A stretch of 64,000 bases of DNA from a virus: the UHGV virus genome UHGV-0092003. The stretch is one strand, 5' to 3'. Within the stretch, counting starts at the first letter, position 1. The number at the start of each line of letters is the position of its first letter. The notes under the pieces are model-generated. The model worked only from the letters and a program-made list of their open reading frames with translations. It made no database searches and had not been told where the DNA came from. The position numbers were made by a program, and so were the translations under genes. Positions 1-64,000 of this stretch are shown piece by piece.

Positions 1-794
1 GTGATGACCTGTTCGCCATCCTGCCGTTCTTTAAAGTGAACAGCAAAGCATACCTGTACAACCGCGAAGCGACTCTGTCTGAAGCTGGCTTCATCGACGT
101 GAACGAAGTTATCCCGGAAGGCGCGGCGACCTTCACCGAGCATACCGCTAAGCTGCGTATTATGGCCGGTGATGTGGATGTTGATAAATTCCTGGCTACC
201 ACCATGGATGACACCAACAGCCAGCTGGCAATTCAGATCCGTGCGAAAGTTAAGGGTCTGGCTCGCGCATTCCGCCGCAACCTGATCCAGGGTGATGAAA
301 CCGTCAACCCGAAATCCTTTAACGGCATTGCTAAGCTGATGGCTGCTGACCAGAACATCGCGGCTAACGCTTCCATGACCTTCTCCATGCTGGACGAACT
401 CGTCGATGCTGTGAAAGATCTGGGCGCTGACTGTCTGATGGTTCGCTCCGAGCACCTGCGTGCTTACCGTGCGCTGCTTCGTACCGTGAACGCCGGCCCG
501 AGCGAAATCATGGTGGAGAACTTCGGTCGCCCGATGCTGACCCACAACGGCATTCCGTTCATTGTGAACGACTTTATCCCGGTCGCTGACGGTGCGGCTC
601 CGATTTACTGTCTGCACATGTCAGAAGAAAACGGCCTGTCCGGTATCTACGGCGGTGACAATGCCGGTATCGTTGTCGAGTCTATCGGCACCGTTCAGGA
701 TAAAGACGCAACCCGTACCCGCGTTAAGTGGTACACCGGTCTGGTTAACAAACACGATAAAGCTATTGCAGCTCTGAGCGGTGTTAAAATTTAA
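1..794 (+). CDS. major capsid protein-like, C-terminal part (5'-truncated at window edge)
   Basis: Reading frame is open back to position 1, with 252 aa visible. A strong terminator follows directly. It sits upstream of Ig-like and head–tail genes. Confidence 0.45.
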   Translation, partial: DDLFAILPFFKVNSKAYLYNREATLSEAGFIDVNEVIPEGAATFTEHTAKLRIMAGDVDVDKFLATTMDDTNSQLAIQIRAKVKGLARAFRRNLIQGDETVNPKSFNGIAKLMAADQNIAANASMTFSMLDELVDAVKDLGADCLMVRSEHLRAYRALLRTVNAGPSEIMVENFGRPMLTHNGIPFIVNDFIPVADGAAPIYCLHMSEENGLSGIYGGDNAGIVVESIGTVQDKDATRTRVKWYTGLVNKHDKAIAALSGVKI

Positions 795-802
795 CCATAA
801 AG

Positions 803-823
803 ATAAGTAAGAAATTACTTATT
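803..823. promoter_or_regulatory. palindrome ATAAGTAA-GAAA-TTACTTAT (family A operator-like motif)
   Basis: Perfect 8-bp inverted repeat with a 4-bp spacer. Same motif recurs at ≥15 intergenic sites. Confidence 0.5.
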
Positions 824-828
824 AATAA

Positions 829-858
829 GGGTGGGCTTGCGCCCGCCCTTTTTTTTGA
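829..858 (+). terminator. rho-independent terminator
   Basis: Stem GGGTGGGC/GCCCGCCC with loop TTGC, followed by T8. Confidence 0.7.
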
Positions 859-867
859 GGGAAAGAA

Positions 868-1311
868 ATGCCTGAACAAAAAATGAAAATCACGGATGAA
901 CAGTTTTCGGATTTCACAGGGACTATGTTCAACACCCCGTTTACCAAATCCATCTCTGATGTACCAATGACGGTCTATCGACAGAATCGGCTGACAGCCT
1001 GCTTCCAGTCAAAACCTTACCAAGATCCGCCGCCCGTGATCCACGTCCAGTCCGTTACTGTGGCGCCAGCGAAAGCGTCGGTCACTGTTGATGGCACCGT
1101 GCAGCTTGGAGGCTCAATTAAACCGGATAACGCAACCGACCGCTCATTCCATTGGGTGTCGGATAACACAGATATCGCGACCGTTGATTCTTCTGGTCTG
1201 GTGAAAGGCGTTGCCGCTGGCACTGTGAAGATCCGTCTTGTTGCTACCGATGGCTCCGTAACAGGTGAAGCCGTTGTTACTGTCGAAGCTCCGGCAGAAG
1301 CGGTTGTTTAA
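868..1311 (+). CDS. Bacterial Ig-like (Big_2) domain virion protein, possible capsid decoration
   Basis: β-rich ~80-aa Big_2-like segment (VTVAPAKASVTVDGTVQL…GTVKIRLVATDG). RNA hairpin at 1316–1337 downstream. Confidence 0.55.
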   Translation: MPEQKMKITDEQFSDFTGTMFNTPFTKSISDVPMTVYRQNRLTACFQSKPYQDPPPVIHVQSVTVAPAKASVTVDGTVQLGGSIKPDNATDRSFHWVSDNTDIATVDSSGLVKGVAAGTVKIRLVATDGSVTGEAVVTVEAPAEAVV

Positions 1312-1350
1312 TTTAAGGGCGCCAGAGGGCGCCCAATTTAGGGTACGAAA

Positions 1351-1776
1351 ATGAAAAGTGCAAAAGTCAAATTACTGGAATCAACCTTCAAAGGATATAC
1401 CGGTCTCCTGTGCGGTGTTCAGTTTGAAAACGGCGTGTCTGTGAAGGAGTTGCCATTTGTAGATCAGCAGCGTATTTGCGCTTCTATGCGTGCTGAGACT
1501 GTTGACGGTCGCAATGTTTCGGCGGCAGGCGCGTACAGCGAACGTTATGCAGTTACAGCGGACAACGTGAAAGAACATGTCGCTGAGCCGGTCGCTAAGA
1601 TGGAGCGTGGAACTACGGAACCTGGAGTGCAGATTTACACGCGTGAAGAGCTTGAAGCCATTGCTGATAGCGAAGGTATCGCGGGTCTTCGTCTTATCGG
1701 CGGCAATATCGGCGTTAAGGCCAAAGGCATTGTTGAGATGATCGATGGAATTCTGAAAGCACAAGGCGGTGTGTAA
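1351..1776 (+). CDS. hypothetical structural / head–tail joining protein
   Basis: Position between capsid and tail genes; ORF with RBS. Confidence 0.35.
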   Translation: MKSAKVKLLESTFKGYTGLLCGVQFENGVSVKELPFVDQQRICASMRAETVDGRNVSAAGAYSERYAVTADNVKEHVAEPVAKMERGTTEPGVQIYTREELEAIADSEGIAGLRLIGGNIGVKAKGIVEMIDGILKAQGGV

Positions 1777-2609
1777 TGGAGCAGCTTGGCGTTTATAAAG
1801 ACGGGGATGATGTCACGCTTCGCTTTTCTCTCGATGTGATGAGCGCAGTTTCAGCCACTTATTCTGTGAAGGACGCCAGCGGCAAAATCATCACATCCGG
1901 CGTGAATGTCCCGGTGACTGATGGGCAGATGTTTGTTGTAGTCACCATTCCGGGTTCAGTGAATGCACTGGAAGAACGTGAGCGCGATTTGAGACGCGTA
2001 ACGCTGTCTGTTGATGCTGGTGGTGTGTTCATCAACAAAGAACAGCAGTACATCGTTTTACGGAGTTTTGAGCTGTCCGTACCGGGGCAGTCGTTTATTT
2101 CGATTGCTGACGCGCAGCTGCAGGCCATCGATATGCTTAATGGCGGTAGTTTGCTGTCAGGTAGCGAGGGTGATTTGCGGAGACAGTTGATTGAGGCGAC
2201 GAGACGCGTTAAATCGATGTCGTTTTCCGTTCGTCGGATCTTCGGCATTGATTGGGACGATTATGACCGGCCGCAGAACATGCTGGCGACGTCAACTTTG
2301 CCTTTCCGCTGGGCGGGGCAGTATACCTCCGACATTGTCGACTGGAGCAAGCTCTCCGACGAGGACTTTATGGAGTTCCCTGAGAGTTTCCGTAGTGCTC
2401 TGGCACTGGCCGTCGTTAATGAGGCTAGTGAAATAGCTGGTGGGAATGATATCCAGCGAGCACGTGAAGATGGCATTGTTTCAGAGTCAATTGGGGAGAC
2501 AACCATTGCATACCGCCAGGGAAAAAGTGCTGTCTCTACAGTTTCTAGAACGACGTGGCGAATTTTGCTGAAGTACATGGACAATCGCGTCATCGTTCGC
2601 AGACAGTAA
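1776..2609 (+). CDS. hypothetical structural protein (277 aa)
   Basis: ATG overlaps the previous stop (TAATGG), suggesting translational coupling. Confidence 0.35.
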   Translation: MEQLGVYKDGDDVTLRFSLDVMSAVSATYSVKDASGKIITSGVNVPVTDGQMFVVVTIPGSVNALEERERDLRRVTLSVDAGGVFINKEQQYIVLRSFELSVPGQSFISIADAQLQAIDMLNGGSLLSGSEGDLRRQLIEATRRVKSMSFSVRRIFGIDWDDYDRPQNMLATSTLPFRWAGQYTSDIVDWSKLSDEDFMEFPESFRSALALAVVNEASEIAGGNDIQRAREDGIVSESIGETTIAYRQGKSAVSTVSRTTWRILLKYMDNRVIVRRQ

Positions 2610-2619
2610 GGCGGGTTAA

Positions 2620-2964
2620 ATGGATATTTCCTGGCAGGTTGAAGGTAGTCTGTATAAAAAAGTCGGCATGGATCTGTACGGCGAGGCTAAATATGAGTTC
2701 GCCGCGCCGGTAAAGATGGGTGTCGTGTCGTTCATTGACAGTATGGATAAGACGTCTGTTCGCGCGGATAGCGCGGCCAGTCGTGGTAAGGCGGAAATAG
2801 CGCTGTTCGATGCTGTTTTTATCATCCCGATCACTGCGACTGTCGATAAGGAAGATGTGTTGGTAGTCGACGGTAAAAAGCTGCGTATCGTTAGCATACA
2901 CCGACGATGGGGGCTTCGCGGTCGTCCGGGCCACTATGAGGTTGGGGCGAATATATGGGTTTGA
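2620..2964 (+). CDS. head–tail connector/adaptor-like protein
   Basis: Size and position only. Confidence 0.3.
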   Translation: MDISWQVEGSLYKKVGMDLYGEAKYEFAAPVKMGVVSFIDSMDKTSVRADSAASRGKAEIALFDAVFIIPITATVDKEDVLVVDGKKLRIVSIHRRWGLRGRPGHYEVGANIWV

Positions 2965-3449
2965 ATATAAATACGCTGAATCTGAAGAAGGCCCAGAGTC
3001 GACTAAGTAACAGCCAGAAAGCCTATAAACGTGTACTCGTCTCCGAAATGGCTAAGCTCGCGAAGGTGGCCCAGCGTATGGCGCGAGCCATGGCGCCGAT
3101 GGAAACGGGATCACTGGAGAATGCCATCTTTGCTCGTGTGGTAAAGCAGGGTTATGACAGTCTGCATATTGAGTTAAAGGTGGATGAAAGCCGGCCGCGA
3201 GAAAGTAATGGCAGTGTTCATGTCAAGCCTGGTACGACGGTCGGTGATTATGCGCTTTACATGGAGAAGAATAAATACAGGCTCCAGGCTGGTTCCGTGC
3301 TGAAACAGATGACCCAGAGTGGCGTGGATGGCCGTCGGGTTAATGTAGGGCGTCGATATATGGAGAGAGCCGTCGAGTACATCCGAAAGCGCTTTCCTGA
3401 AATAGTGGAAGACTCGGCCAGAAAAGCCGGATTTGTAAGGAGACGATAG
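2955..3449 (+). CDS. head–tail joining protein
   Basis: Start overlaps the upstream gene; position only. Confidence 0.3.
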   Translation: MGLNINTLNLKKAQSRLSNSQKAYKRVLVSEMAKLAKVAQRMARAMAPMETGSLENAIFARVVKQGYDSLHIELKVDESRPRESNGSVHVKPGTTVGDYALYMEKNKYRLQAGSVLKQMTQSGVDGRRVNVGRRYMERAVEYIRKRFPEIVEDSARKAGFVRRR

Positions 3450-3829
3450 TGTTTGTTGAAGGACTGGCAATGTACCTGGCGAAGAAAGGTGTTGGGAAAG
3501 CTGGATCAGATATTTTCATTGATGCTATGCCGCAGAGTGTAAAAACAGCCGTTATGGTGACGTCGGCAACCAGCGGTATTGCTGTCGACGATGAGCTGAG
3601 AGGGTTCTACTTTGACTCTATGCTGATTGTCGTGCGTGACATTTCTTTGGCGTCGGCTCAGAAGAAAATGCAGGTGATAAATGATTTGTTTCCTGTCGAC
3701 AATGTCACGTCAAAGAGTGTTTTTTTTAGGATGCTTCGACCCATGACACTCCCGATTGTGTATCCCCGAAATGATGGTGCTCTGTTCGAGATTGGGCTTC
3801 CTGTGGAATTTGCCGGGTATATGTTGTAA
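3449..3829 (+). CDS. tail completion/terminator-like protein
   Basis: Coupled start; precedes tube gene region. Confidence 0.3.
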   Translation: MFVEGLAMYLAKKGVGKAGSDIFIDAMPQSVKTAVMVTSATSGIAVDDELRGFYFDSMLIVVRDISLASAQKKMQVINDLFPVDNVTSKSVFFRMLRPMTLPIVYPRNDGALFEIGLPVEFAGYML

Positions 3830-3834
3830 CTTTC

Positions 3835-3863
3835 AGGCCGCTTTGCGCGGCCTTTAATTTTTG
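3835..3863 (+). terminator. rho-independent terminator
   Basis: Stem AGGCCGC/GCGGCCT followed by TTAATTTTTG. Confidence 0.55.
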
Positions 3864-3918
3864 TTGTCTGGCCGCTCGAACCAATTGAGTATAAAGAAAA
3901 ATAAATGGAGTGGTTTTA

Positions 3919-4368
3919 ATGAAAAAAACATTCATCGCATTAACACTTTCAGTGACCTTTCTTGTCACCGGCTGCGGCGAAGACAAAATGAAGGATGAGG
4001 CTGTTGAGTTTACGAAAGAAGCGATACTGAAGAAGCTGGCAGACCCGGAGTCGGCGTCCTTTTCTGATATCAAGTTCGTCAACACTAACGCTGAGAAGAC
4101 GCTCCCTATCGGCGAATATATTGTTTGCGGAAAAGTGAAGGGTAAAGATGCTCATGGAGAGGATTTTGAAACCGAGTTTTCTTCGGATTTGATGCTTGAA
4201 GTGTCAAAGTTTAATGACGAAAAAAAGGACTTCATGATCGAAGTTTTGCCTCGGTATAACTTTGACACCGGGATCATTGACCGCAGATACTATGATTATG
4301 AAATAGCCTGTTCAAAGGGTGTTGAAGCCTTCAAAAAGAATCGTGAAGAAAAGTCCTCATCCAAGTAA
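3919..4368 (+). CDS. lipoprotein moron (possible superinfection-exclusion lipoprotein)
   Basis: Signal peptide and lipobox LVTG|C. GGAG RBS 8 nt upstream. AT-rich gene set between two terminators inside the tail module. Confidence 0.5.
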   Translation: MKKTFIALTLSVTFLVTGCGEDKMKDEAVEFTKEAILKKLADPESASFSDIKFVNTNAEKTLPIGEYIVCGKVKGKDAHGEDFETEFSSDLMLEVSKFNDEKKDFMIEVLPRYNFDTGIIDRRYYDYEIACSKGVEAFKKNREEKSSSK

Positions 4369-4434
4369 ATCCTCGTGGGGGAGATATACCCCCACCTCAA
4401 AAAGTCTAAGTTGAATTCAAACTCCATCTCGATG

Positions 4435-4468
4435 TTGTAATATTGAAGTTAGTAAGTATATACTTACT
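4435..4468 (+). promoter_or_regulatory. candidate σ70 promoter (TTGTAA-18-TATACT) overlapping palindrome AGTAAGTATATACTTACT
   Basis: Palindrome at 4451–4468. The −10 lies inside the palindrome, upstream of the tube gene. Confidence 0.4.
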
Positions 4469-4512
4469 TCCTGTCAAGATGACAAAGCAACGGTAAAAGG
4501 AGTTTACCAACA

Positions 4513-5004
4513 ATGGCTAATACCCATGTAAAAAACATCAAATTAGGTGCCTGTGCGGTTTCATTCGCTGGCACCGATCTCGGTTACACCAAGGGCGGCG
4601 TAGAGGTTGAAGTCTCCACCGAAACCCTGAAAGTGACCGTAGACCAGCTGGGACAAACCACGATCTCTGAGTTGATTCAGGGTCGTAACATCAAAGTAAC
4701 CGTGCCACTGGCAGAAAGCGTGCTGGCGAACATGGTTAATCTGATGCCTGGCTCCACCATGTCCACCGACACCAAAACTCTGAGCATCAAATCAGCACAG
4801 GGTGTAAACCTGGTTGATGTGGCGCAGCAGCTGATCCTAACCCCGCAGGACGGCACCGACTTCATTCTGACCCTGCCGAAAGCCGCTACTGGCGGTAACT
4901 TCACCATGGCGTATAAGTCTGATGACGTTCGTGTGTTCTCTGTGGAGTTCAATGCGTACCCAGATGATACCGGCGTTTTGGGAACTCTTTCTGCCCCAAA
5001 GTAG
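4513..5004 (+). CDS. major tail tube protein (V-like)
   Basis: 163 aa. Directly precedes the Ig-like ORF and the G/T chaperone pair, in lambda V-G-T-H order. Confidence 0.55.
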   Translation: MANTHVKNIKLGACAVSFAGTDLGYTKGGVEVEVSTETLKVTVDQLGQTTISELIQGRNIKVTVPLAESVLANMVNLMPGSTMSTDTKTLSIKSAQGVNLVDVAQQLILTPQDGTDFILTLPKAATGGNFTMAYKSDDVRVFSVEFNAYPDDTGVLGTLSAPK

Positions 5005-5006
5005 CA

Positions 5007-5264
5007 GTGACGGGCGTGACCGTGGCGCCGACTTCGGTATCGGTCAAAGTGGGTGCAACAGCTGCGCTGACTAAGACGATTGCCCCGTCAAACGCAGATG
5101 AGCAAGGTGGGACATGGACTTCGAGCAACCCAGCTATCGCAACCGTCGACGCCAATGGCGTTGTGAGGGGCGTAGCGGTAGGTAGTGCGAAGATTACGTT
5201 TACCACTAAGGACGGCTCAATTGTGTCTTCACAAGTGACCGTAACCGTAACCGCTGCTTCTTAA
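5007..5264 (+). CDS. Big_2 Ig-like domain ORF, probably expressed as −1 frameshift extension of the tube protein
   Basis: Lies in the −1 frame relative to the tube gene. Slippery heptamer C_CCA_AAG at 4995–5001 sits two codons before the tube stop. The ORF lacks its own SD. Confidence 0.5.
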   Translation: MTGVTVAPTSVSVKVGATAALTKTIAPSNADEQGGTWTSSNPAIATVDANGVVRGVAVGSAKITFTTKDGSIVSSQVTVTVTAAS

Positions 5265-5275
5265 TAGCAGTCTGT

Positions 5276-5305
5276 AAGAGGGTTCAGGAGAACCCTCAGT
5301 TTAAA
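5276..5305 (+). terminator. hairpin/attenuator-like structure
   Basis: Perfect 8-bp stem GAGGGTTC/GAACCCTC with loop AGGA and a weak U-tract. Confidence 0.35.
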
Positions 5306-5317
5306 AGGATTTTTGAA

Positions 5318-5635
5318 ATGACTAAGTTACTGGATCTGGATTCCATTCTTCCGCCGAAAAAAGAAATCAAAGTGGCTGGAAAAACCTATGCCGTCGCGGA
5401 AATGACTGTCGGTCTGTTCGCCAAAGTTAAAGCCTTTGAAGGCAAAGACATCGAAGCTATGTCAATGCTGGATCAGGTTGAAGCTTATGCCGAACTGGTG
5501 GCCGAAGTCATTCCTGACGTACCAAAGGAAGTGATTAATCGTCTGAGAATCCCGCAGCTGCAGCAGATCTTTTCTTTCGCCATGGAACAGGCAGAGGAAG
5601 AGAACGAAGCCGCGGCCGGAGAAGACGTAAAGTAA
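5318..5635 (+). CDS. tail assembly chaperone (G-like)
   Basis: 105 aa with acidic C-terminus. Immediately upstream of the tape measure gene, with the −1-frame T-like ORF overlapping its end. Confidence 0.6.
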   Translation: MTKLLDLDSILPPKKEIKVAGKTYAVAEMTVGLFAKVKAFEGKDIEAMSMLDQVEAYAELVAEVIPDVPKEVINRLRIPQLQQIFSFAMEQAEEENEAAAGEDVK

Positions 5636-5991
5636 TTTCCCGCGAAGAGGAATCCGGCGTCGTCACTGTCTCGATAGACTTCGGATTCTATTTCAGCCGA
5701 GTTATTGCTTATTACGCCATTCCGCCGCGAGAGATTCTAAAGCTGCCGCTGGCAACCTTCTGGATGCTTAGCCGCAACATAGACCGCCTAAAAGCCGAGG
5801 ATGACCTGAGAGTATTCCAGGTGTCACGGCTTTCTCAGGCGGGGGCGGAAGACGCTACGGCGTTTATGGAGGGTTTGCAATACCGGATAGGAAGACCAGT
5901 CGTAACCGATAAAGTCTACGATCCATCGAAAGCAAAAGCAGACCCTGACGCCAAAGAGCAATTAATGGAAATCTTTGGAAAAATAGGATAA
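5539..5991 (+). CDS. tail assembly chaperone T-like frame (likely G-T −1 frameshift product; first ATG at 5764)
   Basis: −1 frame open from 5539 and overlapping the G end. No SD before ATG 5764. Ends 5 nt before the tape measure start. Confidence 0.5.
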   Translation, partial: SSENPAAAADLFFRHGTGRGRERSRGRRRRKVISREEESGVVTVSIDFGFYFSRVIAYYAIPPREILKLPLATFWMLSRNIDRLKAEDDLRVFQVSRLSQAGAEDATAFMEGLQYRIGRPVVTDKVYDPSKAKADPDAKEQLMEIFGKIG

Positions 5992-5995
5992 GGGA

Positions 5996-8900
5996 ATGTC
6001 CGATATTGTAGATTTTAAATTGACGTTGAATGACAAGGAGTTTTCAACGTCAATTAAAAACGCGGGAAATTTGTTAGAGACATTCGGTAAAACGGCCTCT
6101 AATAACTCCAAAAAAATGTCCTCTCTTGAACGGTCTGTCGTCGCCACAGGCCGTTCGTTTTCAGTTCTAAGCGTCTCCCTTGGTAAAGGCGCGGACAAAA
6201 TGGAAGACTTTGCGGCCGGCACTGAACTAGCCAGCCAAAGTCTTCGAGCCATCCGTGAAAACATCGCCGCCATCAACCGTAGTCTGTCCGTCTTCTCGAC
6301 GAGAGTAGATCAGACCAGCGGTAAAGTTGGTGCGCTGACTTCTGTACTGAAGAAGGCTCAGTCTGAGCTTTTGGATTTCGCTGATTTCGCGGATCACGCC
6401 GGCAAATCTGCCAAAAGCTTCTCAAACCATGCCTCAGACATGGGTAACACCACATCGTCACTGAACCGCCGTTTGTCGAACACCAGCAAAGTATTAGATC
6501 GCTGGAAGGGGACAACTGACAAAGCGGCAGACGGGCTTAAAAACGTTCGTGACCAGATGGATGCCGTCATCGATCGCCAGAAGTCACTGAGTGGGAGAAT
6601 CCTTGGTGGCGGTCGAGTAGGTGGCTCTGGCGGTGGCTCTGGCGGTGGCAGAGGTAATTCGGGTGGCGGTCATGGACGCTCTGAGAACGGTTTGTTCGAA
6701 GGGCTGCGAGGCAATATTTTCCTTCTGGGGGAAATTGGCGACGCTGCTCGAACCGTTAAAGAAATGCTGTTCGGATGGCAACAGCCGCTGATCGAAGCCA
6801 TGAGCAAGATGCAAAACACGCGCATCTTACTGCAGGGTCTGGAGAAGGACGCAAAGAATCCGCAGGATGCTGCCGAGAAAGACATGAACTTCATCATGGG
6901 GCTTTCGGAAAAGGTTCACGTTTCGCTCGATGCAGTATCTGATGCATTCGTGAAACTGAAGTCTGGCGGTATCGATCCAACGACGGGATCGCTAAATGCT
7001 CTGGTTAACTCCGTAGCTCAGTTTGGTGGTGATTCGGAAATCCTGAAGCGCGCGGCGATAGCGATTCAGCAGATGTCGGGCAAAGGCGTTATCTCTATGG
7101 AAGAGTTGCGTCAGCAGTTGGGTGAGGCTGTTCCTACTGCAATGCAGTCGATGGCCGACACTATGGGCGTCAGCATGGCGAAGCTCGTCAAAGACGTTTC
7201 TTTGGGAGCCGTTGAGGCGAAGTCTGCTCTTGATATGCTTTTCCTCGGCATGGAGATTGATAGCGCCGGCGCGGCAGATCGTCTGTCTCATTCGTTTACC
7301 GGCGCATTGGCTCAGATGCAGACGGCATTTATGCGCTTTTCCGATAATATGGCGAAGGGCGGGTATCTCGACGCATTGTCCGATGGCTTAAAGCAGCTAT
7401 CGACTTATCTAAACACAACCGAAGGTCAGTTATTCGCCTACAACTTCGGCCAGGGCATGACTGCTATCGTTAAGACATTGACGGACATGGCCTCGTGGAT
7501 TGGGAAGAATATTGAGCTGGTCAAAACCATTGCTCAAATTGTCGGCTTAGGCATGGGTTTCAAACTTTTGAAAACCATCGTTACCGGTTCACTAGGCACT
7601 GCTCTGGAGATGTTCTCTTCATTGAACAAGTCTCTTGGTCTGGCGACCAAAGGGGTGACGAGTTTCCTCTCGGTAACAGGCAAAATAGTTCAGGATATTC
7701 GTAACTTCGGTTTGTTTGCTGCGGCGGTGATTAACATCACAGAGGCCATTCGCGGCGCAAAAACTGCGTGGTTGGCGTTTACAACAGTTTTGCAATTTAA
7801 CCCTATCATCGTCGGTATCACCGCTGTTGTTGGTGTTGTGGCTCTTCTGGCGTCGACGTTTGAGAGTGTTTCAGAGAAAGCATCTGATGCGCTTGAGAAG
7901 ATTAAAGCCGTCCCGGAAGCGATGGGGAAAAATGAACAGGCTGCTCTTACTGCAAGATTAAACCAGCTCGACCTGGAAGAGGCGGATTATAAGCGCCGTA
8001 AGAGCATTTATATGTCTTCGACGCCAGAGCAGCAAAAAGGGTTGGCGAAGAGCGATAAGTTCAACATTGATAACATTAATGCCGGCCTGAAGGATGTGCA
8101 AAGTCAGCGTCAGGACATCCAGAACGCCATGGGTGGGGCGGTGGTTGCTGTTGCCAGTAAAGAGATTTCTCGCAACCTGCAGTCAGGTCTGAAGAAGATC
8201 GATGACCAGTTCACGAAAGACGCTGCCTCTCTTTCAACATCTGCCAAGGATTATCGTGATCGCTCAGATGCTATCAGTAATGATAAGTCACTAAGCAAAG
8301 ATGAGAAAAACAGCCAACTGGAGAAGTTGAACGCTGACCGTCAAAAGGGACTGATCGACGCGACTCAGAAGCGCTTAGAAGGTTATCAGAATCTGGTAAA
8401 AACGCTTCAAGATCAGAAGGCCAGTGTAGAGAGTCAGCTGAAGAGTGAAAGCTTGACGGCTGAGCAGAAAAAGACGCTCGATACAAAAAATATCGCACTG
8501 TCTAAGCAAATTAACGATCTGAACAACAATCAGGTTCAGATGGCGCAAGCAGATCTCGACCGTGCAAAAAAATCGATGTCTGGTGATACGCCGAAGCTGA
8601 GCACTCAGACGAAGACGGGTGATCGCATAAAGCTTATCACGGACAACGCGGGTAAAAAGGTTGGTGATTTCGTCAATCCAGATACAGGCGAAGCGCTGCG
8701 AGACCTTCTCGGGAATGTGATCACCGGCCAGAACCAGATGAGCGTAAACCAGCGCTATCTCTCGGCTGTAGGCGATAAGAAGTTTGACGACCTGAGTCGA
8801 TCTGAGCAGAACTCGATTAAAAAGGGTCTTGCCGATGCGGCTAAGGCCGACAAAATCGCCGCGGACAAGCGCCTTCAGAGCGCCAATATTGCTGCCTCTA

Positions 8901-10534
8901 AGCAGCAAAGTATTGATGCGATGGTAGCCAAGGCCAATCAGCAGGTCGTTTCCAGCGCGAACGAGTTGGCCGGTCAGTTGGGTCTTACGTCTAAGGCAAG
9001 TGCAAGCTTCGACGAGTCGGTTAAAAAAACACTGAGTCAAATCGATAACGCGTTGAAGGATCAGGACATCAACGGCAAAGCCTTGCCGCCAAACTCTCGA
9101 TTCACCGACGACCAGAAGCGCCAGATGATTCGTGATCGCGATTTCATCAAAGCCAATGCTGCGGACTACTCTCAGCGTCTTGACCGCGATTCTGCCGAAC
9201 AGACAGTGTCGAAATTCACTACGACGACCAGCGGGATTATGTCGTCGGTTGATGGTGCTAATCGACAGGCTGCGATGGCTAAGTGGATGGAAGACTATCA
9301 GCGCGACATCAAGACACTTCAGAGTTATATCGCAACGACTCAGTCGGATGTAATGAAGGATGTGTACCAGCGCAGTCTGAAAGCGATGAGAGAAGGTGGC
9401 AGTCGTGCCTTTATCGAGCAGTTTGGGACTGAAACGCAGAAGATGGCGCTGGAGTACGAAGACGTCGCCGGTCAAATTGAGACCGTGTGGAGTAATGCGT
9501 TCTCCAGTATGACGGACACGATTACCGACTTCATTATGGACGGTAAGGCGAGTTTCAGTGATTTTGCAAGATCGATCGTCAAAGACATAGCCAGCATCAT
9601 TGTTAAATCGCAGATCACTGCACCGCTCATGAATATGATGGGCATGGGAACCAACGGTGCGGGTAATACCGGCAACATTGCTGGGGCTATGCTGAATCAG
9701 GGCGTAAGTCTCGTCAGCTCCGGCGGCGCCGGTGTTAATGTCAATAACGGTGACAAATCCATTGGTCAGTCCGCGAAGGAGACCAGCGCGGGTATTAGCC
9801 AAATGAGTACGGCCACCGAGAATGCTAACAGCGGATTGTCTGGGATGGTTAGTAGCGCCTGGAATTCTACAAAGTCATTCCTTGGTCTTGGTGCGGCTAC
9901 GGGTAATCAGACTAAGGCAATCGGCGCCAACATTCTGACGATGAATAATCTATCTTCAGTGGCAGCAGGTTTGACGGCTGTTTTCGCTTCGATGGGGGCT
10001 AGTTCGACTTCATCGAAGGGGCGTTGGCTGAACTTTGGTATGTCCATGGTATCCGCGGCAACATCGGTCTGGGCTGGTAGCCTCGCGAGTGGAGGTGGTG
10101 GGTCTGGTGGGTCTGGAACAACGCAGGCCAATGGTCAGAACATTCCACCCATTCCTAAATTTGAGAAGGGCGGGATCATGGGGCCAAATGGTGTAATTCC
10201 ACTGAAGACTTACTCCAAAGGCGGGATCGCTACTTCGCCGCAGCTGGCTCTATTTGGCGAAGGGAAAGACAATGAAGCCTATGTCCCTCTGCCTGATGGT
10301 CGTTCGATTCCAGTGACGATGACGGGGAATGTTGGCGGCGGCGGAACGATTGCTCCGGTTGCCATCAACATCAGCGTTAATTCGGACGGTTCCAGTTCAA
10401 CGTCTGGTTCGGACACGGACAGCAAAGGTTGGAACGATGCGGCACAACGCATCAAAAATATCGTTCTTGAAACGATTACTCAGGAAAAGCGCCCTGGTGG
10501 TTCTCTGAACAAAAACACCAACGGCAACAGGTAA
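5996..10534 (+). CDS. tail tape measure protein (1512 aa)
   Basis: Long α-helical protein with Gly-rich segments, placed between chaperones and distal tail genes. Confidence 0.9.
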   Translation: MSDIVDFKLTLNDKEFSTSIKNAGNLLETFGKTASNNSKKMSSLERSVVATGRSFSVLSVSLGKGADKMEDFAAGTELASQSLRAIRENIAAINRSLSVFSTRVDQTSGKVGALTSVLKKAQSELLDFADFADHAGKSAKSFSNHASDMGNTTSSLNRRLSNTSKVLDRWKGTTDKAADGLKNVRDQMDAVIDRQKSLSGRILGGGRVGGSGGGSGGGRGNSGGGHGRSENGLFEGLRGNIFLLGEIGDAARTVKEMLFGWQQPLIEAMSKMQNTRILLQGLEKDAKNPQDAAEKDMNFIMGLSEKVHVSLDAVSDAFVKLKSGGIDPTTGSLNALVNSVAQFGGDSEILKRAAIAIQQMSGKGVISMEELRQQLGEAVPTAMQSMADTMGVSMAKLVKDVSLGAVEAKSALDMLFLGMEIDSAGAADRLSHSFTGALAQMQTAFMRFSDNMAKGGYLDALSDGLKQLSTYLNTTEGQLFAYNFGQGMTAIVKTLTDMASWIGKNIELVKTIAQIVGLGMGFKLLKTIVTGSLGTALEMFSSLNKSLGLATKGVTSFLSVTGKIVQDIRNFGLFAAAVINITEAIRGAKTAWLAFTTVLQFNPIIVGITAVVGVVALLASTFESVSEKASDALEKIKAVPEAMGKNEQAALTARLNQLDLEEADYKRRKSIYMSSTPEQQKGLAKSDKFNIDNINAGLKDVQSQRQDIQNAMGGAVVAVASKEISRNLQSGLKKIDDQFTKDAASLSTSAKDYRDRSDAISNDKSLSKDEKNSQLEKLNADRQKGLIDATQKRLEGYQNLVKTLQDQKASVESQLKSESLTAEQKKTLDTKNIALSKQINDLNNNQVQMAQADLDRAKKSMSGDTPKLSTQTKTGDRIKLITDNAGKKVGDFVNPDTGEALRDLLGNVITGQNQMSVNQRYLSAVGDKKFDDLSRSEQNSIKKGLADAAKADKIAADKRLQSANIAASKQQSIDAMVAKANQQVVSSANELAGQLGLTSKASASFDESVKKTLSQIDNALKDQDINGKALPPNSRFTDDQKRQMIRDRDFIKANAADYSQRLDRDSAEQTVSKFTTTTSGIMSSVDGANRQAAMAKWMEDYQRDIKTLQSYIATTQSDVMKDVYQRSLKAMREGGSRAFIEQFGTETQKMALEYEDVAGQIETVWSNAFSSMTDTITDFIMDGKASFSDFARSIVKDIASIIVKSQITAPLMNMMGMGTNGAGNTGNIAGAMLNQGVSLVSSGGAGVNVNNGDKSIGQSAKETSAGISQMSTATENANSGLSGMVSSAWNSTKSFLGLGAATGNQTKAIGANILTMNNLSSVAAGLTAVFASMGASSTSSKGRWLNFGMSMVSAATSVWAGSLASGGGGSGGSGTTQANGQNIPPIPKFEKGGIMGPNGVIPLKTYSKGGIATSPQLALFGEGKDNEAYVPLPDGRSIPVTMTGNVGGGGTIAPVAINISVNSDGSSSTSGSDTDSKGWNDAAQRIKNIVLETITQEKRPGGSLNKNTNGNR

Positions 10535-10582
10535 AAACAAAGCCGCCTACAGGAAGTGGGCGGCATCTCAAGGAAGAGAAAA
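10532..10582 (+). promoter_or_regulatory. conserved hairpin+RBS element, copy 1 (GCCGCC…GGCGGC + ATCTCAAGGAAGAGA)
   Basis: Near-identical ~48-bp element also at 25965–26011, after the other giant gene. Confidence 0.5.
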
Positions 10583-10918
10583 ATGGCAAGACAAACCTTT
10601 AACTGGTTCCCGGACTTTGAGTCCGAAAAGACGGTAAAGCCAGAAGTGACCATTCTGAAATTTGGCGACGACTACGAGCAACGCCAGTCAGCCGGTCTTA
10701 ACCGCATTAAAGAAGAATGGGCGCTGACGTTTAAAAGACCTTACAGCATCGGTAATGCTATCGACGATTTTCTGACAGCTCGCGGCGCAGTTGAGTCATT
10801 TTACTGGACGACCCCGCGCAATAAGAAAATCATCTGTGTGTGTGATTCTCATACTGTTAAACGCTATCCGGGGTATTTGGAGATCAGTTGTACCTTTAGA
10901 CAAGTTTTTGAATCTTGA
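10583..10918 (+). CDS. minor tail protein M-like
   Basis: 111 aa from the ATG with RBS AAGGAAGAGA; the upstream GTG at 10556 is less likely. Lambda gene order. Confidence 0.55.
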   Translation: MARQTFNWFPDFESEKTVKPEVTILKFGDDYEQRQSAGLNRIKEEWALTFKRPYSIGNAIDDFLTARGAVESFYWTTPRNKKIICVCDSHTVKRYPGYLEISCTFRQVFES

Positions 10919-10937
10919 TAAGTAAGTATTTACTTAT
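10917..10937. promoter_or_regulatory. palindrome ATAAGTAA-GTAT-TTACTTAT (family A)
   Basis: Perfect inverted repeat between the M-like and L-like genes. Confidence 0.5.
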
Positions 10938-10968
10938 TAATATATAAGGTATCGTTTTTAACTCAAGG

Positions 10969-11673
10969 ATGAGTATGAGTATTCGCACGGAAATTCAGGG
11001 GTTGGCACCGTCCTCCATTATCGAGCTTTTTGAGCTTGATATGTCGGTAACAACCTCGGGCGGGAAGCTTTTCTTTCACGCCGGAACGAACAATCTCGGC
11101 ACATCTGTCGTCTGGCAGGGCGTTGAGTACCAGCCATGGCCGATTAAGGCGAGTGGGTTCGATAAAACGGGTTCAGGTTCTTTGCCTCGACCAAAGATTA
11201 CCGTATCTAACTATGGCGGCACAATTTCAGCTGAAGTCGCGGCAAATGACGATCTGGTTGGTTGCACAATCACGCGTCGACGCACGCTGGCTCGCTTCCT
11301 CGACGCATCGAACTTTCCGGCCGGAAACGCGACCGCCGACGCTTCTCAGCACTTCCCTGATGAAATCTGGTTCGTTGAGCAGAAGACGCTGGAGACTAAA
11401 GATAGCGTCGAATTTGAGCTATCCAGTGTATTTGATTTGATGGGTGTTCAGTTGCCCGCACGTCAGATCATCAAAAACAGCTGCCCGTGGAAATACCGCG
11501 GCGCGGAGTGTGGCTTCTCAGGCCCGTACTTCGACAAGAACAACAACCAGGTCACATCGGCCAGCGAAGACTACTGCACCAAGCGTCTCGATGCGTGTAA
11601 GGCAAGGCGGAACTTCTTCGCCAACGGAATCATTGCTTTTGGCGGCTTTCCGGGGGCAACGCGTGTTCAGTGA
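10969..11673 (+). CDS. minor tail protein L-like
   Basis: 234 aa (lambda L is about 232 aa). Cys-rich C-terminus; gene order. Confidence 0.6.
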   Translation: MSMSIRTEIQGLAPSSIIELFELDMSVTTSGGKLFFHAGTNNLGTSVVWQGVEYQPWPIKASGFDKTGSGSLPRPKITVSNYGGTISAEVAANDDLVGCTITRRRTLARFLDASNFPAGNATADASQHFPDEIWFVEQKTLETKDSVEFELSSVFDLMGVQLPARQIIKNSCPWKYRGAECGFSGPYFDKNNNQVTSASEDYCTKRLDACKARRNFFANGIIAFGGFPGATRVQ

Positions 11674-11698
11674 TATTAAATCCATTGCCGGCTCCGCG

Positions 11699-12466
11699 GT
11701 GACGCAGTCGCTATATCAATGCGCTATTGCCCGTTATCCAAATGAGGCGTGCGGGTTCATCGTCCAGACATCGGGGGAGAAATATCGCTTTATTGAGGCG
11801 CGAAACGTCTCTGAAGACCAGACCAATGAGTTTGTCATGCATCACGAAGACGTGATTGCTGCCGAAGACGAGGGCGAGGTTGTGGCTATCTGGCATAGCC
11901 ACACTGATCGCCCTCCAGTGGCCTCTGACGCCGACCGCGCTGGTTGTGAGGCAACGGAGCTACCTTGGCTCATCCTCTCCGTCACGAAAAATCTTAACCC
12001 GGAGATTGATGCCGAGTTTCGTTTAAGCGAGATGGAAGTGATCACGCCCAATGGCTTTGAAATGCCGTACACCGGCCGACCGTATGTCTTTGGCATCTTC
12101 GACTGCTGGATGCTGTGTCGAGACTATCTGAAACGCGAATTCAATATCGAGATCAACGCCAACGCTCACCTGCATATCCCGTCGTGGTATCTGGGCGACG
12201 ACGACATTCTCGACCTGAATTATCGCAATGAAAATCTCGTCCGTCTTGCCCATGGCGAAGAGCCTCAGAAGGGCGACATCTTCTTCATTCAGTACGGGAA
12301 GATGCCAGATCACTGCGCTGTTTACGTTGGTGACAACCGCATCCTGCATCACCAAATCGACAGACTCAGCAGTCACGCCACTTACGGCGGTATGTACCAG
12401 AAAAATACGACGCATCATTTGCGTCATCGGGCGTTATTAACAGGGAAGGAAAAATGTCTGAATTAG
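11699..12466 (+). CDS. tail assembly protein K-like (MPN/JAMM + NlpC/P60)
   Basis: GTG start giving MTQ…. JAMM motif HSHTDRPPVASDAD (HxHx7Sx2D). NlpC/P60 Cys (FDCWMLC) and His (DHCAVYVG…HH). Confidence 0.8.
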   Translation: MTQSLYQCAIARYPNEACGFIVQTSGEKYRFIEARNVSEDQTNEFVMHHEDVIAAEDEGEVVAIWHSHTDRPPVASDADRAGCEATELPWLILSVTKNLNPEIDAEFRLSEMEVITPNGFEMPYTGRPYVFGIFDCWMLCRDYLKREFNIEINANAHLHIPSWYLGDDDILDLNYRNENLVRLAHGEEPQKGDIFFIQYGKMPDHCAVYVGDNRILHHQIDRLSSHATYGGMYQKNTTHHLRHRALLTGKEKCLN

Positions 12467-13065
12467 TTCATGTCCAGCTGGGCGGCGCACTTGCGAACCG
12501 CTTCGGCCGACACTGGCATCTCCGCGCATCAAATGCGGCGCAAGCCATCAATCTGATCGACGCAAACAAACCAGGCTTAAATGCCTGGATTCGTCGTAAT
12601 GCGAAGGTTTACGACCGTTATCACATTCAAATCACAACCAAAAGTGGAGCCACATGGTCGGTTGACGAAACCGAATACATGATGAAAGGCGCCGGTAAGG
12701 ATGTTGAGAAAATACGCATCACGCCAATACCAAAGGGACGTGGCGGGAAGACGCTTGGCTACGTTCAGGTCGCGATTGGCGCCGCGATGGTGGTCATTGG
12801 TGCATTCACAGAAATCTTCACTGCAGGCACATCCTCGGCGCTGGTTGTGGCCGGCATGAGCATGATGATGGGCGGTCTGGCTCAGATCCTATCCCCACAA
12901 GCAAAAAACCCGGAAGTGAGACAAGCGGATAACTCCGACTCGTTTTATTTCGACGGGCCTCAAAACACTACTAATCAGGGAAACCCGGTTCAGCTGAACT
13001 ACGGCGAAGAAATTCTCGTTGGCTCGCAAATCGCAAGTTCCTCTATCACTATTGACCAGATTTAA
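12454..13065 (+). CDS. tail assembly protein I-like
   Basis: 203 aa with N-terminal ubiquitin-like region and hydrophobic C-terminal half. Lies between K and J. Confidence 0.65.
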   Translation: MSELVHVQLGGALANRFGRHWHLRASNAAQAINLIDANKPGLNAWIRRNAKVYDRYHIQITTKSGATWSVDETEYMMKGAGKDVEKIRITPIPKGRGGKTLGYVQVAIGAAMVVIGAFTEIFTAGTSSALVVAGMSMMMGGLAQILSPQAKNPEVRQADNSDSFYFDGPQNTTNQGNPVQLNYGEEILVGSQIASSSITIDQI

Positions 13066-13076
13066 CGGTGGAATAA

Positions 13077-16000
13077 ATGGAAGTTCCAAATTTCAAAAAA
13101 AGCCGTCTCTCGCAATTAGTCGCGCACGGCCTGATTATCTCAGGACGCGGCGGCAGTAAGGGTGGCGGTAGCTCAAGGACGCCGGTGGAGGCTAATGACA
13201 CGGTAAACAGCCGCGCCATGGCTTCTGTATTGGATTTGCTGGGTGAGGGTGTTATCGGTGGTCTGATTGATGGGGCAAAATCCATCTTCCTGAACGACAC
13301 GCCGCTCCAGAATAGCGACAATTCCTACAACTTCAGCGGTGTAACCTGGTGGTTCCGCGACGGTTCTCAGGATCAAAGTGTCATCGATGGTTTTGACTTC
13401 ATTGAAACGCCGAAATCAGTAGGGCGTCAATTGAAGCAAACGAGCCAGGTTAACGTGTCTCTGGATTCTGCGGACAGCGATCGCGTTCGTGTGGTGATGA
13501 AGTTCCCTTCACTTCGCAGCATCGATAAAAAGAGCGGCGATACTAACGGTACGACGGTCCAGTTTAAATTCCAGATCGACGCAGGTAATGGCGGCGGCTT
13601 TGTTGACGTTGTTGCAGAGGGAGAATCCAACGCAACCATTTCTCTGACCGCGAAGAAGACAGGTGTTTATTACCGTAGTTATGTTCTGGACTTACCGAAG
13701 CCGGCAAAGGCATATACTCTGCGTGCCATTCGTCTGACTGAAGATCATACCGATAACAGCTATCTCTACGATGACACCTACATCGATTCGATCGGTGAGA
13801 TTGTCAATACCAGCCTGAACTATCCGAACTCTGCGCTCGTTGGCCTGAAAATCAACTCAGAGCAGTTCGGTTCTTCAATGCCGACTCGTTCATACCTGAT
13901 TAAAGGTTTGAAAATTCGTATCCCGTCAAACTATAACGCTGACACGAACTCCTACGACGGCAATTGGGACGGTACATTTAAGCTGGCATCATCCTCCAAC
14001 CCGGCGTGGATTCTCTTCGACTTGCTGACGAACACTCGTTACGGTCTGGGTCAGTTTGTTCAGGAGTCGATGATTAACATCGGCGAGCTGTATCAGATTG
14101 GTCGCTACTGTGACGCATACGTCGACGATGGCTTCGGCGGCAAAGAGAAACGTTTCTCTATCAATACCCAGATAACCAGTCGCCAAGATGCATATCGCGT
14201 CGTGCAGGACATTGCAGGGGCATTCCGTGGCATGGTTTATTGGGCTGGTGGCATGGTTCACATCACGCAGGATTCTCCAGCAGACCCTGTGATGCTGTTC
14301 TCCAACAGCAACGTGGTAAATGGCTCATTTGCATACAAAGGTTCGGCGCGTAAAGATCGCTATTCCGTTGCTCTTATCACCTACAACAATAAAGAAGACG
14401 GCTACAAGCAGAGCGTCGAGTATGTAGAAGATCAGGAAGCGATTAAACGCTACGGTATCCGCAAAACTGAGTCCGTCGCATTCGGCTGTACTTCGCGGGG
14501 CCAGGCGCATCGCGTTGGTCTCTGGACGCTCTACACCTCTCGCATGGAATCTGACGTCATCACCTTTGCAGTGGGTATGGACTCTGTATTCCTGATGCCT
14601 GGCGACATCGTGCTGATCGCAGATAAATTCCGCGCTGGCCGTCGCAACAGTGGTCGTATTACCGGCTACACCTCCAATAGCATCAAGCTGGACGCTCCGG
14701 TTGATCTGACTTCAGTTGGAAACCATATCACCTTCCTCAGCGCAGAAGGAAAGATGGTTGGGCGTGATATTTTGGAGAATGGGAAGAACATCACCACCGT
14801 CACGTTTAAAACCGCTCTCAGCTCCAATGAGACGCCGGTAAGCGATGCAGTGTGGGTCATTGCTCAACCAGACTTAACTCCGCTACAAGCACGCGTTGTG
14901 AGCGTTGCTGAGGGTGACGATGGTACGTCGTTCAATATCACGGCTATTCAGAACAACCCGACCAAATACGAAGCTATTGATAGCGGCGCACAGCTGATCC
15001 CGCAAAATACCACCGTTCTTGACCCAACGTTCTCAAAGCCGTCAGGTCTGGCGATTACCGAAGGCACTTATCTGTCCTCTCCGGGTAACTTGTCCGTTTC
15101 TCTGACCGCTACATGGCAGGGCAAGTCGGCTCAGTATTACATCAGCTGGCGCCGCTCCGATGCCGGGAATGTTTCAAACTGGAAATCTGAGCGCGTAACT
15201 GAAGAACAGTTCGAACTTCGTGGAGTAGCGGAGAACGGCCAGTACGACTTCCAGGTGTACGCTGTTTCTGTTGGTGGCCGCAAAACTGATCCTATCAGCA
15301 TCACCTACAAAGTTCTGGGAACCATGACGGCGCCTGATGCCCCGACCGGTCTAACTGCGGTAGGCGATTATCGCTCAATTGTTCTGAATTGGGTAAACCC
15401 GGCTTCCGTTGACTTGGATCACATCGAGGTTCTGGCATCCAAGACCAACGATAAGTCTAAAGCGCAGCTGATTGCCAAGGTATCTGGTACAACCTTCAGT
15501 CACAACGGTCTTGAAGACTCTGTCACCTGGTATTATTGGGTACGTGCAGCCAACAAACGTGGAATGCTCAGTGCGTTAAACTCCCCACTGGCAACGACCG
15601 CAACGACGCGCGACGTTCTTTCGTTCCTGCAAAATAAAATCACCGAATCCGAGTTGGGTCAGGCTCTGATTACTGATATTAACAGTAAGGCTGTGGCGAC
15701 AGAGGTGGACGCGGCCATAGACGACGCCAAGAGTCAGGCAACGAATCAGGTGAATAGTGCTCGAGCTGAGGCGGCTAATGCGGTGAGCCAAGCGCAGAAG
15801 ACTCTTGATTCGTTGATTAAGCAGGAGGTGACGGACCGCAAAAGTGCCGTTGCTGATGAAGCGAGACAGCGTGCCAAAGCTATTGCAGATGAAGCTGATG
15901 CACGCACAAAGGCGATTTCTGACGAGGCCACTGCTCGCGCAGATGCAATCTCGAAAGAGGTCACTGCTCGCGACAAGGCTATTGCTGATGAAGCCACTGC

Positions 16001-19000
16001 CCGTGCTAAAGCTGTTGCAGATGAAGCCAGCGCTCGTGCTTCCGCGATTAGCGATTCGATTGCGGTTGAGGCTAATGCTCGCGCTAAGGCGATTTCGGAT
16101 TCCGCATCCACTCTCAGTGCTAAAATTGACAAAGAGGCAAGCGACAGAGCCGCGGCAGTTTCTGCGTTGGATACTAAAACTGCCAATGCTCTCTCTTCCG
16201 AAACATCAAGTCGTATCGCCGCTATTTCTGACGAAGCAAAGACTCGCGCTGACTCGATCCTTCAGGAACAGAATAGCCGCAAGGCTGATATTAGTACGCT
16301 GAAGACCCAAGTTCAGACGTCTACTGACTCTCTGGCTCAGCAAATCTCCCAAGTGGCTGCAGGCACTGGCGAGCAGTTTGATAGTCTTAATATTTGGTAT
16401 TTCGATACCAGCAATGAAGGTTGGACTGAAGACGATAGCGGTAATACGCCAATGAGCGTAACCAGTGATGGGTGGCTGCGTTCGGCCAGCAGTACCGCAT
16501 CGTACCGATCGCCTAACTATATGGCTATTGATGCGGCCGCATACCGGTTTGTTAAATTACGTCTGAAGAAAGTGGGATCACCGGTCTGGGCTGGTAAGTT
16601 ATTTTGGATCGGTACGTCAGAAGGTGGCTGGAGCGACGCTCGCTCATTGACTATCAACGAGCCTGAATATGACGCGAATGGCGTGGCAACGCTGACGATT
16701 CACGACATTGACTGGCGTTCGTCTGAAACTATTCGCCGCTTCCGTTTTGACTTCTTGAAAAATCAGGACAGCACAAACTACGTCCAGATCGACTGGATTG
16801 CTGTTGGACGACCAACGCCGGGCGCTGGTATGGCTGCGCTGCAGGCTGAGCAGACAGCACGTGCAAATGCTGACGCAGCTGAGGCCGCAAATCGAAACAC
16901 GCTCGCCGTGCAGATTCGTGGATCATATGACGGAAACGATCTTTCTAAGGTCAGTTCTGGTCTGATTTTCCAGGAGCAGCAAGCGCGAGTTACCGCAGAC
17001 AAGGCAGAGGCAACGGCACGTCAGTCACTTGAGACGAAGGTGAATGATAGCGTGTCCAGCATCAACAAGTCGCTTGATACCCTGAACACTCAGGATAAAG
17101 CGATGGCGTCTGACATTTCCGGTATCAAATCGTCTCTTGGTAATAAGGCTGACGCGTCGGCGCTGCAAACACTCAAGACGACGGTTGACCAGCAAGGTTC
17201 TAGCATTTCCACACAGGGCCAGTCGATTACCAAGCTTCAGAATGACCTGAACACGACCAACACTAATGTAGGTAAAAAAGCCGATCAGACGGCACTCGTC
17301 TCATTGCAGGGAACCGTGACGCAGCAGGGTAAAGATATCACTTCTGCAAATAGCAGCATCACTAATCTCAAGACCTCTCTGGACGCTACGAATAGCAATT
17401 TAGCGAAGAAAGCGGATGCGTCAGCTGTTGGTGATCTGTCTTCTCGCGTCAGCGCAACCGAGGATAAAGTATCAAGTCAGGGAGATAGCATTGTTCAGCT
17501 GAATAACTCACTGAATAACGCGCTGGCCGACTCTGACGCCTCTTCTAAAACGCCTAACAATCTGATCGTCAACCCGTCATTTGAGCGCGGTACAGATGGC
17601 TATATCGGCGTATCCAGTCTCAGTACGGTCGTTGATATTCAGATACCGCATGTCGGCACAAAAGCACTGAAAATTGACCCAGGTAGCTCCGTATCTCCGG
17701 GCCAGTACATCGATTTTGTCAAAGGCCGTACTTATGAGATCGGCGTCTGGGCTAAACAGGTTTCTGGAACAGCAGATAATGGGCAGAGTAACAACAAACT
17801 GCGAGTGGGTAATAGTGCTGGAGCGCCAGTGTTTGAGGTCCCGTTCGCAAACCTCACCGTTGACTGGACGAAAGTTAGCAAACGATGGAAGGCTACCGAG
17901 ACGGGAAGTCTGCCCGTTACGCTGAGCAACTATCTGACGGCCGGAAACCGTTACTTCGACGATTTTTATGTCATTGATGTAACCGACTCCGTGGCTATTG
18001 ATGCAAATGCTTCCGCACTGTCTTCGCTACAGAATACCGTGACGCAACAGGGTAAAGACATTTCGTCCCAATCCACCAGCATCACCGACCTGAACAACAG
18101 TCTGAAAACGACCAACGACAACGTAGCGAAGAAAGCTGATTCCTCCGCTGTTCAGACTCTTCAGAACACAGTGACTCAGCAGGGTAAGGATATTTCCGCA
18201 GCTACAAGCGATATATCTTCATTGAAGAACGGTCTTGCCACGACCGATGGTAATGTTGCGAAGAAAGCTGATGCGTCTGCATTGCAGTCTCTGCAGAATA
18301 CGGTAACACAGCAGGGTAAAGATCTGACCAGCGTCGGAAGTCGAACTACCGCTCTGGAAAACAATCTCAAAGCGACGAATGACAATGTTGCAACCAAGGC
18401 CGATGCCTCCGCGCTGTCAACGCTTCAGAATACCGTATCACAGCACGGTGACTCCATTGCGTCTCAGAGCGACTCAATAACCAGTCTGAAAAACAGCGTC
18501 GGTTCTATGGTTAACATGGGCGACAATCTGGTTCAGGACTCCAGCTTTGACAACGGCGGGCAAACGTTCAGGACTCAGCAAAATTCTGGAACATCTGGAA
18601 GCATTGTTGCGTTTGGTGCGTTTGGTGAAAACTCGGCCGGTGTGCGTATGGTTAAAGTCAACAGCACGTCGCCTGGTCTGTTCGCTAACGGCAAACTGCC
18701 AGTTCCGGTAAATGGCGCGAGAAAATACCGTTACATTGTTCGCGCGAAGGGTGTTTCCGGGGCAATGAATATGCTGCTGCGCCGCTGGAATTTTAACGGC
18801 AATACGGAAGGGGCGTATGAAGATAAGAACAATACGCTTACTACTGACTGGCAGACTATTACATGGGACACATCCTTCTCGCCGAAAGATGGTGTGAATG
18901 GTCAGTCCTTTGGTATTTACTGCCATCCGGCTAATGCTGAGATCTGGATTGATTCATTCCAGGTGTTCGATATCACCGATGCTTTTAACAATGACACGAC

Positions 19001-22000
19001 AGCAAGCGCGTTGAGCAATCTGTCCACGACAGTTTCTCAGCAGGGAAGCACCGTAACTTCTCAGGGTGCGGCAATCACAAAGCTGCAAAATGATTTAAGC
19101 TCCACAAAAACCGATGTCTCGAAAAAGGCTGACTCGACGGCGTTGCAGACGCTGCAGAACACCGTTACTGATCAGGGTAAAACGCTGACCAGCCAAGGCA
19201 ATGCAATCACGGCTTTGACCGGCACCGTTGACACGGTAAAAGGTGATGTGGCTAAGAAAGCGGATGCGACGGCTTTGAATAACCTTTCTACTCGGGTTAG
19301 CAATGCTGAAGATAAGATCAGCAGCAGCAGTGACGCCATCACTTCGCTGAACAACTCGCTGAATCAGCAGTCTAAGCGCGGCGCAAACATCTTGCCAGAC
19401 GGGACGTTCGAGAGCTATTCGAGCGGGTACAATATCACCAATGGTCGCGTCATCGTGACTACTGACGATTCTCACGGCGGAAACAAATGCATCCGTGTGA
19501 CGCGTCCGAACGACTACAATCCCAATGCAACTGACAACAGTGACAACCACATCTTCAGCGGCTTCCAGGTTCGAGATAATGCGGTGTTTTATGTTGAGTG
19601 CTGGGTTAAGTTGGATGCCAAGAGCACGACGATGGATGGTTCGGTGCAGATTGCGATCGGCATGTCGTTGCAGTATCAGGATAACTCCTGGCAGTGGCCG
19701 GCACTCATTAAGTCGGCAAAAGATCTGTCCGCAGACACCTGGACGAAAGTCAGTGGCTATCTGAAGAGCAGCAAGAGCGGTATCAAACAGGCGATGGTAC
19801 GGATCTCCATGCCAAACGTATCGGCTGTTAAGGCGGGTAACTCCTTCCTCGTCGATGATTTTGTCATTACCGACGTGACAGACGCCTATAATGCCCAGCA
19901 GACGGCTGATGCCACTGCGAGCGCGGTATCAACGCTTCAGACGACTGTGTCCAAGCAGGGCGACAGCATCACCTCGCAGGGCGACAGCATCACAACCCTG
20001 AATAATGGTCTGGCTACGGCGAACAAAGCCATTGGCACCAAGGCTGATGCCTCCGCGCTGTCATCGCTGCAAAACACCGTTACCCAGCAGGGTAAAGACG
20101 TTGCTGCCAACACCAGCAATATCACTGCGCTGTCAAATCAGGTTGTCAACGGCAAGCAGAACACCTGGTCGCGACGTATTTACAAATGTCAGCTATCTAA
20201 CTCTGCCACTGAGCCTACATTTAGCGATATCCAAGGGCTTTCTCCGGTCTTTATGGATGAAGTGGCCGACGCAGCTAAAATGGACTTCTCTGGCGCTGGG
20301 TCGTATGTGGTTGCGCATTATAAGGCAATGGTTCGTGTTGCTGCGGATACCACAATCGCCGTATCACCTGGCTCTCGTGTGTTTGATGACTCCGGTGCGG
20401 TGTATGTGAATGGTGTTCGTCAGGCTGCTGCGTTGGCTGGAACAGCTGTACTCAATTTCACACTGTCCGCCGGCTGGAATACTGTAGAGTTTCTGATTAA
20501 TCAGTGGACCGGTAATGCCTATGTCAATCTGGGCTTCAAGCTGGGCGACAAGGTTGCCGAGCTGTATTCTGGTCTGGGCGTCTCTTCACTGTCTTCGGCG
20601 CTGAACTCGATCACCTCCAACGTCAGCAAGGTGGGTGATCAGGTTTCCAGCAACAGCACGGCGATCACCTCTCTGAAGAACGGTCTGAGCGATACCAACT
20701 CTACCGTTGCGAAGAAAGCAGACGCCACGGCATTGCAGACGCTGCAAAACACCGTCACCCAGCAAGGCAAGGATATCGCAAGCCAGAGCGACAGCGTGAC
20801 GAACCTCAGCAACGCACTCAATAATGTTTCTATTGGCGGTGTCAACCTGATCAAAAACTCAGGCGACATGACCGGCTGGTCTGGTAAAACCAATGAGATC
20901 TTCCGTGGCAATGCGGTGATTAGTGCGACTTCAAAAGCTGGTAGCTCTTACCGAGATCTCAAAGAGATCATTCTCGACGCTCCAGTCGACAATGCAGAGT
21001 ACGTTTACAGTTTCTTTGCAAAAGGCGGTGAGAACGGCCAGAGCATGACCGCTTACTTCTACAATCCTAACTCGACGACATCTAGTGTTAGTAGCCAAGG
21101 TGTGTCAGGCGGTGATGTCGATGGTCGTATGTCATTCACTTTGACAACTGAGTGGGTTCGTTATTGGGTTAAGTGGAAGCAGAAGCCGGGAACTGGATCT
21201 AAGAGACTAATCCTTGCTCGCATCCAGGCATCTTCGACGAAAGATCAGACCGTCTCTATCACCAGCCCTAAGCTGGAAGTTGGCAATATGCCTACAGAGT
21301 GGTCTCCGGCGCCGAGCGATATGGCATCGTCTAACGATCTGTCATCGCTGAAGACTACGGTTGACGCGAATAGCGGCGCTATTCAGTCTGTGACCTCTCG
21401 CGTCCAGACAACTGAAGACAGCATCTCCACGCAGAATACCGCGATCACTAAGCTTCAGAGTGATTTGTCGAGCACCAACAATCTGGTTTCGACAAAGGCT
21501 GATTCAGCTGCGCTTCAGACACTGTCAGGTCGCGTAGATAAGACGGAATCCAGCATCAGCACGCAGAACGATGCAATAACCAAGCTGAACAGCAGCCTTG
21601 ATACCACAAATAAAGCTGTGGCTAAAAAGGCGGAGCAGTCGTCTCTCGATACGCTGAGCGGCCGGGTATCCAGCACTGAAAATGGAATCACGGCGGCGAA
21701 CTCCAGCATCACGTCTCTGAATGCGGCTATTCGCGCAGAGAACGCGAGCAGTGGGGATTTGATTACCAACCCTACATTTGACCCTCAGTACGCTCAGATG
21801 GGATTTACCGTCGTCACAACCGACACTGATGGTGTTCCAGCAAACTGTCCATTCAAATATGCGGCTAAACTTGCGTCCCGTGACCATCATCCAAACTTCA
21901 ACACCATTGTCGCAACGCTGGGCGATGTGTTTGAAATTTCTGTGCTGGTGGCGTGCGGCGCTGGGAATGCTGACTTTAACCTCTATATTGGCACAGCAAA

Positions 22001-25000
22001 CGGCCCAACTGGTGGGATAGGTGGCCCGCTTTATAATGGCGGAAATACCAAAGCTACAAGCACCTGGACTCGCGTAACATGGAAGTTCACTGTTAGCCAG
22101 GCAATGGTTGACAAAGGCTACATTCGTCCGTTCCTGCAAATCAACCAGTCTTCACCGTTCGGCACGATCTGGTATGTGACTGACTGGCATATGCGCAACA
22201 TCACTGCGGCATCTAAGGCGCAGGATACGGCGAATGCCACCTCTAAGGCGGTCGATTCTCTGACGTCCACAGTGAACCAACAGGGCAGCGATATTTCCTC
22301 GATCGGCTCTCGCACAACGTCGCTTGAGAATGGTCTTAGCACTACCAACGCTAACGTCGCGAAGAAGGCTGATGCTTCAGCTCTGCAAACACTCCAGAAC
22401 TCGGTGACGCAGCAGGGTAAAGATATTTCCAGCCAGGGCACTCGTGTGACGTCCATCGAGAATAGCCTGACGTCTGGTGCTAACCTCATCCCTAACGCCA
22501 AGATGCTCAATGGCGCACAGGGATGGGCTGGGGCGGCGACAACTGTCGACGGTTATGCGGCGGCAGAAAGCTCGTCTGCATGGCAACCAAGCTCACCACC
22601 GTTTGAAGTGACACCGGGCGATACGCTGGATTTAAGCCTGATGTGTCTGGCAAATGCGGCAATTACTTTCGCCTGGGGATTGCGTTTTGACGGACCTAGT
22701 CTCAGCAATAAAACCGTCTACACAAACAACTTGAGTTATCAAGCTGGTGAGAAGAAGGCTGTAAGCGGTACGATTGTCGTTCCTGCCGGCGCGACCACAG
22801 CACGGCTGCAACCGAACACCGGCGCTACCGCGAGTCTGACCGTCTATAACGTCGTCGTCACTCGTCGAGACGCAGGAACTATGGCCAACAGCTCCGCTAT
22901 TGACTCGCTGACCAGTACGGTTAAGACGCAGGGTGACACGCTTAGCTCGATCGGAAGTCGCACAACTTCGCTGGAAAATGGGCTGAAGAGCGCTAACAGC
23001 GCTCTCTCACTGAAAGCGGACGCGTCGGCACTGTCATCGCTGACAAATACCGTGACCCAGCAAGGCAAGGATCTGGATGCAGCAGAAGCCAATATAACTG
23101 CGGCGAACACCAGCATCACCTCCATGCAAGCGTCACTGACTCGTCGCACTGTATTTACGGTAACGGCGAAAGGCAACGGTAACAGCGCTAATCACGGTCT
23201 CTTTGATGAGTCAGGTAAAAATCTGTTTACGCCTGGTCGTAGCTATGCGCTGATCACGTTTAAAGCGAATAGCGACGGCTCGACGGTCATTAATACCAGC
23301 AAAACCTATGACGTTTTTGGCTCTGCCAACAACGGGAAGGCGATGTCTGACGATATTGCTGCTCTGGCTAATGGCGTTTACGTTTGCGTGATGACTTATG
23401 ACGAGCCGACGGGTCAGCGTAATTCGATTGCATCTGCCTTAGAGTTGCTCGGTGGCACAACTGAAGTTATTAACTCTCTGCCATATCGCGGCGCGTACAT
23501 TCTCCTTGGCCGTAAAGGCATGAAGGCCGGCGACGGTCTGGAGTTACGCGCACCTACAGGTGGTGACTCCAGCGCATTTATTTCCACGTCCGTTGAGTTT
23601 GTGAACGGGGTAATGATGGGGTTGGGCGCCGCCGGCGGTGTAATGATGAAGGCGGATGCGAACGCCAGTGCAATCACCACTCTGCAAAATACCGTAACGC
23701 AGCAGGGCAAGGATATTACATCGGCCAGTAGTGCGATCACTAACCTACAGAATGGTCTCAATACGGCCAATGGGGATATCAACAAAAAAGCTGATGCGAC
23801 TGCTCTTTCCGCGCTTCAGAATACTGTGACGCAGCAAGGTAAAGATATTTCCTCTCAGGGATCATCTTTAACCCAACTGACTAATAGCCTAAATGCGACT
23901 AACGACAGCATCGACGCGTCTGGTCAGATTCCTGGAAACATGATCACCAACGCCTCATTCGAGCGTGATAACGGTGGATATAGTACCTGGAGTGGCCCTG
24001 CTTCTGTCATGGTGGCACAGTCGCCGCGAACCGGTAGCAAAATACTGAAAATCGCGTCTGGTTCTCCCACTTTGGTTGGTCAGAAAATCACATATGTGAA
24101 GGGACGTACATACAAAATCGGCATGTGGGCGCGTCAGGATTCTAATACGACGATTAATGGTGGAACGAGTAACACAAAATTCAGGGTAGCGGATAGCACC
24201 GGACTTATTGCATCGTTTGGTTACGGCCCATTCACGACGTCTTGGCAGGAAATTTCGTGGGTCTGGAAAGCGACCAAAGACATGGTTGCAGACACACAGA
24301 TCACCGCCTATCTGACCGCCGGTGCGATGTATTTCGACGACTTCTACGTCATCGACATTACTGACCGCGTCGATCTGGATGCCACAACGTCCGCGGTTTC
24401 CGGTCTGACGACGAGAGTGTCCAATGCTGAAGGGGATATTTCAAATATCTCCAACAGCGTTACCAGCCTGAACAATAGTTTGAGCACGTTGAATAAGACA
24501 GTCAGCTCTAAGGCTGATGCCTCGGCACTGTCTTCGCTGCAGAATACCGTTACTCAGCAAGGAAAAGACATCTCATCGGCGAGCGAGAGTGTCACCAACC
24601 TTCAGAGCAGTCTCAACACGCTGAAAGTCCAGACCAACCCTTGGATCGACGGCACGTTTGAAACCTATGACAATAATCAGCAGATTGGCGGCAGCACTGC
24701 GGTTATTACTACGGATTTCAAGAGCAGCGGCAACAAATGTCTGAAGGTGACTCGCCCAGCGAATGCAAGTGGAAACTCCGATAAGACTATAGGTTCTTAC
24801 TCTGTTGTGCGTCAGAGCGCCAAGTACCGCGTTGAGTTCTGGGCAATGATGCCGGCTGCAGAAGCGCCACCGTCTGGTTGGTCTGTGGCCGTAGGTCTTC
24901 ACTCCATCAACAAAGATGGTGGGAATGACTGGCAGGGCATCACGTTCAATGAGGGTAGCCTCGGCGGGCGCGATAAATGGGTGAAATTTACAGGGGTGGT

Positions 25001-25967
25001 AAGCCTGAGTGCATCGGTGACTCGTAGCCATGTGTGGATTTCGACCCGTGGTCAAAGTGGATCTAATACACCTGGTTATAGCGTGTACATTGATGATTTC
25101 GTCATTACAGACGTCACTGACGCTGCAGAGGCGCAGCAAACGGCTAATGCTAATGCGACGGCCATTTCGTCTCTGCAAGCTAAGACGAGTGATCTGGACG
25201 GGAAAATCACGGCGCAGACCAGCCAACTGACGTCGATGCAGTCGAAGGTAGACGCGTCTTCTTCGAAAGTGGATCAGCTGTCTAAGACCATTTCGGACAG
25301 TCAGAGCACTCAGGCATCGTTGAACACCAGTCTTCAGTCTCAGATTGATGCTCAGGCTTCGGCCAACATCAAAAACCAGGCTGATTTGAACTCGGCGACA
25401 ACGAGCATCGCGTCTATCAAATCGACTCAGGCGACTCAGGCGACTCAGATTAGCGCAATGGCAAAAACGCAGACTGACATGACCGCATCATTGAATAGTC
25501 AATCTGCATCTATCCAGACGCTGCAAGAGGCGGTCTCAAACAATGACGCGCTGAACAGTACCTGGATGGTGAAGATGGAAACCAACAACAACGGGCAGAA
25601 GTATGCGGCGGGCATCGCTCTCGGTGTTGATGGCAAAAATATGCAGAGTCAGTTCCTGGTTCAGGCAGATCGATTCGCGCTAATTAACACCTCGAATGGC
25701 AATACGACGACTCCGTTTGTGATTGATAATGGTGTAACCTATATGAACGCGGCCTTCATCAAGGATGGGTCAATAGGTAGCGCCAAGGTCGGTGACTTAA
25801 TGAGTTCTAATTTCCAAGAAAATGTTAGAGGTTGGAGAATCTCTCGCGATGGAACGATGAACATCAATGGCTCTGGGCCGGGTAGTTCCAGAACCGTAAT
25901 CACGAACGGTAGGATCGAAGTTTACGACTCGAATAACCGTCTGCGCGTGAGAATGGGTATTTTCTAA
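13077..25967 (+). CDS. central tail fibre / host specificity protein J-like, giant (4296 aa)
   Basis: N-terminus and C-terminus align with lambda J (…GVTWWFRDG…, NSALVGLKINSEQFGS, WMVKMETNNNGQKYAAGIALG…QFLVQADRFALIN). About 3000 aa of inserted repeat modules. Confidence 0.9.
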   Translation: MEVPNFKKSRLSQLVAHGLIISGRGGSKGGGSSRTPVEANDTVNSRAMASVLDLLGEGVIGGLIDGAKSIFLNDTPLQNSDNSYNFSGVTWWFRDGSQDQSVIDGFDFIETPKSVGRQLKQTSQVNVSLDSADSDRVRVVMKFPSLRSIDKKSGDTNGTTVQFKFQIDAGNGGGFVDVVAEGESNATISLTAKKTGVYYRSYVLDLPKPAKAYTLRAIRLTEDHTDNSYLYDDTYIDSIGEIVNTSLNYPNSALVGLKINSEQFGSSMPTRSYLIKGLKIRIPSNYNADTNSYDGNWDGTFKLASSSNPAWILFDLLTNTRYGLGQFVQESMINIGELYQIGRYCDAYVDDGFGGKEKRFSINTQITSRQDAYRVVQDIAGAFRGMVYWAGGMVHITQDSPADPVMLFSNSNVVNGSFAYKGSARKDRYSVALITYNNKEDGYKQSVEYVEDQEAIKRYGIRKTESVAFGCTSRGQAHRVGLWTLYTSRMESDVITFAVGMDSVFLMPGDIVLIADKFRAGRRNSGRITGYTSNSIKLDAPVDLTSVGNHITFLSAEGKMVGRDILENGKNITTVTFKTALSSNETPVSDAVWVIAQPDLTPLQARVVSVAEGDDGTSFNITAIQNNPTKYEAIDSGAQLIPQNTTVLDPTFSKPSGLAITEGTYLSSPGNLSVSLTATWQGKSAQYYISWRRSDAGNVSNWKSERVTEEQFELRGVAENGQYDFQVYAVSVGGRKTDPISITYKVLGTMTAPDAPTGLTAVGDYRSIVLNWVNPASVDLDHIEVLASKTNDKSKAQLIAKVSGTTFSHNGLEDSVTWYYWVRAANKRGMLSALNSPLATTATTRDVLSFLQNKITESELGQALITDINSKAVATEVDAAIDDAKSQATNQVNSARAEAANAVSQAQKTLDSLIKQEVTDRKSAVADEARQRAKAIADEADARTKAISDEATARADAISKEVTARDKAIADEATARAKAVADEASARASAISDSIAVEANARAKAISDSASTLSAKIDKEASDRAAAVSALDTKTANALSSETSSRIAAISDEAKTRADSILQEQNSRKADISTLKTQVQTSTDSLAQQISQVAAGTGEQFDSLNIWYFDTSNEGWTEDDSGNTPMSVTSDGWLRSASSTASYRSPNYMAIDAAAYRFVKLRLKKVGSPVWAGKLFWIGTSEGGWSDARSLTINEPEYDANGVATLTIHDIDWRSSETIRRFRFDFLKNQDSTNYVQIDWIAVGRPTPGAGMAALQAEQTARANADAAEAANRNTLAVQIRGSYDGNDLSKVSSGLIFQEQQARVTADKAEATARQSLETKVNDSVSSINKSLDTLNTQDKAMASDISGIKSSLGNKADASALQTLKTTVDQQGSSISTQGQSITKLQNDLNTTNTNVGKKADQTALVSLQGTVTQQGKDITSANSSITNLKTSLDATNSNLAKKADASAVGDLSSRVSATEDKVSSQGDSIVQLNNSLNNALADSDASSKTPNNLIVNPSFERGTDGYIGVSSLSTVVDIQIPHVGTKALKIDPGSSVSPGQYIDFVKGRTYEIGVWAKQVSGTADNGQSNNKLRVGNSAGAPVFEVPFANLTVDWTKVSKRWKATETGSLPVTLSNYLTAGNRYFDDFYVIDVTDSVAIDANASALSSLQNTVTQQGKDISSQSTSITDLNNSLKTTNDNVAKKADSSAVQTLQNTVTQQGKDISAATSDISSLKNGLATTDGNVAKKADASALQSLQNTVTQQGKDLTSVGSRTTALENNLKATNDNVATKADASALSTLQNTVSQHGDSIASQSDSITSLKNSVGSMVNMGDNLVQDSSFDNGGQTFRTQQNSGTSGSIVAFGAFGENSAGVRMVKVNSTSPGLFANGKLPVPVNGARKYRYIVRAKGVSGAMNMLLRRWNFNGNTEGAYEDKNNTLTTDWQTITWDTSFSPKDGVNGQSFGIYCHPANAEIWIDSFQVFDITDAFNNDTTASALSNLSTTVSQQGSTVTSQGAAITKLQNDLSSTKTDVSKKADSTALQTLQNTVTDQGKTLTSQGNAITALTGTVDTVKGDVAKKADATALNNLSTRVSNAEDKISSSSDAITSLNNSLNQQSKRGANILPDGTFESYSSGYNITNGRVIVTTDDSHGGNKCIRVTRPNDYNPNATDNSDNHIFSGFQVRDNAVFYVECWVKLDAKSTTMDGSVQIAIGMSLQYQDNSWQWPALIKSAKDLSADTWTKVSGYLKSSKSGIKQAMVRISMPNVSAVKAGNSFLVDDFVITDVTDAYNAQQTADATASAVSTLQTTVSKQGDSITSQGDSITTLNNGLATANKAIGTKADASALSSLQNTVTQQGKDVAANTSNITALSNQVVNGKQNTWSRRIYKCQLSNSATEPTFSDIQGLSPVFMDEVADAAKMDFSGAGSYVVAHYKAMVRVAADTTIAVSPGSRVFDDSGAVYVNGVRQAAALAGTAVLNFTLSAGWNTVEFLINQWTGNAYVNLGFKLGDKVAELYSGLGVSSLSSALNSITSNVSKVGDQVSSNSTAITSLKNGLSDTNSTVAKKADATALQTLQNTVTQQGKDIASQSDSVTNLSNALNNVSIGGVNLIKNSGDMTGWSGKTNEIFRGNAVISATSKAGSSYRDLKEIILDAPVDNAEYVYSFFAKGGENGQSMTAYFYNPNSTTSSVSSQGVSGGDVDGRMSFTLTTEWVRYWVKWKQKPGTGSKRLILARIQASSTKDQTVSITSPKLEVGNMPTEWSPAPSDMASSNDLSSLKTTVDANSGAIQSVTSRVQTTEDSISTQNTAITKLQSDLSSTNNLVSTKADSAALQTLSGRVDKTESSISTQNDAITKLNSSLDTTNKAVAKKAEQSSLDTLSGRVSSTENGITAANSSITSLNAAIRAENASSGDLITNPTFDPQYAQMGFTVVTTDTDGVPANCPFKYAAKLASRDHHPNFNTIVATLGDVFEISVLVACGAGNADFNLYIGTANGPTGGIGGPLYNGGNTKATSTWTRVTWKFTVSQAMVDKGYIRPFLQINQSSPFGTIWYVTDWHMRNITAASKAQDTANATSKAVDSLTSTVNQQGSDISSIGSRTTSLENGLSTTNANVAKKADASALQTLQNSVTQQGKDISSQGTRVTSIENSLTSGANLIPNAKMLNGAQGWAGAATTVDGYAAAESSSAWQPSSPPFEVTPGDTLDLSLMCLANAAITFAWGLRFDGPSLSNKTVYTNNLSYQAGEKKAVSGTIVVPAGATTARLQPNTGATASLTVYNVVVTRRDAGTMANSSAIDSLTSTVKTQGDTLSSIGSRTTSLENGLKSANSALSLKADASALSSLTNTVTQQGKDLDAAEANITAANTSITSMQASLTRRTVFTVTAKGNGNSANHGLFDESGKNLFTPGRSYALITFKANSDGSTVINTSKTYDVFGSANNGKAMSDDIAALANGVYVCVMTYDEPTGQRNSIASALELLGGTTEVINSLPYRGAYILLGRKGMKAGDGLELRAPTGGDSSAFISTSVEFVNGVMMGLGAAGGVMMKADANASAITTLQNTVTQQGKDITSASSAITNLQNGLNTANGDINKKADATALSALQNTVTQQGKDISSQGSSLTQLTNSLNATNDSIDASGQIPGNMITNASFERDNGGYSTWSGPASVMVAQSPRTGSKILKIASGSPTLVGQKITYVKGRTYKIGMWARQDSNTTINGGTSNTKFRVADSTGLIASFGYGPFTTSWQEISWVWKATKDMVADTQITAYLTAGAMYFDDFYVIDITDRVDLDATTSAVSGLTTRVSNAEGDISNISNSVTSLNNSLSTLNKTVSSKADASALSSLQNTVTQQGKDISSASESVTNLQSSLNTLKVQTNPWIDGTFETYDNNQQIGGSTAVITTDFKSSGNKCLKVTRPANASGNSDKTIGSYSVVRQSAKYRVEFWAMMPAAEAPPSGWSVAVGLHSINKDGGNDWQGITFNEGSLGGRDKWVKFTGVVSLSASVTRSHVWISTRGQSGSNTPGYSVYIDDFVITDVTDAAEAQQTANANATAISSLQAKTSDLDGKITAQTSQLTSMQSKVDASSSKVDQLSKTISDSQSTQASLNTSLQSQIDAQASANIKNQADLNSATTSIASIKSTQATQATQISAMAKTQTDMTASLNSQSASIQTLQEAVSNNDALNSTWMVKMETNNNGQKYAAGIALGVDGKNMQSQFLVQADRFALINTSNGNTTTPFVIDNGVTYMNAAFIKDGSIGSAKVGDLMSSNFQENVRGWRISRDGTMNINGSGPGSSRTVITNGRIEVYDSNNRLRVRMGIF

Positions 25968-26011
25968 AACAAACCGCCCGCAAAAGTGGGCGGTATCTCA
26001 AGGAAGAGATA
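25965..26011 (+). promoter_or_regulatory. conserved hairpin+RBS element, copy 2 (CCGCCC…GGGCGG + ATCTCAAGGAAGAGA)
   Basis: Same architecture and identical 15-mer as the copy at 10532–10582. Confidence 0.5.
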
Positions 26012-27553
26012 ATGTCTATGTACGAAGTCGGCACTGTTACTGGTGCTGCAAATCAGGCGAAAGTGACCGGCGCCACAACAAAATGGTCTAACACTGCTCT
26101 GGGTATTCAGCAGGGTTCTATTCTGGTCGTTTATCGTAGCGGCAATGCAGATCTATATGCAATTAAGTCAGTGGATAGCGACACCCAGATAACGCTAAGC
26201 AGAAATATCTCGGCGGCTTTCTCTGGCGCATCTTATGGCATCATCACGTCAGAGACAGCCAGTACGTCAGCTTTCGCTAACCAACTCGCCAGTGCATTCT
26301 CTCTTTGGCGTAGTGTAGTCGAAGGGTGGTCTGCCGCCCTGACATCGACTGGTAACATTACGATGACAGACCCGATCACTGGAACATCAGTCACTGTTCC
26401 TGCGATTAAGGGAATGGCGAAGCTTGCCGGAGGTAATAATTTCACCGGCACACAAAGCCTGGATAGCGACGACTCAGGCTTCATTCTTGGAAAGAACGGC
26501 GATATTGGTCTGGTCAAGAAGAGCGGCACTTATGGGAAAGTCATGGTTGGAAAATCATCTCGATTCTCAGTCGTTCGAAGTGATCAAGACCGGATATCGG
26601 CAACTGATGGGCAGACTGAAATTTTTGGCGTTGAAGCTAACGGTGACGTCAAAGTCACGAATTCACTTTATGCCAAAGGCATTCTGCAAAGTGATTATCA
26701 GGTTAAAGCACAAAGTATCGAGCTTTCATTTTCCTCGCCTTACATCGATTTTCATTATGGGAATAGCGCAGCCGACTATACTCATCGAATTATTGCGGAT
26801 GATCCTGTGGCACTTGGTTTTGAATGCAGTATAAGAGTTTCCAAAAATATAAGAGCGCAAGAAGGTATAAAAGCAGATAAGTATATGCGCGCTGCGGGTA
26901 GAGCTGGTTTCATTGCGCAATATGACAGTGACCCCGGCGGAAATATCGGTGATATTCGAGTTGCCCCGATCTTGTGCAGCCAATTCGCAACTATAGGCTC
27001 TGATGGAAACGGGAACGCTGGCGCGAATTTTTGGTTTGAGGAACACATAGGTAATAACCACCGTTTGGTAACTCAGGTCAAGGGATATGGTGCGGCGGTT
27101 CAGTATTGGCATCATCGCAGCGATGGGATGATTTGGAATAGTCAACGTGGGGATGTGGCATGGGCTGCAACCTCTGATAAAAATCTCAAGCATGATATTA
27201 AGCCCACAGACGGTCGACAGTCATTGCAGAATATCAACGCTATGGATCTGGTTACATTTATCTATAACGACGATGAACGCCAGCGTCTGCGTCGAGGTGT
27301 AATTGCTCAACAAATTCAGAAAATTGACCCATGTTATGTGAAGGTTAGCAAAGGGGTGATAAACCATCCTGCCATCTTGGATGAAAGTGGTAATGAGATT
27401 GAGCCAGAACGTATGGAGACAATTGAAAAACTTGTACTAGACACTAACCCCTTGATGATGGACGCTATTGGCGCTATCCAGGTGCTGTCACGTGAGATGG
27501 AAGAAATCAGACGAGAGAATGCAGAGCTTCGCAATTTACTTACGCTTAAATAG
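26012..27553 (+). CDS. side tail fibre with C-terminal intramolecular chaperone (peptidase S74-type) domain
   Basis: C-terminal SDKNLK (SDxxxK) motif and GVIAQQIQKI segment typical of auto-cleaving chaperone domains of fibres and spikes. Confidence 0.7.
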   Translation: MSMYEVGTVTGAANQAKVTGATTKWSNTALGIQQGSILVVYRSGNADLYAIKSVDSDTQITLSRNISAAFSGASYGIITSETASTSAFANQLASAFSLWRSVVEGWSAALTSTGNITMTDPITGTSVTVPAIKGMAKLAGGNNFTGTQSLDSDDSGFILGKNGDIGLVKKSGTYGKVMVGKSSRFSVVRSDQDRISATDGQTEIFGVEANGDVKVTNSLYAKGILQSDYQVKAQSIELSFSSPYIDFHYGNSAADYTHRIIADDPVALGFECSIRVSKNIRAQEGIKADKYMRAAGRAGFIAQYDSDPGGNIGDIRVAPILCSQFATIGSDGNGNAGANFWFEEHIGNNHRLVTQVKGYGAAVQYWHHRSDGMIWNSQRGDVAWAATSDKNLKHDIKPTDGRQSLQNINAMDLVTFIYNDDERQRLRRGVIAQQIQKIDPCYVKVSKGVINHPAILDESGNEIEPERMETIEKLVLDTNPLMMDAIGAIQVLSREMEEIRRENAELRNLLTLK

Positions 27554-27572
27554 TTAGTAAGCATTTACTTAC
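27553..27572. promoter_or_regulatory. degenerate family-A palindrome (GTTAGTAA-GCAT-TTACTTAC)
   Basis: 14/16 match to the family consensus; upstream of the lysis cassette. Confidence 0.35.
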
Positions 27573-27635
27573 CTTAATCTAAGGAATATGGTATAACCGG
27601 GTGAATTTTGGTTTGACAGTCATGGAGGGTTAACA

Positions 27636-27950
27636 ATGTCAAACGAAACGCCCGGTGTGAGCCACAAGGAGGTGGAGCGCATCGCTCAAATTGTCGCGAG
27701 AGAAGTTCTGCAGGGGCTTCGCGACGAGGTCGGGGAAGAGGTGGATAAACGACTGAAAGCGTATCTGGGGGATATGACCGCGACCCAGCACAGCATTCAG
27801 CACGCCAACCTGGACAAGTTACTAAACCGGATGGACGCAATTTCAAGCGGCTTCTTTGGTGGTGTCGTGTCCAAAGTCACTTCTTTCCTGATCACCGCCT
27901 TGCTGCTGGGACTGGCAGCTTATGGCGTAAAAAGCGGCATTGGAAACTAA
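27636..27950 (+). CDS. putative holin / lysis membrane protein
   Basis: Single C-terminal TM segment. First gene of the cluster with the endolysin-like and spanin genes. Confidence 0.3.
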   Translation: MSNETPGVSHKEVERIAQIVAREVLQGLRDEVGEEVDKRLKAYLGDMTATQHSIQHANLDKLLNRMDAISSGFFGGVVSKVTSFLITALLLGLAAYGVKSGIGN

Positions 27951-27960
27951 GGGGAAAAGG

Positions 27961-28653
27961 ATGACTCCAAGAGGAATACGCAACAACAACCCAGGCAACC
28001 TTGATAACACGAATCCGTGGCAAGGTCTGGTAGCTAACCCGGCAGAGCCTCGCTTTGCCACCTTCAAAGACCCGACGTGGGGTGTTCGAGCGCTGGCCGT
28101 CACGCTCATCACTTACCACGACAAGCGCAAGGCTAAGGACGGCTCTCGAATCGATACGATCCGTGAAGTCATCGAGCGCTGGGCGCCGCCAAGTGAAAAC
28201 AACACTGAGGCGTATGTTCAAGCCGTCTCGAAAGCGGTAGGCGTTTCACCGGATATGGAAATCGACCTGCACCAGTACGAGATTATGCGACCTACCGTTG
28301 AGGCGATTATTCGCCACGAGAACGGCAAAGGCCCACTGCGTACCGAAAACACATGGTACAGCATTGACGTCATTGATGAAGGCTTGCGCCGCGCTGGTGT
28401 GGTGAAGCCGATCAAAACCACGGCTTCCATTCCTGTCACCAAAGAAACCGCTGGCGCAACTGTCACAGCAGGTATCGGTCTGGCGCAGCTGGCTGATGTC
28501 GCGCCGCAGATCAGCGCCGCAATGGATAAGGCTCAGGGGAACATTTCAAGCGGTGACACGGTTCGTATTGTCTTTGGCATTGCGACAATTGCTGTGGCGG
28601 TATTCATCGCTATTGCCCAGGTACGGAAGTATCAGAGAGGTGTTGCGCAATGA
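27961..28653 (+). CDS. putative endolysin-like protein with C-terminal membrane anchor
   Basis: Placed between holin candidate and spanins. RBS AAGGGGAAAAGG. RNNNPGN motif and C-terminal TM; enzymatic class not resolvable by eye. Confidence 0.4.
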   Translation: MTPRGIRNNNPGNLDNTNPWQGLVANPAEPRFATFKDPTWGVRALAVTLITYHDKRKAKDGSRIDTIREVIERWAPPSENNTEAYVQAVSKAVGVSPDMEIDLHQYEIMRPTVEAIIRHENGKGPLRTENTWYSIDVIDEGLRRAGVVKPIKTTASIPVTKETAGATVTAGIGLAQLADVAPQISAAMDKAQGNISSGDTVRIVFGIATIAVAVFIAIAQVRKYQRGVAQ

Positions 28654-28901
28654 TTGAAGGCTTAATTGCCCGTATCAAAGCGTTCGTGATGACGGCTTCG
28701 GCCGTCATTGCGGTACTTGTTGGGGCGTATATCTTGGGTGGCCGCGCAGCTCGTCGTTCGGCAGAGATTAAAAATCAACGTGAAGAGAATAAGCGGCTAA
28801 GCACGACTGTTGAGGTTAAAAATGAAACGACTGTTAAGATCAGGCGCATGGATGACGATGCTGTTGACGATGAGCTTTCTGCTAACTGGATGCGTGATTA
28901 A
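28650..28901 (+). CDS. i-spanin (Rz-like)
   Basis: N-terminal TM with charged coiled periplasmic domain. ATGA overlap with the upstream gene. Confidence 0.6.
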   Translation: MIEGLIARIKAFVMTASAVIAVLVGAYILGGRAARRSAEIKNQREENKRLSTTVEVKNETTVKIRRMDDDAVDDELSANWMRD

Positions 28902-29055
28902 ACAGCCTCAAGGGCTTTTATTCTGCGAGATTGCCAGTCCGATTTACATTTCCCGAGACGATGCGCTGACTCAGGAGACTAAAAGACAGATTCTGGCGCA
29001 TGACATCGTCGGTGAGCGTGTTTGTGGGTGGGGGAGAAGCTATCACACCAGCTAA
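28810..29055 (+). CDS. o-spanin lipoprotein (Rz1-like), embedded in +1 frame of i-spanin
   Basis: Lipobox LTG|C; start lies inside the i-spanin gene. Confidence 0.65.
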   Translation: MRLKMKRLLRSGAWMTMLLTMSFLLTGCVIKQPQGLLFCEIASPIYISRDDALTQETKRQILAHDIVGERVCGWGRSYHTS

Positions 29056-29057
29056 AG

Positions 29058-29092
29058 TAAAAACGCCCCATAATCGCTTAGGGGCGTTTTTT
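29058..29092. terminator. bidirectional rho-independent terminator
   Basis: Stem AACGCCCC/GGGGCGTT flanked by A5 and T6, between convergent gene blocks. Confidence 0.7.
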
Positions 29093-29123
29093 ATGTATTG
29101 AACTAATATAGAAAGTTTAATCT

Positions 29124-29333
29124 TTACTCAATCATGCCATGATAGTGACCGAGAGAAACAACGGACTCAACGAATCTCTTGGCCGTGCTTCTGTCCATTA
29201 TTACGGTTTTGCCATCGACAATCATGTAAATGCTGTCTTCAGGATAGAATGAAGAGCGACCAATTTCTAACTCCATTGACAGGTCGCCTCCCTGATCCAA
29301 GATAGTTTCTTCAAAATACACCGTTGTTGCCAC
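29124..29333 (-). CDS. hypothetical 69-aa protein
   Basis: ORF downstream of the toxin gene on the minus strand. Confidence 0.35.
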   Translation of the reverse strand: MATTVYFEETILDQGGDLSMELEIGRSSFYPEDSIYMIVDGKTVIMDRSTAKRFVESVVSLGHYHGMIE

Positions 29334-29385
29334 AGTTGCCCCCTTTCAGTAACACTTTTAGATAATTTTACTTTCAAAGAAATGC

Positions 29386-29405
29386 ACGTAAATTTGACGT
29401 AAATT
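29386..29405. repeat. direct repeat ACGTAAATT ×2 at 11-bp period
   Basis: gcACGTAAATTtgACGTAAATT in the promoter region of the minus-strand 69-aa gene. Confidence 0.4.
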
Positions 29406-29464
29406 CATTATGTTGTAAAAACTGTGCACTCGTAGCCACCAGAGTCGTCGTAAAGTAAAAGACT

Positions 29465-29983
29465 TTATGGGAGCTGTGCAATTTTGGATGTAGGGTAAAA
29501 GAATAGGTTTTCATTATCACCAATCAACCTAGTAAACCCTAAATTTTCATAAAATTTACAAGCAGATTCATTCTTAGCGTCAACAAACATACCATGAAGA
29601 CCTATCGCGTTAGCTGCTTGAAGAACCACTTTTGCTGCCTCGACCACCAGCATTTCACCAATGCCTTGTCGCTGGACTGTCTTGTCGACAGCCAGTCGGC
29701 CCAGGATTATGCATGGGGTATTGGTATAAGGAATTTTCTTCTGCTGGCTTTTGGATGGAAATCTACTTCGCTCAAACGACCCCCCGGCCAAAGTAAAGAA
29801 GCCAAGCACTTTTGGTAAGCCAGATCCATACTCAAGATATACGTATCCACGCAGAATCTGCTTTTCGTCCTGTCTTTGAAGATGTTCTGACAGGAATAAA
29901 TTTAGCGCCTCGTTACCGCAGTCGAAGGAGCTAATGTCGTATGGAAAATCTTTCTGTATTGGTTCAATATCATACGTGTTCAC
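29465..29983 (-). CDS. GNAT acetyltransferase toxin (TacT/AtaT-like)
   Basis: GNAT acetyl-CoA motif QRQGIGEMLVVEA. 172 aa. Immediately downstream of the DUF1778-type antitoxin, 4 nt apart. Confidence 0.65.
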   Translation of the reverse strand: MNTYDIEPIQKDFPYDISSFDCGNEALNLFLSEHLQRQDEKQILRGYVYLEYGSGLPKVLGFFTLAGGSFERSRFPSKSQQKKIPYTNTPCIILGRLAVDKTVQRQGIGEMLVVEAAKVVLQAANAIGLHGMFVDAKNESACKFYENLGFTRLIGDNENLFFYPTSKIAQLP

Positions 29984-29987
29984 GCTA

Positions 29988-30260
29988 TCAGGTCCTTAAA
30001 TTTTTAAGGCGCTCAGCAGCTCGCTTCATTCTGTCATTCGGTTGATCTGGGTTGTTGATGGCATCCATCACCAATTTCCAGGAATCTTCGCACAAAACGA
30101 TTCTGCGATGCTGCTCAATCACCTCTGTGGCTCTTTCTGCTGCGCTACTTATCACAAACTGGCTCACGCTTAGATTGGACAAGATCGCCGCTTCCTCAAT
30201 GACTGACTTAGCTTCATCGGTCAGTCGTATATCGATACGTTCTTTTTTCAAAGTGGGCAT
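29988..30260 (-). CDS. RHH/DUF1778-type antitoxin (TacA-like)
   Basis: 90 aa in antitoxin-first operon with the GNAT toxin. Confidence 0.6.
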   Translation of the reverse strand: MPTLKKERIDIRLTDEAKSVIEEAAILSNLSVSQFVISSAAERATEVIEQHRRIVLCEDSWKLVMDAINNPDQPNDRMKRAAERLKNLRT

Positions 30261-30523
30261 AACAACCTCGTTACTCGCCGCTTCTAATGCATCTTGGCTA
30301 ACGAGTGGATAATGTTCTGGTTAGGGAATACCTAAAGAAAACAGAATCTTACCAAGCCGACAAGCGCCGACTGGATAAACTCCTTTTGTAGCAAACTCTA
30401 CGGTTTGCACTAGTAAACTGTACGGGAGTTCTCCGTACAAATTTTACTATATACTCGCCACCACTAAAACTCAACATTTGGTTGAATATTTGAGCGGTGA
30501 GCTTTAGGATATAAGGCATATAA

Positions 30524-30540
30524 GAAAACATTTTGTTTTC
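30524..30540. promoter_or_regulatory. dyad GAAAACA-TTT-TGTTTTC (family B)
   Basis: Perfect 7-bp arms, about 28 nt upstream of the parA ATG. Confidence 0.5.
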
Positions 30541-30568
30541 AAAACTAAAAACAGTACAAGGCGAAACA

Positions 30569-31234
30569 ATGGATACCAGACTCATCATAGTTGGTGGGAC
30601 GAAGGGCGGACCGGGTAAGTCCACCATCGCCCAGCAGGTAGCAGCCTGTTTGCAGCTCAAGAAGAAGAAAAAGGTTCACGTTACCGACATCGACATCCAG
30701 CGCACCACGACAACCTGGTGCGAAGATCGGCGTAGTAACAAGAAGCTAGAACTTCTACCTTTTTCCTTCGTGGGTAACGAAATCATCAAGCACCTTCAAT
30801 CGCTCAATGGCCGTTACGAGTATATCGTTGTTGATGCTGGCGGCTTTGACTCCGAAATTCAGCGTGAAGCAATGTTGATCGCCGACGCCATACTGATTCC
30901 TCTTCGACCGAAGCGCAGAGACCTGAAGTCCTTACGAGACATTGACCCTGTTCTGGAAAGCGTCAAGGCAGAGAACCCGGAGGTTAAGATCCGCGTGGTG
31001 ATGAACCAATGTCCATCATTGCCTTCTCAGGTGTCTCGAATACTTGCATCAAAAGAAATCGTTGAGTCATTTGGCATTGAGGCCGTACCAGTTAACATCT
31101 ACAACCGAAATATCTATGACGATGCGGAAGAAGCTGGGCGCTCTGTTTTCGAAATGAAAGGCAAAGAGCGTGACAAAAAGGCTGAAGACGAGATTGAAGA
31201 GTTAGTTGATTATCTTATTAGTTTAGAGGGGTAG
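30569..31234 (+). CDS. parA: ParA-family partition ATPase
   Basis: Deviant Walker A KGGPGKST. Small type-Ib size from ATG 30569; ORF open from 30533. Confidence 0.75.
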   Translation: MDTRLIIVGGTKGGPGKSTIAQQVAACLQLKKKKKVHVTDIDIQRTTTTWCEDRRSNKKLELLPFSFVGNEIIKHLQSLNGRYEYIVVDAGGFDSEIQREAMLIADAILIPLRPKRRDLKSLRDIDPVLESVKAENPEVKIRVVMNQCPSLPSQVSRILASKEIVESFGIEAVPVNIYNRNIYDDAEEAGRSVFEMKGKERDKKAEDEIEELVDYLISLEG

Positions 31235-31239
31235 TATTC

Positions 31240-31614
31240 ATGAAAATGGGAAAAATGGGCGATCTTGCCAAACGTACCGTCGAAGAGACACCAGTTCAGG
31301 ATACTGAAGCAAAAGCGTCTAACTCTCCGATGCGTTCTCCGGTTCGACCACAGGGGAGACCTACCCGCGGGAAGTCCAGCATTAAAAGCCGTACCATGAG
31401 CATCGAGGATGAGTTTATCAGCCTGATCTCAGTCATGGAGAATGTTGACCGCTGGAACAGATTCACACGTTCAGATGTCATTCGTGCCGCTATCATGAAT
31501 CTGGCAAGTGAGTCACCGGAGCGGATCGCAGAGACAATTTCTGTACTGCGAGAAACTCCAGCTTCTGAGGCGGAGATGCGCGGCGAGCAAATTCGTCGTG
31601 AGCTGGAGCAGTAA
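31240..31614 (+). CDS. ParB/ParG-like partition DNA-binding protein (putative)
   Basis: Small basic protein immediately after parA. Confidence 0.4.
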   Translation: MKMGKMGDLAKRTVEETPVQDTEAKASNSPMRSPVRPQGRPTRGKSSIKSRTMSIEDEFISLISVMENVDRWNRFTRSDVIRAAIMNLASESPERIAETISVLRETPASEAEMRGEQIRRELEQ

Positions 31615-31704
31615 CATCGGCGTCTACCCCTTAATATGTTTTAAAAGAAAAAGCTTTAAATACTATACAGAGCCAGGCTTGGTTTAGACTAACCCAGAAA
31701 TCTT

Positions 31705-31739
31705 AAAAGAATGAGGCGCTTTCAGCGCCTTATTCTTTG
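31705..31739. terminator. bidirectional terminator
   Basis: AAAAGAAT-GAGGCGC…GCGCCT-TATTCTTT palindrome between convergent genes. Confidence 0.65.
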
Positions 31740-31815
31740 TATCTGGAGTGTTATCAAAGACCTTGCTCCTATAGTTATTATATTTCTGGTGTTTGTTTTT
31801 AAATATTATGGGTGA

Positions 31816-32292
31816 TCAGAATGTGCATTCCTTTTTAATGATATGAGAAAGAACTTGGAAAGCTGGGCGCTGCCACTCGGTAAGAGTGTTTTTGTTGTAG
31901 ACTCTCACACCATTCATAACCTTCCCATCTATTCCAGTCGCTAGTGTTGAGTTATGTTCCCGATATGCAGAGGCTTCTTTTTCAACTGCGTCCAAAAAGT
32001 TCTTGATCGAAAAGTTCGGGCATTTTTTCTTTGTGGTTTCATAATGACTCTGGATAACGGAGTCCAGATAACCATTGCAGTAACCCCAATCTCTAGCGTT
32101 TTTGGGATCTTCAGCATTTTTGCAGGATTGATACCACTCAGAGATTTTAGGTAAAGAAGGATCTATCATTTTATCGCTAGGGAATGCCTTTGGTATAGAT
32201 AGCGGAGAGTTGTATTGTGTTTGAGCAAAAATAGGGTTAGATAGCAGTGCAAATAATAACGGTGCTGATAGTATATTCTTTGAATTAATCAC
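31816..32292 (-). CDS. secreted protein (signal peptide), AT-rich moron
   Basis: N-terminal signal peptide …SNPIFA|QT; Cys-containing; AT-rich context. Confidence 0.45.
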   Translation of the reverse strand: MINSKNILSAPLLFALLSNPIFAQTQYNSPLSIPKAFPSDKMIDPSLPKISEWYQSCKNAEDPKNARDWGYCNGYLDSVIQSHYETTKKKCPNFSIKNFLDAVEKEASAYREHNSTLATGIDGKVMNGVRVYNKNTLTEWQRPAFQVLSHIIKKECTF

Positions 32293-32450
32293 TGTTATGT
32301 ACTCCGAATATAAGTTATTGATTTTATGATATAGGTATTGCTTAATTTAGCATCTCAATTCTCTATCGTATGACTTTTGCACCGTCGTCAACAACCTTTC
32401 TTTTCCGCTTTCAAAAACCCACGCCAGCGTTTATCATTTGGCGAAAATGG

Positions 32451-32471
32451 TAAGTAAGAACTTATTTAGGT
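32451..32471. promoter_or_regulatory. family-A related element TAAGTAAGAACTTATTTAGGTATGG
   Basis: Shares GTAAG-N-ACTTATTTA…GGTATGG with the sites at 48191 and 61149. Confidence 0.4.
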
Positions 32472-33212
32472 ATGGACAGATTATTAGTGACACCAGACGG
32501 GGCGAAGTACGAGTTCATGCAGGAAATGACTACCGCGGACATGGACAGATGGGTATCCGAGAACATCGGACTCTCTCGCTGTGCCGGCGAGACAGAGCTG
32601 TTTGCAACAAAGTGGTTCGATTATCGCAACATGCATCCGCTGGTTGCCACCTGCCTTTTCTCTGAAATCTACAAAACTGAGTACGCACGAATCATGCTGA
32701 CGCACGGTCGTGACGACTTCCAGCGTGCTCCATACCGCACCGGATTGAAGCGTGTTGCATATCAGGATCAGGGGATGGGTGTAAAAACATCTCTGTGGCG
32801 TGCTCGCCAGTTCGCGGACAGGTATTGCTGTTCGTATGAGTATTACATCTCGACGATTCTAAGCATCGCGGCACAACGTCTTTGGGCCAATCTCCCGCGC
32901 CCCCAGCATCTGTGGCAGGACGATTTGGTCGAAATCTTTGAGCAGAAGCTGGCACGCCGCTCCCAGATCCGCATCGATGACAGTATTTTCAGCTATCACA
33001 ACATGCCCCAGCTGGCAGCGCCCGAAATGCAGAAAGATTACTGCATGTGGGTTATCAGGCACATTGATGCAATGAAGCCCTCATCCCGCGTTAATGGCGT
33101 TCTCTCAGCCGTATATCTCCGCAGACTTATCCCGGAAACAGTGGCCGCTAAGCGATACCCAAAATTGATACATGAAGCGAGAGATCTGTATTTGAGCGCC
33201 TGTGAAGACTAA
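32472..33212 (+). CDS. hypothetical protein (246 aa), possible replication accessory/helicase loader
   Basis: Position directly upstream of the helicase only. Confidence 0.25.
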   Translation: MDRLLVTPDGAKYEFMQEMTTADMDRWVSENIGLSRCAGETELFATKWFDYRNMHPLVATCLFSEIYKTEYARIMLTHGRDDFQRAPYRTGLKRVAYQDQGMGVKTSLWRARQFADRYCCSYEYYISTILSIAAQRLWANLPRPQHLWQDDLVEIFEQKLARRSQIRIDDSIFSYHNMPQLAAPEMQKDYCMWVIRHIDAMKPSSRVNGVLSAVYLRRLIPETVAAKRYPKLIHEARDLYLSACED

Positions 33213-33221
33213 TCATAATTC

Positions 33222-33237
33222 AGAAAACAAGTTGTTT
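33222..33237. promoter_or_regulatory. dyad GAAAACA-AGT-TGTTTA (family B)
   Basis: About 20 nt upstream of the helicase start. Confidence 0.45.
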
Positions 33238-33256
33238 AAAACAATAAGGAAAGCAC

Positions 33257-34618
33257 ATGAGTACCGTCCCTTCCACACTCGAAACACCTGTTCACACAGG
33301 ACGACCGTTATCTGAAGAGTTTGACGCCGGCTTTGAAGATCGACTGGCTGCTTACTACTGCCGCGACCGAGAGTTCCTGATTAGAGCCGGTGACTTGGTT
33401 CTGCCTGAGCAATTCTCAAACAAGGCGAATGGGTATCTGGTCAATATCGTTGCCGGTTACTTCCGCTCGTACAAAAGCTCGCCGTCGAAAGAGTTTATCA
33501 TCGACATGATCAAGGAAGCGAAGAAACGCGGAAAGATTCGCGAAGAGTTCGTACCTGAAGTCGTTGAGGCGATGAAGCGCATTCTGGCCGAAAAGCTGGA
33601 AGACACCGGTTACATGATTGACCGTGTTGTAACGTTCGCACGTTCCGTCGCCTTTGATGACGCGTTTATCAAAGCGGCCGAGCTGAAGGAGAAAGGCGAG
33701 TTTGAACGCGCGATGCAGGTCATGCAGAAGGTCGATCTGGTTGGCGCCTCTGATATGGACGACGTTTACGATTATCTCGCCCGAGCTGGGGAGCGTCACG
33801 AGCGTCGTGAGTATGAGGCGTCAGAAGACTTTATCCCAAACAGCATTACAACCGGCATTCCTCTGCTGGACAAAATGCTTCACCAGAAAGGCTGGGGGCG
33901 TAAAGAACTGGTGCTGTTTATGGGCTTCGCAAAGTCTGGTAAGTCGACGGCCATGGGTGAGTTCGGTATTAACGCCACGCTGAAAGGCTACAACGTCTTG
34001 TATGTCTCTCTGGAGGTTCACAAAGACATTCTTTCAGATCGTTGGGATGCTCGCATTTCTGAAACGGAAATGTCCAAGCTCATCGAACGCCGTGATGATA
34101 TCGCCGACAAACTGCGCTCAATAGGTGCTGGTTCGAAAGTGGGTAGCATGTGGATTGTTGAGCGTCGCGCTAACACGTTCTCACATGCAGATCTCGACCG
34201 TTTGCTCAGCAACATGAAAGCTAACGGGATGATGCCAGACATGGTCATTGTCGACTATGCGGATCTGATGCGTGCCACTACACCAACAAAAGACCCGCGC
34301 AATGATGTGAAAGACATTTACACCGACCTGCGTGCTGTGATGGATAAGCACGACGTGGCAGGTATGACAGCGTCCCAGACCAACCGTGAAGGTGGTGCCT
34401 CTGAAGTGGCAACGATGATGCACGCCGCGGACAACATCGAGAAGGTTCGTATTTGTGATTTGATTATCTCAATCAACAAAACCGAAGAGGAAGAGGCTAA
34501 AGGTGAGGCGCGTCTGTATTTTGCTGGTTCGCGTAACCAGAAAGGCGGGGTCAGTCTGCGCGTACTTCAGGATCTGGAACAAATGCGATTCATTAAGCGA
34601 ATCATTGACGTGATGTAA
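33257..34618 (+). CDS. DnaB-like replicative helicase
   Basis: Walker A GFAKSGKST and Walker B VIVDYADLM, RecA-like C-terminal fold. Confidence 0.7.
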   Translation: MSTVPSTLETPVHTGRPLSEEFDAGFEDRLAAYYCRDREFLIRAGDLVLPEQFSNKANGYLVNIVAGYFRSYKSSPSKEFIIDMIKEAKKRGKIREEFVPEVVEAMKRILAEKLEDTGYMIDRVVTFARSVAFDDAFIKAAELKEKGEFERAMQVMQKVDLVGASDMDDVYDYLARAGERHERREYEASEDFIPNSITTGIPLLDKMLHQKGWGRKELVLFMGFAKSGKSTAMGEFGINATLKGYNVLYVSLEVHKDILSDRWDARISETEMSKLIERRDDIADKLRSIGAGSKVGSMWIVERRANTFSHADLDRLLSNMKANGMMPDMVIVDYADLMRATTPTKDPRNDVKDIYTDLRAVMDKHDVAGMTASQTNREGGASEVATMMHAADNIEKVRICDLIISINKTEEEEAKGEARLYFAGSRNQKGGVSLRVLQDLEQMRFIKRIIDVM

Positions 34619-34704
34619 AAAAAAGGCGTTCCAAAACGGAGCGCCTTCACTTCAATTCAGAAATTCAAGCTTTCTTTTGCTAATAAAACCACAAAAGAAA
34701 ACAC

Positions 34705-34752
34705 ATGTACGGTCATATTAATCAATGGCCGGCTAAATGCAAGGTTTATTAA
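34705..34752 (+). CDS. 15-aa upstream leader ORF
   Basis: Canonical AAGAAAACACATG context. Its stop TAA abuts the primase ATG. Confidence 0.3.
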   Translation: MYGHINQWPAKCKVY

Positions 34753-35868
34753 ATGTCAGAATTAAAAGAATTGTTGGAAGAATTCGACTTTGAGCAATGG
34801 CTAGATACTGAGGGGATCTCATATCGTCGCGGCTCAAGGACTTCGAAGGGGCGTGAAGTTAACATCCGGGAATGTCCGTGTTGCAAAAGCAGTAAGTGGA
34901 AGGTTTACTTCAATCTAACAACGGGCCTGGGCAAGTGCTTCGCTGGCGATCACCCGGAGGAAGTGCAGTTTAACAAGCTGAACTTCATCAAATACCATAC
35001 CGGCGAATCGTGGCGCGGATTGCAGCGTTACATCCGCAACGAGTTGATGCAGCAAGGCTGGCGACCGAAAGAGGAAGAGGTTGAGCTGAAGTCGGATGTT
35101 GAGCTGACGTCTGAAGTTATCCTGCCACCGCATTACCAGCTGCCAATCGAGGGGCAGTTACCAACGTATCTCGTTGATCGTGACATCTCCCCGGAGCTGG
35201 CTACTTACTTCGATCTCCGCTACTGCGTAGAAGGTACGCACGTCTATCTCGATGAACGTAATGGCCGACCCCACATTCAGTCGTTCGACATGCGCATCCT
35301 GATCCCCATTTACGATTTGGACGGCAAGATGCGAACGTTTCAGGGACGTGATATCACCGGGGAATCGGATCGCCGTTATCTCTTCCCAATATCGTTACCA
35401 GCGTCGGGCAAGTTTCTCTATAACGGACATAACGCCATCGGAAAACGCACTGTAATCGTTTCTGAGGGCGCTTTTGACGTTATGGGTATCAAGCGTGCTC
35501 TTTTTGCTGAGGAAACGCTGAGAGAGTATGTGGAGCCGATAGGAACGTTCGGTATGCACTTGTCCGGCACGCTGGATGGTGAGAACGAAGATCAGCTTGG
35601 CGCATTTTTGAAGCTGAAGCAAAAAGGATTAGAGACGGTCGTAATGATGTGGGACTCCGAAAAACAGGCAATACACAACACGTTCGGTGCGGCCAAGCGA
35701 TTAGCCGGCATTGGGTTGCGTGTGAAAATCGCTTGTCTAGGAGAGGAAGGACTAGACCCAGGTGATGCGACAATCGAGCAGGTTCTTAAAGCCTACTATC
35801 GAGCGAAGCCATACACCAAGATGCTCGAAATGATGGCGAAACTACACGGTATTAAAGCACTTCTCTGA
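34753..35868 (+). CDS. DNA primase (DnaG-like: zinc-binding + TOPRIM)
   Basis: CPCCKSS…CFAGDH zinc motif; TOPRIM VIVSEGAFDVMGI. Confidence 0.7.
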   Translation: MSELKELLEEFDFEQWLDTEGISYRRGSRTSKGREVNIRECPCCKSSKWKVYFNLTTGLGKCFAGDHPEEVQFNKLNFIKYHTGESWRGLQRYIRNELMQQGWRPKEEEVELKSDVELTSEVILPPHYQLPIEGQLPTYLVDRDISPELATYFDLRYCVEGTHVYLDERNGRPHIQSFDMRILIPIYDLDGKMRTFQGRDITGESDRRYLFPISLPASGKFLYNGHNAIGKRTVIVSEGAFDVMGIKRALFAEETLREYVEPIGTFGMHLSGTLDGENEDQLGAFLKLKQKGLETVVMMWDSEKQAIHNTFGAAKRLAGIGLRVKIACLGEEGLDPGDATIEQVLKAYYRAKPYTKMLEMMAKLHGIKALL

Positions 35869-35878
35869 CCGCAAAAAA

Positions 35879-35896
35879 GATAAGTATTTACTTATC
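35879..35896. promoter_or_regulatory. palindrome GATAAGTA-TT-TACTTATC (family A)
   Basis: Perfect 8+2+8 inverted repeat upstream of 35934. Confidence 0.5.
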
Positions 35897-35933
35897 ATTT
35901 TGTATAAGATCCACAAAAAACGAAGGAGAGCAC

Positions 35934-36851
35934 ATGTATATCAAAAGCATTGATGAGGCTGTCAGGAAAGCCATTAGTGACGCCTCGCACCTCTTTAAAG
36001 ATCGAGATGTAGAGCAGGTGGTGAAAGAGGCTTGTGAGAAGGCGAATCAGCGAATCTCCATTAAGATGCCAGTCACCATATCCACACCGGATGAGCCTTG
36101 GATTTACATTTCGTCAGCTTTAACGGCTGATCGGAACTTCGAGCTGTTCGTCATCGTCAATCTGACTGACGTCGCCGAGGACTATCTGAAAGCGAAGGTG
36201 TTTCAGGGCGTCTTTTATGCAGGAAGACCGCGGCCAGCGATGTCACTTTACGAGAAGTCGATAATGATAAAAGCCGAAGATTATGAATCTTACGTCGGCC
36301 CTGCAGCGGTAAAAAACTTCGCTAACTATATGTTGGAAAGCGGCGTTCTGCAGGCTCCAGAGTTTGATCATGTCCTGCGCTCACTGAGAGCCACGATGAC
36401 GACGGAAGTTGTTTCAATGCCGGACATCCCTAAAGTTGTAGATGATGTATCAATGACCGGGGCAATGGCTTTGTCTGCCGTGCATTCGAGCGCATTCGAG
36501 GCGCCAGGCTATTCTCGCGCATTTTCGCTTAAAGCACCGAGTGGCATCATCGACGCGATCCTAGACCAGAAGTCGTCTCAGGCAAAAAACCGTTTCAATG
36601 AAAGCATTGAAATGCAGCTCTTCAGCGAATACGACGGCAACATGGAAGATGTTGAGGCTGTAAAGGCGGTATCCAAATGCTTTGGTGGTCTCTTTACTCG
36701 GCCTGGAGACATGATCACTCGCCTTGGTTATGACAAAGCGGCCATGCTCTCGGAAGGCAAAAGCTACGCTCTCGCTCACGTCCGTGAAGCGATAAAACAT
36801 GCAGAAGTACACAGCCTCGTCGCGGAAAACCCTCTTTGGGGTTCTTGGTAA
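35934..36851 (+). CDS. hypothetical protein (305 aa)
   Basis: Canonical RBS context GAAGGAGAGCACATG. Confidence 0.5.
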   Translation: MYIKSIDEAVRKAISDASHLFKDRDVEQVVKEACEKANQRISIKMPVTISTPDEPWIYISSALTADRNFELFVIVNLTDVAEDYLKAKVFQGVFYAGRPRPAMSLYEKSIMIKAEDYESYVGPAAVKNFANYMLESGVLQAPEFDHVLRSLRATMTTEVVSMPDIPKVVDDVSMTGAMALSAVHSSAFEAPGYSRAFSLKAPSGIIDAILDQKSSQAKNRFNESIEMQLFSEYDGNMEDVEAVKAVSKCFGGLFTRPGDMITRLGYDKAAMLSEGKSYALAHVREAIKHAEVHSLVAENPLWGSW

Positions 36852-36907
36852 CAATTCCCTCGTAAAAAATCTTTCAAGCCTGCGCCAGAGCATTAGACTG
36901 GCGCAAT

Positions 36908-36927
36908 GATAAGTAAACATTTACTAT
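36908..36927. promoter_or_regulatory. family-A palindrome variant GATAAGTAA-ACAT-TTACTAT
   Basis: Right half has a 1-nt deletion relative to consensus. Confidence 0.35.
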
Positions 36928-36935
36928 AAGGATCT

Positions 36936-37391
36936 ATGAAAACCGACTTTAGCAAATTTCCGTCAATTAGCGGCAGTAACAGCTATTCGATGCTGTGCGA
37001 GGAACTTCTAATCAACGGATCACCGACGCGCTCTTCCTATACGGTGTGTCAGCACACCGTACTGGCATTTAAAGAGAATCGACTCCCGCCTGGTTCATTC
37101 GATTCGTGCGCGACAGCCATTCGTGCCGGCAAGTGTCGTGCGGTCAAGATGATGTTGGAAGAAGTTAAAACAGGTGAGCGTATTTACTTCATCGATGGCC
37201 TCGAAGAGATGCGTAAGCTGAGAGAGGAGATTGAGAGTCGTTCAGCTGAAAGCGCAACGCGCAACAAGCGTGCCGCGACGTTTGGTTCAAGAATGATGCC
37301 AAAGCCGGAAACCAAAAAACCAACCGTTCTCGTCGACATTTATGCCGAGGCGGTAAACGCAGAAGTTAATAAAACAGAGGAAAACACATGA
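36936..37391 (+). CDS. hypothetical protein (151 aa)
   Basis: ORF in the co-directional operon. Confidence 0.4.
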   Translation: MKTDFSKFPSISGSNSYSMLCEELLINGSPTRSSYTVCQHTVLAFKENRLPPGSFDSCATAIRAGKCRAVKMMLEEVKTGERIYFIDGLEEMRKLREEIESRSAESATRNKRAATFGSRMMPKPETKKPTVLVDIYAEAVNAEVNKTEENT

Positions 37392-37858
37392 GTCAGTTCG
37401 AGCCGCAAGTAGGCCAATTATGCCAGATGATTTACACCAACGCGGACGTTCCGCAATGGGTTAACTGCTTTCCAAAGGCAGTATCGCCACATGGTATTGC
37501 TGTGAGCATTGACGTTGTCAACGAAGGTGAAAGAACACTCTGGTTTGATAGCTTCCAGATTAATCGCAACATCGTTTTCCGCCCGATCGTTCCTGAAAGT
37601 AAGCTGTGGGCCGCTAAGGACTCTGACGATGTCTACGAGATGGTATGCCTTAGCAACGTGCTTACCGCTAAGCCCGGTTTCCCTCTGACTGTCATTTTCA
37701 AAAACAAAGACAATGAGATTTTCTCCATGGATGCCGTCGATTTTCTGGATAACTACGAACCTAAGCCGAGTGATTTACCGATGGCAGAGCAAAGCGATCA
37801 GTGCGACATCCTCGATTCTCAGGATGAGCCTGTTGTTGTTGCGGGAGAGCTTCAATAA
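37388..37858 (+). CDS. hypothetical protein (156 aa)
   Basis: RBS GAGGAAAACACATG. Confidence 0.45.
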   Translation: MSQFEPQVGQLCQMIYTNADVPQWVNCFPKAVSPHGIAVSIDVVNEGERTLWFDSFQINRNIVFRPIVPESKLWAAKDSDDVYEMVCLSNVLTAKPGFPLTVIFKNKDNEIFSMDAVDFLDNYEPKPSDLPMAEQSDQCDILDSQDEPVVVAGELQ

Positions 37859-39186
37859 TGGAAAAGCTGATTGCTCTGCGTGGGAAACTGGACGCCATTA
37901 AAGCGATGGGAACCAATGCCAAAAAGGTCGCTCTGGCTGAACTGGATGCGTTTGAACAGGAAATGGTATCCATGATGCTCAACCCGTTCATCCGATTCGG
38001 CGTGAAGAAGTACAAGGTGGCAGAACCGGCGCTGGAGAATAAAATCTGCGATGAAGATGCTATCCAGATCCTGTGCTCGCTGGCCGACCGTCGAATTTCC
38101 GGTGGCGCCGCTGTCGCAACGGTAGAACAGGCGATATCTGACATGACGGCGGAAGGTCAAGACGTCTTCCGTCGCTTCCTGATTAAAGACCCAAAGGCCG
38201 GCATCGGCATTAGCCTGTGCAATAAGATTTTCGACAATCCAATCCCGGTGTTCGAGGTCCAGCTGGCTACGTCGTACAAAGAAAAAGGCGACAAATTCCC
38301 GTTCAAGGAAAACCCGAAAGCCAAATTCCCGATGATTGCCAGTCTCAAGCTGGACGGAATGCGCGTCATTGCCGAAGTCATCGTTGACGAGGAAGAGGTT
38401 AACTTCCTGTCCCGTACCGGCAACCCGGTAACGTCTCTCGACCATCTGAAGCCAGCAATGTTGGATCTGGCCCGACAGACGCCGCATAACCATATCTTCT
38501 TTGATGGTGAAGCGACGGCCGGCTCTTTTAATGACTCCATCTCAGCGCTGCGCAAAAAGGGAGTTTCAGCCATTGGGGCGGTGTTCCATATCTTCGATTA
38601 CTTCTTGCCGGAATGGAAAGCCATTGCCAAAACGAAGGAGTACAAAAAGACCGGCCGCATCCTGAAAGATCGCCATATCGATTTGTGCAGCTGGACTAAC
38701 TGGAAACGTCGACCGGACAACCAATACAAAGGCGACGTGCGACTTCATGACTTCCAGCTGGTACATAGTCATAAAGAGTTCATCGATTTATTTATGGCGG
38801 CGCTGGACGCTAACGAAGAGGGTTATATGGCAAAAGACCCCTTCTCCGTTTACGAGTTTAAGCGCACCAAAAGCTGGTGGAAGATGAAGGACGAGATCGA
38901 AGCTGACGGCGAGATTATCGGCTTCAAGCCCGGTAAGGAAGATTCGGCATTCGCTCATACGCTCGGCTCAGTGACTATCCGTCTGGAGAACGGCGTGGAA
39001 GTTGAAGCGTCCGGCATAAAGCACATGTACCTGGATGAAATCTGGAACAATCAGGACAAGTATATGGGACGTATCGTGAAGATTAATGCTCACGAAGAGA
39101 CTCCAGACGGCAGTTTGCGTCACCCACGCCTCAAATGGCCATCCTGTCTGCGCGACACTGAAGACCGCATCGGGGATAAGGAATGA
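37858..39186 (+). CDS. ATP-dependent DNA ligase
   Basis: Adenylation motif I KLDGMR (KxDG). Confidence 0.8.
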   Translation: MEKLIALRGKLDAIKAMGTNAKKVALAELDAFEQEMVSMMLNPFIRFGVKKYKVAEPALENKICDEDAIQILCSLADRRISGGAAVATVEQAISDMTAEGQDVFRRFLIKDPKAGIGISLCNKIFDNPIPVFEVQLATSYKEKGDKFPFKENPKAKFPMIASLKLDGMRVIAEVIVDEEEVNFLSRTGNPVTSLDHLKPAMLDLARQTPHNHIFFDGEATAGSFNDSISALRKKGVSAIGAVFHIFDYFLPEWKAIAKTKEYKKTGRILKDRHIDLCSWTNWKRRPDNQYKGDVRLHDFQLVHSHKEFIDLFMAALDANEEGYMAKDPFSVYEFKRTKSWWKMKDEIEADGEIIGFKPGKEDSAFAHTLGSVTIRLENGVEVEASGIKHMYLDEIWNNQDKYMGRIVKINAHEETPDGSLRHPRLKWPSCLRDTEDRIGDKE

Positions 39187-39374
39187 TAAGTGACCTGGTT
39201 GGTTTTGGTTTGTCGACCTTTTTGTTAGGTTTCATTCTGGGTGGAATGTTGTTCGTATCAATAAAGAAGGACAATGTTAAGGCCGGAGTCATGGAGTTCA
39301 GAGGGCGGATTTACAAAATTGTTGATGTGACTTCTGAAGCGAAGGGAATTTACAGCAAGGAGATTGAAGAGTGA
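39183..39374 (+). CDS. small membrane protein
   Basis: N-terminal TM; paralogous to the ORF at 39601. Confidence 0.35.
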   Translation: MISDLVGFGLSTFLLGFILGGMLFVSIKKDNVKAGVMEFRGRIYKIVDVTSEAKGIYSKEIEE

Positions 39375-39586
39375 TCCAATTAAACAAATTGGAAAAGAGC
39401 ACGCTTCGAGAGATAAGCCAGTGGGAGAATTTTTACGAACACTGGCGCCCGAAGACTCGTGCAAAACTGGAGCGGATGGGGTTCGTTGAAAATATCGCCC
39501 CTGAAGGGAAACAAAAGAATTTTCAGCTGACGACCAGAGGTAAGACTGTTCTGGCTGAACTTGTCAACGCAGGAGCTTTTAGTTGA
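39371..39586 (+). CDS. hypothetical 71-aa protein
   Basis: ORF with coupled start. Confidence 0.3.
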   Translation: MIQLNKLEKSTLREISQWENFYEHWRPKTRAKLERMGFVENIAPEGKQKNFQLTTRGKTVLAELVNAGAFS

Positions 39587-39600
39587 TCCCATATCTTTTG

Positions 39601-39741
39601 ATGGGAGCTATCGCCGGGTTTTTACTCGGCGTAGTTGTTACCCACGATTTGATTAAGCAGGAAATTAAAACTGGCGTCATTTGCTTTGGGCGCCGTGTAT
39701 ATCGAGTGGTTCACTCGACTGACATAAGGAATAAAAAATGA
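39601..39741 (+). CDS. small membrane protein (46 aa), paralog of 39183 ORF
   Basis: Shared pattern IK…GV.EF.GR.Y+.V. Below the ORF-track size cut-off. Confidence 0.3.
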   Translation: MGAIAGFLLGVVVTHDLIKQEIKTGVICFGRRVYRVVHSTDIRNKK

Positions 39742-39980
39742 ACGATCATATCTTGGCAGTATTTATTTTGGCGTGTGTCTTTTTTTCAACCGGTAAGGTG
39801 GTGAGCTGGGTCATCGATGTCGTTATGGCAAAATTCGTATCTGGCAACAAACAGTTATCTAGTGCGGTTTCGAAGTTAATCAGTGTTGCCTCGCTTCATT
39901 TTGGTAGCATTGAGAAAGATAAAGAGTATTCAGTAAAAACAAGCGGTTACACCATAACCATTCAAAAAAACAAAAAATAA
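39738..39980 (+). CDS. small membrane protein (80 aa)
   Basis: N-terminal TM segment. Confidence 0.35.
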   Translation: MNDHILAVFILACVFFSTGKVVSWVIDVVMAKFVSGNKQLSSAVSKLISVASLHFGSIEKDKEYSVKTSGYTITIQKNKK

Positions 39981-39985
39981 GATAA

Positions 39986-40001
39986 ATAAGTGTTTACTTA
40001 T
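39986..40001. promoter_or_regulatory. family-A palindrome ATAAGT-GTTT-ACTTAT
   Basis: Perfect 6-bp half-sites with a 4-bp spacer. Confidence 0.4.
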
Positions 40002-40343
40002 CTATAAGTTTTCACTAAGATTAACTCGTTTTCGACGTTAAGCGACTTTGCGGTTTTTTAGAAACTGACCAACAAAGTAAATGCAAACGATGATGTAGTT
40101 CTGATGGCGGCTTAACAGCCTATAAGTCAGTGAGGTCTTCCGATTCCTCATTAACAAATTCGGCGCATTGTGGGTACCGAGATGTGATTAATAAATCGGA
40201 ATCTTAAAGAAGTGTTTTGGGTGATGGCCTTTTAGTTTGTCGATTAGCTGTGCATAGCGTCGGCGAGCAAAGTCTGGTGACTTAAAGGTTTATTCCGATG
40301 CCTGGTATGTGAAATGCAAATAGCATATTTGAGGCAGAGGATT

Positions 40344-40371
40344 GCGGGTTCGATTCCCGCGTCACTCTCCC
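40344..40371 (+). other. tRNA 3' fragment (T-arm GCGGG-TTCGATT-CCCGC + acceptor 3' strand), no 5' half
   Basis: Canonical T-arm. No 7-mer within 130 nt upstream can pair with GTCACTC. Confidence 0.4.
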
Positions 40372-40377
40372 ACGTTT

Positions 40378-40454
40378 CAGCTGTTTGGGTGGTTAGGAGT
40401 ATTTTCATTAACCATGTCCCGGTTTCAGTAAGCAACTGACCGCCCAAACAGCTG
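40378..40454 (+). other. long stem-loop (15-bp stem CAGCTGTTTGGGTGG/CCGCCCAAACAGCTG, ~47-nt loop)
   Basis: 14/15 complementary arms inside the 1.1-kb non-coding region. Confidence 0.45.
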
Positions 40455-40774
40455 CGTCGTGTGTGATTACTTAATGTCTCATTTCATCTTGGGTTAATTT
40501 GAAATTGCGACGCAGCGCCTTTCTCAAAGCGTGCAGAAGGTTTTGAGAAAGTGCGTGCTAACGATCGGACTTTCTTCTGCCATTGATAGACTCGTTTAGA
40601 GCTTGATATGTAGGCCATAGCCCAGCCGGAGGTGGCGAACACCGGCAGACTGAGATGTTAGTCGATTGAAGAGGTTTTATCATCGCCTCGATCTTAACTC
40701 CAGACCATCAAATATGCCTCCGCTGTTTGATGACAGGCTCAGTCCGTTTCCTCTTAACGATAAAAGAGGTGCAA

Positions 40775-40857
40775 GCAAACAAAGCAGTCTGGTTGACTGC
40801 GGCCGAGGAAGACGTCTTATCCGGCAGAGAGTGGTTCGATTCCGCTTGTTTGCGCCA
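40775..40857 (+). tRNA. tRNA-like gene with aberrant anticodon arm
   Basis: Perfect acceptor GCAAACA/TGTTTGC. D-stem GCAG/CTGC with GG in the loop. T-arm AGTGG-TTCGATT-CCGCT. Discriminator G plus encoded CCA. The 29-nt region in the anticodon-arm position gives no canonical 5-bp stem with a 7-nt loop. Confidence 0.45.
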
Positions 40858-41118
40858 ACCTAAAGGGTTTTTTCGAGAGTCCTTCAGATTGGATACCCAA
40901 TGCGACCTTGGGTAACTTATCTAAGATGATGTGATTCCATACATCACTTAGTGTCGAGGTCTAAATGGTGCGGCCATCAACCGCATAAACAGCCATTAGA
41001 CCCGAGCCACAAGCCTCGTCTGGCACTAACGTAAAGTGCAAGTGACGTGAAATTCAGGTTGTACGGCCAGAAGAGTAGCGTTGCGAACCATATAAATTAA
41101 ACTACAAAGAGAAAACAC

Positions 41119-41730
41119 ATGTCTGAAGTCAAAAAAGTTATTACCGTAGCTGAGCGTTCCACTAAAGCACTGGTTAAAGTTGTTGCTGACGGCCAAAAGC
41201 TGTTCGCTGATCTGGCCGCTCTGTCTCAGTCAACCGTAACTCTGACTGAAGAAATTGAATTCAAACAAGGTCAGCTGGCCGATATCGAAAACCAGATCGC
41301 CGCATCCGAGCGCGAATCCAAAGCCCAGCTGCGTCTGCGTGTAATCGAAAACGAAGACAAAGTTCTGGCCGAACTGATGAAAGCACGCGGTTATGCTGTT
41401 ATCACTCACGCTGATCTGGATGCACTAAACTCTGAACTGGTCGCGGCCAAAACCGATAACGAGTACGCAGTATCCGAAGCGCGTGAAGCTGGTTATCAGG
41501 CTGCTGCTGCTAAATTTGGCGCTGAAAATCGTGATCTGGTTTCCCAGCACAAAGTTGAGCTGGCAGAGCACAAGGCCCAGGCCACTGCTAAAAACCAACG
41601 CATTTCCGATCTGGAAGCGCAGGTTGCAGAGCTTCGCGGCCAGATCACTGCTGAACGTGAAACCCGTCTCGAAATCGCCAAAGCTGATGCCGGTCGAGCA
41701 GGTGTTGTAGTTAACGCCGGCAAGAACTAA
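41119..41730 (+). CDS. coiled-coil protein, highly expressed codon usage (203 aa)
   Basis: RBS GAGAAAACACATG. Strong bias to major codons. Followed by two terminators. Confidence 0.55.
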   Translation: MSEVKKVITVAERSTKALVKVVADGQKLFADLAALSQSTVTLTEEIEFKQGQLADIENQIAASERESKAQLRLRVIENEDKVLAELMKARGYAVITHADLDALNSELVAAKTDNEYAVSEAREAGYQAAAAKFGAENRDLVSQHKVELAEHKAQATAKNQRISDLEAQVAELRGQITAERETRLEIAKADAGRAGVVVNAGKN

Positions 41731-41856
41731 TTGTGGCCGTAGCCTCTTCGGAGGCTACAGTTTAAAGACTAATGGCGACATTGGCCTTTAAGCTGTACTT
41801 CGACCCACAGCAACCATTGAGCATCACGATAGACACTTTTTAGCGCAAATAATTAA

Positions 41857-41880
41857 AGGAGCCTCGCGGCTCCTTTTTGC
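41857..41880 (+). terminator. rho-independent terminator
   Basis: Stem GGAGCC/GGCTCC with loop TCGC, followed by T5. Confidence 0.65.
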
Positions 41881-41890
41881 TATTTTAAAA

Positions 41891-41910
41891 ATAAGTAATG
41901 ATTTACTTAT
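41891..41910. promoter_or_regulatory. palindrome ATAAGTAA-TGAT-TTACTTAT (family A)
   Basis: Perfect; upstream of phoH. Confidence 0.5.
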
Positions 41911-41960
41911 CTAATGCAGTTATATTTATTGCTACACCTAACCATTTGAAAGGAATCAAA

Positions 41961-42728
41961 ATGGGTACATCACGCAAACATGCGCGTAAGGTAGCGCGTA
42001 AAGCAGTAAAAGAGAATCGTGCGCTCCGTGGCCGTCGTGTTGATTACGTTATTGTCGATGAGCTGACCGACGCTCAGACCCCACGACCAAAGCGAGACAA
42101 TACGCCAGTTGAGGCCCGTAACGAGGCTCAGGCGCATTATCTTATCAGCATCGAAAACAAGCCTCTGACGTTCGCCACCGGTGAAGCCGGCTGCGGCAAA
42201 ACGTTCCTTGCCACGGCTGTCGCCGCACAGAAGCTGTTGGATAAAGACGTCCGCAAAATCATCGTCACTCGCCCCGTATTACAAGCTGACGAAGATCTGG
42301 GCTTCCTTCCGGGCGATGTGGGTGAGAAGTTCGCCCCATACTTCCGCCCCGTCTATGACGTTCTCCAGAAGCGTCTGGGCGCATCCTTCCTCGAATACTG
42401 TCTCAAGCCAGAGATTGCCAAAGTAGAAATCGCCCCGTTCGCTTACATGCGTGGTCGGACGTTCGAAAACGCAGTGGTTATTCTGGATGAAGCGCAAAAC
42501 GTTACACCGTCACAGATGAAGATGTTCCTGACCCGCATGGGTGAGAACGTTACGGTTATCGTGAACGGCGATGTGACGCAGTGTGACCTGCCTGGTAATA
42601 AAGAGTCCGGGCTATCCGACGCACTGCGCCGCTTTAAACCAAACGCGCACGTTGGGTTGATTGAGTTTGAAGCCGACGATTGCGTCCGCTCTGAACTCTG
42701 CAAAGTGGCTTTAAATGCCTATCAATAG
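41961..42728 (+). CDS. phoH: PhoH-like ATPase
   Basis: Walker A GEAGCGKTF and ILDEAQN. Start taken at the ATG with RBS AAAGGAATCAAA. Confidence 0.75.
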   Translation: MGTSRKHARKVARKAVKENRALRGRRVDYVIVDELTDAQTPRPKRDNTPVEARNEAQAHYLISIENKPLTFATGEAGCGKTFLATAVAAQKLLDKDVRKIIVTRPVLQADEDLGFLPGDVGEKFAPYFRPVYDVLQKRLGASFLEYCLKPEIAKVEIAPFAYMRGRTFENAVVILDEAQNVTPSQMKMFLTRMGENVTVIVNGDVTQCDLPGNKESGLSDALRRFKPNAHVGLIEFEADDCVRSELCKVALNAYQ

Positions 42729-42738
42729 GGATATTGAA

Positions 42739-43260
42739 ATGACAAAAGTAAAATTACCGAAATACCAAAGCATCAAAATCGTGGAAGCGGCTAAGATTGC
42801 GAAAATCGAGGGACAGGTAATGCTGTTATCCTTCCGCAAGCATGGAACAAAAGTCGAAGTAGATCAGACTTATCTCGACAAGCACCAGCCTCAAGTTGGC
42901 GGTTATTTCGTCCGCTATGAAAACGGTTATGAGTCCTACTCACCAAAAGAGCCGTTTGAGTCGGGCTATTTATCAGTCGAAACCACTATCCACGCCGCCA
43001 AGACAGGTGCATCTTTTGGCATCGCAATCGAGATGCTGAAAGACGGCCATCGCGTCGCTCGCAAAGGCTGGAACGGCAAAGGTATGTTCTTGCGCATGGT
43101 GTCAGGCAAACAGTACGACGTCGCTTGCGGCATTGCTCGTGATCTGGAGCTGGCGCCCTGGATTGGCATGAAAACAGCTGACGGGAAATTTGTACCATGG
43201 CTGGCGTCCCAAACCGACATGTTGGCTGAGGATTGGGTGATTGTGGAGGTTGCACAGTGA
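42739..43260 (+). CDS. hypothetical protein
   Basis: ATG with RBS AGGGATATTGAA. Confidence 0.4.
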   Translation: MTKVKLPKYQSIKIVEAAKIAKIEGQVMLLSFRKHGTKVEVDQTYLDKHQPQVGGYFVRYENGYESYSPKEPFESGYLSVETTIHAAKTGASFGIAIEMLKDGHRVARKGWNGKGMFLRMVSGKQYDVACGIARDLELAPWIGMKTADGKFVPWLASQTDMLAEDWVIVEVAQ

Positions 43261-43502
43261 AAGACCAACATACCAAAATTAAAGGCTATCGCGATCTTTC
43301 GGCAGAAGAAATCGCGCTGATGAACGAAGGCAAAGAGCTGGCCCAGAAAGTGGGCGAATTTGTCGAGAAACTGGAGCGTGCTGAGTTTGCCAGAAACTCA
43401 CTTCAGTTACCGGATAAACGCTGGCTCGCTATCGGAAAAACCGACCTGCAGAAAGGCTTTATGGCCGTGATCCGCAGCATCGCAAAACCGACCACTTTTT
43501 GA
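43233..43502 (+). CDS. hypothetical 89-aa protein
   Basis: ORF only. Confidence 0.3.
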   Translation: MGDCGGCTVKDQHTKIKGYRDLSAEEIALMNEGKELAQKVGEFVEKLERAEFARNSLQLPDKRWLAIGKTDLQKGFMAVIRSIAKPTTF

Positions 43503-43509
43503 GGCTGAC

Positions 43510-43728
43510 ATGACACCAGAACAGTTTGCATATTGGCTTCAGGGATTCGTTGAGCTTGGCGGCGAGCGTCCAACGGAGGCGCAGTGGGGTAGCATCAAAG
43601 AGCATCTACAAACCGTCTTCAATAAAGTGACGCCACCGGTGCATGTGTCGAATATTGGCATGGCGTTACACAAGCTGGAAGAAGACATCACCAGCCGCGG
43701 TAAAAATATCACATCTTTATCTTGCTAA
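43510..43728 (+). CDS. hypothetical 72-aa protein
   Basis: ORF only. Confidence 0.3.
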   Translation: MTPEQFAYWLQGFVELGGERPTEAQWGSIKEHLQTVFNKVTPPVHVSNIGMALHKLEEDITSRGKNITSLSC

Positions 43729-43982
43729 GGGAAAGCATGAAAATCGTAATTTATGGAAAAGACAGCTGCTCTTACTGCAAACGTGCGGTAGAGTTGGCTA
43801 AGCAGTTAAAATCTCAGGGTCATGGTGACTACGAGTATATCGACATTGTCGAAGCCGGCATTGACGCCGTCGCTCTGGGTGAGTTGGTTGGGAAACCGGT
43901 TCGAACGGTTCCTCAAATCTTCGTTGAGGATGAGCCGATTGGCGGATACACTGATCTAGTCGCATTAATGACTTACCAATAA
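43722..43982 (+). CDS. glutaredoxin (NrdH-like)
   Basis: MKIVIYGKDSCSYCKRA CxxC active site. Confidence 0.75.
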   Translation: MLRESMKIVIYGKDSCSYCKRAVELAKQLKSQGHGDYEYIDIVEAGIDAVALGELVGKPVRTVPQIFVEDEPIGGYTDLVALMTYQ

Positions 43983-43985
43983 CGC

Positions 43986-44018
43986 GAGGCTCCTGAAGGA
44001 GCCTCGTTGCTAATTTTT
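43986..44018 (+). terminator. rho-independent terminator
   Basis: Stem GAGGCTCC/GGAGCCTC with loop TGAA, then a T-run. Confidence 0.6.
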
Positions 44019-44212
44019 CTTAAAATTTCTTCAACTATCAATAATCATAGTTGACACGAAAAATAAACAAAAAACAACGAATTAGACAACATAATCAAGT
44101 TAAAAAAACCTAGAAACAAAATACCAAAATGCATTATTGTATCTATGTGTAATTGAATAATCTCAGATATAAGCGCTTGTTATTATAGAATCACTCAAGG
44201 AGAGGCAAGGAA

Positions 44213-44743
44213 ATGCATACGCACAGCAAACAATCTAAACATTGCGGCTTAAAGTTAGTTAGTCAAAGTGCCCTACTTTCTTTATTAATTCTATCAACTC
44301 AAACATTTGCAGCTGGCACAGCTGATCCCGTAACAATGGCGAACAAAGCTGGCTTTACCAACTGTAATTCTCTAATTAGAGATGTGTTTAGATTTTCCAA
44401 AGATGCTCAGGAAATGAGAACAAACACCAGATATAATAACGAAACAGTAAAGGAAACCATTGATATAGATATGTCCTTTGGAAAAACTGGAGACACCATT
44501 GTTCAATCGACTCATTTTGAACGGAGAGGTGGGATGTGTTATGCATATTCTAGCATATCGTTCAATCAGCAAGGTAGTTGCGTCGGTATCATGAGTAAAG
44601 ATGGAAACGAGTATGTTGATGAGAGCGCTGGAACTATTTGGGCCAAGAACAAGCTAGGCGCAATGAGAATTATGACGCAAACAGGAGACGTCTGTACCTC
44701 TAACTTTTTTGCTGCTAATCAGATGAAACAGGATCGTTATTAA
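44213..44743 (+). CDS. secreted protein, AT-rich moron
   Basis: Signal peptide …TFA|AG. Markedly lower GC than neighbours; own AT-rich upstream region and terminator. Confidence 0.5.
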   Translation: MHTHSKQSKHCGLKLVSQSALLSLLILSTQTFAAGTADPVTMANKAGFTNCNSLIRDVFRFSKDAQEMRTNTRYNNETVKETIDIDMSFGKTGDTIVQSTHFERRGGMCYAYSSISFNQQGSCVGIMSKDGNEYVDESAGTIWAKNKLGAMRIMTQTGDVCTSNFFAANQMKQDRY

Positions 44744-44793
44744 ATGCCAGTTCTTATTTAGCAGCTAACATTACATCACTTTATTAATTAAAA

Positions 44794-44816
44794 TGGGGCG
44801 CGAGCCCCTTTTTAAT
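44794..44816 (+). terminator. rho-independent terminator
   Basis: GGGGC-GCGA-GCCCC followed by T5. Confidence 0.65.
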
Positions 44817-44890
44817 TTCATGGACTTCATAAATCCCAATCTATATGATCTATGTCTATCGCAGATAGAAAATATGAGATTTAAATAAAT

Positions 44891-45199
44891 ATGGATAAAA
44901 ATGAAATGCGCAATTTCCTTCTACAGCAAGGTTTTTTGAGAGTGCGGCAGCTGGCCGACGATAGCTGGATAGGTGTGCTTAGGCTGGCATTCACGACATC
45001 AGTTTGCATGGATATTGACGAAGTAACCCCCTTCCGTTATCGCTGGTGTTTCGCCGATCCAGCTGAAGCAAATCACTTTTTCGAGACGGCCGTAGACTAT
45101 GATGAAGTGCCAACTAAGCGCGATTCGTTGAAAGGACATCGGTATGTTGGCGAGCCACTGCTGCGCGAAAAGGATGAGTTCGGGTATGATAAATGGTAA
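44891..45199 (+). CDS. hypothetical 102-aa protein
   Basis: ORF; convergent hairpin downstream. Confidence 0.35.
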   Translation: MDKNEMRNFLLQQGFLRVRQLADDSWIGVLRLAFTTSVCMDIDEVTPFRYRWCFADPAEANHFFETAVDYDEVPTKRDSLKGHRYVGEPLLREKDEFGYDKW

Positions 45200-45215
45200 A
45201 GCCCCGTTAGGGGCT

Positions 45216-45635
45216 TTACTTGACTTTCGGCTCGCATACCTGCCAATGACTTGATACTAATGATATACCAAGATCTAACTCTTTTGGGTCAAATGGATTT
45301 TCATTTCTGAGGCCAGCATTTACCAAAACTAATTCAGTATCACTTTCGGCGTTATACTTAATTCTGCCACCTTTTACAACGGAGTATCTTGCGGCAGCAT
45401 GTGGGTTATTGAATTTGTGACCACTAGACAGTTTAGCTGTCACTGGCCCGACAACACTCAGCTTTCTCATTTCTTTAAGAATGGCGAGGCTTGCATCTAC
45501 ATCTTGCTTAGTGGCGTCAACTGTCTTGCCTTCTAGACGGGCTTCGCGAGCACGGAGCATACGAGCTGCACGTCTATCCAACGCAACCTGCATTGAAGCA
45601 GTGCGTTTAGTAGCATTTTGGCGTTCGTAAGACAT
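45216..45635 (-). CDS. hypothetical protein B of SOS-box-associated two-gene operon
   Basis: Overlaps the upstream ORF by 29 nt. Confidence 0.4.
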   Translation of the reverse strand: MSYERQNATKRTASMQVALDRRAARMLRAREARLEGKTVDATKQDVDASLAILKEMRKLSVVGPVTAKLSSGHKFNNPHAAARYSVVKGGRIKYNAESDTELVLVNAGLRNENPFDPKELDLGISLVSSHWQVCEPKVK

Positions 45636-46071
45636 AACCCCTCCTGTCCGGATCCAGTCCTGTTTCTATCGTGAAGCCGCGTCCTAAATGTCTTGCGACA
45701 AGTCGTTTGTACACAGCTTCTAATTTGTCATTGTCAGGCAAAAAAACGTACATTCCTGCCTTGTATTCATTATAGTGGTCACGAATCGCTCTTTCAACCG
45801 TCCTCATGACGCTGATAGCGCTGACCGTACCTAATTCAGGGCGATCAAAATAGGTTCCATTTGCCAGGTTTTCAGCCAGGTCAAATGAGATCTCCCAGCA
45901 CCCATTAGGGCTAAAAATATACCCTTCAGGGAAAATCACTGAAGAATCAACAAGATTAAATTCTGAAATGCTCTGAAGGTTCAGCTCATACTCATGACCA
46001 TTTGAGAAAAAAATAGCTGTATGGACACGAGAGTAAGCCGAGAACCTCATGGTTGTAAACTGTGTAACCAT
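45607..46071 (-). CDS. hypothetical protein A of SOS-box-associated two-gene operon
   Basis: Divergent from the integrase across the LexA-box-like site. Confidence 0.4.
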   Translation of the reverse strand: MVTQFTTMRFSAYSRVHTAIFFSNGHEYELNLQSISEFNLVDSSVIFPEGYIFSPNGCWEISFDLAENLANGTYFDRPELGTVSAISVMRTVERAIRDHYNEYKAGMYVFLPDNDKLEAVYKRLVARHLGRGFTIETGLDPDRRGYVLRTPKCY

Positions 46072-46196
46072 CTAAACAATTTCCTTTTTTACATAGTTTA
46101 AACCGGAACCGCGGTATTTTTCGACCGAAATTAGCAAAAAAAATGAGGCGCCAATGACCCTGGCAGGATGTCTGTTTTTTGAAAAATCGGCATTTT

Positions 46197-46227
46197 GTGA
46201 TTCCATACTTCTTAGGTATGGAATCAC
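46197..46227. repeat. perfect 12-bp inverted repeat GTGATTCCATAC-N6-GTATGGAATCAC
   Basis: Read directly from the sequence. Confidence 0.6.
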
Positions 46228-46278
46228 TCCAAAAAAACGGTTACTCTGGGTTGACCTTACAGATAAAATACCGTTAAA

Positions 46279-55996: not shown

Positions 55997-56435
55997 GGAC
56001 AAGGCGATCATCAAAGAAGTGATGGATGACATCAGGCTTGATACGCATGATTTGGACGCGGTCTGGCGTCGTCAGCCGGAGCTTGTCGCCATTTATGGTT
56101 TTAAACAGGTTGAGGCTGAAAGCGCTGCGAATGCTGCGAAGCGGGATTTGGAATCTATCGAGGCGCGACTCTATTCGACGACGCGTGCCGGTCTGAGTTT
56201 CGACGGTGTGAAGATCAGCGAATCGACCATTGAAGCCAAAATAAAGTCGGCTCCGGCGTATCTTTCGGCTCGCCAAAAGTACGATGACGCGAAGTACCTC
56301 GCTGAGTTTTACAAGCAGGTTGTTAACGCGCTCGGACACCGTCGAGACATGATCGTTCAGGCGTCTAAAAAGGCAATTTCCGAATACGAAAGAACAGGTG
56401 TTGAACGATTCAACGCCCCTAAAAATGTATCTTGA
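55995..56435 (+). CDS. hypothetical protein (146 aa), possible recombination mediator
   Basis: Position adjacent to the SSB, FEN and RecA-family genes only. Confidence 0.25.
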   Translation: MDKAIIKEVMDDIRLDTHDLDAVWRRQPELVAIYGFKQVEAESAANAAKRDLESIEARLYSTTRAGLSFDGVKISESTIEAKIKSAPAYLSARQKYDDAKYLAEFYKQVVNALGHRRDMIVQASKKAISEYERTGVERFNAPKNVS

Positions 56436-56455
56436 TAATAAGTGATCGCTTATCT
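56436..56455. promoter_or_regulatory. family-A related palindrome GATAATAAG-TGATCG-CTTATCTATC
   Basis: ATAAG/CTTAT arms; upstream of the SSB gene. Confidence 0.35.
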
Positions 56456-56501
56456 ATCATAACCAAGTGCAATAAAAGCCATTAACAATAAAGGAAAACA
56501 C

Positions 56502-57479
56502 ATGTCCGCTTTAATGAACCTTCTGAAGAAAAGCCAAGAAGTTGCGAAAAACGCACGCGGCAATCGCGGAAACGATCTGCAAAAGATGCAACCAGGCGAA
56601 AACTACGTTCGTATCATCCTGAACAAAGACGACCCTGACAATATTCCATTCTCTCACAAGTACGGCATTCACTATGCCAAAACTAAAGGCGAAGATGGGA
56701 AGGACGTATACAGCGCTCACCTGTGCTTCCAGCATACCCATGATAAGCCGTGCGAAATGTGCGAAATGGTTATGGAAGCTAAAGCGAAGTACAAAGGCAA
56801 CAAAGCCATGGAAAAAGTCATCGACGATATGCGCGCCTCTCCGCGTATGGCTGTTGTCGGCATGTGGTCTCAGAAAGAAGACTTCAGCGACACCGATAAG
56901 ACTTCTCTCATCGATATGCCTATGTCCGTGTTTGACGACCTGATGGACGCCATTATGCAGGATATGAACGATGAGATCGGCGAACCGCTGAGCCGCGAAA
57001 AAGGTTACGCGTATCAAATTACTCGTACCGGCTCTGGTCTGGATACTGACTACAAAATCAAGCCGATGCGTAAAAACAAAACAGCAGTTCCGGCTAAGTT
57101 CTGGGATAACCAACCGTCTCTGGAACAGTTTGTAAACCAGACCGATCCGACAAAACTGATGGCGACCTCCAAAATGATTGCTCGCGCGACCGGTATCGCA
57201 CTGCCAGCGTCAATGGGTTCAAGCGCCGGTGCTCTGCCAACCCCAACCGGCAAAGCAGCTGCATCTCTTCCGGGCATGTCCATTACCGGCGTAGATGATT
57301 CAACTGTTGAAGCCTCTTTGCTGGATAAAGAAGTTGAATACGCAAAAGAAGCCGTATTCGAGCCAGAAGAGAAAGAAGTGAAAGAGGTAAAAGAAGCGCC
57401 AGCAAGCGAGCCAGTAGCTGAGCCGGAAAACGAAGATCTGGATGACATTTACGCGCAACTTAACGCGCTTTCTATGTAA
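56502..57479 (+). CDS. ssDNA-binding protein (gp32-like, Zn-binding)
   Basis: HLCFQHTHDKPCEMCEM Cys/His cluster. Acidic C-terminal tail EDLDDIYAQL. Confidence 0.5.
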   Translation: MSALMNLLKKSQEVAKNARGNRGNDLQKMQPGENYVRIILNKDDPDNIPFSHKYGIHYAKTKGEDGKDVYSAHLCFQHTHDKPCEMCEMVMEAKAKYKGNKAMEKVIDDMRASPRMAVVGMWSQKEDFSDTDKTSLIDMPMSVFDDLMDAIMQDMNDEIGEPLSREKGYAYQITRTGSGLDTDYKIKPMRKNKTAVPAKFWDNQPSLEQFVNQTDPTKLMATSKMIARATGIALPASMGSSAGALPTPTGKAAASLPGMSITGVDDSTVEASLLDKEVEYAKEAVFEPEEKEVKEVKEAPASEPVAEPENEDLDDIYAQLNALSM

Positions 57480-57524
57480 GCCAGCCGTTGATTTTAAAGG
57501 CGTCTTCGGACGCCTTATTTATTC

Positions 57525-58502
57525 GTGGAGAACAATGCCGTGAACATTTTAATAATCGACGGAAATAGCCTCGGTTACTACCACCAGCAGCAACCCAAAA
57601 AACTTCATAGCGGCGATATGGAGACTCAGGCAGTGTTTGGTTTTATCACCAATATGCGCCGCTATGCTTCGCTTCTGAAGGCTCGCCCTATCGTCCTGTG
57701 GGATGGCTTCAGTGACAAGCGTCGCGCGTTTTACCCGGACTACAAAGCCAACCGTGACGACAACGCAGAAATGAAGCAGATGAAAGAAGGTTTTGCCACA
57801 CAAAAGCCTTTCATCAAAAAAGCAATCACCGCGCTTGGCGTCGACCAGATCACCGCAATCGACGGCGAAGCTGACGATTTGGCCGGCATTCTGAAGAAGC
57901 GCTATGTTGCGTCGAAAGACGTCGAACATATCTATCTGTTAACCGCGGACTCCGACTGGATTCAGCTGGTTGACGAAAAGGTAACGTGGGTCAGTCTGCG
58001 CGAGGACGCTAAGAATAAGCGCATCAATATCGAGGCGTTTTCCGAGTTAACCGGCTACCCAACACCACGCGGCTATCTGGAAGGCAAAGCGCTGCAGGGT
58101 GATAAGTCGGACAACATTCAGCAAGTCGGCGGTATTGGCGATAAAGGCGCGATGGATCTGATTAACGAGTATGGCTCCATTGTTACGCTGGTTAAGGGGA
58201 TTTGCGATGGCTCTATTGTCATGGACAAAGGTCGCAACAAAACGGCAGTGAATAACCTGGCGAAGAACGCTTTCAATGAGAAAACCGGCTGTCGGATGCT
58301 GGAGGCGTTTATGCGGAATATTAAGTTGATGGATCTCATCGACACCAAATTCGCCCCGGAGAAGCTGGAAATTATTCGCGGTGAGCAAAGTCTGGAAGCA
58401 TTTAAGCAAATCTGTATGCAGTTAAATTTCCAGTCAATCCTCAGCGATCTGGATGTTTTTGTCGTGCCGTTCGTTAAGCGCTGCGGGTTGGTGGCTGAAT
58501 GA
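57525..58502 (+). CDS. 5'–3' flap endonuclease / exonuclease (FEN, T5 D15-like)
   Basis: N-terminal ILIIDGNSL and YKANRD motifs. Confidence 0.7.
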   Translation: MENNAVNILIIDGNSLGYYHQQQPKKLHSGDMETQAVFGFITNMRRYASLLKARPIVLWDGFSDKRRAFYPDYKANRDDNAEMKQMKEGFATQKPFIKKAITALGVDQITAIDGEADDLAGILKKRYVASKDVEHIYLLTADSDWIQLVDEKVTWVSLREDAKNKRINIEAFSELTGYPTPRGYLEGKALQGDKSDNIQQVGGIGDKGAMDLINEYGSIVTLVKGICDGSIVMDKGRNKTAVNNLAKNAFNEKTGCRMLEAFMRNIKLMDLIDTKFAPEKLEIIRGEQSLEAFKQICMQLNFQSILSDLDVFVVPFVKRCGLVAE

Positions 58503-58759
58503 TTGCGTCAATTATTACTGGAAAATCCACTACGCCGACCGCGCTGGCGAAGGAGTTAGTCTTCACCTATGGCGAGTATGTTGTGTCTGATTTTAACGCG
58601 TGCATCATCGGTCACAAAATCGCTCTGACAGCGCGTGAAGTAGATATCGTGAAAGGCCATATTCTCACCATCATTGAGCGATCCGCAAAAATGATGAACT
58701 GCGACACCATCACATTTAACCGTGAACAAGCCGAAAAAGAAATCGGCTTAACTAAATAA
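58499..58759 (+). CDS. hypothetical 86-aa protein
   Basis: Coupled ORF. Confidence 0.3.
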   Translation: MIASIITGKSTTPTALAKELVFTYGEYVVSDFNACIIGHKIALTAREVDIVKGHILTIIERSAKMMNCDTITFNREQAEKEIGLTK

Positions 58760-58775
58760 AACCAAAGGAAAACAC

Positions 58776-59843
58776 ATGAAAAAGTCACCATTAGCAGTAG
58801 CCATGAAAAAGCGTATCGGCGGAAATGATGAGATCCAAAAAGTCGAGCAATGGCTGGATACCGGTTTCCCCCCGTTAAACGAAGCCGTTTCTGGTGATCT
58901 GGAAGGCGGGCTTCCTTGTGGGCGTATTGTGGAGATTTTTGGGCCTCCGTCTGCAGGCAAAACTTTCCTCGCAACCCGCGCGATGATTGCTGCGCAGAAA
59001 GTTGGTGGTATTGCGGTATTCCTCGATCATGAAAACAGTTTTGACGTTGGTCTGGCAGAAGTTATGGGACTTCAGTCTGATGAAGATGAAGGTAATTGGG
59101 TTTACAAGCAGCCAGACACCTTTGAGGATGCTATCGACTTGACCGGGCAAATCCTGTCTCTGGTTCGCAAGGAGAATCTGATCCCAGCTGAAGCGCCCAT
59201 CGTCATTGTTTATGACTCACTGGCCTCCATGGTTCCGCGCCAGAAGTTCGAAAAGTTCGAGAAGATGGCAGATGGCACGGCCAAAGAGAAAGACGAGCTG
59301 AATATGAACGACAATACGGCACTGGCTCGCGCGACTTCGGCAAATCTCCCAACGCTGGCTAAGTGGGCGCAGAAGTACAATGCCTGCCTCATTTTCCTGA
59401 ACCAAGTGCGTACAAAAATGGGCGTCATGTTCGGAGACCCTACCACTTCCCCAGGCGGCGACTCCCCAAAATTCTACGCTTCCGTCCGCATCAAGCTGGG
59501 TGGCGGTCAGTTGAAAGAAGGTGGCGATCGCGTTGGTCAGCTGGTTAAAGCAGAGTGCGTAAAAAACAAGGTGGCGCCACCGTTCCAGAAATGCGAGTGG
59601 AACTTCTACTTCGACCCTGCGCGTGGTCTGGACGTCGTAGAATCGCTTGTAGAGTACATGCTTGAAAAGGGCTACATTCCGAAGACGTCCACAGGCCGCA
59701 TCGAGATTGGCGACAAGAAGTACACCAAGTCGCAGATCGTCGATATGTACCGCGAGAAGGAATTAAGCGAAATCGTGAAGGCGATTAAGTCGATTCAGGC
59801 GAAGATGAAGTCGAAAGATGAACCTGAAGTCGCTGAAGCCTGA
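58776..59843 (+). CDS. RecA-family recombinase
   Basis: GGLPCGRIVEIFGPPSAGKTFLA Walker A in a RecA-like context. Confidence 0.7.
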   Translation: MKKSPLAVAMKKRIGGNDEIQKVEQWLDTGFPPLNEAVSGDLEGGLPCGRIVEIFGPPSAGKTFLATRAMIAAQKVGGIAVFLDHENSFDVGLAEVMGLQSDEDEGNWVYKQPDTFEDAIDLTGQILSLVRKENLIPAEAPIVIVYDSLASMVPRQKFEKFEKMADGTAKEKDELNMNDNTALARATSANLPTLAKWAQKYNACLIFLNQVRTKMGVMFGDPTTSPGGDSPKFYASVRIKLGGGQLKEGGDRVGQLVKAECVKNKVAPPFQKCEWNFYFDPARGLDVVESLVEYMLEKGYIPKTSTGRIEIGDKKYTKSQIVDMYREKELSEIVKAIKSIQAKMKSKDEPEVAEA

Positions 59844-59998
59844 TCCAGTCATCTAGCCCAAACTTGAATTAGCAATCTCCCGGCGCAGAGCTTAACGTCA
59901 TGCACCAGTCAGCTCTGTGCCGAAACGGGACTCCTGATATGATAAACTAACCAGGCGCGTCTCGCTTCGTTGCGCAATCAGAATCACCTACTTTTCAC

Positions 59999-60022
59999 CC
60001 GCTCATACGAGCGGTTTTTTTT
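59999..60022 (+). terminator. rho-independent terminator
   Basis: CCGCTC-ATAC-GAGCGG followed by T8. Confidence 0.75.
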
Positions 60023-60092
60023 ATGCAAAGATTCGGTCTTGACGAACACAGCGAAGAAGACATCATTTGATACCTTCATGCTATGCCATATA

Positions 60093-60121
60093 TTGACTCT
60101 GCCAATGACTTCATCATAGAT
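60093..60121 (+). promoter_or_regulatory. candidate σ70 promoter TTGACT-17-ATAGAT
   Basis: Placed between the two terminators with no ORF downstream. Confidence 0.35.
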
Positions 60122-60127
60122 TGTCAA

Positions 60128-60339
60128 GGTGGTGAATCCCCCTGAGCGGTGGGGCGACCAGTCAGTTACAGTGATCTGTAAATGCAGCGCGAGCCATGTC
60201 GGCTGGGACATGCTCACCGGGAGGCACCCGGCACCACAAGCGTTACTAAGCAAATTCGTAGCAGAATTAACCCCTTGTTAACCCTGTTATGTTTAACAAA
60301 TCCAATTTCAACCCGCCCCCCCTTGTGCGGGTTTTTTTT
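60128..60339 (+). ncRNA. candidate ~210-nt small RNA (promoter to terminator)
   Basis: Bounded by the candidate promoter and the strong terminator at 60312–60339. Contains several internal inverted repeats. The only plus-strand ORF here is antisense to the minus-strand gene. Confidence 0.3.
60312..60339 (+). terminator. rho-independent terminator
   Basis: CCCGC-CCCCCTTGT-GCGGG followed by T9. Confidence 0.7.
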
Positions 60340-60352
60340 TAACTCAAACTGC

Positions 60353-61078
60353 TTAGCGGTCTTCCTTGCTCCCCTTTCTGACGCCAACTTTAGAGAAATG
60401 GCCATACATTGCGCCAAGGCTGGCAAATGGAAATTTTTCGCCCATTTGTGCCCGAATATCCTTACCTGTATATTCGCCAGATGCCCACATATCAGTACAT
60501 GCAGCTTTAAGTTGAACACGGGGATCTACCGGTTTCGGTTTAAGGGGCTTCTTACGAGGTTTTCTCGGATGCTCAGGTATGATGCCATTTTTCTTAAACC
60601 AGCGTCTAAGTGCGCCGACGTTTTTCATACCTAACTCGGGAGAGAGTTCATCAAAGATTTGTCGGGTTGTGTGCTGGCCGGCTTTCCTTAACTCCACGGC
60701 TCTTTCTCTCAAAATTGCTCGCGGATTATTCGGAGCGTCGGGCGACTCGGAGTTTCTTATGTATCCATTTTGCCGGAACCAGAAAAGAAGAGATCCCTTG
60801 CGCTGTATACCCAGACGGCCTTTAAACATTTCAAGTAATTCGGGAGCGCTATACAGACCTGAAATCCATAGCGCGGCAGCTTCATGCCTGTTTTCATTGA
60901 TTTTTTCTTTGGACTTGGAGCCTCGGATCTTGCCTTGTGATGAAAGCCAATGAACGAGTTCAGCTGAAGAACTCATGCCCATTCGTTTTCCTAACACCAT
61001 AAGGATCATGTCAGCATCAAAGGCCCCACTCTCCCATAGCTCAATGGCTTTTAACCCAGCCAACTCTCTGTCTGTCAT
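60353..61078 (-). CDS. DNA-binding protein with three tandem ~45-aa HTH-like repeats
   Basis: Repeats LGKRMGMSSSAELVHWLSSQGKIR, FKGRLGIQRKGSLLFWFRQNGYIR and LSPELGMKNVGALRRWFKKNGIIP. Only minus-strand gene in this block. Confidence 0.5.
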   Translation of the reverse strand: MTDRELAGLKAIELWESGAFDADMILMVLGKRMGMSSSAELVHWLSSQGKIRGSKSKEKINENRHEAAALWISGLYSAPELLEMFKGRLGIQRKGSLLFWFRQNGYIRNSESPDAPNNPRAILRERAVELRKAGQHTTRQIFDELSPELGMKNVGALRRWFKKNGIIPEHPRKPRKKPLKPKPVDPRVQLKAACTDMWASGEYTGKDIRAQMGEKFPFASLGAMYGHFSKVGVRKGSKEDR

Positions 61079-61148
61079 TCGTCTTCCAGGCCGCTAAAAA
61101 GAACATGTTATGCAGGATAAAAGCAGGGTTCAATATGTTTCGCTTGAT

Positions 61149-61169
61149 GATAAGTAAGCACTTATTTAT
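61149..61169. promoter_or_regulatory. palindrome GATAAGTAAGCACTTATTTAT (family A)
   Basis: 16-mer GTAAGCACTTATTTAT shared with the site at 48191. Confidence 0.5.
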
Positions 61170-61200
61170 TATGTATAAGCTTTTCAACAAGAGAAAACAC

Positions 61201-61404
61201 ATGACCACAAAACTGTATTTAAAAATCTGCGCACTGATCTCGTTTGCGATGTCGATGGCAGGGTTAGTCATCCCCTATCTCGTGTCTCAAAAGAGCGACG
61301 TTGCTGTCCTGATTGGCTTCGTGCTGATGTTCACAACCCCCTTCGCTTCCTATAAAGCGGCTAAAAGCATTATCCATCAACTAATTACAGGAAAAACAAA
61401 ATGA
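61201..61404 (+). CDS. small 2-TM membrane protein (NfeD-like partner candidate)
   Basis: Two hydrophobic helices; coupled to the SPFH gene. Confidence 0.4.
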   Translation: MTTKLYLKICALISFAMSMAGLVIPYLVSQKSDVAVLIGFVLMFTTPFASYKAAKSIIHQLITGKTK

Positions 61405-62228
61405 AAAAGGGAATTATCGCACTGGCTGTCGTAGCGGCCATGACCATGTTAACAGGCTGCGAGTACGTTAAGCCTGGTGAAGTGGGTATCAAGGTCAACA
61501 AATTAGGTGACGACAAAGGTGTTGGGGAAGTTGTTGGCGTTGGCCGTCAATGGATTGGCTGGAATACCACTCTGTACACCTTCCCTACCTTCAAGCAGAT
61601 GAAGTCGTATGAAGACGCCTTCAACTTCCAAATGAGCGATGGTACAGCGATCGGCTATCACATTGGTGTAACTTACAAAGTAGACCCGACCAAAGTCACC
61701 ACCATCTTCCAGACCTACCGTAAAGGCGTCGACGATATCACCGAAACCGATCTGAAACAGAAGATCGCAGACGTACTGATTAAACAGGCCAGTCACATGA
61801 CCACTGACCGCTTTATCGACGGCGGCAAAACTGAACTTTTGGATAATTCACTGAAAGCTATTCAGACCGAAATGGGGCCGGTTGGAATTCAGGTTCTCAG
61901 TCTGTCTTGGATGGGTAAACCGGAGTACCCGCCGAGCGTTATCGAGTCCATTAACGCCAAAGTAACGGCAAACCAGACCACGCTGCAACGTGAGCAGCAG
62001 GTTAAGCAAAAAGAAGCTGAAGCAAACATGGTTCGCGCCCAGGCAGCGGGTGAAGCTGACGCCAAGGAAACTCTGGCTAAGGCTGATGCTGAATCTATCC
62101 GCATCCGCGGTGATGCTCTCCGCCAGAACCCGGAGGTTATGCAGCTGGAAGCCATCAACAAATGGAACGGCACACTGCCGCAGTACATGACCAACGGCGC
62201 GAATACCCCATTCATTACCGTTAAGTAA
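61401..62228 (+). CDS. SPFH/band-7 domain lipoprotein
   Basis: Lipobox LTG|C. Band-7-like core followed by an Ala/Glu-rich coiled-coil. Confidence 0.55.
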   Translation: MKKGIIALAVVAAMTMLTGCEYVKPGEVGIKVNKLGDDKGVGEVVGVGRQWIGWNTTLYTFPTFKQMKSYEDAFNFQMSDGTAIGYHIGVTYKVDPTKVTTIFQTYRKGVDDITETDLKQKIADVLIKQASHMTTDRFIDGGKTELLDNSLKAIQTEMGPVGIQVLSLSWMGKPEYPPSVIESINAKVTANQTTLQREQQVKQKEAEANMVRAQAAGEADAKETLAKADAESIRIRGDALRQNPEVMQLEAINKWNGTLPQYMTNGANTPFITVK

Positions 62229-62290
62229 TTCAGTAATCAAAAGGCGTCATTTTTGGCGCCTTTCTCTTCTCAGTAAAATATCAAACATAA

Positions 62291-62307
62291 GAAAACAACT
62301 TGTTTAA
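62291..62307. promoter_or_regulatory. dyad GAAAACA-ACT-TGTTTAA (family B)
   Basis: Directly upstream of the AAGGAG RBS of 62317. Confidence 0.45.
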
Positions 62308-62316
62308 GGAGTGAAA

Positions 62317-62574
62317 ATGGATAATTCCTGGGTCGATAAAAATCTAACCTCTATCTCGGTTTCAGATATCACAAAGCCGCTAACCGGCCGCATCGCTCGC
62401 GTCGATTACTGGTGGCTTGAGAAAGATGGCCAAGTCTTCAAAACGAAACACAGCAATGCCTTCCAGTGCAACAAAGACCGCCGTGTCATTGATACGGTTT
62501 ATGCACAAATGATTCGCGACGATGGGTTTTCAGTAATCAATATCCCTGTTGCTTACGTGGAGCCAAGACTATGA
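62317..62574 (+). CDS. hypothetical protein
   Basis: ATG with AAGGAG RBS; the ORF-track GTG at 62311 is less likely. Confidence 0.4.
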   Translation: MDNSWVDKNLTSISVSDITKPLTGRIARVDYWWLEKDGQVFKTKHSNAFQCNKDRRVIDTVYAQMIRDDGFSVINIPVAYVEPRL

Positions 62575-63311
62575 CGGTAACTAGACAAAAGCCTGAAGTG
62601 AGCAGCGGCACAGCGTTCAAAAATCGAGACATGGTAACGCATCCGGCATTTGGTCTGGTTCGAGTTGGTCGTGTCAATTCATCCGGCACCAATCTGTTCG
62701 ACTCTGACATCGATCACCGCGAGTTAATTGAATTAACGTTCCATACAGCGGCCATTGAGCAGGATGGATACAGCAATCGCGTCACTAAAGGAGAAGACCG
62801 CAGCCCTCTTCTGGTAGCTCGACTCAGCGCGGCGCAGTGGGCAGCGATGGTATCCAGCTTCGGCGTTGGCGAGGGTGTTCCATGCACTCTGTCTAAGATC
62901 CGCGATGGAAAGCTCGTTCACCTTCCTGAAATAGAGAAGTCTGAAACGATGCACGAGCGTTTCTCTAATGATATCGCGGCGCGAGTACGCAAAGACATCA
63001 CCAGGATCGAAGCAATTACCGACAAACTCGGTTCACTGATCGCCAGCGGGAAAATTGGCAAACGCGATTTGCGCGACATCTACGACTCCCTATCCAGCGC
63101 AGTCAACAACCTGCCAGGCAACATGGCATTCGGCGCTGAGCTAACCCAAGAAGCGGTCGACAAAATAGTGGCTTCCGGGAAAGCGGAAGTTGAAGCGTAT
63201 ATCGCCGGCGCTGCGATGCGTCTGGGACTTGAGCAAATGGTCACAACCGGCCCAGAACTCAACATCAACGAGGATATTTTGAAAATGCTGGAGAGTAAGA
63301 ATGGCGCCTAA
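62571..63311 (+). CDS. hypothetical protein (246 aa)
   Basis: Coupled ORF. Confidence 0.4.
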   Translation: MTVTRQKPEVSSGTAFKNRDMVTHPAFGLVRVGRVNSSGTNLFDSDIDHRELIELTFHTAAIEQDGYSNRVTKGEDRSPLLVARLSAAQWAAMVSSFGVGEGVPCTLSKIRDGKLVHLPEIEKSETMHERFSNDIAARVRKDITRIEAITDKLGSLIASGKIGKRDLRDIYDSLSSAVNNLPGNMAFGAELTQEAVDKIVASGKAEVEAYIAGAAMRLGLEQMVTTGPELNINEDILKMLESKNGA

Positions 63312-63612
63312 TTACGGACAAATTTTTGAATGTCTGAAGTCTATGTATGAGGTTGAAAGCGACGATTCGGTCTGGGAAATCCTCAATCAAAGCGATGACC
63401 CTGTTGAAGAGATCGCGAAGGCTCTGAAGCTATTGGGGAATCCGAACGTCGGGCTGGAGTGGGATGCTGATGGTGAGCCTAACTTTTACACCCTACTCCG
63501 AAACGGAAAATGGTTCGCCAAGGTTCAGCTCAACGGCGAGATGAGTACCAGCCAGCAAGAAGCCTTTTTAAGCACGTTTGCCACTAAACACGAGAGGAAG
63601 CCAAATGCGTAA
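63301..63612 (+). CDS. hypothetical protein (103 aa)
   Basis: Coupled ORF. Confidence 0.35.
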   Translation: MAPNYGQIFECLKSMYEVESDDSVWEILNQSDDPVEEIAKALKLLGNPNVGLEWDADGEPNFYTLLRNGKWFAKVQLNGEMSTSQQEAFLSTFATKHERKPNA

Positions 63613-63760
63613 CAAATACCCAGGCTGCTGCTACTACTGCAAGAATTGGGTCGCCAAAGGTGAAGGTCATTTTGAGCGCTTCGCTGGTCGATTCCGCGTT
63701 ATTCACGCCGATTGTGTGCTGAAACAACGCCAGGCGAAATCCGCGGCCGCTGCGTGATGC
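63605..63760 (+). CDS. small Cys/His-containing protein (51 aa, zinc-ribbon-like)
   Basis: CCYYC…HADC. Start overlaps the previous stop (AATGCGTAA). Confidence 0.3.
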
Positions 63761-63802
63761 AGCTCTTACCTAAAAGAATGTTGTAACTATATAAGGCAAA
63801 AC

Positions 63803-64000
63803 ATGATCACTATCGAATGCACAGGTACACGTCCGGGCATCAACTGGTTCACTCCGGGCAAAAAATACTCTGGATATGCTGACGCAGACGGACAAGCCAT
63901 CCATACGAAAGACGACTTCGGTCGCGATACGTTCGTCTTTTTTGCTGCGTCCCTTCATGGCACATTCATAGAGGTAAAAAACAGTGACATTACAGCGTAA
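63803..64000 (+). CDS. hypothetical protein, 3'-truncated at window edge
   Basis: RBS context TAAGGCAAAACATG; ORF open to the window end. Confidence 0.35.
   Translation: MITIECTGTRPGINWFTPGKKYSGYADADGQAIHTKDDFGRDTFVFFAASLHGTFIEVKNSDITA

Follow-up and report, generated by a model that had tools for sequence, protein, structure and literature searches.

A tmRNA is defined by uniting a tRNA-like with an mRNA-like part in a single particle, and the tag specified by the E. coli molecule reads ANDENYALAA. To our knowledge, the exceptions are two-piece forms, in which the acceptor stem joins the parts, and a single phage form with the tRNA-like domain only. The two-piece permuted tmRNAs of alpha- and betaproteobacteria and cyanobacteria (RF04321, RF01849-51) consist, when mature, of two molecules, one with the coding part and the other with the T-arm and CCA. 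Complete phage tmRNAs are found in mycobacteriophages Bxz1, Cali, Catera and others, and in Bacillus phage G. Phage tRNA arrays, that of T4 for example, hold small stable RNAs among the tRNA genes, probably freed by tRNA-processing enzymes, which by description resembles the arrangement reported below; T4 species 1 and 2 RNAs are tRNA-like small RNAs to which no function is assigned. Mycobacteriophage DS6A, lastly, encodes a tmRNA with a tRNA-like domain only (PMC4131195, PMC11915505).

The locus compared here with these systems is a 1.1-kb gap in a 64,000-nt stretch of viral DNA (the window; UHGV-0092003) from an N4-like phage with a 4,296-aa virion RNA polymerase ORF. Judged by its sequence, the gap is a phage small-RNA locus made up of a row of tmRNA- and tRNA-derived modules, and its position is that at which related N4-like phages keep tRNA genes. 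Replication genes adjoin it: a Pfam scan of ten neighbouring proteins returned DNA ligase, a primase domain, a DnaB-type helicase, PhoH and a Tad2-like domain, the others having no match. An earlier note on this DNA had described the 1.1-kb region as non-coding and structured, and this description was borne out, with every sequence feature lying where it had been placed. Compared with three related contigs (L151, L183 and L181), the non-coding modules are 94-100% identical and the upstream protein gene only 56%. The features of the first part of the locus are as follows.

39738-39980: protein gene, directly upstream of the locus, without T-arm or CCA
39993..40021, + strand: candidate sigma-70-type promoter (TTTACT, 17-nt spacer, TAAGAT), read from the sequence
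40028..40202, + strand: tmRNA-like "tag element" (mRNA-like domain and pseudoknots, without tRNA-like domain), from covariance model R1
40028..40078, + strand: 5' part, a near-invariant GUUUUCG followed by hairpin HP1 (ACUUUG/CAAAGU plus GGU/ACC), from covariation
within 40028..40078, + strand: candidate pseudoknot PK1, GUUUU (40028-32) with GAAAC in the HP1 loop, from the pairing as read
40083..40115, + strand: putative tag reading frame, GCA AAC GAU GAU GUA GUU CUG AUG GCG GCU UAA, giving ANDDVVLMAA and stop
40109..40120, + strand: hairpin H5 (GGCU/AGCC) with stop codon UAA in its loop, from covariation
40130..40163, + strand: pseudoknot PK2, from covariation
40164..40199, + strand: pseudoknot PK3 with conserved loop motif UGUGAUUAAUAA, from covariation
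40203..40218, + strand: variable linker from the tag element to the next module

The tag element was recognised by covariance model R1, which was built from other phages and finds a sole copy in the window (146.2 bits, E 5.3e-36). In the alignment fitted to the model (49 distinct homologues), pairing reached 94.8% of cells and 16 pairs changed on both sides, against 35-60% paired in slid controls; none of 500 shuffles matched the observed values on four of five measures, while further pair types were matched by 195 of them. A MAFFT alignment gave similar pairing (96.3% of cells, with 8 pairs changing on both sides). Support is spread over the structure. In HP1 pairing stands at 91.7%, and L001/L002, SUSP2 and L096 show double changes; in H5, where 81% of cells are paired, three of four pairs change on both sides. 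Stem 1 of PK2 (GUGAGG, 40130-35, with CCUCAU, 40146-51) is 99.3% paired with 3 covarying pairs, and its stem 2 (CCGA, 40140-43, with UCGG, 40160-63) is 100% paired with 2. In PK3, stem 1 (CGCAU, 40164-68, with AUGUG, 40182-86) is 91.8% paired and is supported by a separate analysis, one of its pairs occurring 29 times as CG, 8 as UA and 2 as GC; stem 2 (CCGA, 40177-80, with UCGG, 40196-99) is 99.6% paired and six of seven pairs covary. The pairs of PK1 almost never vary and are therefore uninformative either way. By eye, GAUAGUUUUCG at the 5' end of the element looks like the last part of the "5' tRNA domain" in genuine permuted tmRNAs (gatcgattttcgtg, actagtttcgac).

A long-range helix (40044-51/40267-74) was considered as an analogue of helix 2 and set aside, as the local HP1 covaries better (L001/L002, SUSP2, L096). 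Two changes in relatives fit wobble pairing in this helix, and it is not relied on here. The first 175 nt of the region, which make up the tmRNA-like element, had gone unremarked in the earlier note.

The candidate promoter at 39993..40021 agrees with 8 of 12 consensus positions and is 98% conserved in relatives; its score lies under the threshold of the promoter scan tool, which called none there. It would place a possible transcript start at ~40027-40029. Better promoters occupy the equivalent place in SUSP2 (TTGACA-17-TATAGT) and STGO-35-1 (TTGACA-17-TAGATT), and because these apparent promoters abut the element, there is no room in either phage for a 5' acceptor strand.

The putative tag lies in the resume context UAAAU|GCA. 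Every family member read, very divergent ones included, has a tag of 10 codons followed by a stop. These tags start with AN(D/E), with few exceptions (e.g. ANSD, ASDD, ENDD), and end with a small or hydrophobic residue and then A, the two exceptions being single loci (ANDDLMMVAP and ANDDVVLMAD). The tag of P1 would read ANDDLMMAAA or ANDDLMMVAA. Synonymous variants are common (GUA/GUU/GUC, UUG/CUG, GCU/GCG/GCC, AAC/AAU), and the stop codon alternates between UAA and UAG. The pN/pS ratio is lowest in the tag frame, at 0.63, the alternative frames giving 1.90 and 1.16; an overlapping AUG frame (AUG CAA ACG...) was ruled out by its varying ORF lengths together with its pN/pS of 1.90. A ratio of 0.63 is mild, and since the end of the tag sequence is shared with the H5 stem, the fixed length of the frame could owe something to RNA structure, so that we regard the coding evidence as moderate only. 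Real translation of the tag appears plausible on these grounds, to a degree just short of probable.

The element shares several features with the standard tmRNA (SsrA; RF00023). A resume codon GCA follows an A/U-rich leader, the tag starts with AND and ends with a hydrophobic residue and A-A, the stop codon lies in a hairpin loop (helix 5), and the reading frame is followed by pseudoknots and preceded by a candidate one; the window also has a T-arm with the family consensus 260 nt downstream. Unlike the standard molecule, the element lacks an acceptor stem formed from two ends, a 5' end with D-loop and acceptor strand, and the long helix 2 that joins the body to the tRNA-like domain. It has two downstream pseudoknots rather than three, is ~175 nt long where the E. 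coli molecule has 363 nt, falls under the ARAGORN and Rfam thresholds, and is carried by phages and P1-like plasmids rather than by bacterial chromosomes.

The best Rfam match of the element is the permuted tmRNA (RF04321), with 34.1 bits (E 6.8e-5) on 39966-40115 against a gathering score of 47. RF00023 gave no match on the region at its gathering score, local matches reaching only 7.5-17 bits. At curated thresholds, the covariance-model searches proposed in the earlier note contradict a tRNA or known RNA family in a formal sense only: the sub-threshold matches point to tmRNA, and the comparative analysis confirms this. As in permuted tmRNAs, the coding part here would be a separate molecule from one that bears a T-arm and a candidate CCA end; the two also have a near-identical resume region, UAAAUGCAAACGAU, and the 5' end of the element resembles, by eye, the last part of the 5' tRNA domain of the permuted coding piece. 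The difference is that permuted genes have an acceptor piece with CCA immediately upstream and a coding piece that opens with a 5' acceptor strand, both of which are absent here. A permuted gene order was ruled out, the sequence directly upstream being a protein gene (39738-39980) without T-arm or CCA. A one-piece tmRNA with an upstream 5' acceptor strand was likewise rejected, as the E. coli-equivalent segment (CUAAGAU, 40015-21) cannot pair with the 3' strand and nothing upstream of the element was found to be complementary to GUCACUC. ARAGORN reported no tmRNA in the window, in the tested GenBank and IMG/VR loci, or in 78 metagenome loci. A search with the 14-mer around the resume codon retrieves many genuine ARAGORN-detected tmRNAs (dozens share it), and none of the ARAGORN-detected tmRNAs in the IMG/VR scans, the 78 metagenome loci or the GTDB scan has the PK3 motif of the family.

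Compared with DS6A, the locus is similar, by description, in offering a partial phage-borne tmRNA, and the first tRNA-like module downstream (below) has a putative acceptor stem and a T-arm, likewise with no tag. The family as a whole keeps the opposite half, namely tag and pseudoknots, unlike DS6A, in which the tRNA-like half is kept. With full-length phage tmRNAs the family would share phage-encoded trans-translation components adjoining phage tRNA genes; unlike those, which are complete and detected by ARAGORN or Rfam, its members have gone undetected.

The family is widespread. About 726-727 of 50,697 phage records match window positions 40026-40200 at 65-94% identity, and they belong to unrelated phage families. 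Carriers include Ackermannviridae, Schitoviridae, Felixounavirus, Chaseviridae, Jersey-like siphoviruses and P1/P7, and the element is present in at least six phage families. Among E. coli genomes it occurs in 656 of 5,426, mostly on P1-like plasmids, and among species-representative genomes in only 5 of 185,579; this places the family on mobile elements rather than in the core genome of bacteria. In the phage records the annotation beneath the matches is "none" or "hypothetical protein". Context was counted at the 42 loci with a 1 kb flank on both sides: under strict criteria, a tRNA array or tRNA-like modules adjoin the element in 28, and in the other 14 neither a tRNA nor a perfect T-arm lies within 1 kb, so a constant T-arm or tRNA beside the element fails as a family-wide rule. 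In P7 the element stands between the C1-controlled ban operator and tRNA-Asn/Thr, and in SUSP2 between tRNA-Ile and tRNA-Arg. An apparent overlap with tRNA-Ser/tRNA-Asn in FSL SP-076 was ruled out, the tRNA coordinates of that record being offset by ~1 kb.

The tag element is a member of a large and apparently undescribed phage RNA family with a structure backed by covariation, and this is very probably a functional RNA family derived from tmRNA. No description was found in the searchable literature, outside which most subscription journals lie, so an earlier description is possible. An RNA gene that has escaped annotation, in some records overlaid by a spurious "hypothetical protein", is present in over 700 phage genomes of GenBank and on hundreds of plasmids in E. 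coli. The stronger proposition, that phages of enterobacteria from many families, among them P1, have a free-standing tmRNA "body" with a truly translated tag, we consider doubtful.

Downstream of the tag element the features are:

40219..40372, + strand: tRNA-like module 1 (TLM-1), 154 nt, cloverleaf-like, from its fold and T-arm consensus
40378..40454, + strand: long hairpin with a 19-bp stem, from its fold (-38.0 kcal/mol)
40455..40774, + strand: further conserved structured non-coding RNA, with a second copy of motif UGUGAUUA at 40460-75
40775..40857, + strand: tRNA-like module 2 (TLM-2), 83 nt, from ARAGORN, fold and covariation
40894..40914, + strand: remnant of a third tRNA-like module, UACCCAA UGCGACC UUGGGUA, an acceptor stem left by internal deletion

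The linker before TLM-1 is only 56% identical to that of relatives, in which it is ~77 nt longer, and conservation restarts exactly at GGGUGAU, the 5' acceptor strand, which marks the module boundary; TLM-1 itself is 97% identical in relatives. In order, it comprises GGGUGAU (40219-25), a 66-nt domain, a long hairpin arm at 40294-40341 with AAAUGCAAAU in its loop, the T-arm (40344-60), GUCACUC (40361-67) and U-CCCA. A canonical T-arm had already been noticed within 40344-40371, and at 40344-40360 it agrees with the Rfam tmRNA T-arm consensus at 17 of 17 positions. The accompanying claim, that this was a 3' half with no 5' partner, does not stand: GGGUGAU at 40219-40225 pairs with 40361-40367, though by our own estimate a 7-nt partner for the 3' strand would be met by chance in ~17% of cases. 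The module folds into four arms at -58.5 kcal/mol (z -3.25), and none of 200 shuffles was as good. Against E. coli ssrA, only the T-arm is significantly similar (5 of 1000 shuffles); "PK4-like" and "helix-2-like" similarities seen by eye in a global alignment did not survive the shuffles. The acceptor stem is without G3:U70, having G2.U71 and G3-C70 instead, and the 3' end, GUCACUC-U-CCCA, is one nucleotide over NCCA. A T-arm with such a 3' end is absent from most other carriers.

The orphan 3' half had been likened in the earlier note to what phage attP sites carry when a tRNA gene is the integrase target, and 40775-40857 had been taken as a possible decoy, regulator or pseudogene. On an attP reading, the tRNA or tmRNA gene of the host would end with GGTTCGATTCCCGCGTCACTC. 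Many integrases do target the 3' end of ssrA or tRNA genes (PMC11915505), and the T-arm is tmRNA-like. The stretch has, however, its own 5' partner inside a conserved 154-nt module, and no attB was found: an exact copy of the 22-mer GGTTCGATTCCCGCGTCACTCT, which spans T-loop, stem and acceptor strand, occurs in none of 185,579 species genomes, and BLAST of 39985-40460 against 5,426 E. coli genomes matches the tmRNA-like part only. The phage is N4-like, and there is no integrase among the ten neighbouring proteins scanned with Pfam. We regard the attP reading as extremely unlikely.

From its sequence features, the tag element is most likely a phage-specified template for, or modulator of, trans-translation; its transcription, its processing, the translation of the tag and a tRNA-like partnership we infer. 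In the explanation that we prefer, tRNA-processing enzymes would free the element from a multi-module precursor by cutting the flanking tRNA or tRNA-like modules, and the freed element would act as template for trans-translation on stalled ribosomes, whose nascent chains would receive the phage tag (here ANDDVVLMAA) in place of the host ANDENYALAA. The tRNA-like function would be supplied in trans, and here the adjacent module at 40219-40372 with its tmRNA-type T-arm is the obvious candidate, the two together forming a split tmRNA. The remaining tRNA-like modules (40775-40857 and the remnant at 40894-40914) would most likely be processing punctuation or decoys. As a whole this explanation is held tentatively, at somewhat less than even odds. 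No route to the ribosome is evident: the family members examined lack a 5' acceptor strand and show no tRNA-like domain consistently in cis, and 14 of the 42 loci are those without tRNA or perfect T-arm within 1 kb. As for TLM-1, it has no homologue in GenBank phages and therefore cannot be a general partner; furthermore, RNAduplex pairing between tag element and TLM-1 was no better than in shuffled controls. That TLM-1 is the partner of the tag element is accordingly unlikely.

If the template reading were true, a ribosome rescue template could be physically apart from any tRNA-like domain, which either a phage tRNA-like RNA or host tmRNA-SmpB would provide in trans, unless it were not needed, and phages would rewrite the degradation tag on stalled proteins during infection. 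A family keeping only the mRNA-like and pseudoknot part would represent either a new way of feeding a template to stalled ribosomes or a new phage countermeasure to the protein quality control of the host. The carriers include workhorse phages (P1/P7, Felix O1-like, Vi1-like, N4-like and members of the BASEL collection), and the matter is therefore directly testable with existing genetics.

The same element could instead be a decoy or inhibitor of host trans-translation, in which case it would go untranslated, mimic the body of tmRNA and titrate binding factors such as S1, RNase R or the ribosome, a TLM-1 unable to be charged would titrate SmpB, and phage proteins would be spared tagging and degradation. 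The lack of a tRNA-like domain in the tag element agrees with this, as do the missing G3:U70 and the non-canonical 3' end of TLM-1. DS6A offers a parallel in its tmRNA with a tRNA-like domain only, and a similar molecule is reported to inhibit tmRNA strongly, perhaps via SmpB titration (PMC4131195, PMC11915505, citing Mao et al. 2009). A decoy has no need, however, for a frame of constant length, synonymous changes, UAA/UAG exchange and a degron-like C-terminus in divergent members, and TLM-1 is missing from nearly all carriers. We think a decoy rather unlikely.

Alternatively, the element might be a template that works without a tRNA-like domain of its own and hijacks rescue, either by docking on host tmRNA-SmpB or by its GCA entering the empty A site to be read by Ala-tRNA. 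Tag frame and resume context are indeed conserved in the absence of such a domain. In addition, the conserved 5' sequence GCGAC..GCGG(C)UUUUU is complementary to nt 70-90 of E. coli tmRNA, which comprise the PK1 3' strand and the resume site, at -26 to -29 kcal/mol, and the variants of GCGAC (GCGAU, GCGGC, GUGGC) would all keep wobble pairing with a fixed GUCGC. These duplex energies lie, however, within about 0 to 2.4 sd of shuffles and are inconsistent between members, and the complementarity may simply follow from homology to the host PK1 5' strand. No intermolecular pairing between element and host tmRNA was better than in shuffled controls, windowed ssrA scans being marginal and inconsistent. 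We know of no precedent for a free RNA loaded into the mRNA channel of the 70S ribosome, which also weighs against this mode of action, and it seems improbable. The template supplied with tRNA-like function in trans remains our preferred reading.

In TLM-2 the 7-bp acceptor stem (GCAAACA/UGUUUGC), D-arm with GG, T-arm GGUUCGAUUCC and encoded CCA, all given in the earlier note, agree with both the sequence and the ARAGORN drawing. The 4-bp stem proposed in place of an anticodon stem (40802-05/40822-25) gains support from L151 and L183, in which the G:C pair 40802/40825 is replaced by A:U, and in the minimum-energy fold it extends to a closed 9-bp arm with an ACGU tetraloop. ARAGORN gives 40775-40857 (+) as a forced tRNA-Phe(gaa), a call that uses a C.U-mismatched anticodon stem, a loop AGGAAGA with G at 33 rather than U33, and a 12-nt variable loop; a canonical 5-bp anticodon stem with a 7-nt U33 loop is not present. 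Rfam yields no tRNA match for TLM-2 at the gathering score of 29, the best of the clan being tRNA-Sec (23.7 bits, E 0.06). TLM-2 is 98-100% identical in relatives. It thus keeps the acceptor, D and T arms and CCA, like other phage tRNA-like RNAs, and differs from those of T4 in having a closed tetraloop arm in place of the anticodon loop, because of which it cannot decode. The view of it as tRNA-like with an aberrant anticodon arm is upheld; decoy, regulator or pseudogene had been suggested as its role, and processing punctuation or a decoy is most likely.

The whole locus might also be read as decay, that is, as a set of tRNA and tmRNA pseudogenes that a former tRNA array left behind and that now serve at most for spacing or processing. 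Decoding is beyond all three tRNA-like modules, one of them is deleted in the window relative to its relatives, and L269, a metagenome contig, holds a 5'-deleted copy of the tag element. Such decay would not account for the compensatory changes throughout the tag element and in TLM-2, for non-coding modules far better conserved than the adjacent protein gene, or for the persistence of the element in at least six phage families. As an account of the locus it is very improbable, and for the tag element it is disfavoured.

The sequence between the first two modules is conserved as well. The hairpin at 40378-40454 had been recognised with a 15-bp stem; the hairpin is confirmed and its stem folds as 19 bp, unchanged in relatives, with every substitution in the loop. 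The part at 40455..40774 is 98% identical in L151 and L183 and 89% in L181, where 1-nt and 4-nt indels within this middle part of the region break any frame and thereby leave no protein-coding reading; other changes in L181 preserve stems (GAGG..CCUC to GAGAC..GUCUC). In relatives the third tRNA-like module is ~52 nt longer, T-arm included, and the L151 copy scores 33.7 bits against the Rfam tRNA model.

A permissive Rfam scan of positions 39900–41200 returned a match to tmRNA_permuted at 39966–40115 (34 bits, E 6.8e-5), and the T-arm in this region also produced tmRNA matches. The features that an earlier note had described in the non-coding gap proved to be real, but its inventory overlooked a tmRNA-like RNA with an mRNA-like domain and pseudoknots, here called the tag element. 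The phage is N4-like, with a 4,296-aa ORF at 13077–25967, and the gap is surrounded by replication-type genes (a DnaB-like helicase, a primase domain). No nucleotide matches to GenBank phages were found in the 22 kb around the region, with the exception of one ∼160-nt stretch. The principal features are:

37858–39186, ATP-dependent DNA ligase gene, flanking the region
40028–40202 (+), tag element
40219–40372, first tRNA-like module (TLM-1)
40775–40857 (+), second tRNA-like module (TLM-2)
41898–42728, PhoH gene, flanking the region
42715–43260, gene for a Tad2-like protein (Thoeris anti-defence 2-like (Tad2) domain, E 4.5e-26), directly 3' of the PhoH gene

Approximately 70 loci were collected from GenBank and IMG/VR, and further ones from metagenomes. 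For 19 members aligned with MAFFT, pairing in the proposed structure was 96.3%, with 8 pairs changed on both sides. None of 500 shuffles equalled the observed pairing, the number of doubly changed cells or the covariation score; the 8 doubly changed pairs were equalled by 10 of 500, and slid controls were 32–57% paired. The covariance model built from this alignment recovered the window copy at 40028–40202 (146 bits, E 5e-36), its sole copy in the window. When 49 distinct sequences were fitted to the model, 94.8% of cells were paired and 16 pairs had changed on both sides. The layout is the same as that of the tmRNA body (hairpin, tag frame, H5, PK2 and PK3, in order), and comprises the following around the tag frame:

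Hairpin, perhaps a pseudoknot, just 5' of the resume codon (GCA at the tag start)
H5, hairpin 3' of the tag frame, with the stop codon inside its loop
PK2, H-type pseudoknot 3' of H5, with covariation in both stems
PK3, second pseudoknot 3' of PK2, with stem 1 and stem 2 supported in separate analyses

One metagenome contig (OBJT01000135.1) carries a 5'-deleted copy in which H5, PK2 and PK3 remain; the tag is mostly gone and the resume codon is absent.

The tag reading frame at 40083–40115 (GCA AAC GAU GAU GUA GUU CUG AUG GCG GCU UAA) specifies ANDDVVLMAA and a stop, compared with ANDENYALAA for the E. coli tag. All family members read have 10 codons plus a stop; other tags include ANDDLMMVAA, ANEEMYLAVA, ANDEQFLAVA, ANDNVFLAVA and ANDTEFKAAA, along with ANDSEMRVAA in Chaseviridae and ANEEAYLMVA in Gamaleyavirus. 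Synonymous differences are common in the frame (UUG/CUG, AAC/AAU and UAA/UAG among them), and its pN/pS is 0.63, against 1.90 and 1.16 for the other two frames. These sequence comparisons are moderate, not strong, evidence that the tag is translated. An overlapping AUG frame was considered as a real ORF and rejected as unconserved. The 14-mer at the resume codon, TAAATGCAAACGAT, also matched dozens of tmRNA-type tag frames (AND...AA) in IMG/VR viral contigs, most of them with longer tags (ANDNFAPSGYALAA and similar). Three of these loci run through ARAGORN (L007, L014 and L043) were permuted two-piece tmRNA genes, which may be phage-encoded or may belong to host DNA beside prophages; the Rfam tmRNA_permuted match thus arose because the 14-mer is common to permuted tmRNA genes.

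By BLAST, 726–727 phage records out of 50,697 contain a ∼160–175-nt tag-element stretch at 65% to 94% identity to the window copy. Among these carriers are Ackermannviridae, Schitoviridae, Felixounavirus and relatives, Chaseviridae, Jersey-like siphoviruses and P1/P7, and the annotation beneath the matches was either none or "hypothetical protein". The element was also found in 656 of 5,426 complete E. coli genomes, where it was mostly plasmid-borne, and in only 5 of 185,579 species-representative genomes. No description of the family was found in the literature searched.

The 5' acceptor strand was absent in all family members, ARAGORN called no tmRNA in any carrier tested, and a tRNA or perfect T-arm lay within 1 kb of the element in 28 of 42 loci, with none in the other 14; this is therefore a family without a tRNA-like domain. 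There is good support for regarding the tag element as a functional RNA family derived from tmRNA. Because the tag frame is conserved, we favour a mechanism in which the element would give trans-translation a template specified by the phage, and the tRNA-like function would come from elsewhere, in trans. This proposal is weakened by the lack of a demonstrated tRNA-like partner, and we know of no established route into the ribosome for an RNA without a tRNA-like domain. The main rival, in which the element would act as a decoy for, or an inhibitor of, the host's trans-translation, has a precedent in DS6A, which has an RNA consisting of the tRNA-like domain only (PMC4131195, PMC11915505).

In P7 the tag element has the C1-controlled ban operator on one side and tRNA-Asn/Thr on the other, and the trailer GCACAACAGGUAAG comes after the element as well as after tRNA-Thr. 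The SUSP2 copy is flanked by tRNA-Ile and tRNA-Arg, and the STGO-35-1 copy heads a unit closed by tRNA-Met and a terminator. These settings, together with the common P7 trailer, place the element in a "tRNA slot", and it is probably excised by the same enzymes as tRNAs. SUSP2 and STGO-35-1 have good sigma-70-type promoters ending 7–12 nt 5' of GUUUUCG; the window has a weaker candidate at 39993–40021, under the threshold of the scan tool. Directly 5' of the element in P1/P7-type sequences (∼640–695 of the P7 locus) is a hairpin resembling a terminator, GCCCATCTTCGGGTGGGC, with a T-run after it; this suggests a short, separate transcript that begins at the ban promoter and stops there. The deposited tRNA features of Salmonella phage FSL SP-076 (KC139520.1) are ∼1,040 nt off their ARAGORN positions, so that a protein gene seems to overlap four tRNAs.

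In many prophage-like contigs the element sits in module arrays with long inverted flanks, and some of these arrays include 61-nt modules that resemble tRNAs but have no anticodon arm. Inverted flanks (GGTAAGAGCATTGAG with CTCAGTGCTCTTTCC; CCGTTGTGG with CCACAACAGG) bound the module arrays of the carriers L003, L006 (for example 977–1091), L054, L077, L145 and L187. Stretches from -330 to +560 nt around the tag were inspected in L077, L096 and L158, and contained 61–62-nt tRNA-like modules (acceptor stem, D-like hairpin and T-arm, with no anticodon arm and no encoded CCA) immediately 5' or 3' of the element. A second recurrent array module, GTGGTGAATGCGCAGGCTGATGCGC ... GCCGGAGATCAGCNCCGGCCACCAC, resembles another unannotated structured RNA.

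TLM-1 includes a T-arm at 40344–60 that is equal to the tmRNA consensus. The earlier note took this 3' half for an orphan, but its acceptor strand (40361–67) pairs with GGGUGAU at 40219–25, and the whole module forms a four-arm fold (z -3.25). Compared with the window, three related contigs have a large indel whose end falls exactly at GGGUGAU, which fits a module start there. The loop of the long arm contains AAAUGCAAAU, nine bases of which also occur in the resume region. Speaking against assignment to the tmRNA type, TLM-1 has no G3:U70 pair, its 3' end is UCCCA, and its similarity to E. coli ssrA outside the T-arm is not significant. No homologues were found in GenBank phages, and searches of E. 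coli and species genomes lent no support to the proposal that the 3' half is an attP site.

ARAGORN called a single gene in the 64 kb, TLM-2, as tRNA-Phe(gaa). This call is forced, as it depends on a mismatch in the anticodon stem, on a loop (AGGAAGA) that lacks U33 and on a variable loop of 12 nt; no Rfam tRNA reached the gathering score, the best in the clan being tRNA-Sec (23.7 bits). The acceptor stem, D-arm, T-arm and CCA read as first described, as does the 4-bp stem pairing 40802–05 with 40822–25, in which G40802 and C40825 jointly become A and U in two related contigs. In the minimum-energy fold this stem grows into a 9-bp arm that an ACGU tetraloop closes, and TLM-2 therefore has no anticodon loop. 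The long hairpin at 40378–40454 likewise holds up, its stem being kept and its loop variable in relatives, and 40455–40774 is conserved, with stem-preserving changes and indels. Just 3' of the hairpin, TGTGTGATTACTTAAT (40460–40475) gives a second occurrence of GTGTGATTAATAA, the motif conserved in the PK3 loop of the tag element; its UGUGA may fit the T-loop consensus U-G/U-N-R-A. A remnant of a third tRNA-like module lies at 40894–40914; the module is intact in relatives (33.7 bits with the Rfam tRNA model in L151). Identity to relatives is 94–100% for the non-coding modules and 56% for the upstream protein gene.

Just 5' of the gene at 41119, 50 nt (41003–41052) share 94% identity with an unannotated stretch of Salmonella phage SSU5 (42428–42477). 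Lastly, the Rfam sRNA family STnc100 is matched over its full length at 60098–60294 (+) of the window (74.8 bits, E 4e-14), and phage phi G17 has a weaker STnc100-like match (28.5 bits, 1406–1530 of the collected locus) ∼350 nt 3' of its tag element; a further phage small RNA may thus accompany tag-element loci.

What the first reader, a model, noticed from the sequence alone, without database searches (positions are those of the whole stretch)
61201..62228. Phage-encoded SPFH/band-7 lipoprotein with a small 2-TM partner
A 67-aa two-helix membrane protein is translationally coupled to a 275-aa lipoprotein. The lipoprotein carries an SPFH-like core and an Ala/Glu-rich coiled-coil tail.

SPFH proteins normally pair with NfeD-like membrane proteins to organise membrane microdomains or regulate proteases. 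On a phage this is unusual. Possible roles are superinfection exclusion, membrane stabilisation during lysogeny or timing of lysis.

The family-A site with the shared 16-mer precedes the operon.
Basis: partly seen in the sequence, partly recalled or inferred. Interest (0 to 1): 0.55.

Follow-up and report, generated by a model that had tools for sequence, protein, structure and literature searches.

The report
Common phage SPFH lipoprotein with partner
The two genes are real and do encode an SPFH (band-7) lipoprotein plus a tiny two-helix membrane partner, but this pair is a common cassette of unknown function found in hundreds of phages, so its presence here is ordinary.

Summary
A 67-aa two-helix membrane protein (61201-61404) overlaps by ATGA a 275-aa lipoprotein (61401-62228). 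The lipoprotein matches Pfam Band_7 at E=1.6e-27. Its model has an SPFH core and one 65-residue Ala/Glu/Gln-rich helix, and folds most like HflC/HflK, erlin and prohibitin.

The claim that this is unusual on a phage is wrong. The window is a Klebsiella SSU5-like phage-plasmid, and a 99.6% identical plasmid already annotates the gene as "SPFH domain-containing protein". 685 of 50,697 phage records encode a homologue (PHROG 200), in temperate and virulent phages.

The small protein is not NfeD. It has no Pfam or PDB relative. It is nevertheless a constant partner:
- It lies directly upstream in 86/86 close loci, 67/67 Pseudomonas-clade loci and 10/11 marine-clade loci.
- It is detected in 8 of 12 distant phages.
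- It is fused in frame to the SPFH protein in at least 11 lineages.

98 of 105 close homologues carry Asp at +2 after the lipobox Cys, which predicts inner-membrane retention. This window has Glu.

My best reading is a periplasm-facing SPFH cage that works with the partner to control inner-membrane events during phage growth. The biological role is untested.

The parts
61144..61172 (+). Sigma-70-like promoter candidate, TTGATG-17 nt-TATTAT, 29 nt upstream of the small gene
   Evidence: The consensus scan gives 9 of 12 matches. This is a consensus match only. An equivalent TTGAAA-17-TATCAT lies upstream of SSU5_061.
61150..61169 (.). It lies over the spacer and -10 of the promoter candidate, so it is a probable operator.
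   Evidence: The 17-mer recurs exactly at 48199. Ten sites match with 3 or fewer mismatches, against 0.13 expected. The other sites precede tail genes, CobT/CobS-like genes and genes of unknown function. The site is conserved upstream of the same operon in SSU5 and related phage-plasmids. It is absent from phiP27, P1-like and N4-like loci. It therefore belongs to the phage-plasmid backbone and not to the cassette.
61201..61404 (+). Gene for the 67-aa two-TM partner. TM1 is about residues 5-28, the periplasmic loop SQKSD is 29-33, and TM2 is about 33-51. The C-terminus is Lys-rich. The conserved motif is G-x3-P-x-[LM]-[IVLF]-S.
   Evidence: It matches phrog_1130 'membrane protein' at E=6e-12. 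In the family alignment Pro25 is invariant, and Ser29 and Gly39 are at least 90% conserved. It sits directly upstream of the SPFH gene in 86/86, 67/67 and 10/11 loci. It has no Pfam or PDB relative and no named homologue.
61401..62228 (+). Gene for the 275-aa SPFH lipoprotein. The signal peptide and lipobox LTGC have Cys20 at 61458-61460. The Band_7 domain is residues 23-207 (61467-62021). The long coiled-coil helix is residues 178-242 (61932-62126). The conserved C-terminal K-W-N-G-x-L-P is residues 254-260 (62160-62180).
   Evidence: Pfam Band_7 matches at E=1.6e-27 and phrog_200 at E=1.5e-99. The AF2 model has pLDDT 81.3. Foldseek's top PDB hits are HflC (7vhq_G, E=2.6e-15) and HflK, then erlin, prohibitin, stomatin, flotillin and QmcA. 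A family profile against PDB sequences gives prohibitin-1 at 1e-10, HflK at 2e-7 and HflC at 8e-6. W255 and G257 are invariant across 77 diverse homologues.
62240..62263 (+). Terminator-like hairpin 12 nt after the SPFH stop codon: a 10-bp stem, a 4-nt loop, then UUCUCUUCUC
   Evidence: RNA folding gives dG -14.9 kcal/mol and z=-5.8, and none of 200 shuffles fold as well. The simple terminator scan did not list it, because the T-run is interrupted.

Best explanation
The locus is a self-contained two-gene accessory cassette: promoter/operator, small gene, SPFH gene, terminator. The family moves between very different phages.

Shown:
- The large product is an SPFH-superfamily protein with a lipoprotein signal.
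- The small product is a two-helix membrane protein that is its constant genetic partner.

Inferred:
- After export and lipidation at Cys20, the SPFH protein sits on the periplasmic side of the membrane. Most relatives carry the inner-membrane retention signal.
- Like every solved full-length SPFH protein, it assembles through its 65-residue helix and conserved C-terminal KWNGxLP segment into a ring or dome over a patch of membrane.
- The N-in/C-in partner sits in that patch. Its conserved periplasmic loop (P-x-L-I/V-S-x-K/R-D/S) contacts the SPFH domain. In role it stands in for NfeD, but it is not related to NfeD.

Most likely role (speculative): the complex insulates or controls inner-membrane events while the phage develops. 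It would keep the membrane sealed and energised against superinfecting phage injection or premature failure, and so affect exclusion and/or lysis timing.

In this phage-plasmid the operon is wired into the backbone's palindromic-operator regulon. It is therefore probably switched together with replication and tail operons.
For: Identity:
- Pfam Band_7 matches at E=1.6e-27.
- The AF2 model and Foldseek give HflC, HflK, erlin and prohibitin at E of 1e-13 to 1e-15.
- The family profile hits prohibitin, HflK and HflC best. Those are the SPFH proteins whose domains face the periplasm or the mitochondrial intermembrane space.

Topology:
- A signal peptide and lipobox are present.
- 98 of 105 close enterobacterial homologues read C-D-[RN]-[VA], with Asp at +2. 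From established E. coli Lol-sorting knowledge, this is the inner-membrane retention signal.
- Lysines flank the partner at both ends, so its loop faces the periplasm.

Partnership:
- The partner HMM hits an ORF ending at or overlapping the SPFH start in 86/86 loci. These include P1-like, lambdoid/Stx, SSU5-like and N4-like phages.
- It is also present in 67/67 Pseudomonas-clade loci, 10/11 marine-clade loci and 8/12 distant GenBank phages.
- Of 18 unusually long (322-392 aa) sequences among the top 150 family representatives, 11 match the partner HMM in their N-terminal part at E of 1e-5 to 4e-11. They are in-frame fusions: partner, linker, lipobox, SPFH.
- One fusion, P0087, occurs in two independent assemblies.
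- The stop/start overlap is conserved.

Cassette nature:
- It has its own promoter-like site and terminator hairpin.
- It sits in moron positions next to integrase in phiP27 and a Serratia prophage.
- It is naturally absent from 4 of 30 related plasmids.

Role, circumstantial only:
- Carriers include strictly virulent phages.
- In Kayvirus the distant mbpV-mbpS pair lies inside the lysis gene cluster (PMC7150955).
- Curing an SSU5-like Klebsiella plasmid raised plasmid uptake and phage burst, but the responsible gene is unknown (PMC8969562).
Against: - No experiment on any member was found in six literature searches. A 2026 paper states that the reason the gene is in phages is unclear (PMC13239085).
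- No PADLOC defence model matches.
- This window's protein has Glu, not Asp, at +2. In E. coli Glu is not a known retention signal, so it may go to the outer membrane. That would separate it from an inner-membrane partner.
- Oligomerisation and the partner contact are inferred by analogy. No multimer was modelled.
- The most distant branches lack the recognisable partner: Kayvirus, Caulobacter, Ochrobactrum and phiEa21-4.
- Related plasmids keep the small gene without the SPFH gene. The partner is therefore tolerated alone, and the SPFH protein is dispensable for plasmid maintenance.
Confidence: 0.4

Rival explanations
1. It is an FtsH modulator. The phage SPFH lipoprotein acts like HflK/C or prohibitin. 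On the periplasmic face it surrounds or binds the host FtsH protease, or competes with HflK/C. This changes the turnover of phage or host membrane and regulatory proteins, as HflKC-FtsH does for lambda CII.
For: The closest solved relatives by fold and by profile are HflC, HflK and prohibitin. All of these cage AAA+ FtsH-type proteases. NCBIfam gives a weak HflC match at E=5e-7. The predicted periplasmic orientation is the same as HflK/C. FtsH is universal, which fits the very broad host range.
Against: The HflC model score is 28.9 bits against a cut-off of 134.4. There is a single gene and not a K/C pair, and a lipid anchor in place of a TM helix. Nothing links the locus to FtsH. The constant partner is a dedicated phage protein, which suggests the partner and not FtsH is the client. 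Many carriers are virulent phages with no lysogeny decision.
Confidence: 0.2
2. It is a regulated membrane-permeabilising pair. The 67-aa N-in/C-in two-TM protein is a holin- or pinholin-like or channel-forming effector. The SPFH cage restrains or times its action, as an antiholin-like or toxin-control function, and so sets lysis timing or causes abortive death.
For: Its size, two-TM N-in/C-in topology and charged C-terminus resemble class II holins (established holin knowledge). In Kayvirus, mbpV-mbpS lies between lysK and tgl, and MbpV was said to resemble holins (PMC7150955). Tight translational coupling and fusions suit a fixed stoichiometry.
Against: In most phages the pair is not next to endolysin or spanin genes. 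It lies among early, replication or moron genes. PHROGs files the partner as a 'membrane protein' and not a holin. Four related plasmids keep an almost intact small gene without the SPFH gene, which argues against an unrestrained lethal effector. In-frame fusions would be odd for a holin.
Confidence: 0.1
3. It is a lysogenic-conversion surface factor for the host. It would alter envelope properties such as stress tolerance, antibiotic tolerance or virulence for the benefit of the lysogen, and play no role in phage development.
For: The cassette sits in moron positions next to integrase in several prophages, with its own promoter and terminator. Host SPFH proteins affect stress and aminoglycoside tolerance (PMC10434171, title and abstract).
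Against: Close homologues at 59-73% identity occur in strictly virulent N4-like phages. More distant ones occur in Vequintavirinae, Ounavirinae, jumbo and T4-like phages. In this window the promoter is overlain by an operator-like site shared with tail and replication operons.
Confidence: 0.1

Closest known systems
E. coli HflK/HflC (SPFH cage around FtsH; PDB 7vhp, 7vhq, 7wi3)
   Same: It is the best structural match (Foldseek E=2.6e-15 and 8e-14). It has the same domain order: membrane anchor, SPFH1/2, long wall helix, C-terminal cap segment. The SPFH domain is predicted on the periplasmic side.
   Different: There is a single gene and not a K/C heteropair. The anchor is lipid, not an N-terminal TM helix. 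Sequence identity is 17-19%, and the score is far below the HflC family cut-off. It has a dedicated 2-TM partner. No link to FtsH is shown.
Prohibitin PHB1/PHB2 (PDB 8rrh, 9o9z)
   Same: It is the best sequence-profile match to any solved structure (E=1e-10 over residues 7-243). Its size is similar at about 270 aa. It has the same 'outward-facing' topology relative to the energised membrane.
   Different: Prohibitin is eukaryotic or mitochondrial, TM-anchored, and a heteromeric pair that works with m-AAA proteases.
QmcA-YbbJ and other SPFH-NfeD operon pairs (PDB 8z5g; Hinderhofer et al. 2009, PMC2636767)
   Same: An SPFH gene is co-transcribed with a small membrane-protein gene, and natural fusions of the two exist. 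The partner plausibly sits in the membrane patch under the cage.
   Different: The partner has no NfeD domain (PF01957 not matched) and no OB-fold. QmcA faces the cytoplasm, whereas this protein is exported. QmcA is only a weak match (E=4e-4 by profile).
PHROG 200 / PHROG 1130: phage 'lipoprotein' and 'membrane protein' families (for example phiP27 L05, SSU5_062/061, Pylas_029/028)
   Same: Both genes are direct members (E=1.5e-99 and 6e-12). The synteny is identical to SSU5, where the pair also follows the recombinase gene.
   Different: Nothing differs in kind. This copy has Glu and not Asp at lipoprotein position +2. In many records the family is mislabelled 'serine protease' or 'transposase'.
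Kayvirus MbpV-MbpS (Staphylococcus phage K group)
   Same: It is a distant SPFH homologue at 26-28% identity. A small membrane protein is encoded immediately upstream and abuts it.
   Different: MbpS has an N-terminal TM anchor and no lipobox. MbpV has one TM helix plus a charged tail and does not match the partner HMM. The pair lies in the lysis gene cluster.

Membership tests
SPFH / Band 7 superfamily (PF01145) | Significant match to the Band_7 profile above the curated cut-off | tested here: met
   E=1.6e-27, 97.2 bits against a cut-off of 23.6, covering residues 23-207 and profile positions 3-175 of 176.
SPFH / Band 7 superfamily (PF01145) | SPFH alpha/beta core followed by a long coiled-coil helix, with a fold like solved SPFH proteins | tested here: met
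   The AF2 model has pLDDT 81.3, strands across residues 20-94 and 163-175, and a helix at 178-242. 63 PDB chains match at E<=0.001, and all of the top 50 are SPFH proteins or the vault protein.
SPFH / Band 7 superfamily (PF01145) | Assembly into a large membrane-apposed ring or cage | not testable with these tools
   No multimer prediction or experiment was available. This is inferred only from the conserved C-terminal KWNGxLP segment (W255 and G257 invariant) and from analogy with solved cages.
HflK/HflC (NCBIfam TIGR01932 / PRK11029) | Score above the equivalog cut-off | tested here: not met
   28.9 bits against 134.4, and 18.5 bits against 427.
HflK/HflC (NCBIfam TIGR01932 / PRK11029) | Two paralogous adjacent genes (K and C), each with an N-terminal TM helix | tested here: not met
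   There is a single SPFH gene with a cleavable lipoprotein signal. The neighbour is a 67-aa 2-TM protein.
HflK/HflC (NCBIfam TIGR01932 / PRK11029) | Physical association with FtsH | not testable with these tools
   This needs co-purification or a two-hybrid assay.
NfeD (PF01957), for the small partner | NfeD C-terminal OB-fold domain and match to the NfeD profile | tested here: not met
   The window protein has no significant Pfam match, and none of 25 family members matches NfeD. At 67 aa with two TM helices there is no room for an OB-fold.
NfeD (PF01957), for the small partner | Encoded in an operon with an SPFH gene | tested here: met
   There is an ATGA overlap. The adjacency is conserved in 86/86, 67/67 and 10/11 loci, and fusions exist. 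This is a shared arrangement only and does not show homology.
Bacterial lipoprotein (SPase II substrate) | Positively charged n-region, hydrophobic h-region, and lipobox [LVI][ASTVI][GAS]C | tested here: met
   The sequence is MKK-GIIALAVVAAMTM-LTG-C20. A lipobox-like motif is present in 109 of 150 diverse representatives and in 105 close homologues. Lipidation itself was not tested.
Bacterial lipoprotein (SPase II substrate) | Inner-membrane retention signal (Asp at +2 in Enterobacteria) | tested here: inconclusive
   98 of 105 close homologues have Asp at +2. This window's lineage (7 of 105) has Glu at +2.
Known anti-phage defence systems (PADLOC-DB v2) | Match to any defence-system protein model | tested here: not met
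   Neither protein has a match at E<=0.1.
PHROG 200 and PHROG 1130 (phage protein families) | Profile match | tested here: met
   E=1.5e-99 and E=6.3e-12.

The most novel reading that the evidence does not exclude
The SPFH lipoprotein and its two-TM partner (P-x-L-I-S loop motif) form a distinct, NfeD-independent class of periplasm-facing SPFH cage. Phages of many families, in about 1.4% of sequenced phage genomes, would carry it as a general device to take control of the host inner membrane. It could act as a broad, receptor-independent block to incoming DNA, as a guard against membrane-depolarising host defences, or as a lysis-inhibition mechanism. The recurrent in-frame fusions would then be polyproteins split by signal peptidase II.
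Probability: 0.25. Interest if true: 0.65.

Novelty: new member of a known kind. Interest (0 to 1): 0.33.

Why it matters
For this window it matters little. The gene is one more copy of a catalogued phage family and is already annotated in a near-identical plasmid.

The family itself is worth an experiment.
- It is one of the larger phage protein families (PHROG 200).
- It spans temperate and virulent phages of Gram-negative and Gram-positive hosts.
- It has no tested function.

This work shows that it travels as a fixed pair, sometimes fused, with an uncharacterised two-helix protein. That gives a concrete and testable unit. A defined role in exclusion, lysis timing or FtsH control would explain a gene pair present in hundreds of therapeutic and prophage genomes. 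It would also correct widespread 'serine protease' and 'transposase' mislabels.

Tried and rejected
- **Phage DNA search:** Megablast of the locus against phage genomes found nothing. The element was identified through the plasmid collection instead.
- **Solved structures by single sequence:** phmmer of the protein against PDB sequences found nothing at E<=0.01. A family profile and a fold search were needed.
- **Diverse-alignment locus search:** The search for related loci with the 77-sequence alignment failed because no stretch was conserved enough. Single distant queries replaced it.
- **NfeD identity of the partner:** rejected. There is no profile match and the protein is too short.
- **'Serine protease' and 'transposase' labels:** rejected. 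These appear on homologues in GenBank, but only the Band_7 domain is detected and no catalytic domain.
- **Known defence system:** rejected by the PADLOC search.
- **Functional studies:** six literature searches found none for any phage SPFH protein. A P. aeruginosa SPFH survey does not mention phages or lipoproteins. The 2009 SPFH classification does not mention them either.
- **Palindromic site as part of the mobile cassette:** rejected. It is absent from phiP27, P1-like and N4-like loci.
- **One reverse-order fusion (P0157):** the partner follows the SPFH protein. I left it uninterpreted, because an internal Met suggests two genes read through.
Full report
**1. What is in the sequence**

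Two same-strand ORFs occupy the reported interval.
- The small ORF runs from ATG 61201 to TGA 61404 and encodes 67 aa.
- The large ORF runs from ATG 61401 to TAA 62228 and encodes 275 aa.
- They overlap as ATGA, the classic arrangement for translational coupling.

The small protein has two hydrophobic stretches, about residues 5-28 and 33-51. A five-residue polar loop (SQKSD) joins them, and lysines flank both ends. By the positive-inside rule this gives an N-in/C-in hairpin with the loop in the periplasm.

The large protein begins MKKGIIALAVVAAMTMLTG-C, a signal peptide ending in a lipobox with Cys20.

A sigma-70-like promoter candidate (TTGATG-17-TATTAT, 61144-61172) lies 29 nt upstream of the small gene. 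A strong hairpin lies 12 nt after the stop codon, at 62240-62263 (dG -14.9 kcal/mol, z=-5.8). The unit therefore looks like a self-contained two-gene cassette.

**2. Identity of the large protein**

- Pfam Band_7 matches at E=1.6e-27, well above the curated cut-off and over nearly the whole profile.
- PHROGs places it in phrog_200 'lipoprotein' at E=1.5e-99.
- An AlphaFold2 model built from 43 homologues has mean pLDDT 81.3. It shows a beta-rich SPFH core, helices, and one uninterrupted helix at residues 178-242.
- That helix is 20% Ala, 11% Glu and 11% Gln.
- Foldseek against the PDB returns only SPFH-type proteins at the top. These are HflC (E=2.6e-15), HflK, erlin, prohibitin, stomatin, flotillin and QmcA.
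- A single-sequence search of PDB sequences found nothing.
- A profile of 77 diverse homologues hits prohibitin-1 best (E=1e-10), then HflK (2e-7), HflC (8e-6) and QmcA (4e-4).
- It is not an HflC orthologue, because it scores 28.9 bits against a cut-off of 134.4.

The SPFH assignment is secure. Within the superfamily the protein is nearest the prohibitin and HflK/C branch.

**3. Where the window comes from, and how unusual the gene is**

The last 25 kb of the window is 99.6% identical to K. pneumoniae plasmid pMB7868_2, a 111.6-kb plasmid. The gene order matches Salmonella phage SSU5: exonuclease, recombinase, small membrane protein, lipoprotein. The window is therefore a Klebsiella SSU5-like phage-plasmid. 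That plasmid already annotates the gene as 'SPFH domain-containing protein'.

A translated search of 50,697 phage records finds homologues in 685 of them.
- Temperate carriers include phiP27, Stx2 phages, P2-like P88, P1-like RCS47 and SSU5.
- Strictly virulent carriers include N4 and many Schitoviridae, Vequintavirinae, Felix-O1-like phiEa21-4, and jumbo Salmonella and Erwinia phages.
- Other carriers include Caulobacter phiCbK-like phages, Myxococcus Mx1, LUZ24-like Pseudomonas phages, Prevotella Lak phages and 273 Staphylococcus (mostly Kayvirus) records.

SPFH ORFs in T4-like phages were tabulated in 2006 (PMC1524935).

The function, however, is unknown. A 2026 paper says the reason it is in a phage genome 'remains unclear' (PMC13239085). 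The only discussion I found is speculation about Kayvirus MbpS (PMC7150955). Six literature searches found no functional study.

**4. The small partner**

It is not NfeD.
- The window protein has no significant Pfam match.
- None of 25 family members matches NfeD.
- No PDB relative was found.
- All 70 relatives in a search of 5.8 billion proteins are 'hypothetical' or 'uncharacterized membrane protein'.

It is nevertheless a real and constant partner. An HMM built from eight partner sequences hits an ORF that ends at or overlaps the SPFH start codon in all 86 loci examined. These were 80 IMG/VR contigs plus phiP27, SSU5, P1-like RCS47, N4-like Pastis and two plasmids. In phiP27, RCS47, Pastis, the Stx2 phages and a Serratia prophage the small gene is simply unannotated.

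With a broader HMM, the results were as follows.

| Set of loci | Partner detected upstream |
|---|---|
| Pseudomonas-clade loci with intact upstream DNA | 67 of 67 |
| Marine-clade loci | 10 of 11 |
| Distant GenBank phages | 8 of 12 |

- The eight positive distant phages are Pylas, N4, SSE121, a Pseudomonas phage, Paxi, TL, a Burkholderia phage and Mx1.
- The four negatives are Kayvirus, Ccr29, the Ochrobactrum phage and phiEa21-4.
- Three of those four still have some other membrane protein directly upstream.

In the family alignment Pro25 is invariant, and Ser29 and Gly39 are at least 90% conserved. This defines a motif G-x3-P-x-[LM]-[IVLF]-S at the end of TM1 and in the periplasmic loop.

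**5. Rosetta-stone fusions**

Among the top 150 family representatives at 50% clustering, 18 are 322-392 aa long.
- Eleven of the 18 match the partner HMM in their N-terminal 60 residues at E of 1e-5 to 4e-11.
- In these the order is partner, short cytoplasmic linker, signal-like helix with lipobox, SPFH.
- A close relative at 73% identity (P0087) is fused in the same way. It is encoded identically in an NCBI genome and in an independent SRA assembly.

The fusions support a physical partnership. They also fit the topology proposed here, with the partner's C-terminus in the cytoplasm and the SPFH domain exported.

**6. Which membrane**

Of 105 close enterobacterial homologues with a lipobox, 98 read C-D-[RN]-[VA]. 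From established E. coli Lol-sorting work, Asp at +2 is the inner-membrane retention signal. This places the SPFH domain on the periplasmic face of the same membrane as the partner.

The window's own lineage (7 of 105) reads C-E-Y-V. Glu at +2 is not a recognised retention signal, so the location of this particular protein is uncertain.

**7. Regulation in this element**

- AGTAAGCACTTATTTAT occurs exactly at 61153 and at 48199.
- Ten sites match with 3 or fewer mismatches, against 0.13 expected.
- The site is an imperfect 20-bp palindrome. At this operon it covers the spacer and -10 of the promoter candidate.
- Other copies precede tail genes, CobT/CobS-like genes and genes of unknown function.
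- It is conserved upstream of the same operon in SSU5 and related phage-plasmids. It is absent from the phiP27, P1-like and N4-like loci.

It is therefore a backbone operator or promoter element and not part of the mobile cassette. My inference is that the cassette here is switched together with phage developmental operons.

**8. Dispensability**

Four of 30 related Klebsiella plasmids match the window only up to 61386. In pL3995-2 the small gene is intact apart from its last five codons, and the SPFH gene is gone.
- The SPFH gene is therefore accessory for plasmid maintenance.
- The small protein is tolerated alone.

**9. Mechanism**

Shown:
- The large protein has SPFH identity, a lipoprotein signal and an SPFH fold.
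- It has an obligate genetic partnership with the small protein, including fusions.

Inferred:
- The SPFH protein is exported and lipidated.
- It forms a periplasm-facing ring or dome. The long helix and the invariant KWNGxLP C-terminal segment would build it, as in all solved full-length SPFH assemblies.
- The partner sits in the enclosed membrane patch and contacts the SPFH domain through its conserved loop.

Speculative: the biological role. I favour control or protection of inner-membrane integrity during phage development, affecting exclusion and/or lysis timing. The reasons are:
- The cassette is kept by virulent as well as temperate phages.
- It is receptor-independent and highly conserved across hosts.
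- In Kayvirus the distant pair lies in the lysis cluster.
- An SSU5-like Klebsiella plasmid reduces plasmid uptake and phage burst through unknown genes (PMC8969562).

The main rival is FtsH modulation, supported by the closeness to HflK/C and prohibitin. Weaker rivals are a caged holin-like effector and a pure lysogenic-conversion factor.

**10. Verdict**

The claimed rarity is wrong, and the NfeD analogy holds only for gene arrangement.

The locus is an ordinary member of a large, catalogued phage gene family whose function is unknown. The added value here is the demonstration of a fixed, sometimes fused, two-gene module and its predicted periplasmic inner-membrane topology.

Noticed in passing
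window 806, 10918/10921, 27556, 32453, 39982(-), 47684, 48199, 50261, 61153: A family of imperfect 20-bp palindromes (consensus about ATAAGTAAG-N3-CTTAYTTAT) has ten sites, against 0.13 expected. Most lie 10-80 nt upstream of operon starts, including tail genes, CobT/CobS-like genes and the SPFH operon. It is probably the operator or promoter element of a phage-plasmid-wide regulator, reminiscent of the scattered C1 operators of P1. It is conserved in SSU5.
   Followed up: partly
window 60098-60294 (+): There is a full-length Rfam match to sRNA family STnc100 (RF02076): 74.8 bits against a gathering score of 47, E=1.6e-14. It lies in the gap between the recombinase gene and the reverse-strand ORF 60353-61078, about 900 nt upstream of the cassette.
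   Followed up: no
window 61189-61203 and 28345, 34697, 37380, 41111, 50327, 56494, 58768: The string GAAAACACATG recurs at eight gene starts. It consists of a spacer plus start codon preceded by a purine-rich Shine-Dalgarno-like run. The element therefore has an unusually uniform translation-initiation region.
   Followed up: no
window 13077-25967 (+): A single 4,296-aa ORF follows the tape-measure-sized 1,512-aa ORF (5996-10534) and the minor tail genes. It is presumably a giant tail-tip or host-specificity protein.
   Followed up: no
window 40042-40197: A roughly 155-nt stretch is 80-87% identical to unannotated DNA in many unrelated phages, including Klebsiella Magnus, Enterobacter fGh-Ecl02 and Salmonella and Escherichia myoviruses. 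ARAGORN does not call it a tRNA; tRNA-Phe lies at 40775-40857. It has no Rfam match at gathering threshold.
   Followed up: partly
window 48225-51585 (+): CobT-like (670 aa) and CobS/'porphyrin biosynthesis'-like ATPase (416 aa) genes lie next to the DNA polymerase gene, as in SSU5. Each is preceded by a copy of the palindromic site.
   Followed up: no
L005 (NZ_CP135166.1 pL3995-2) 3839-4051, also H98-H100: Natural variants of the phage-plasmid keep the small partner gene, with only its last five codons replaced, but lack the SPFH gene. The match to the window stops at 61386. They are ready-made comparison strains.
   Followed up: partly
GenBank and RefSeq records of homologues: The SPFH gene is widely mislabelled 'serine protease', 'transposase', 'transposase fusion protein' or 'peptidyl-tRNA hydrolase'. 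The small partner gene is unannotated in phiP27, RCS47, Pastis, many Stx2 phages and a Serratia prophage (L183, about 5800-6000).
   Followed up: yes
P0157 (344 aa): One representative has the partner-like two-TM segment after the SPFH protein and not before it. An internal Met (MKKEIIKS...) suggests either a reversed gene order with read-through or a true C-terminal fusion.
   Followed up: no
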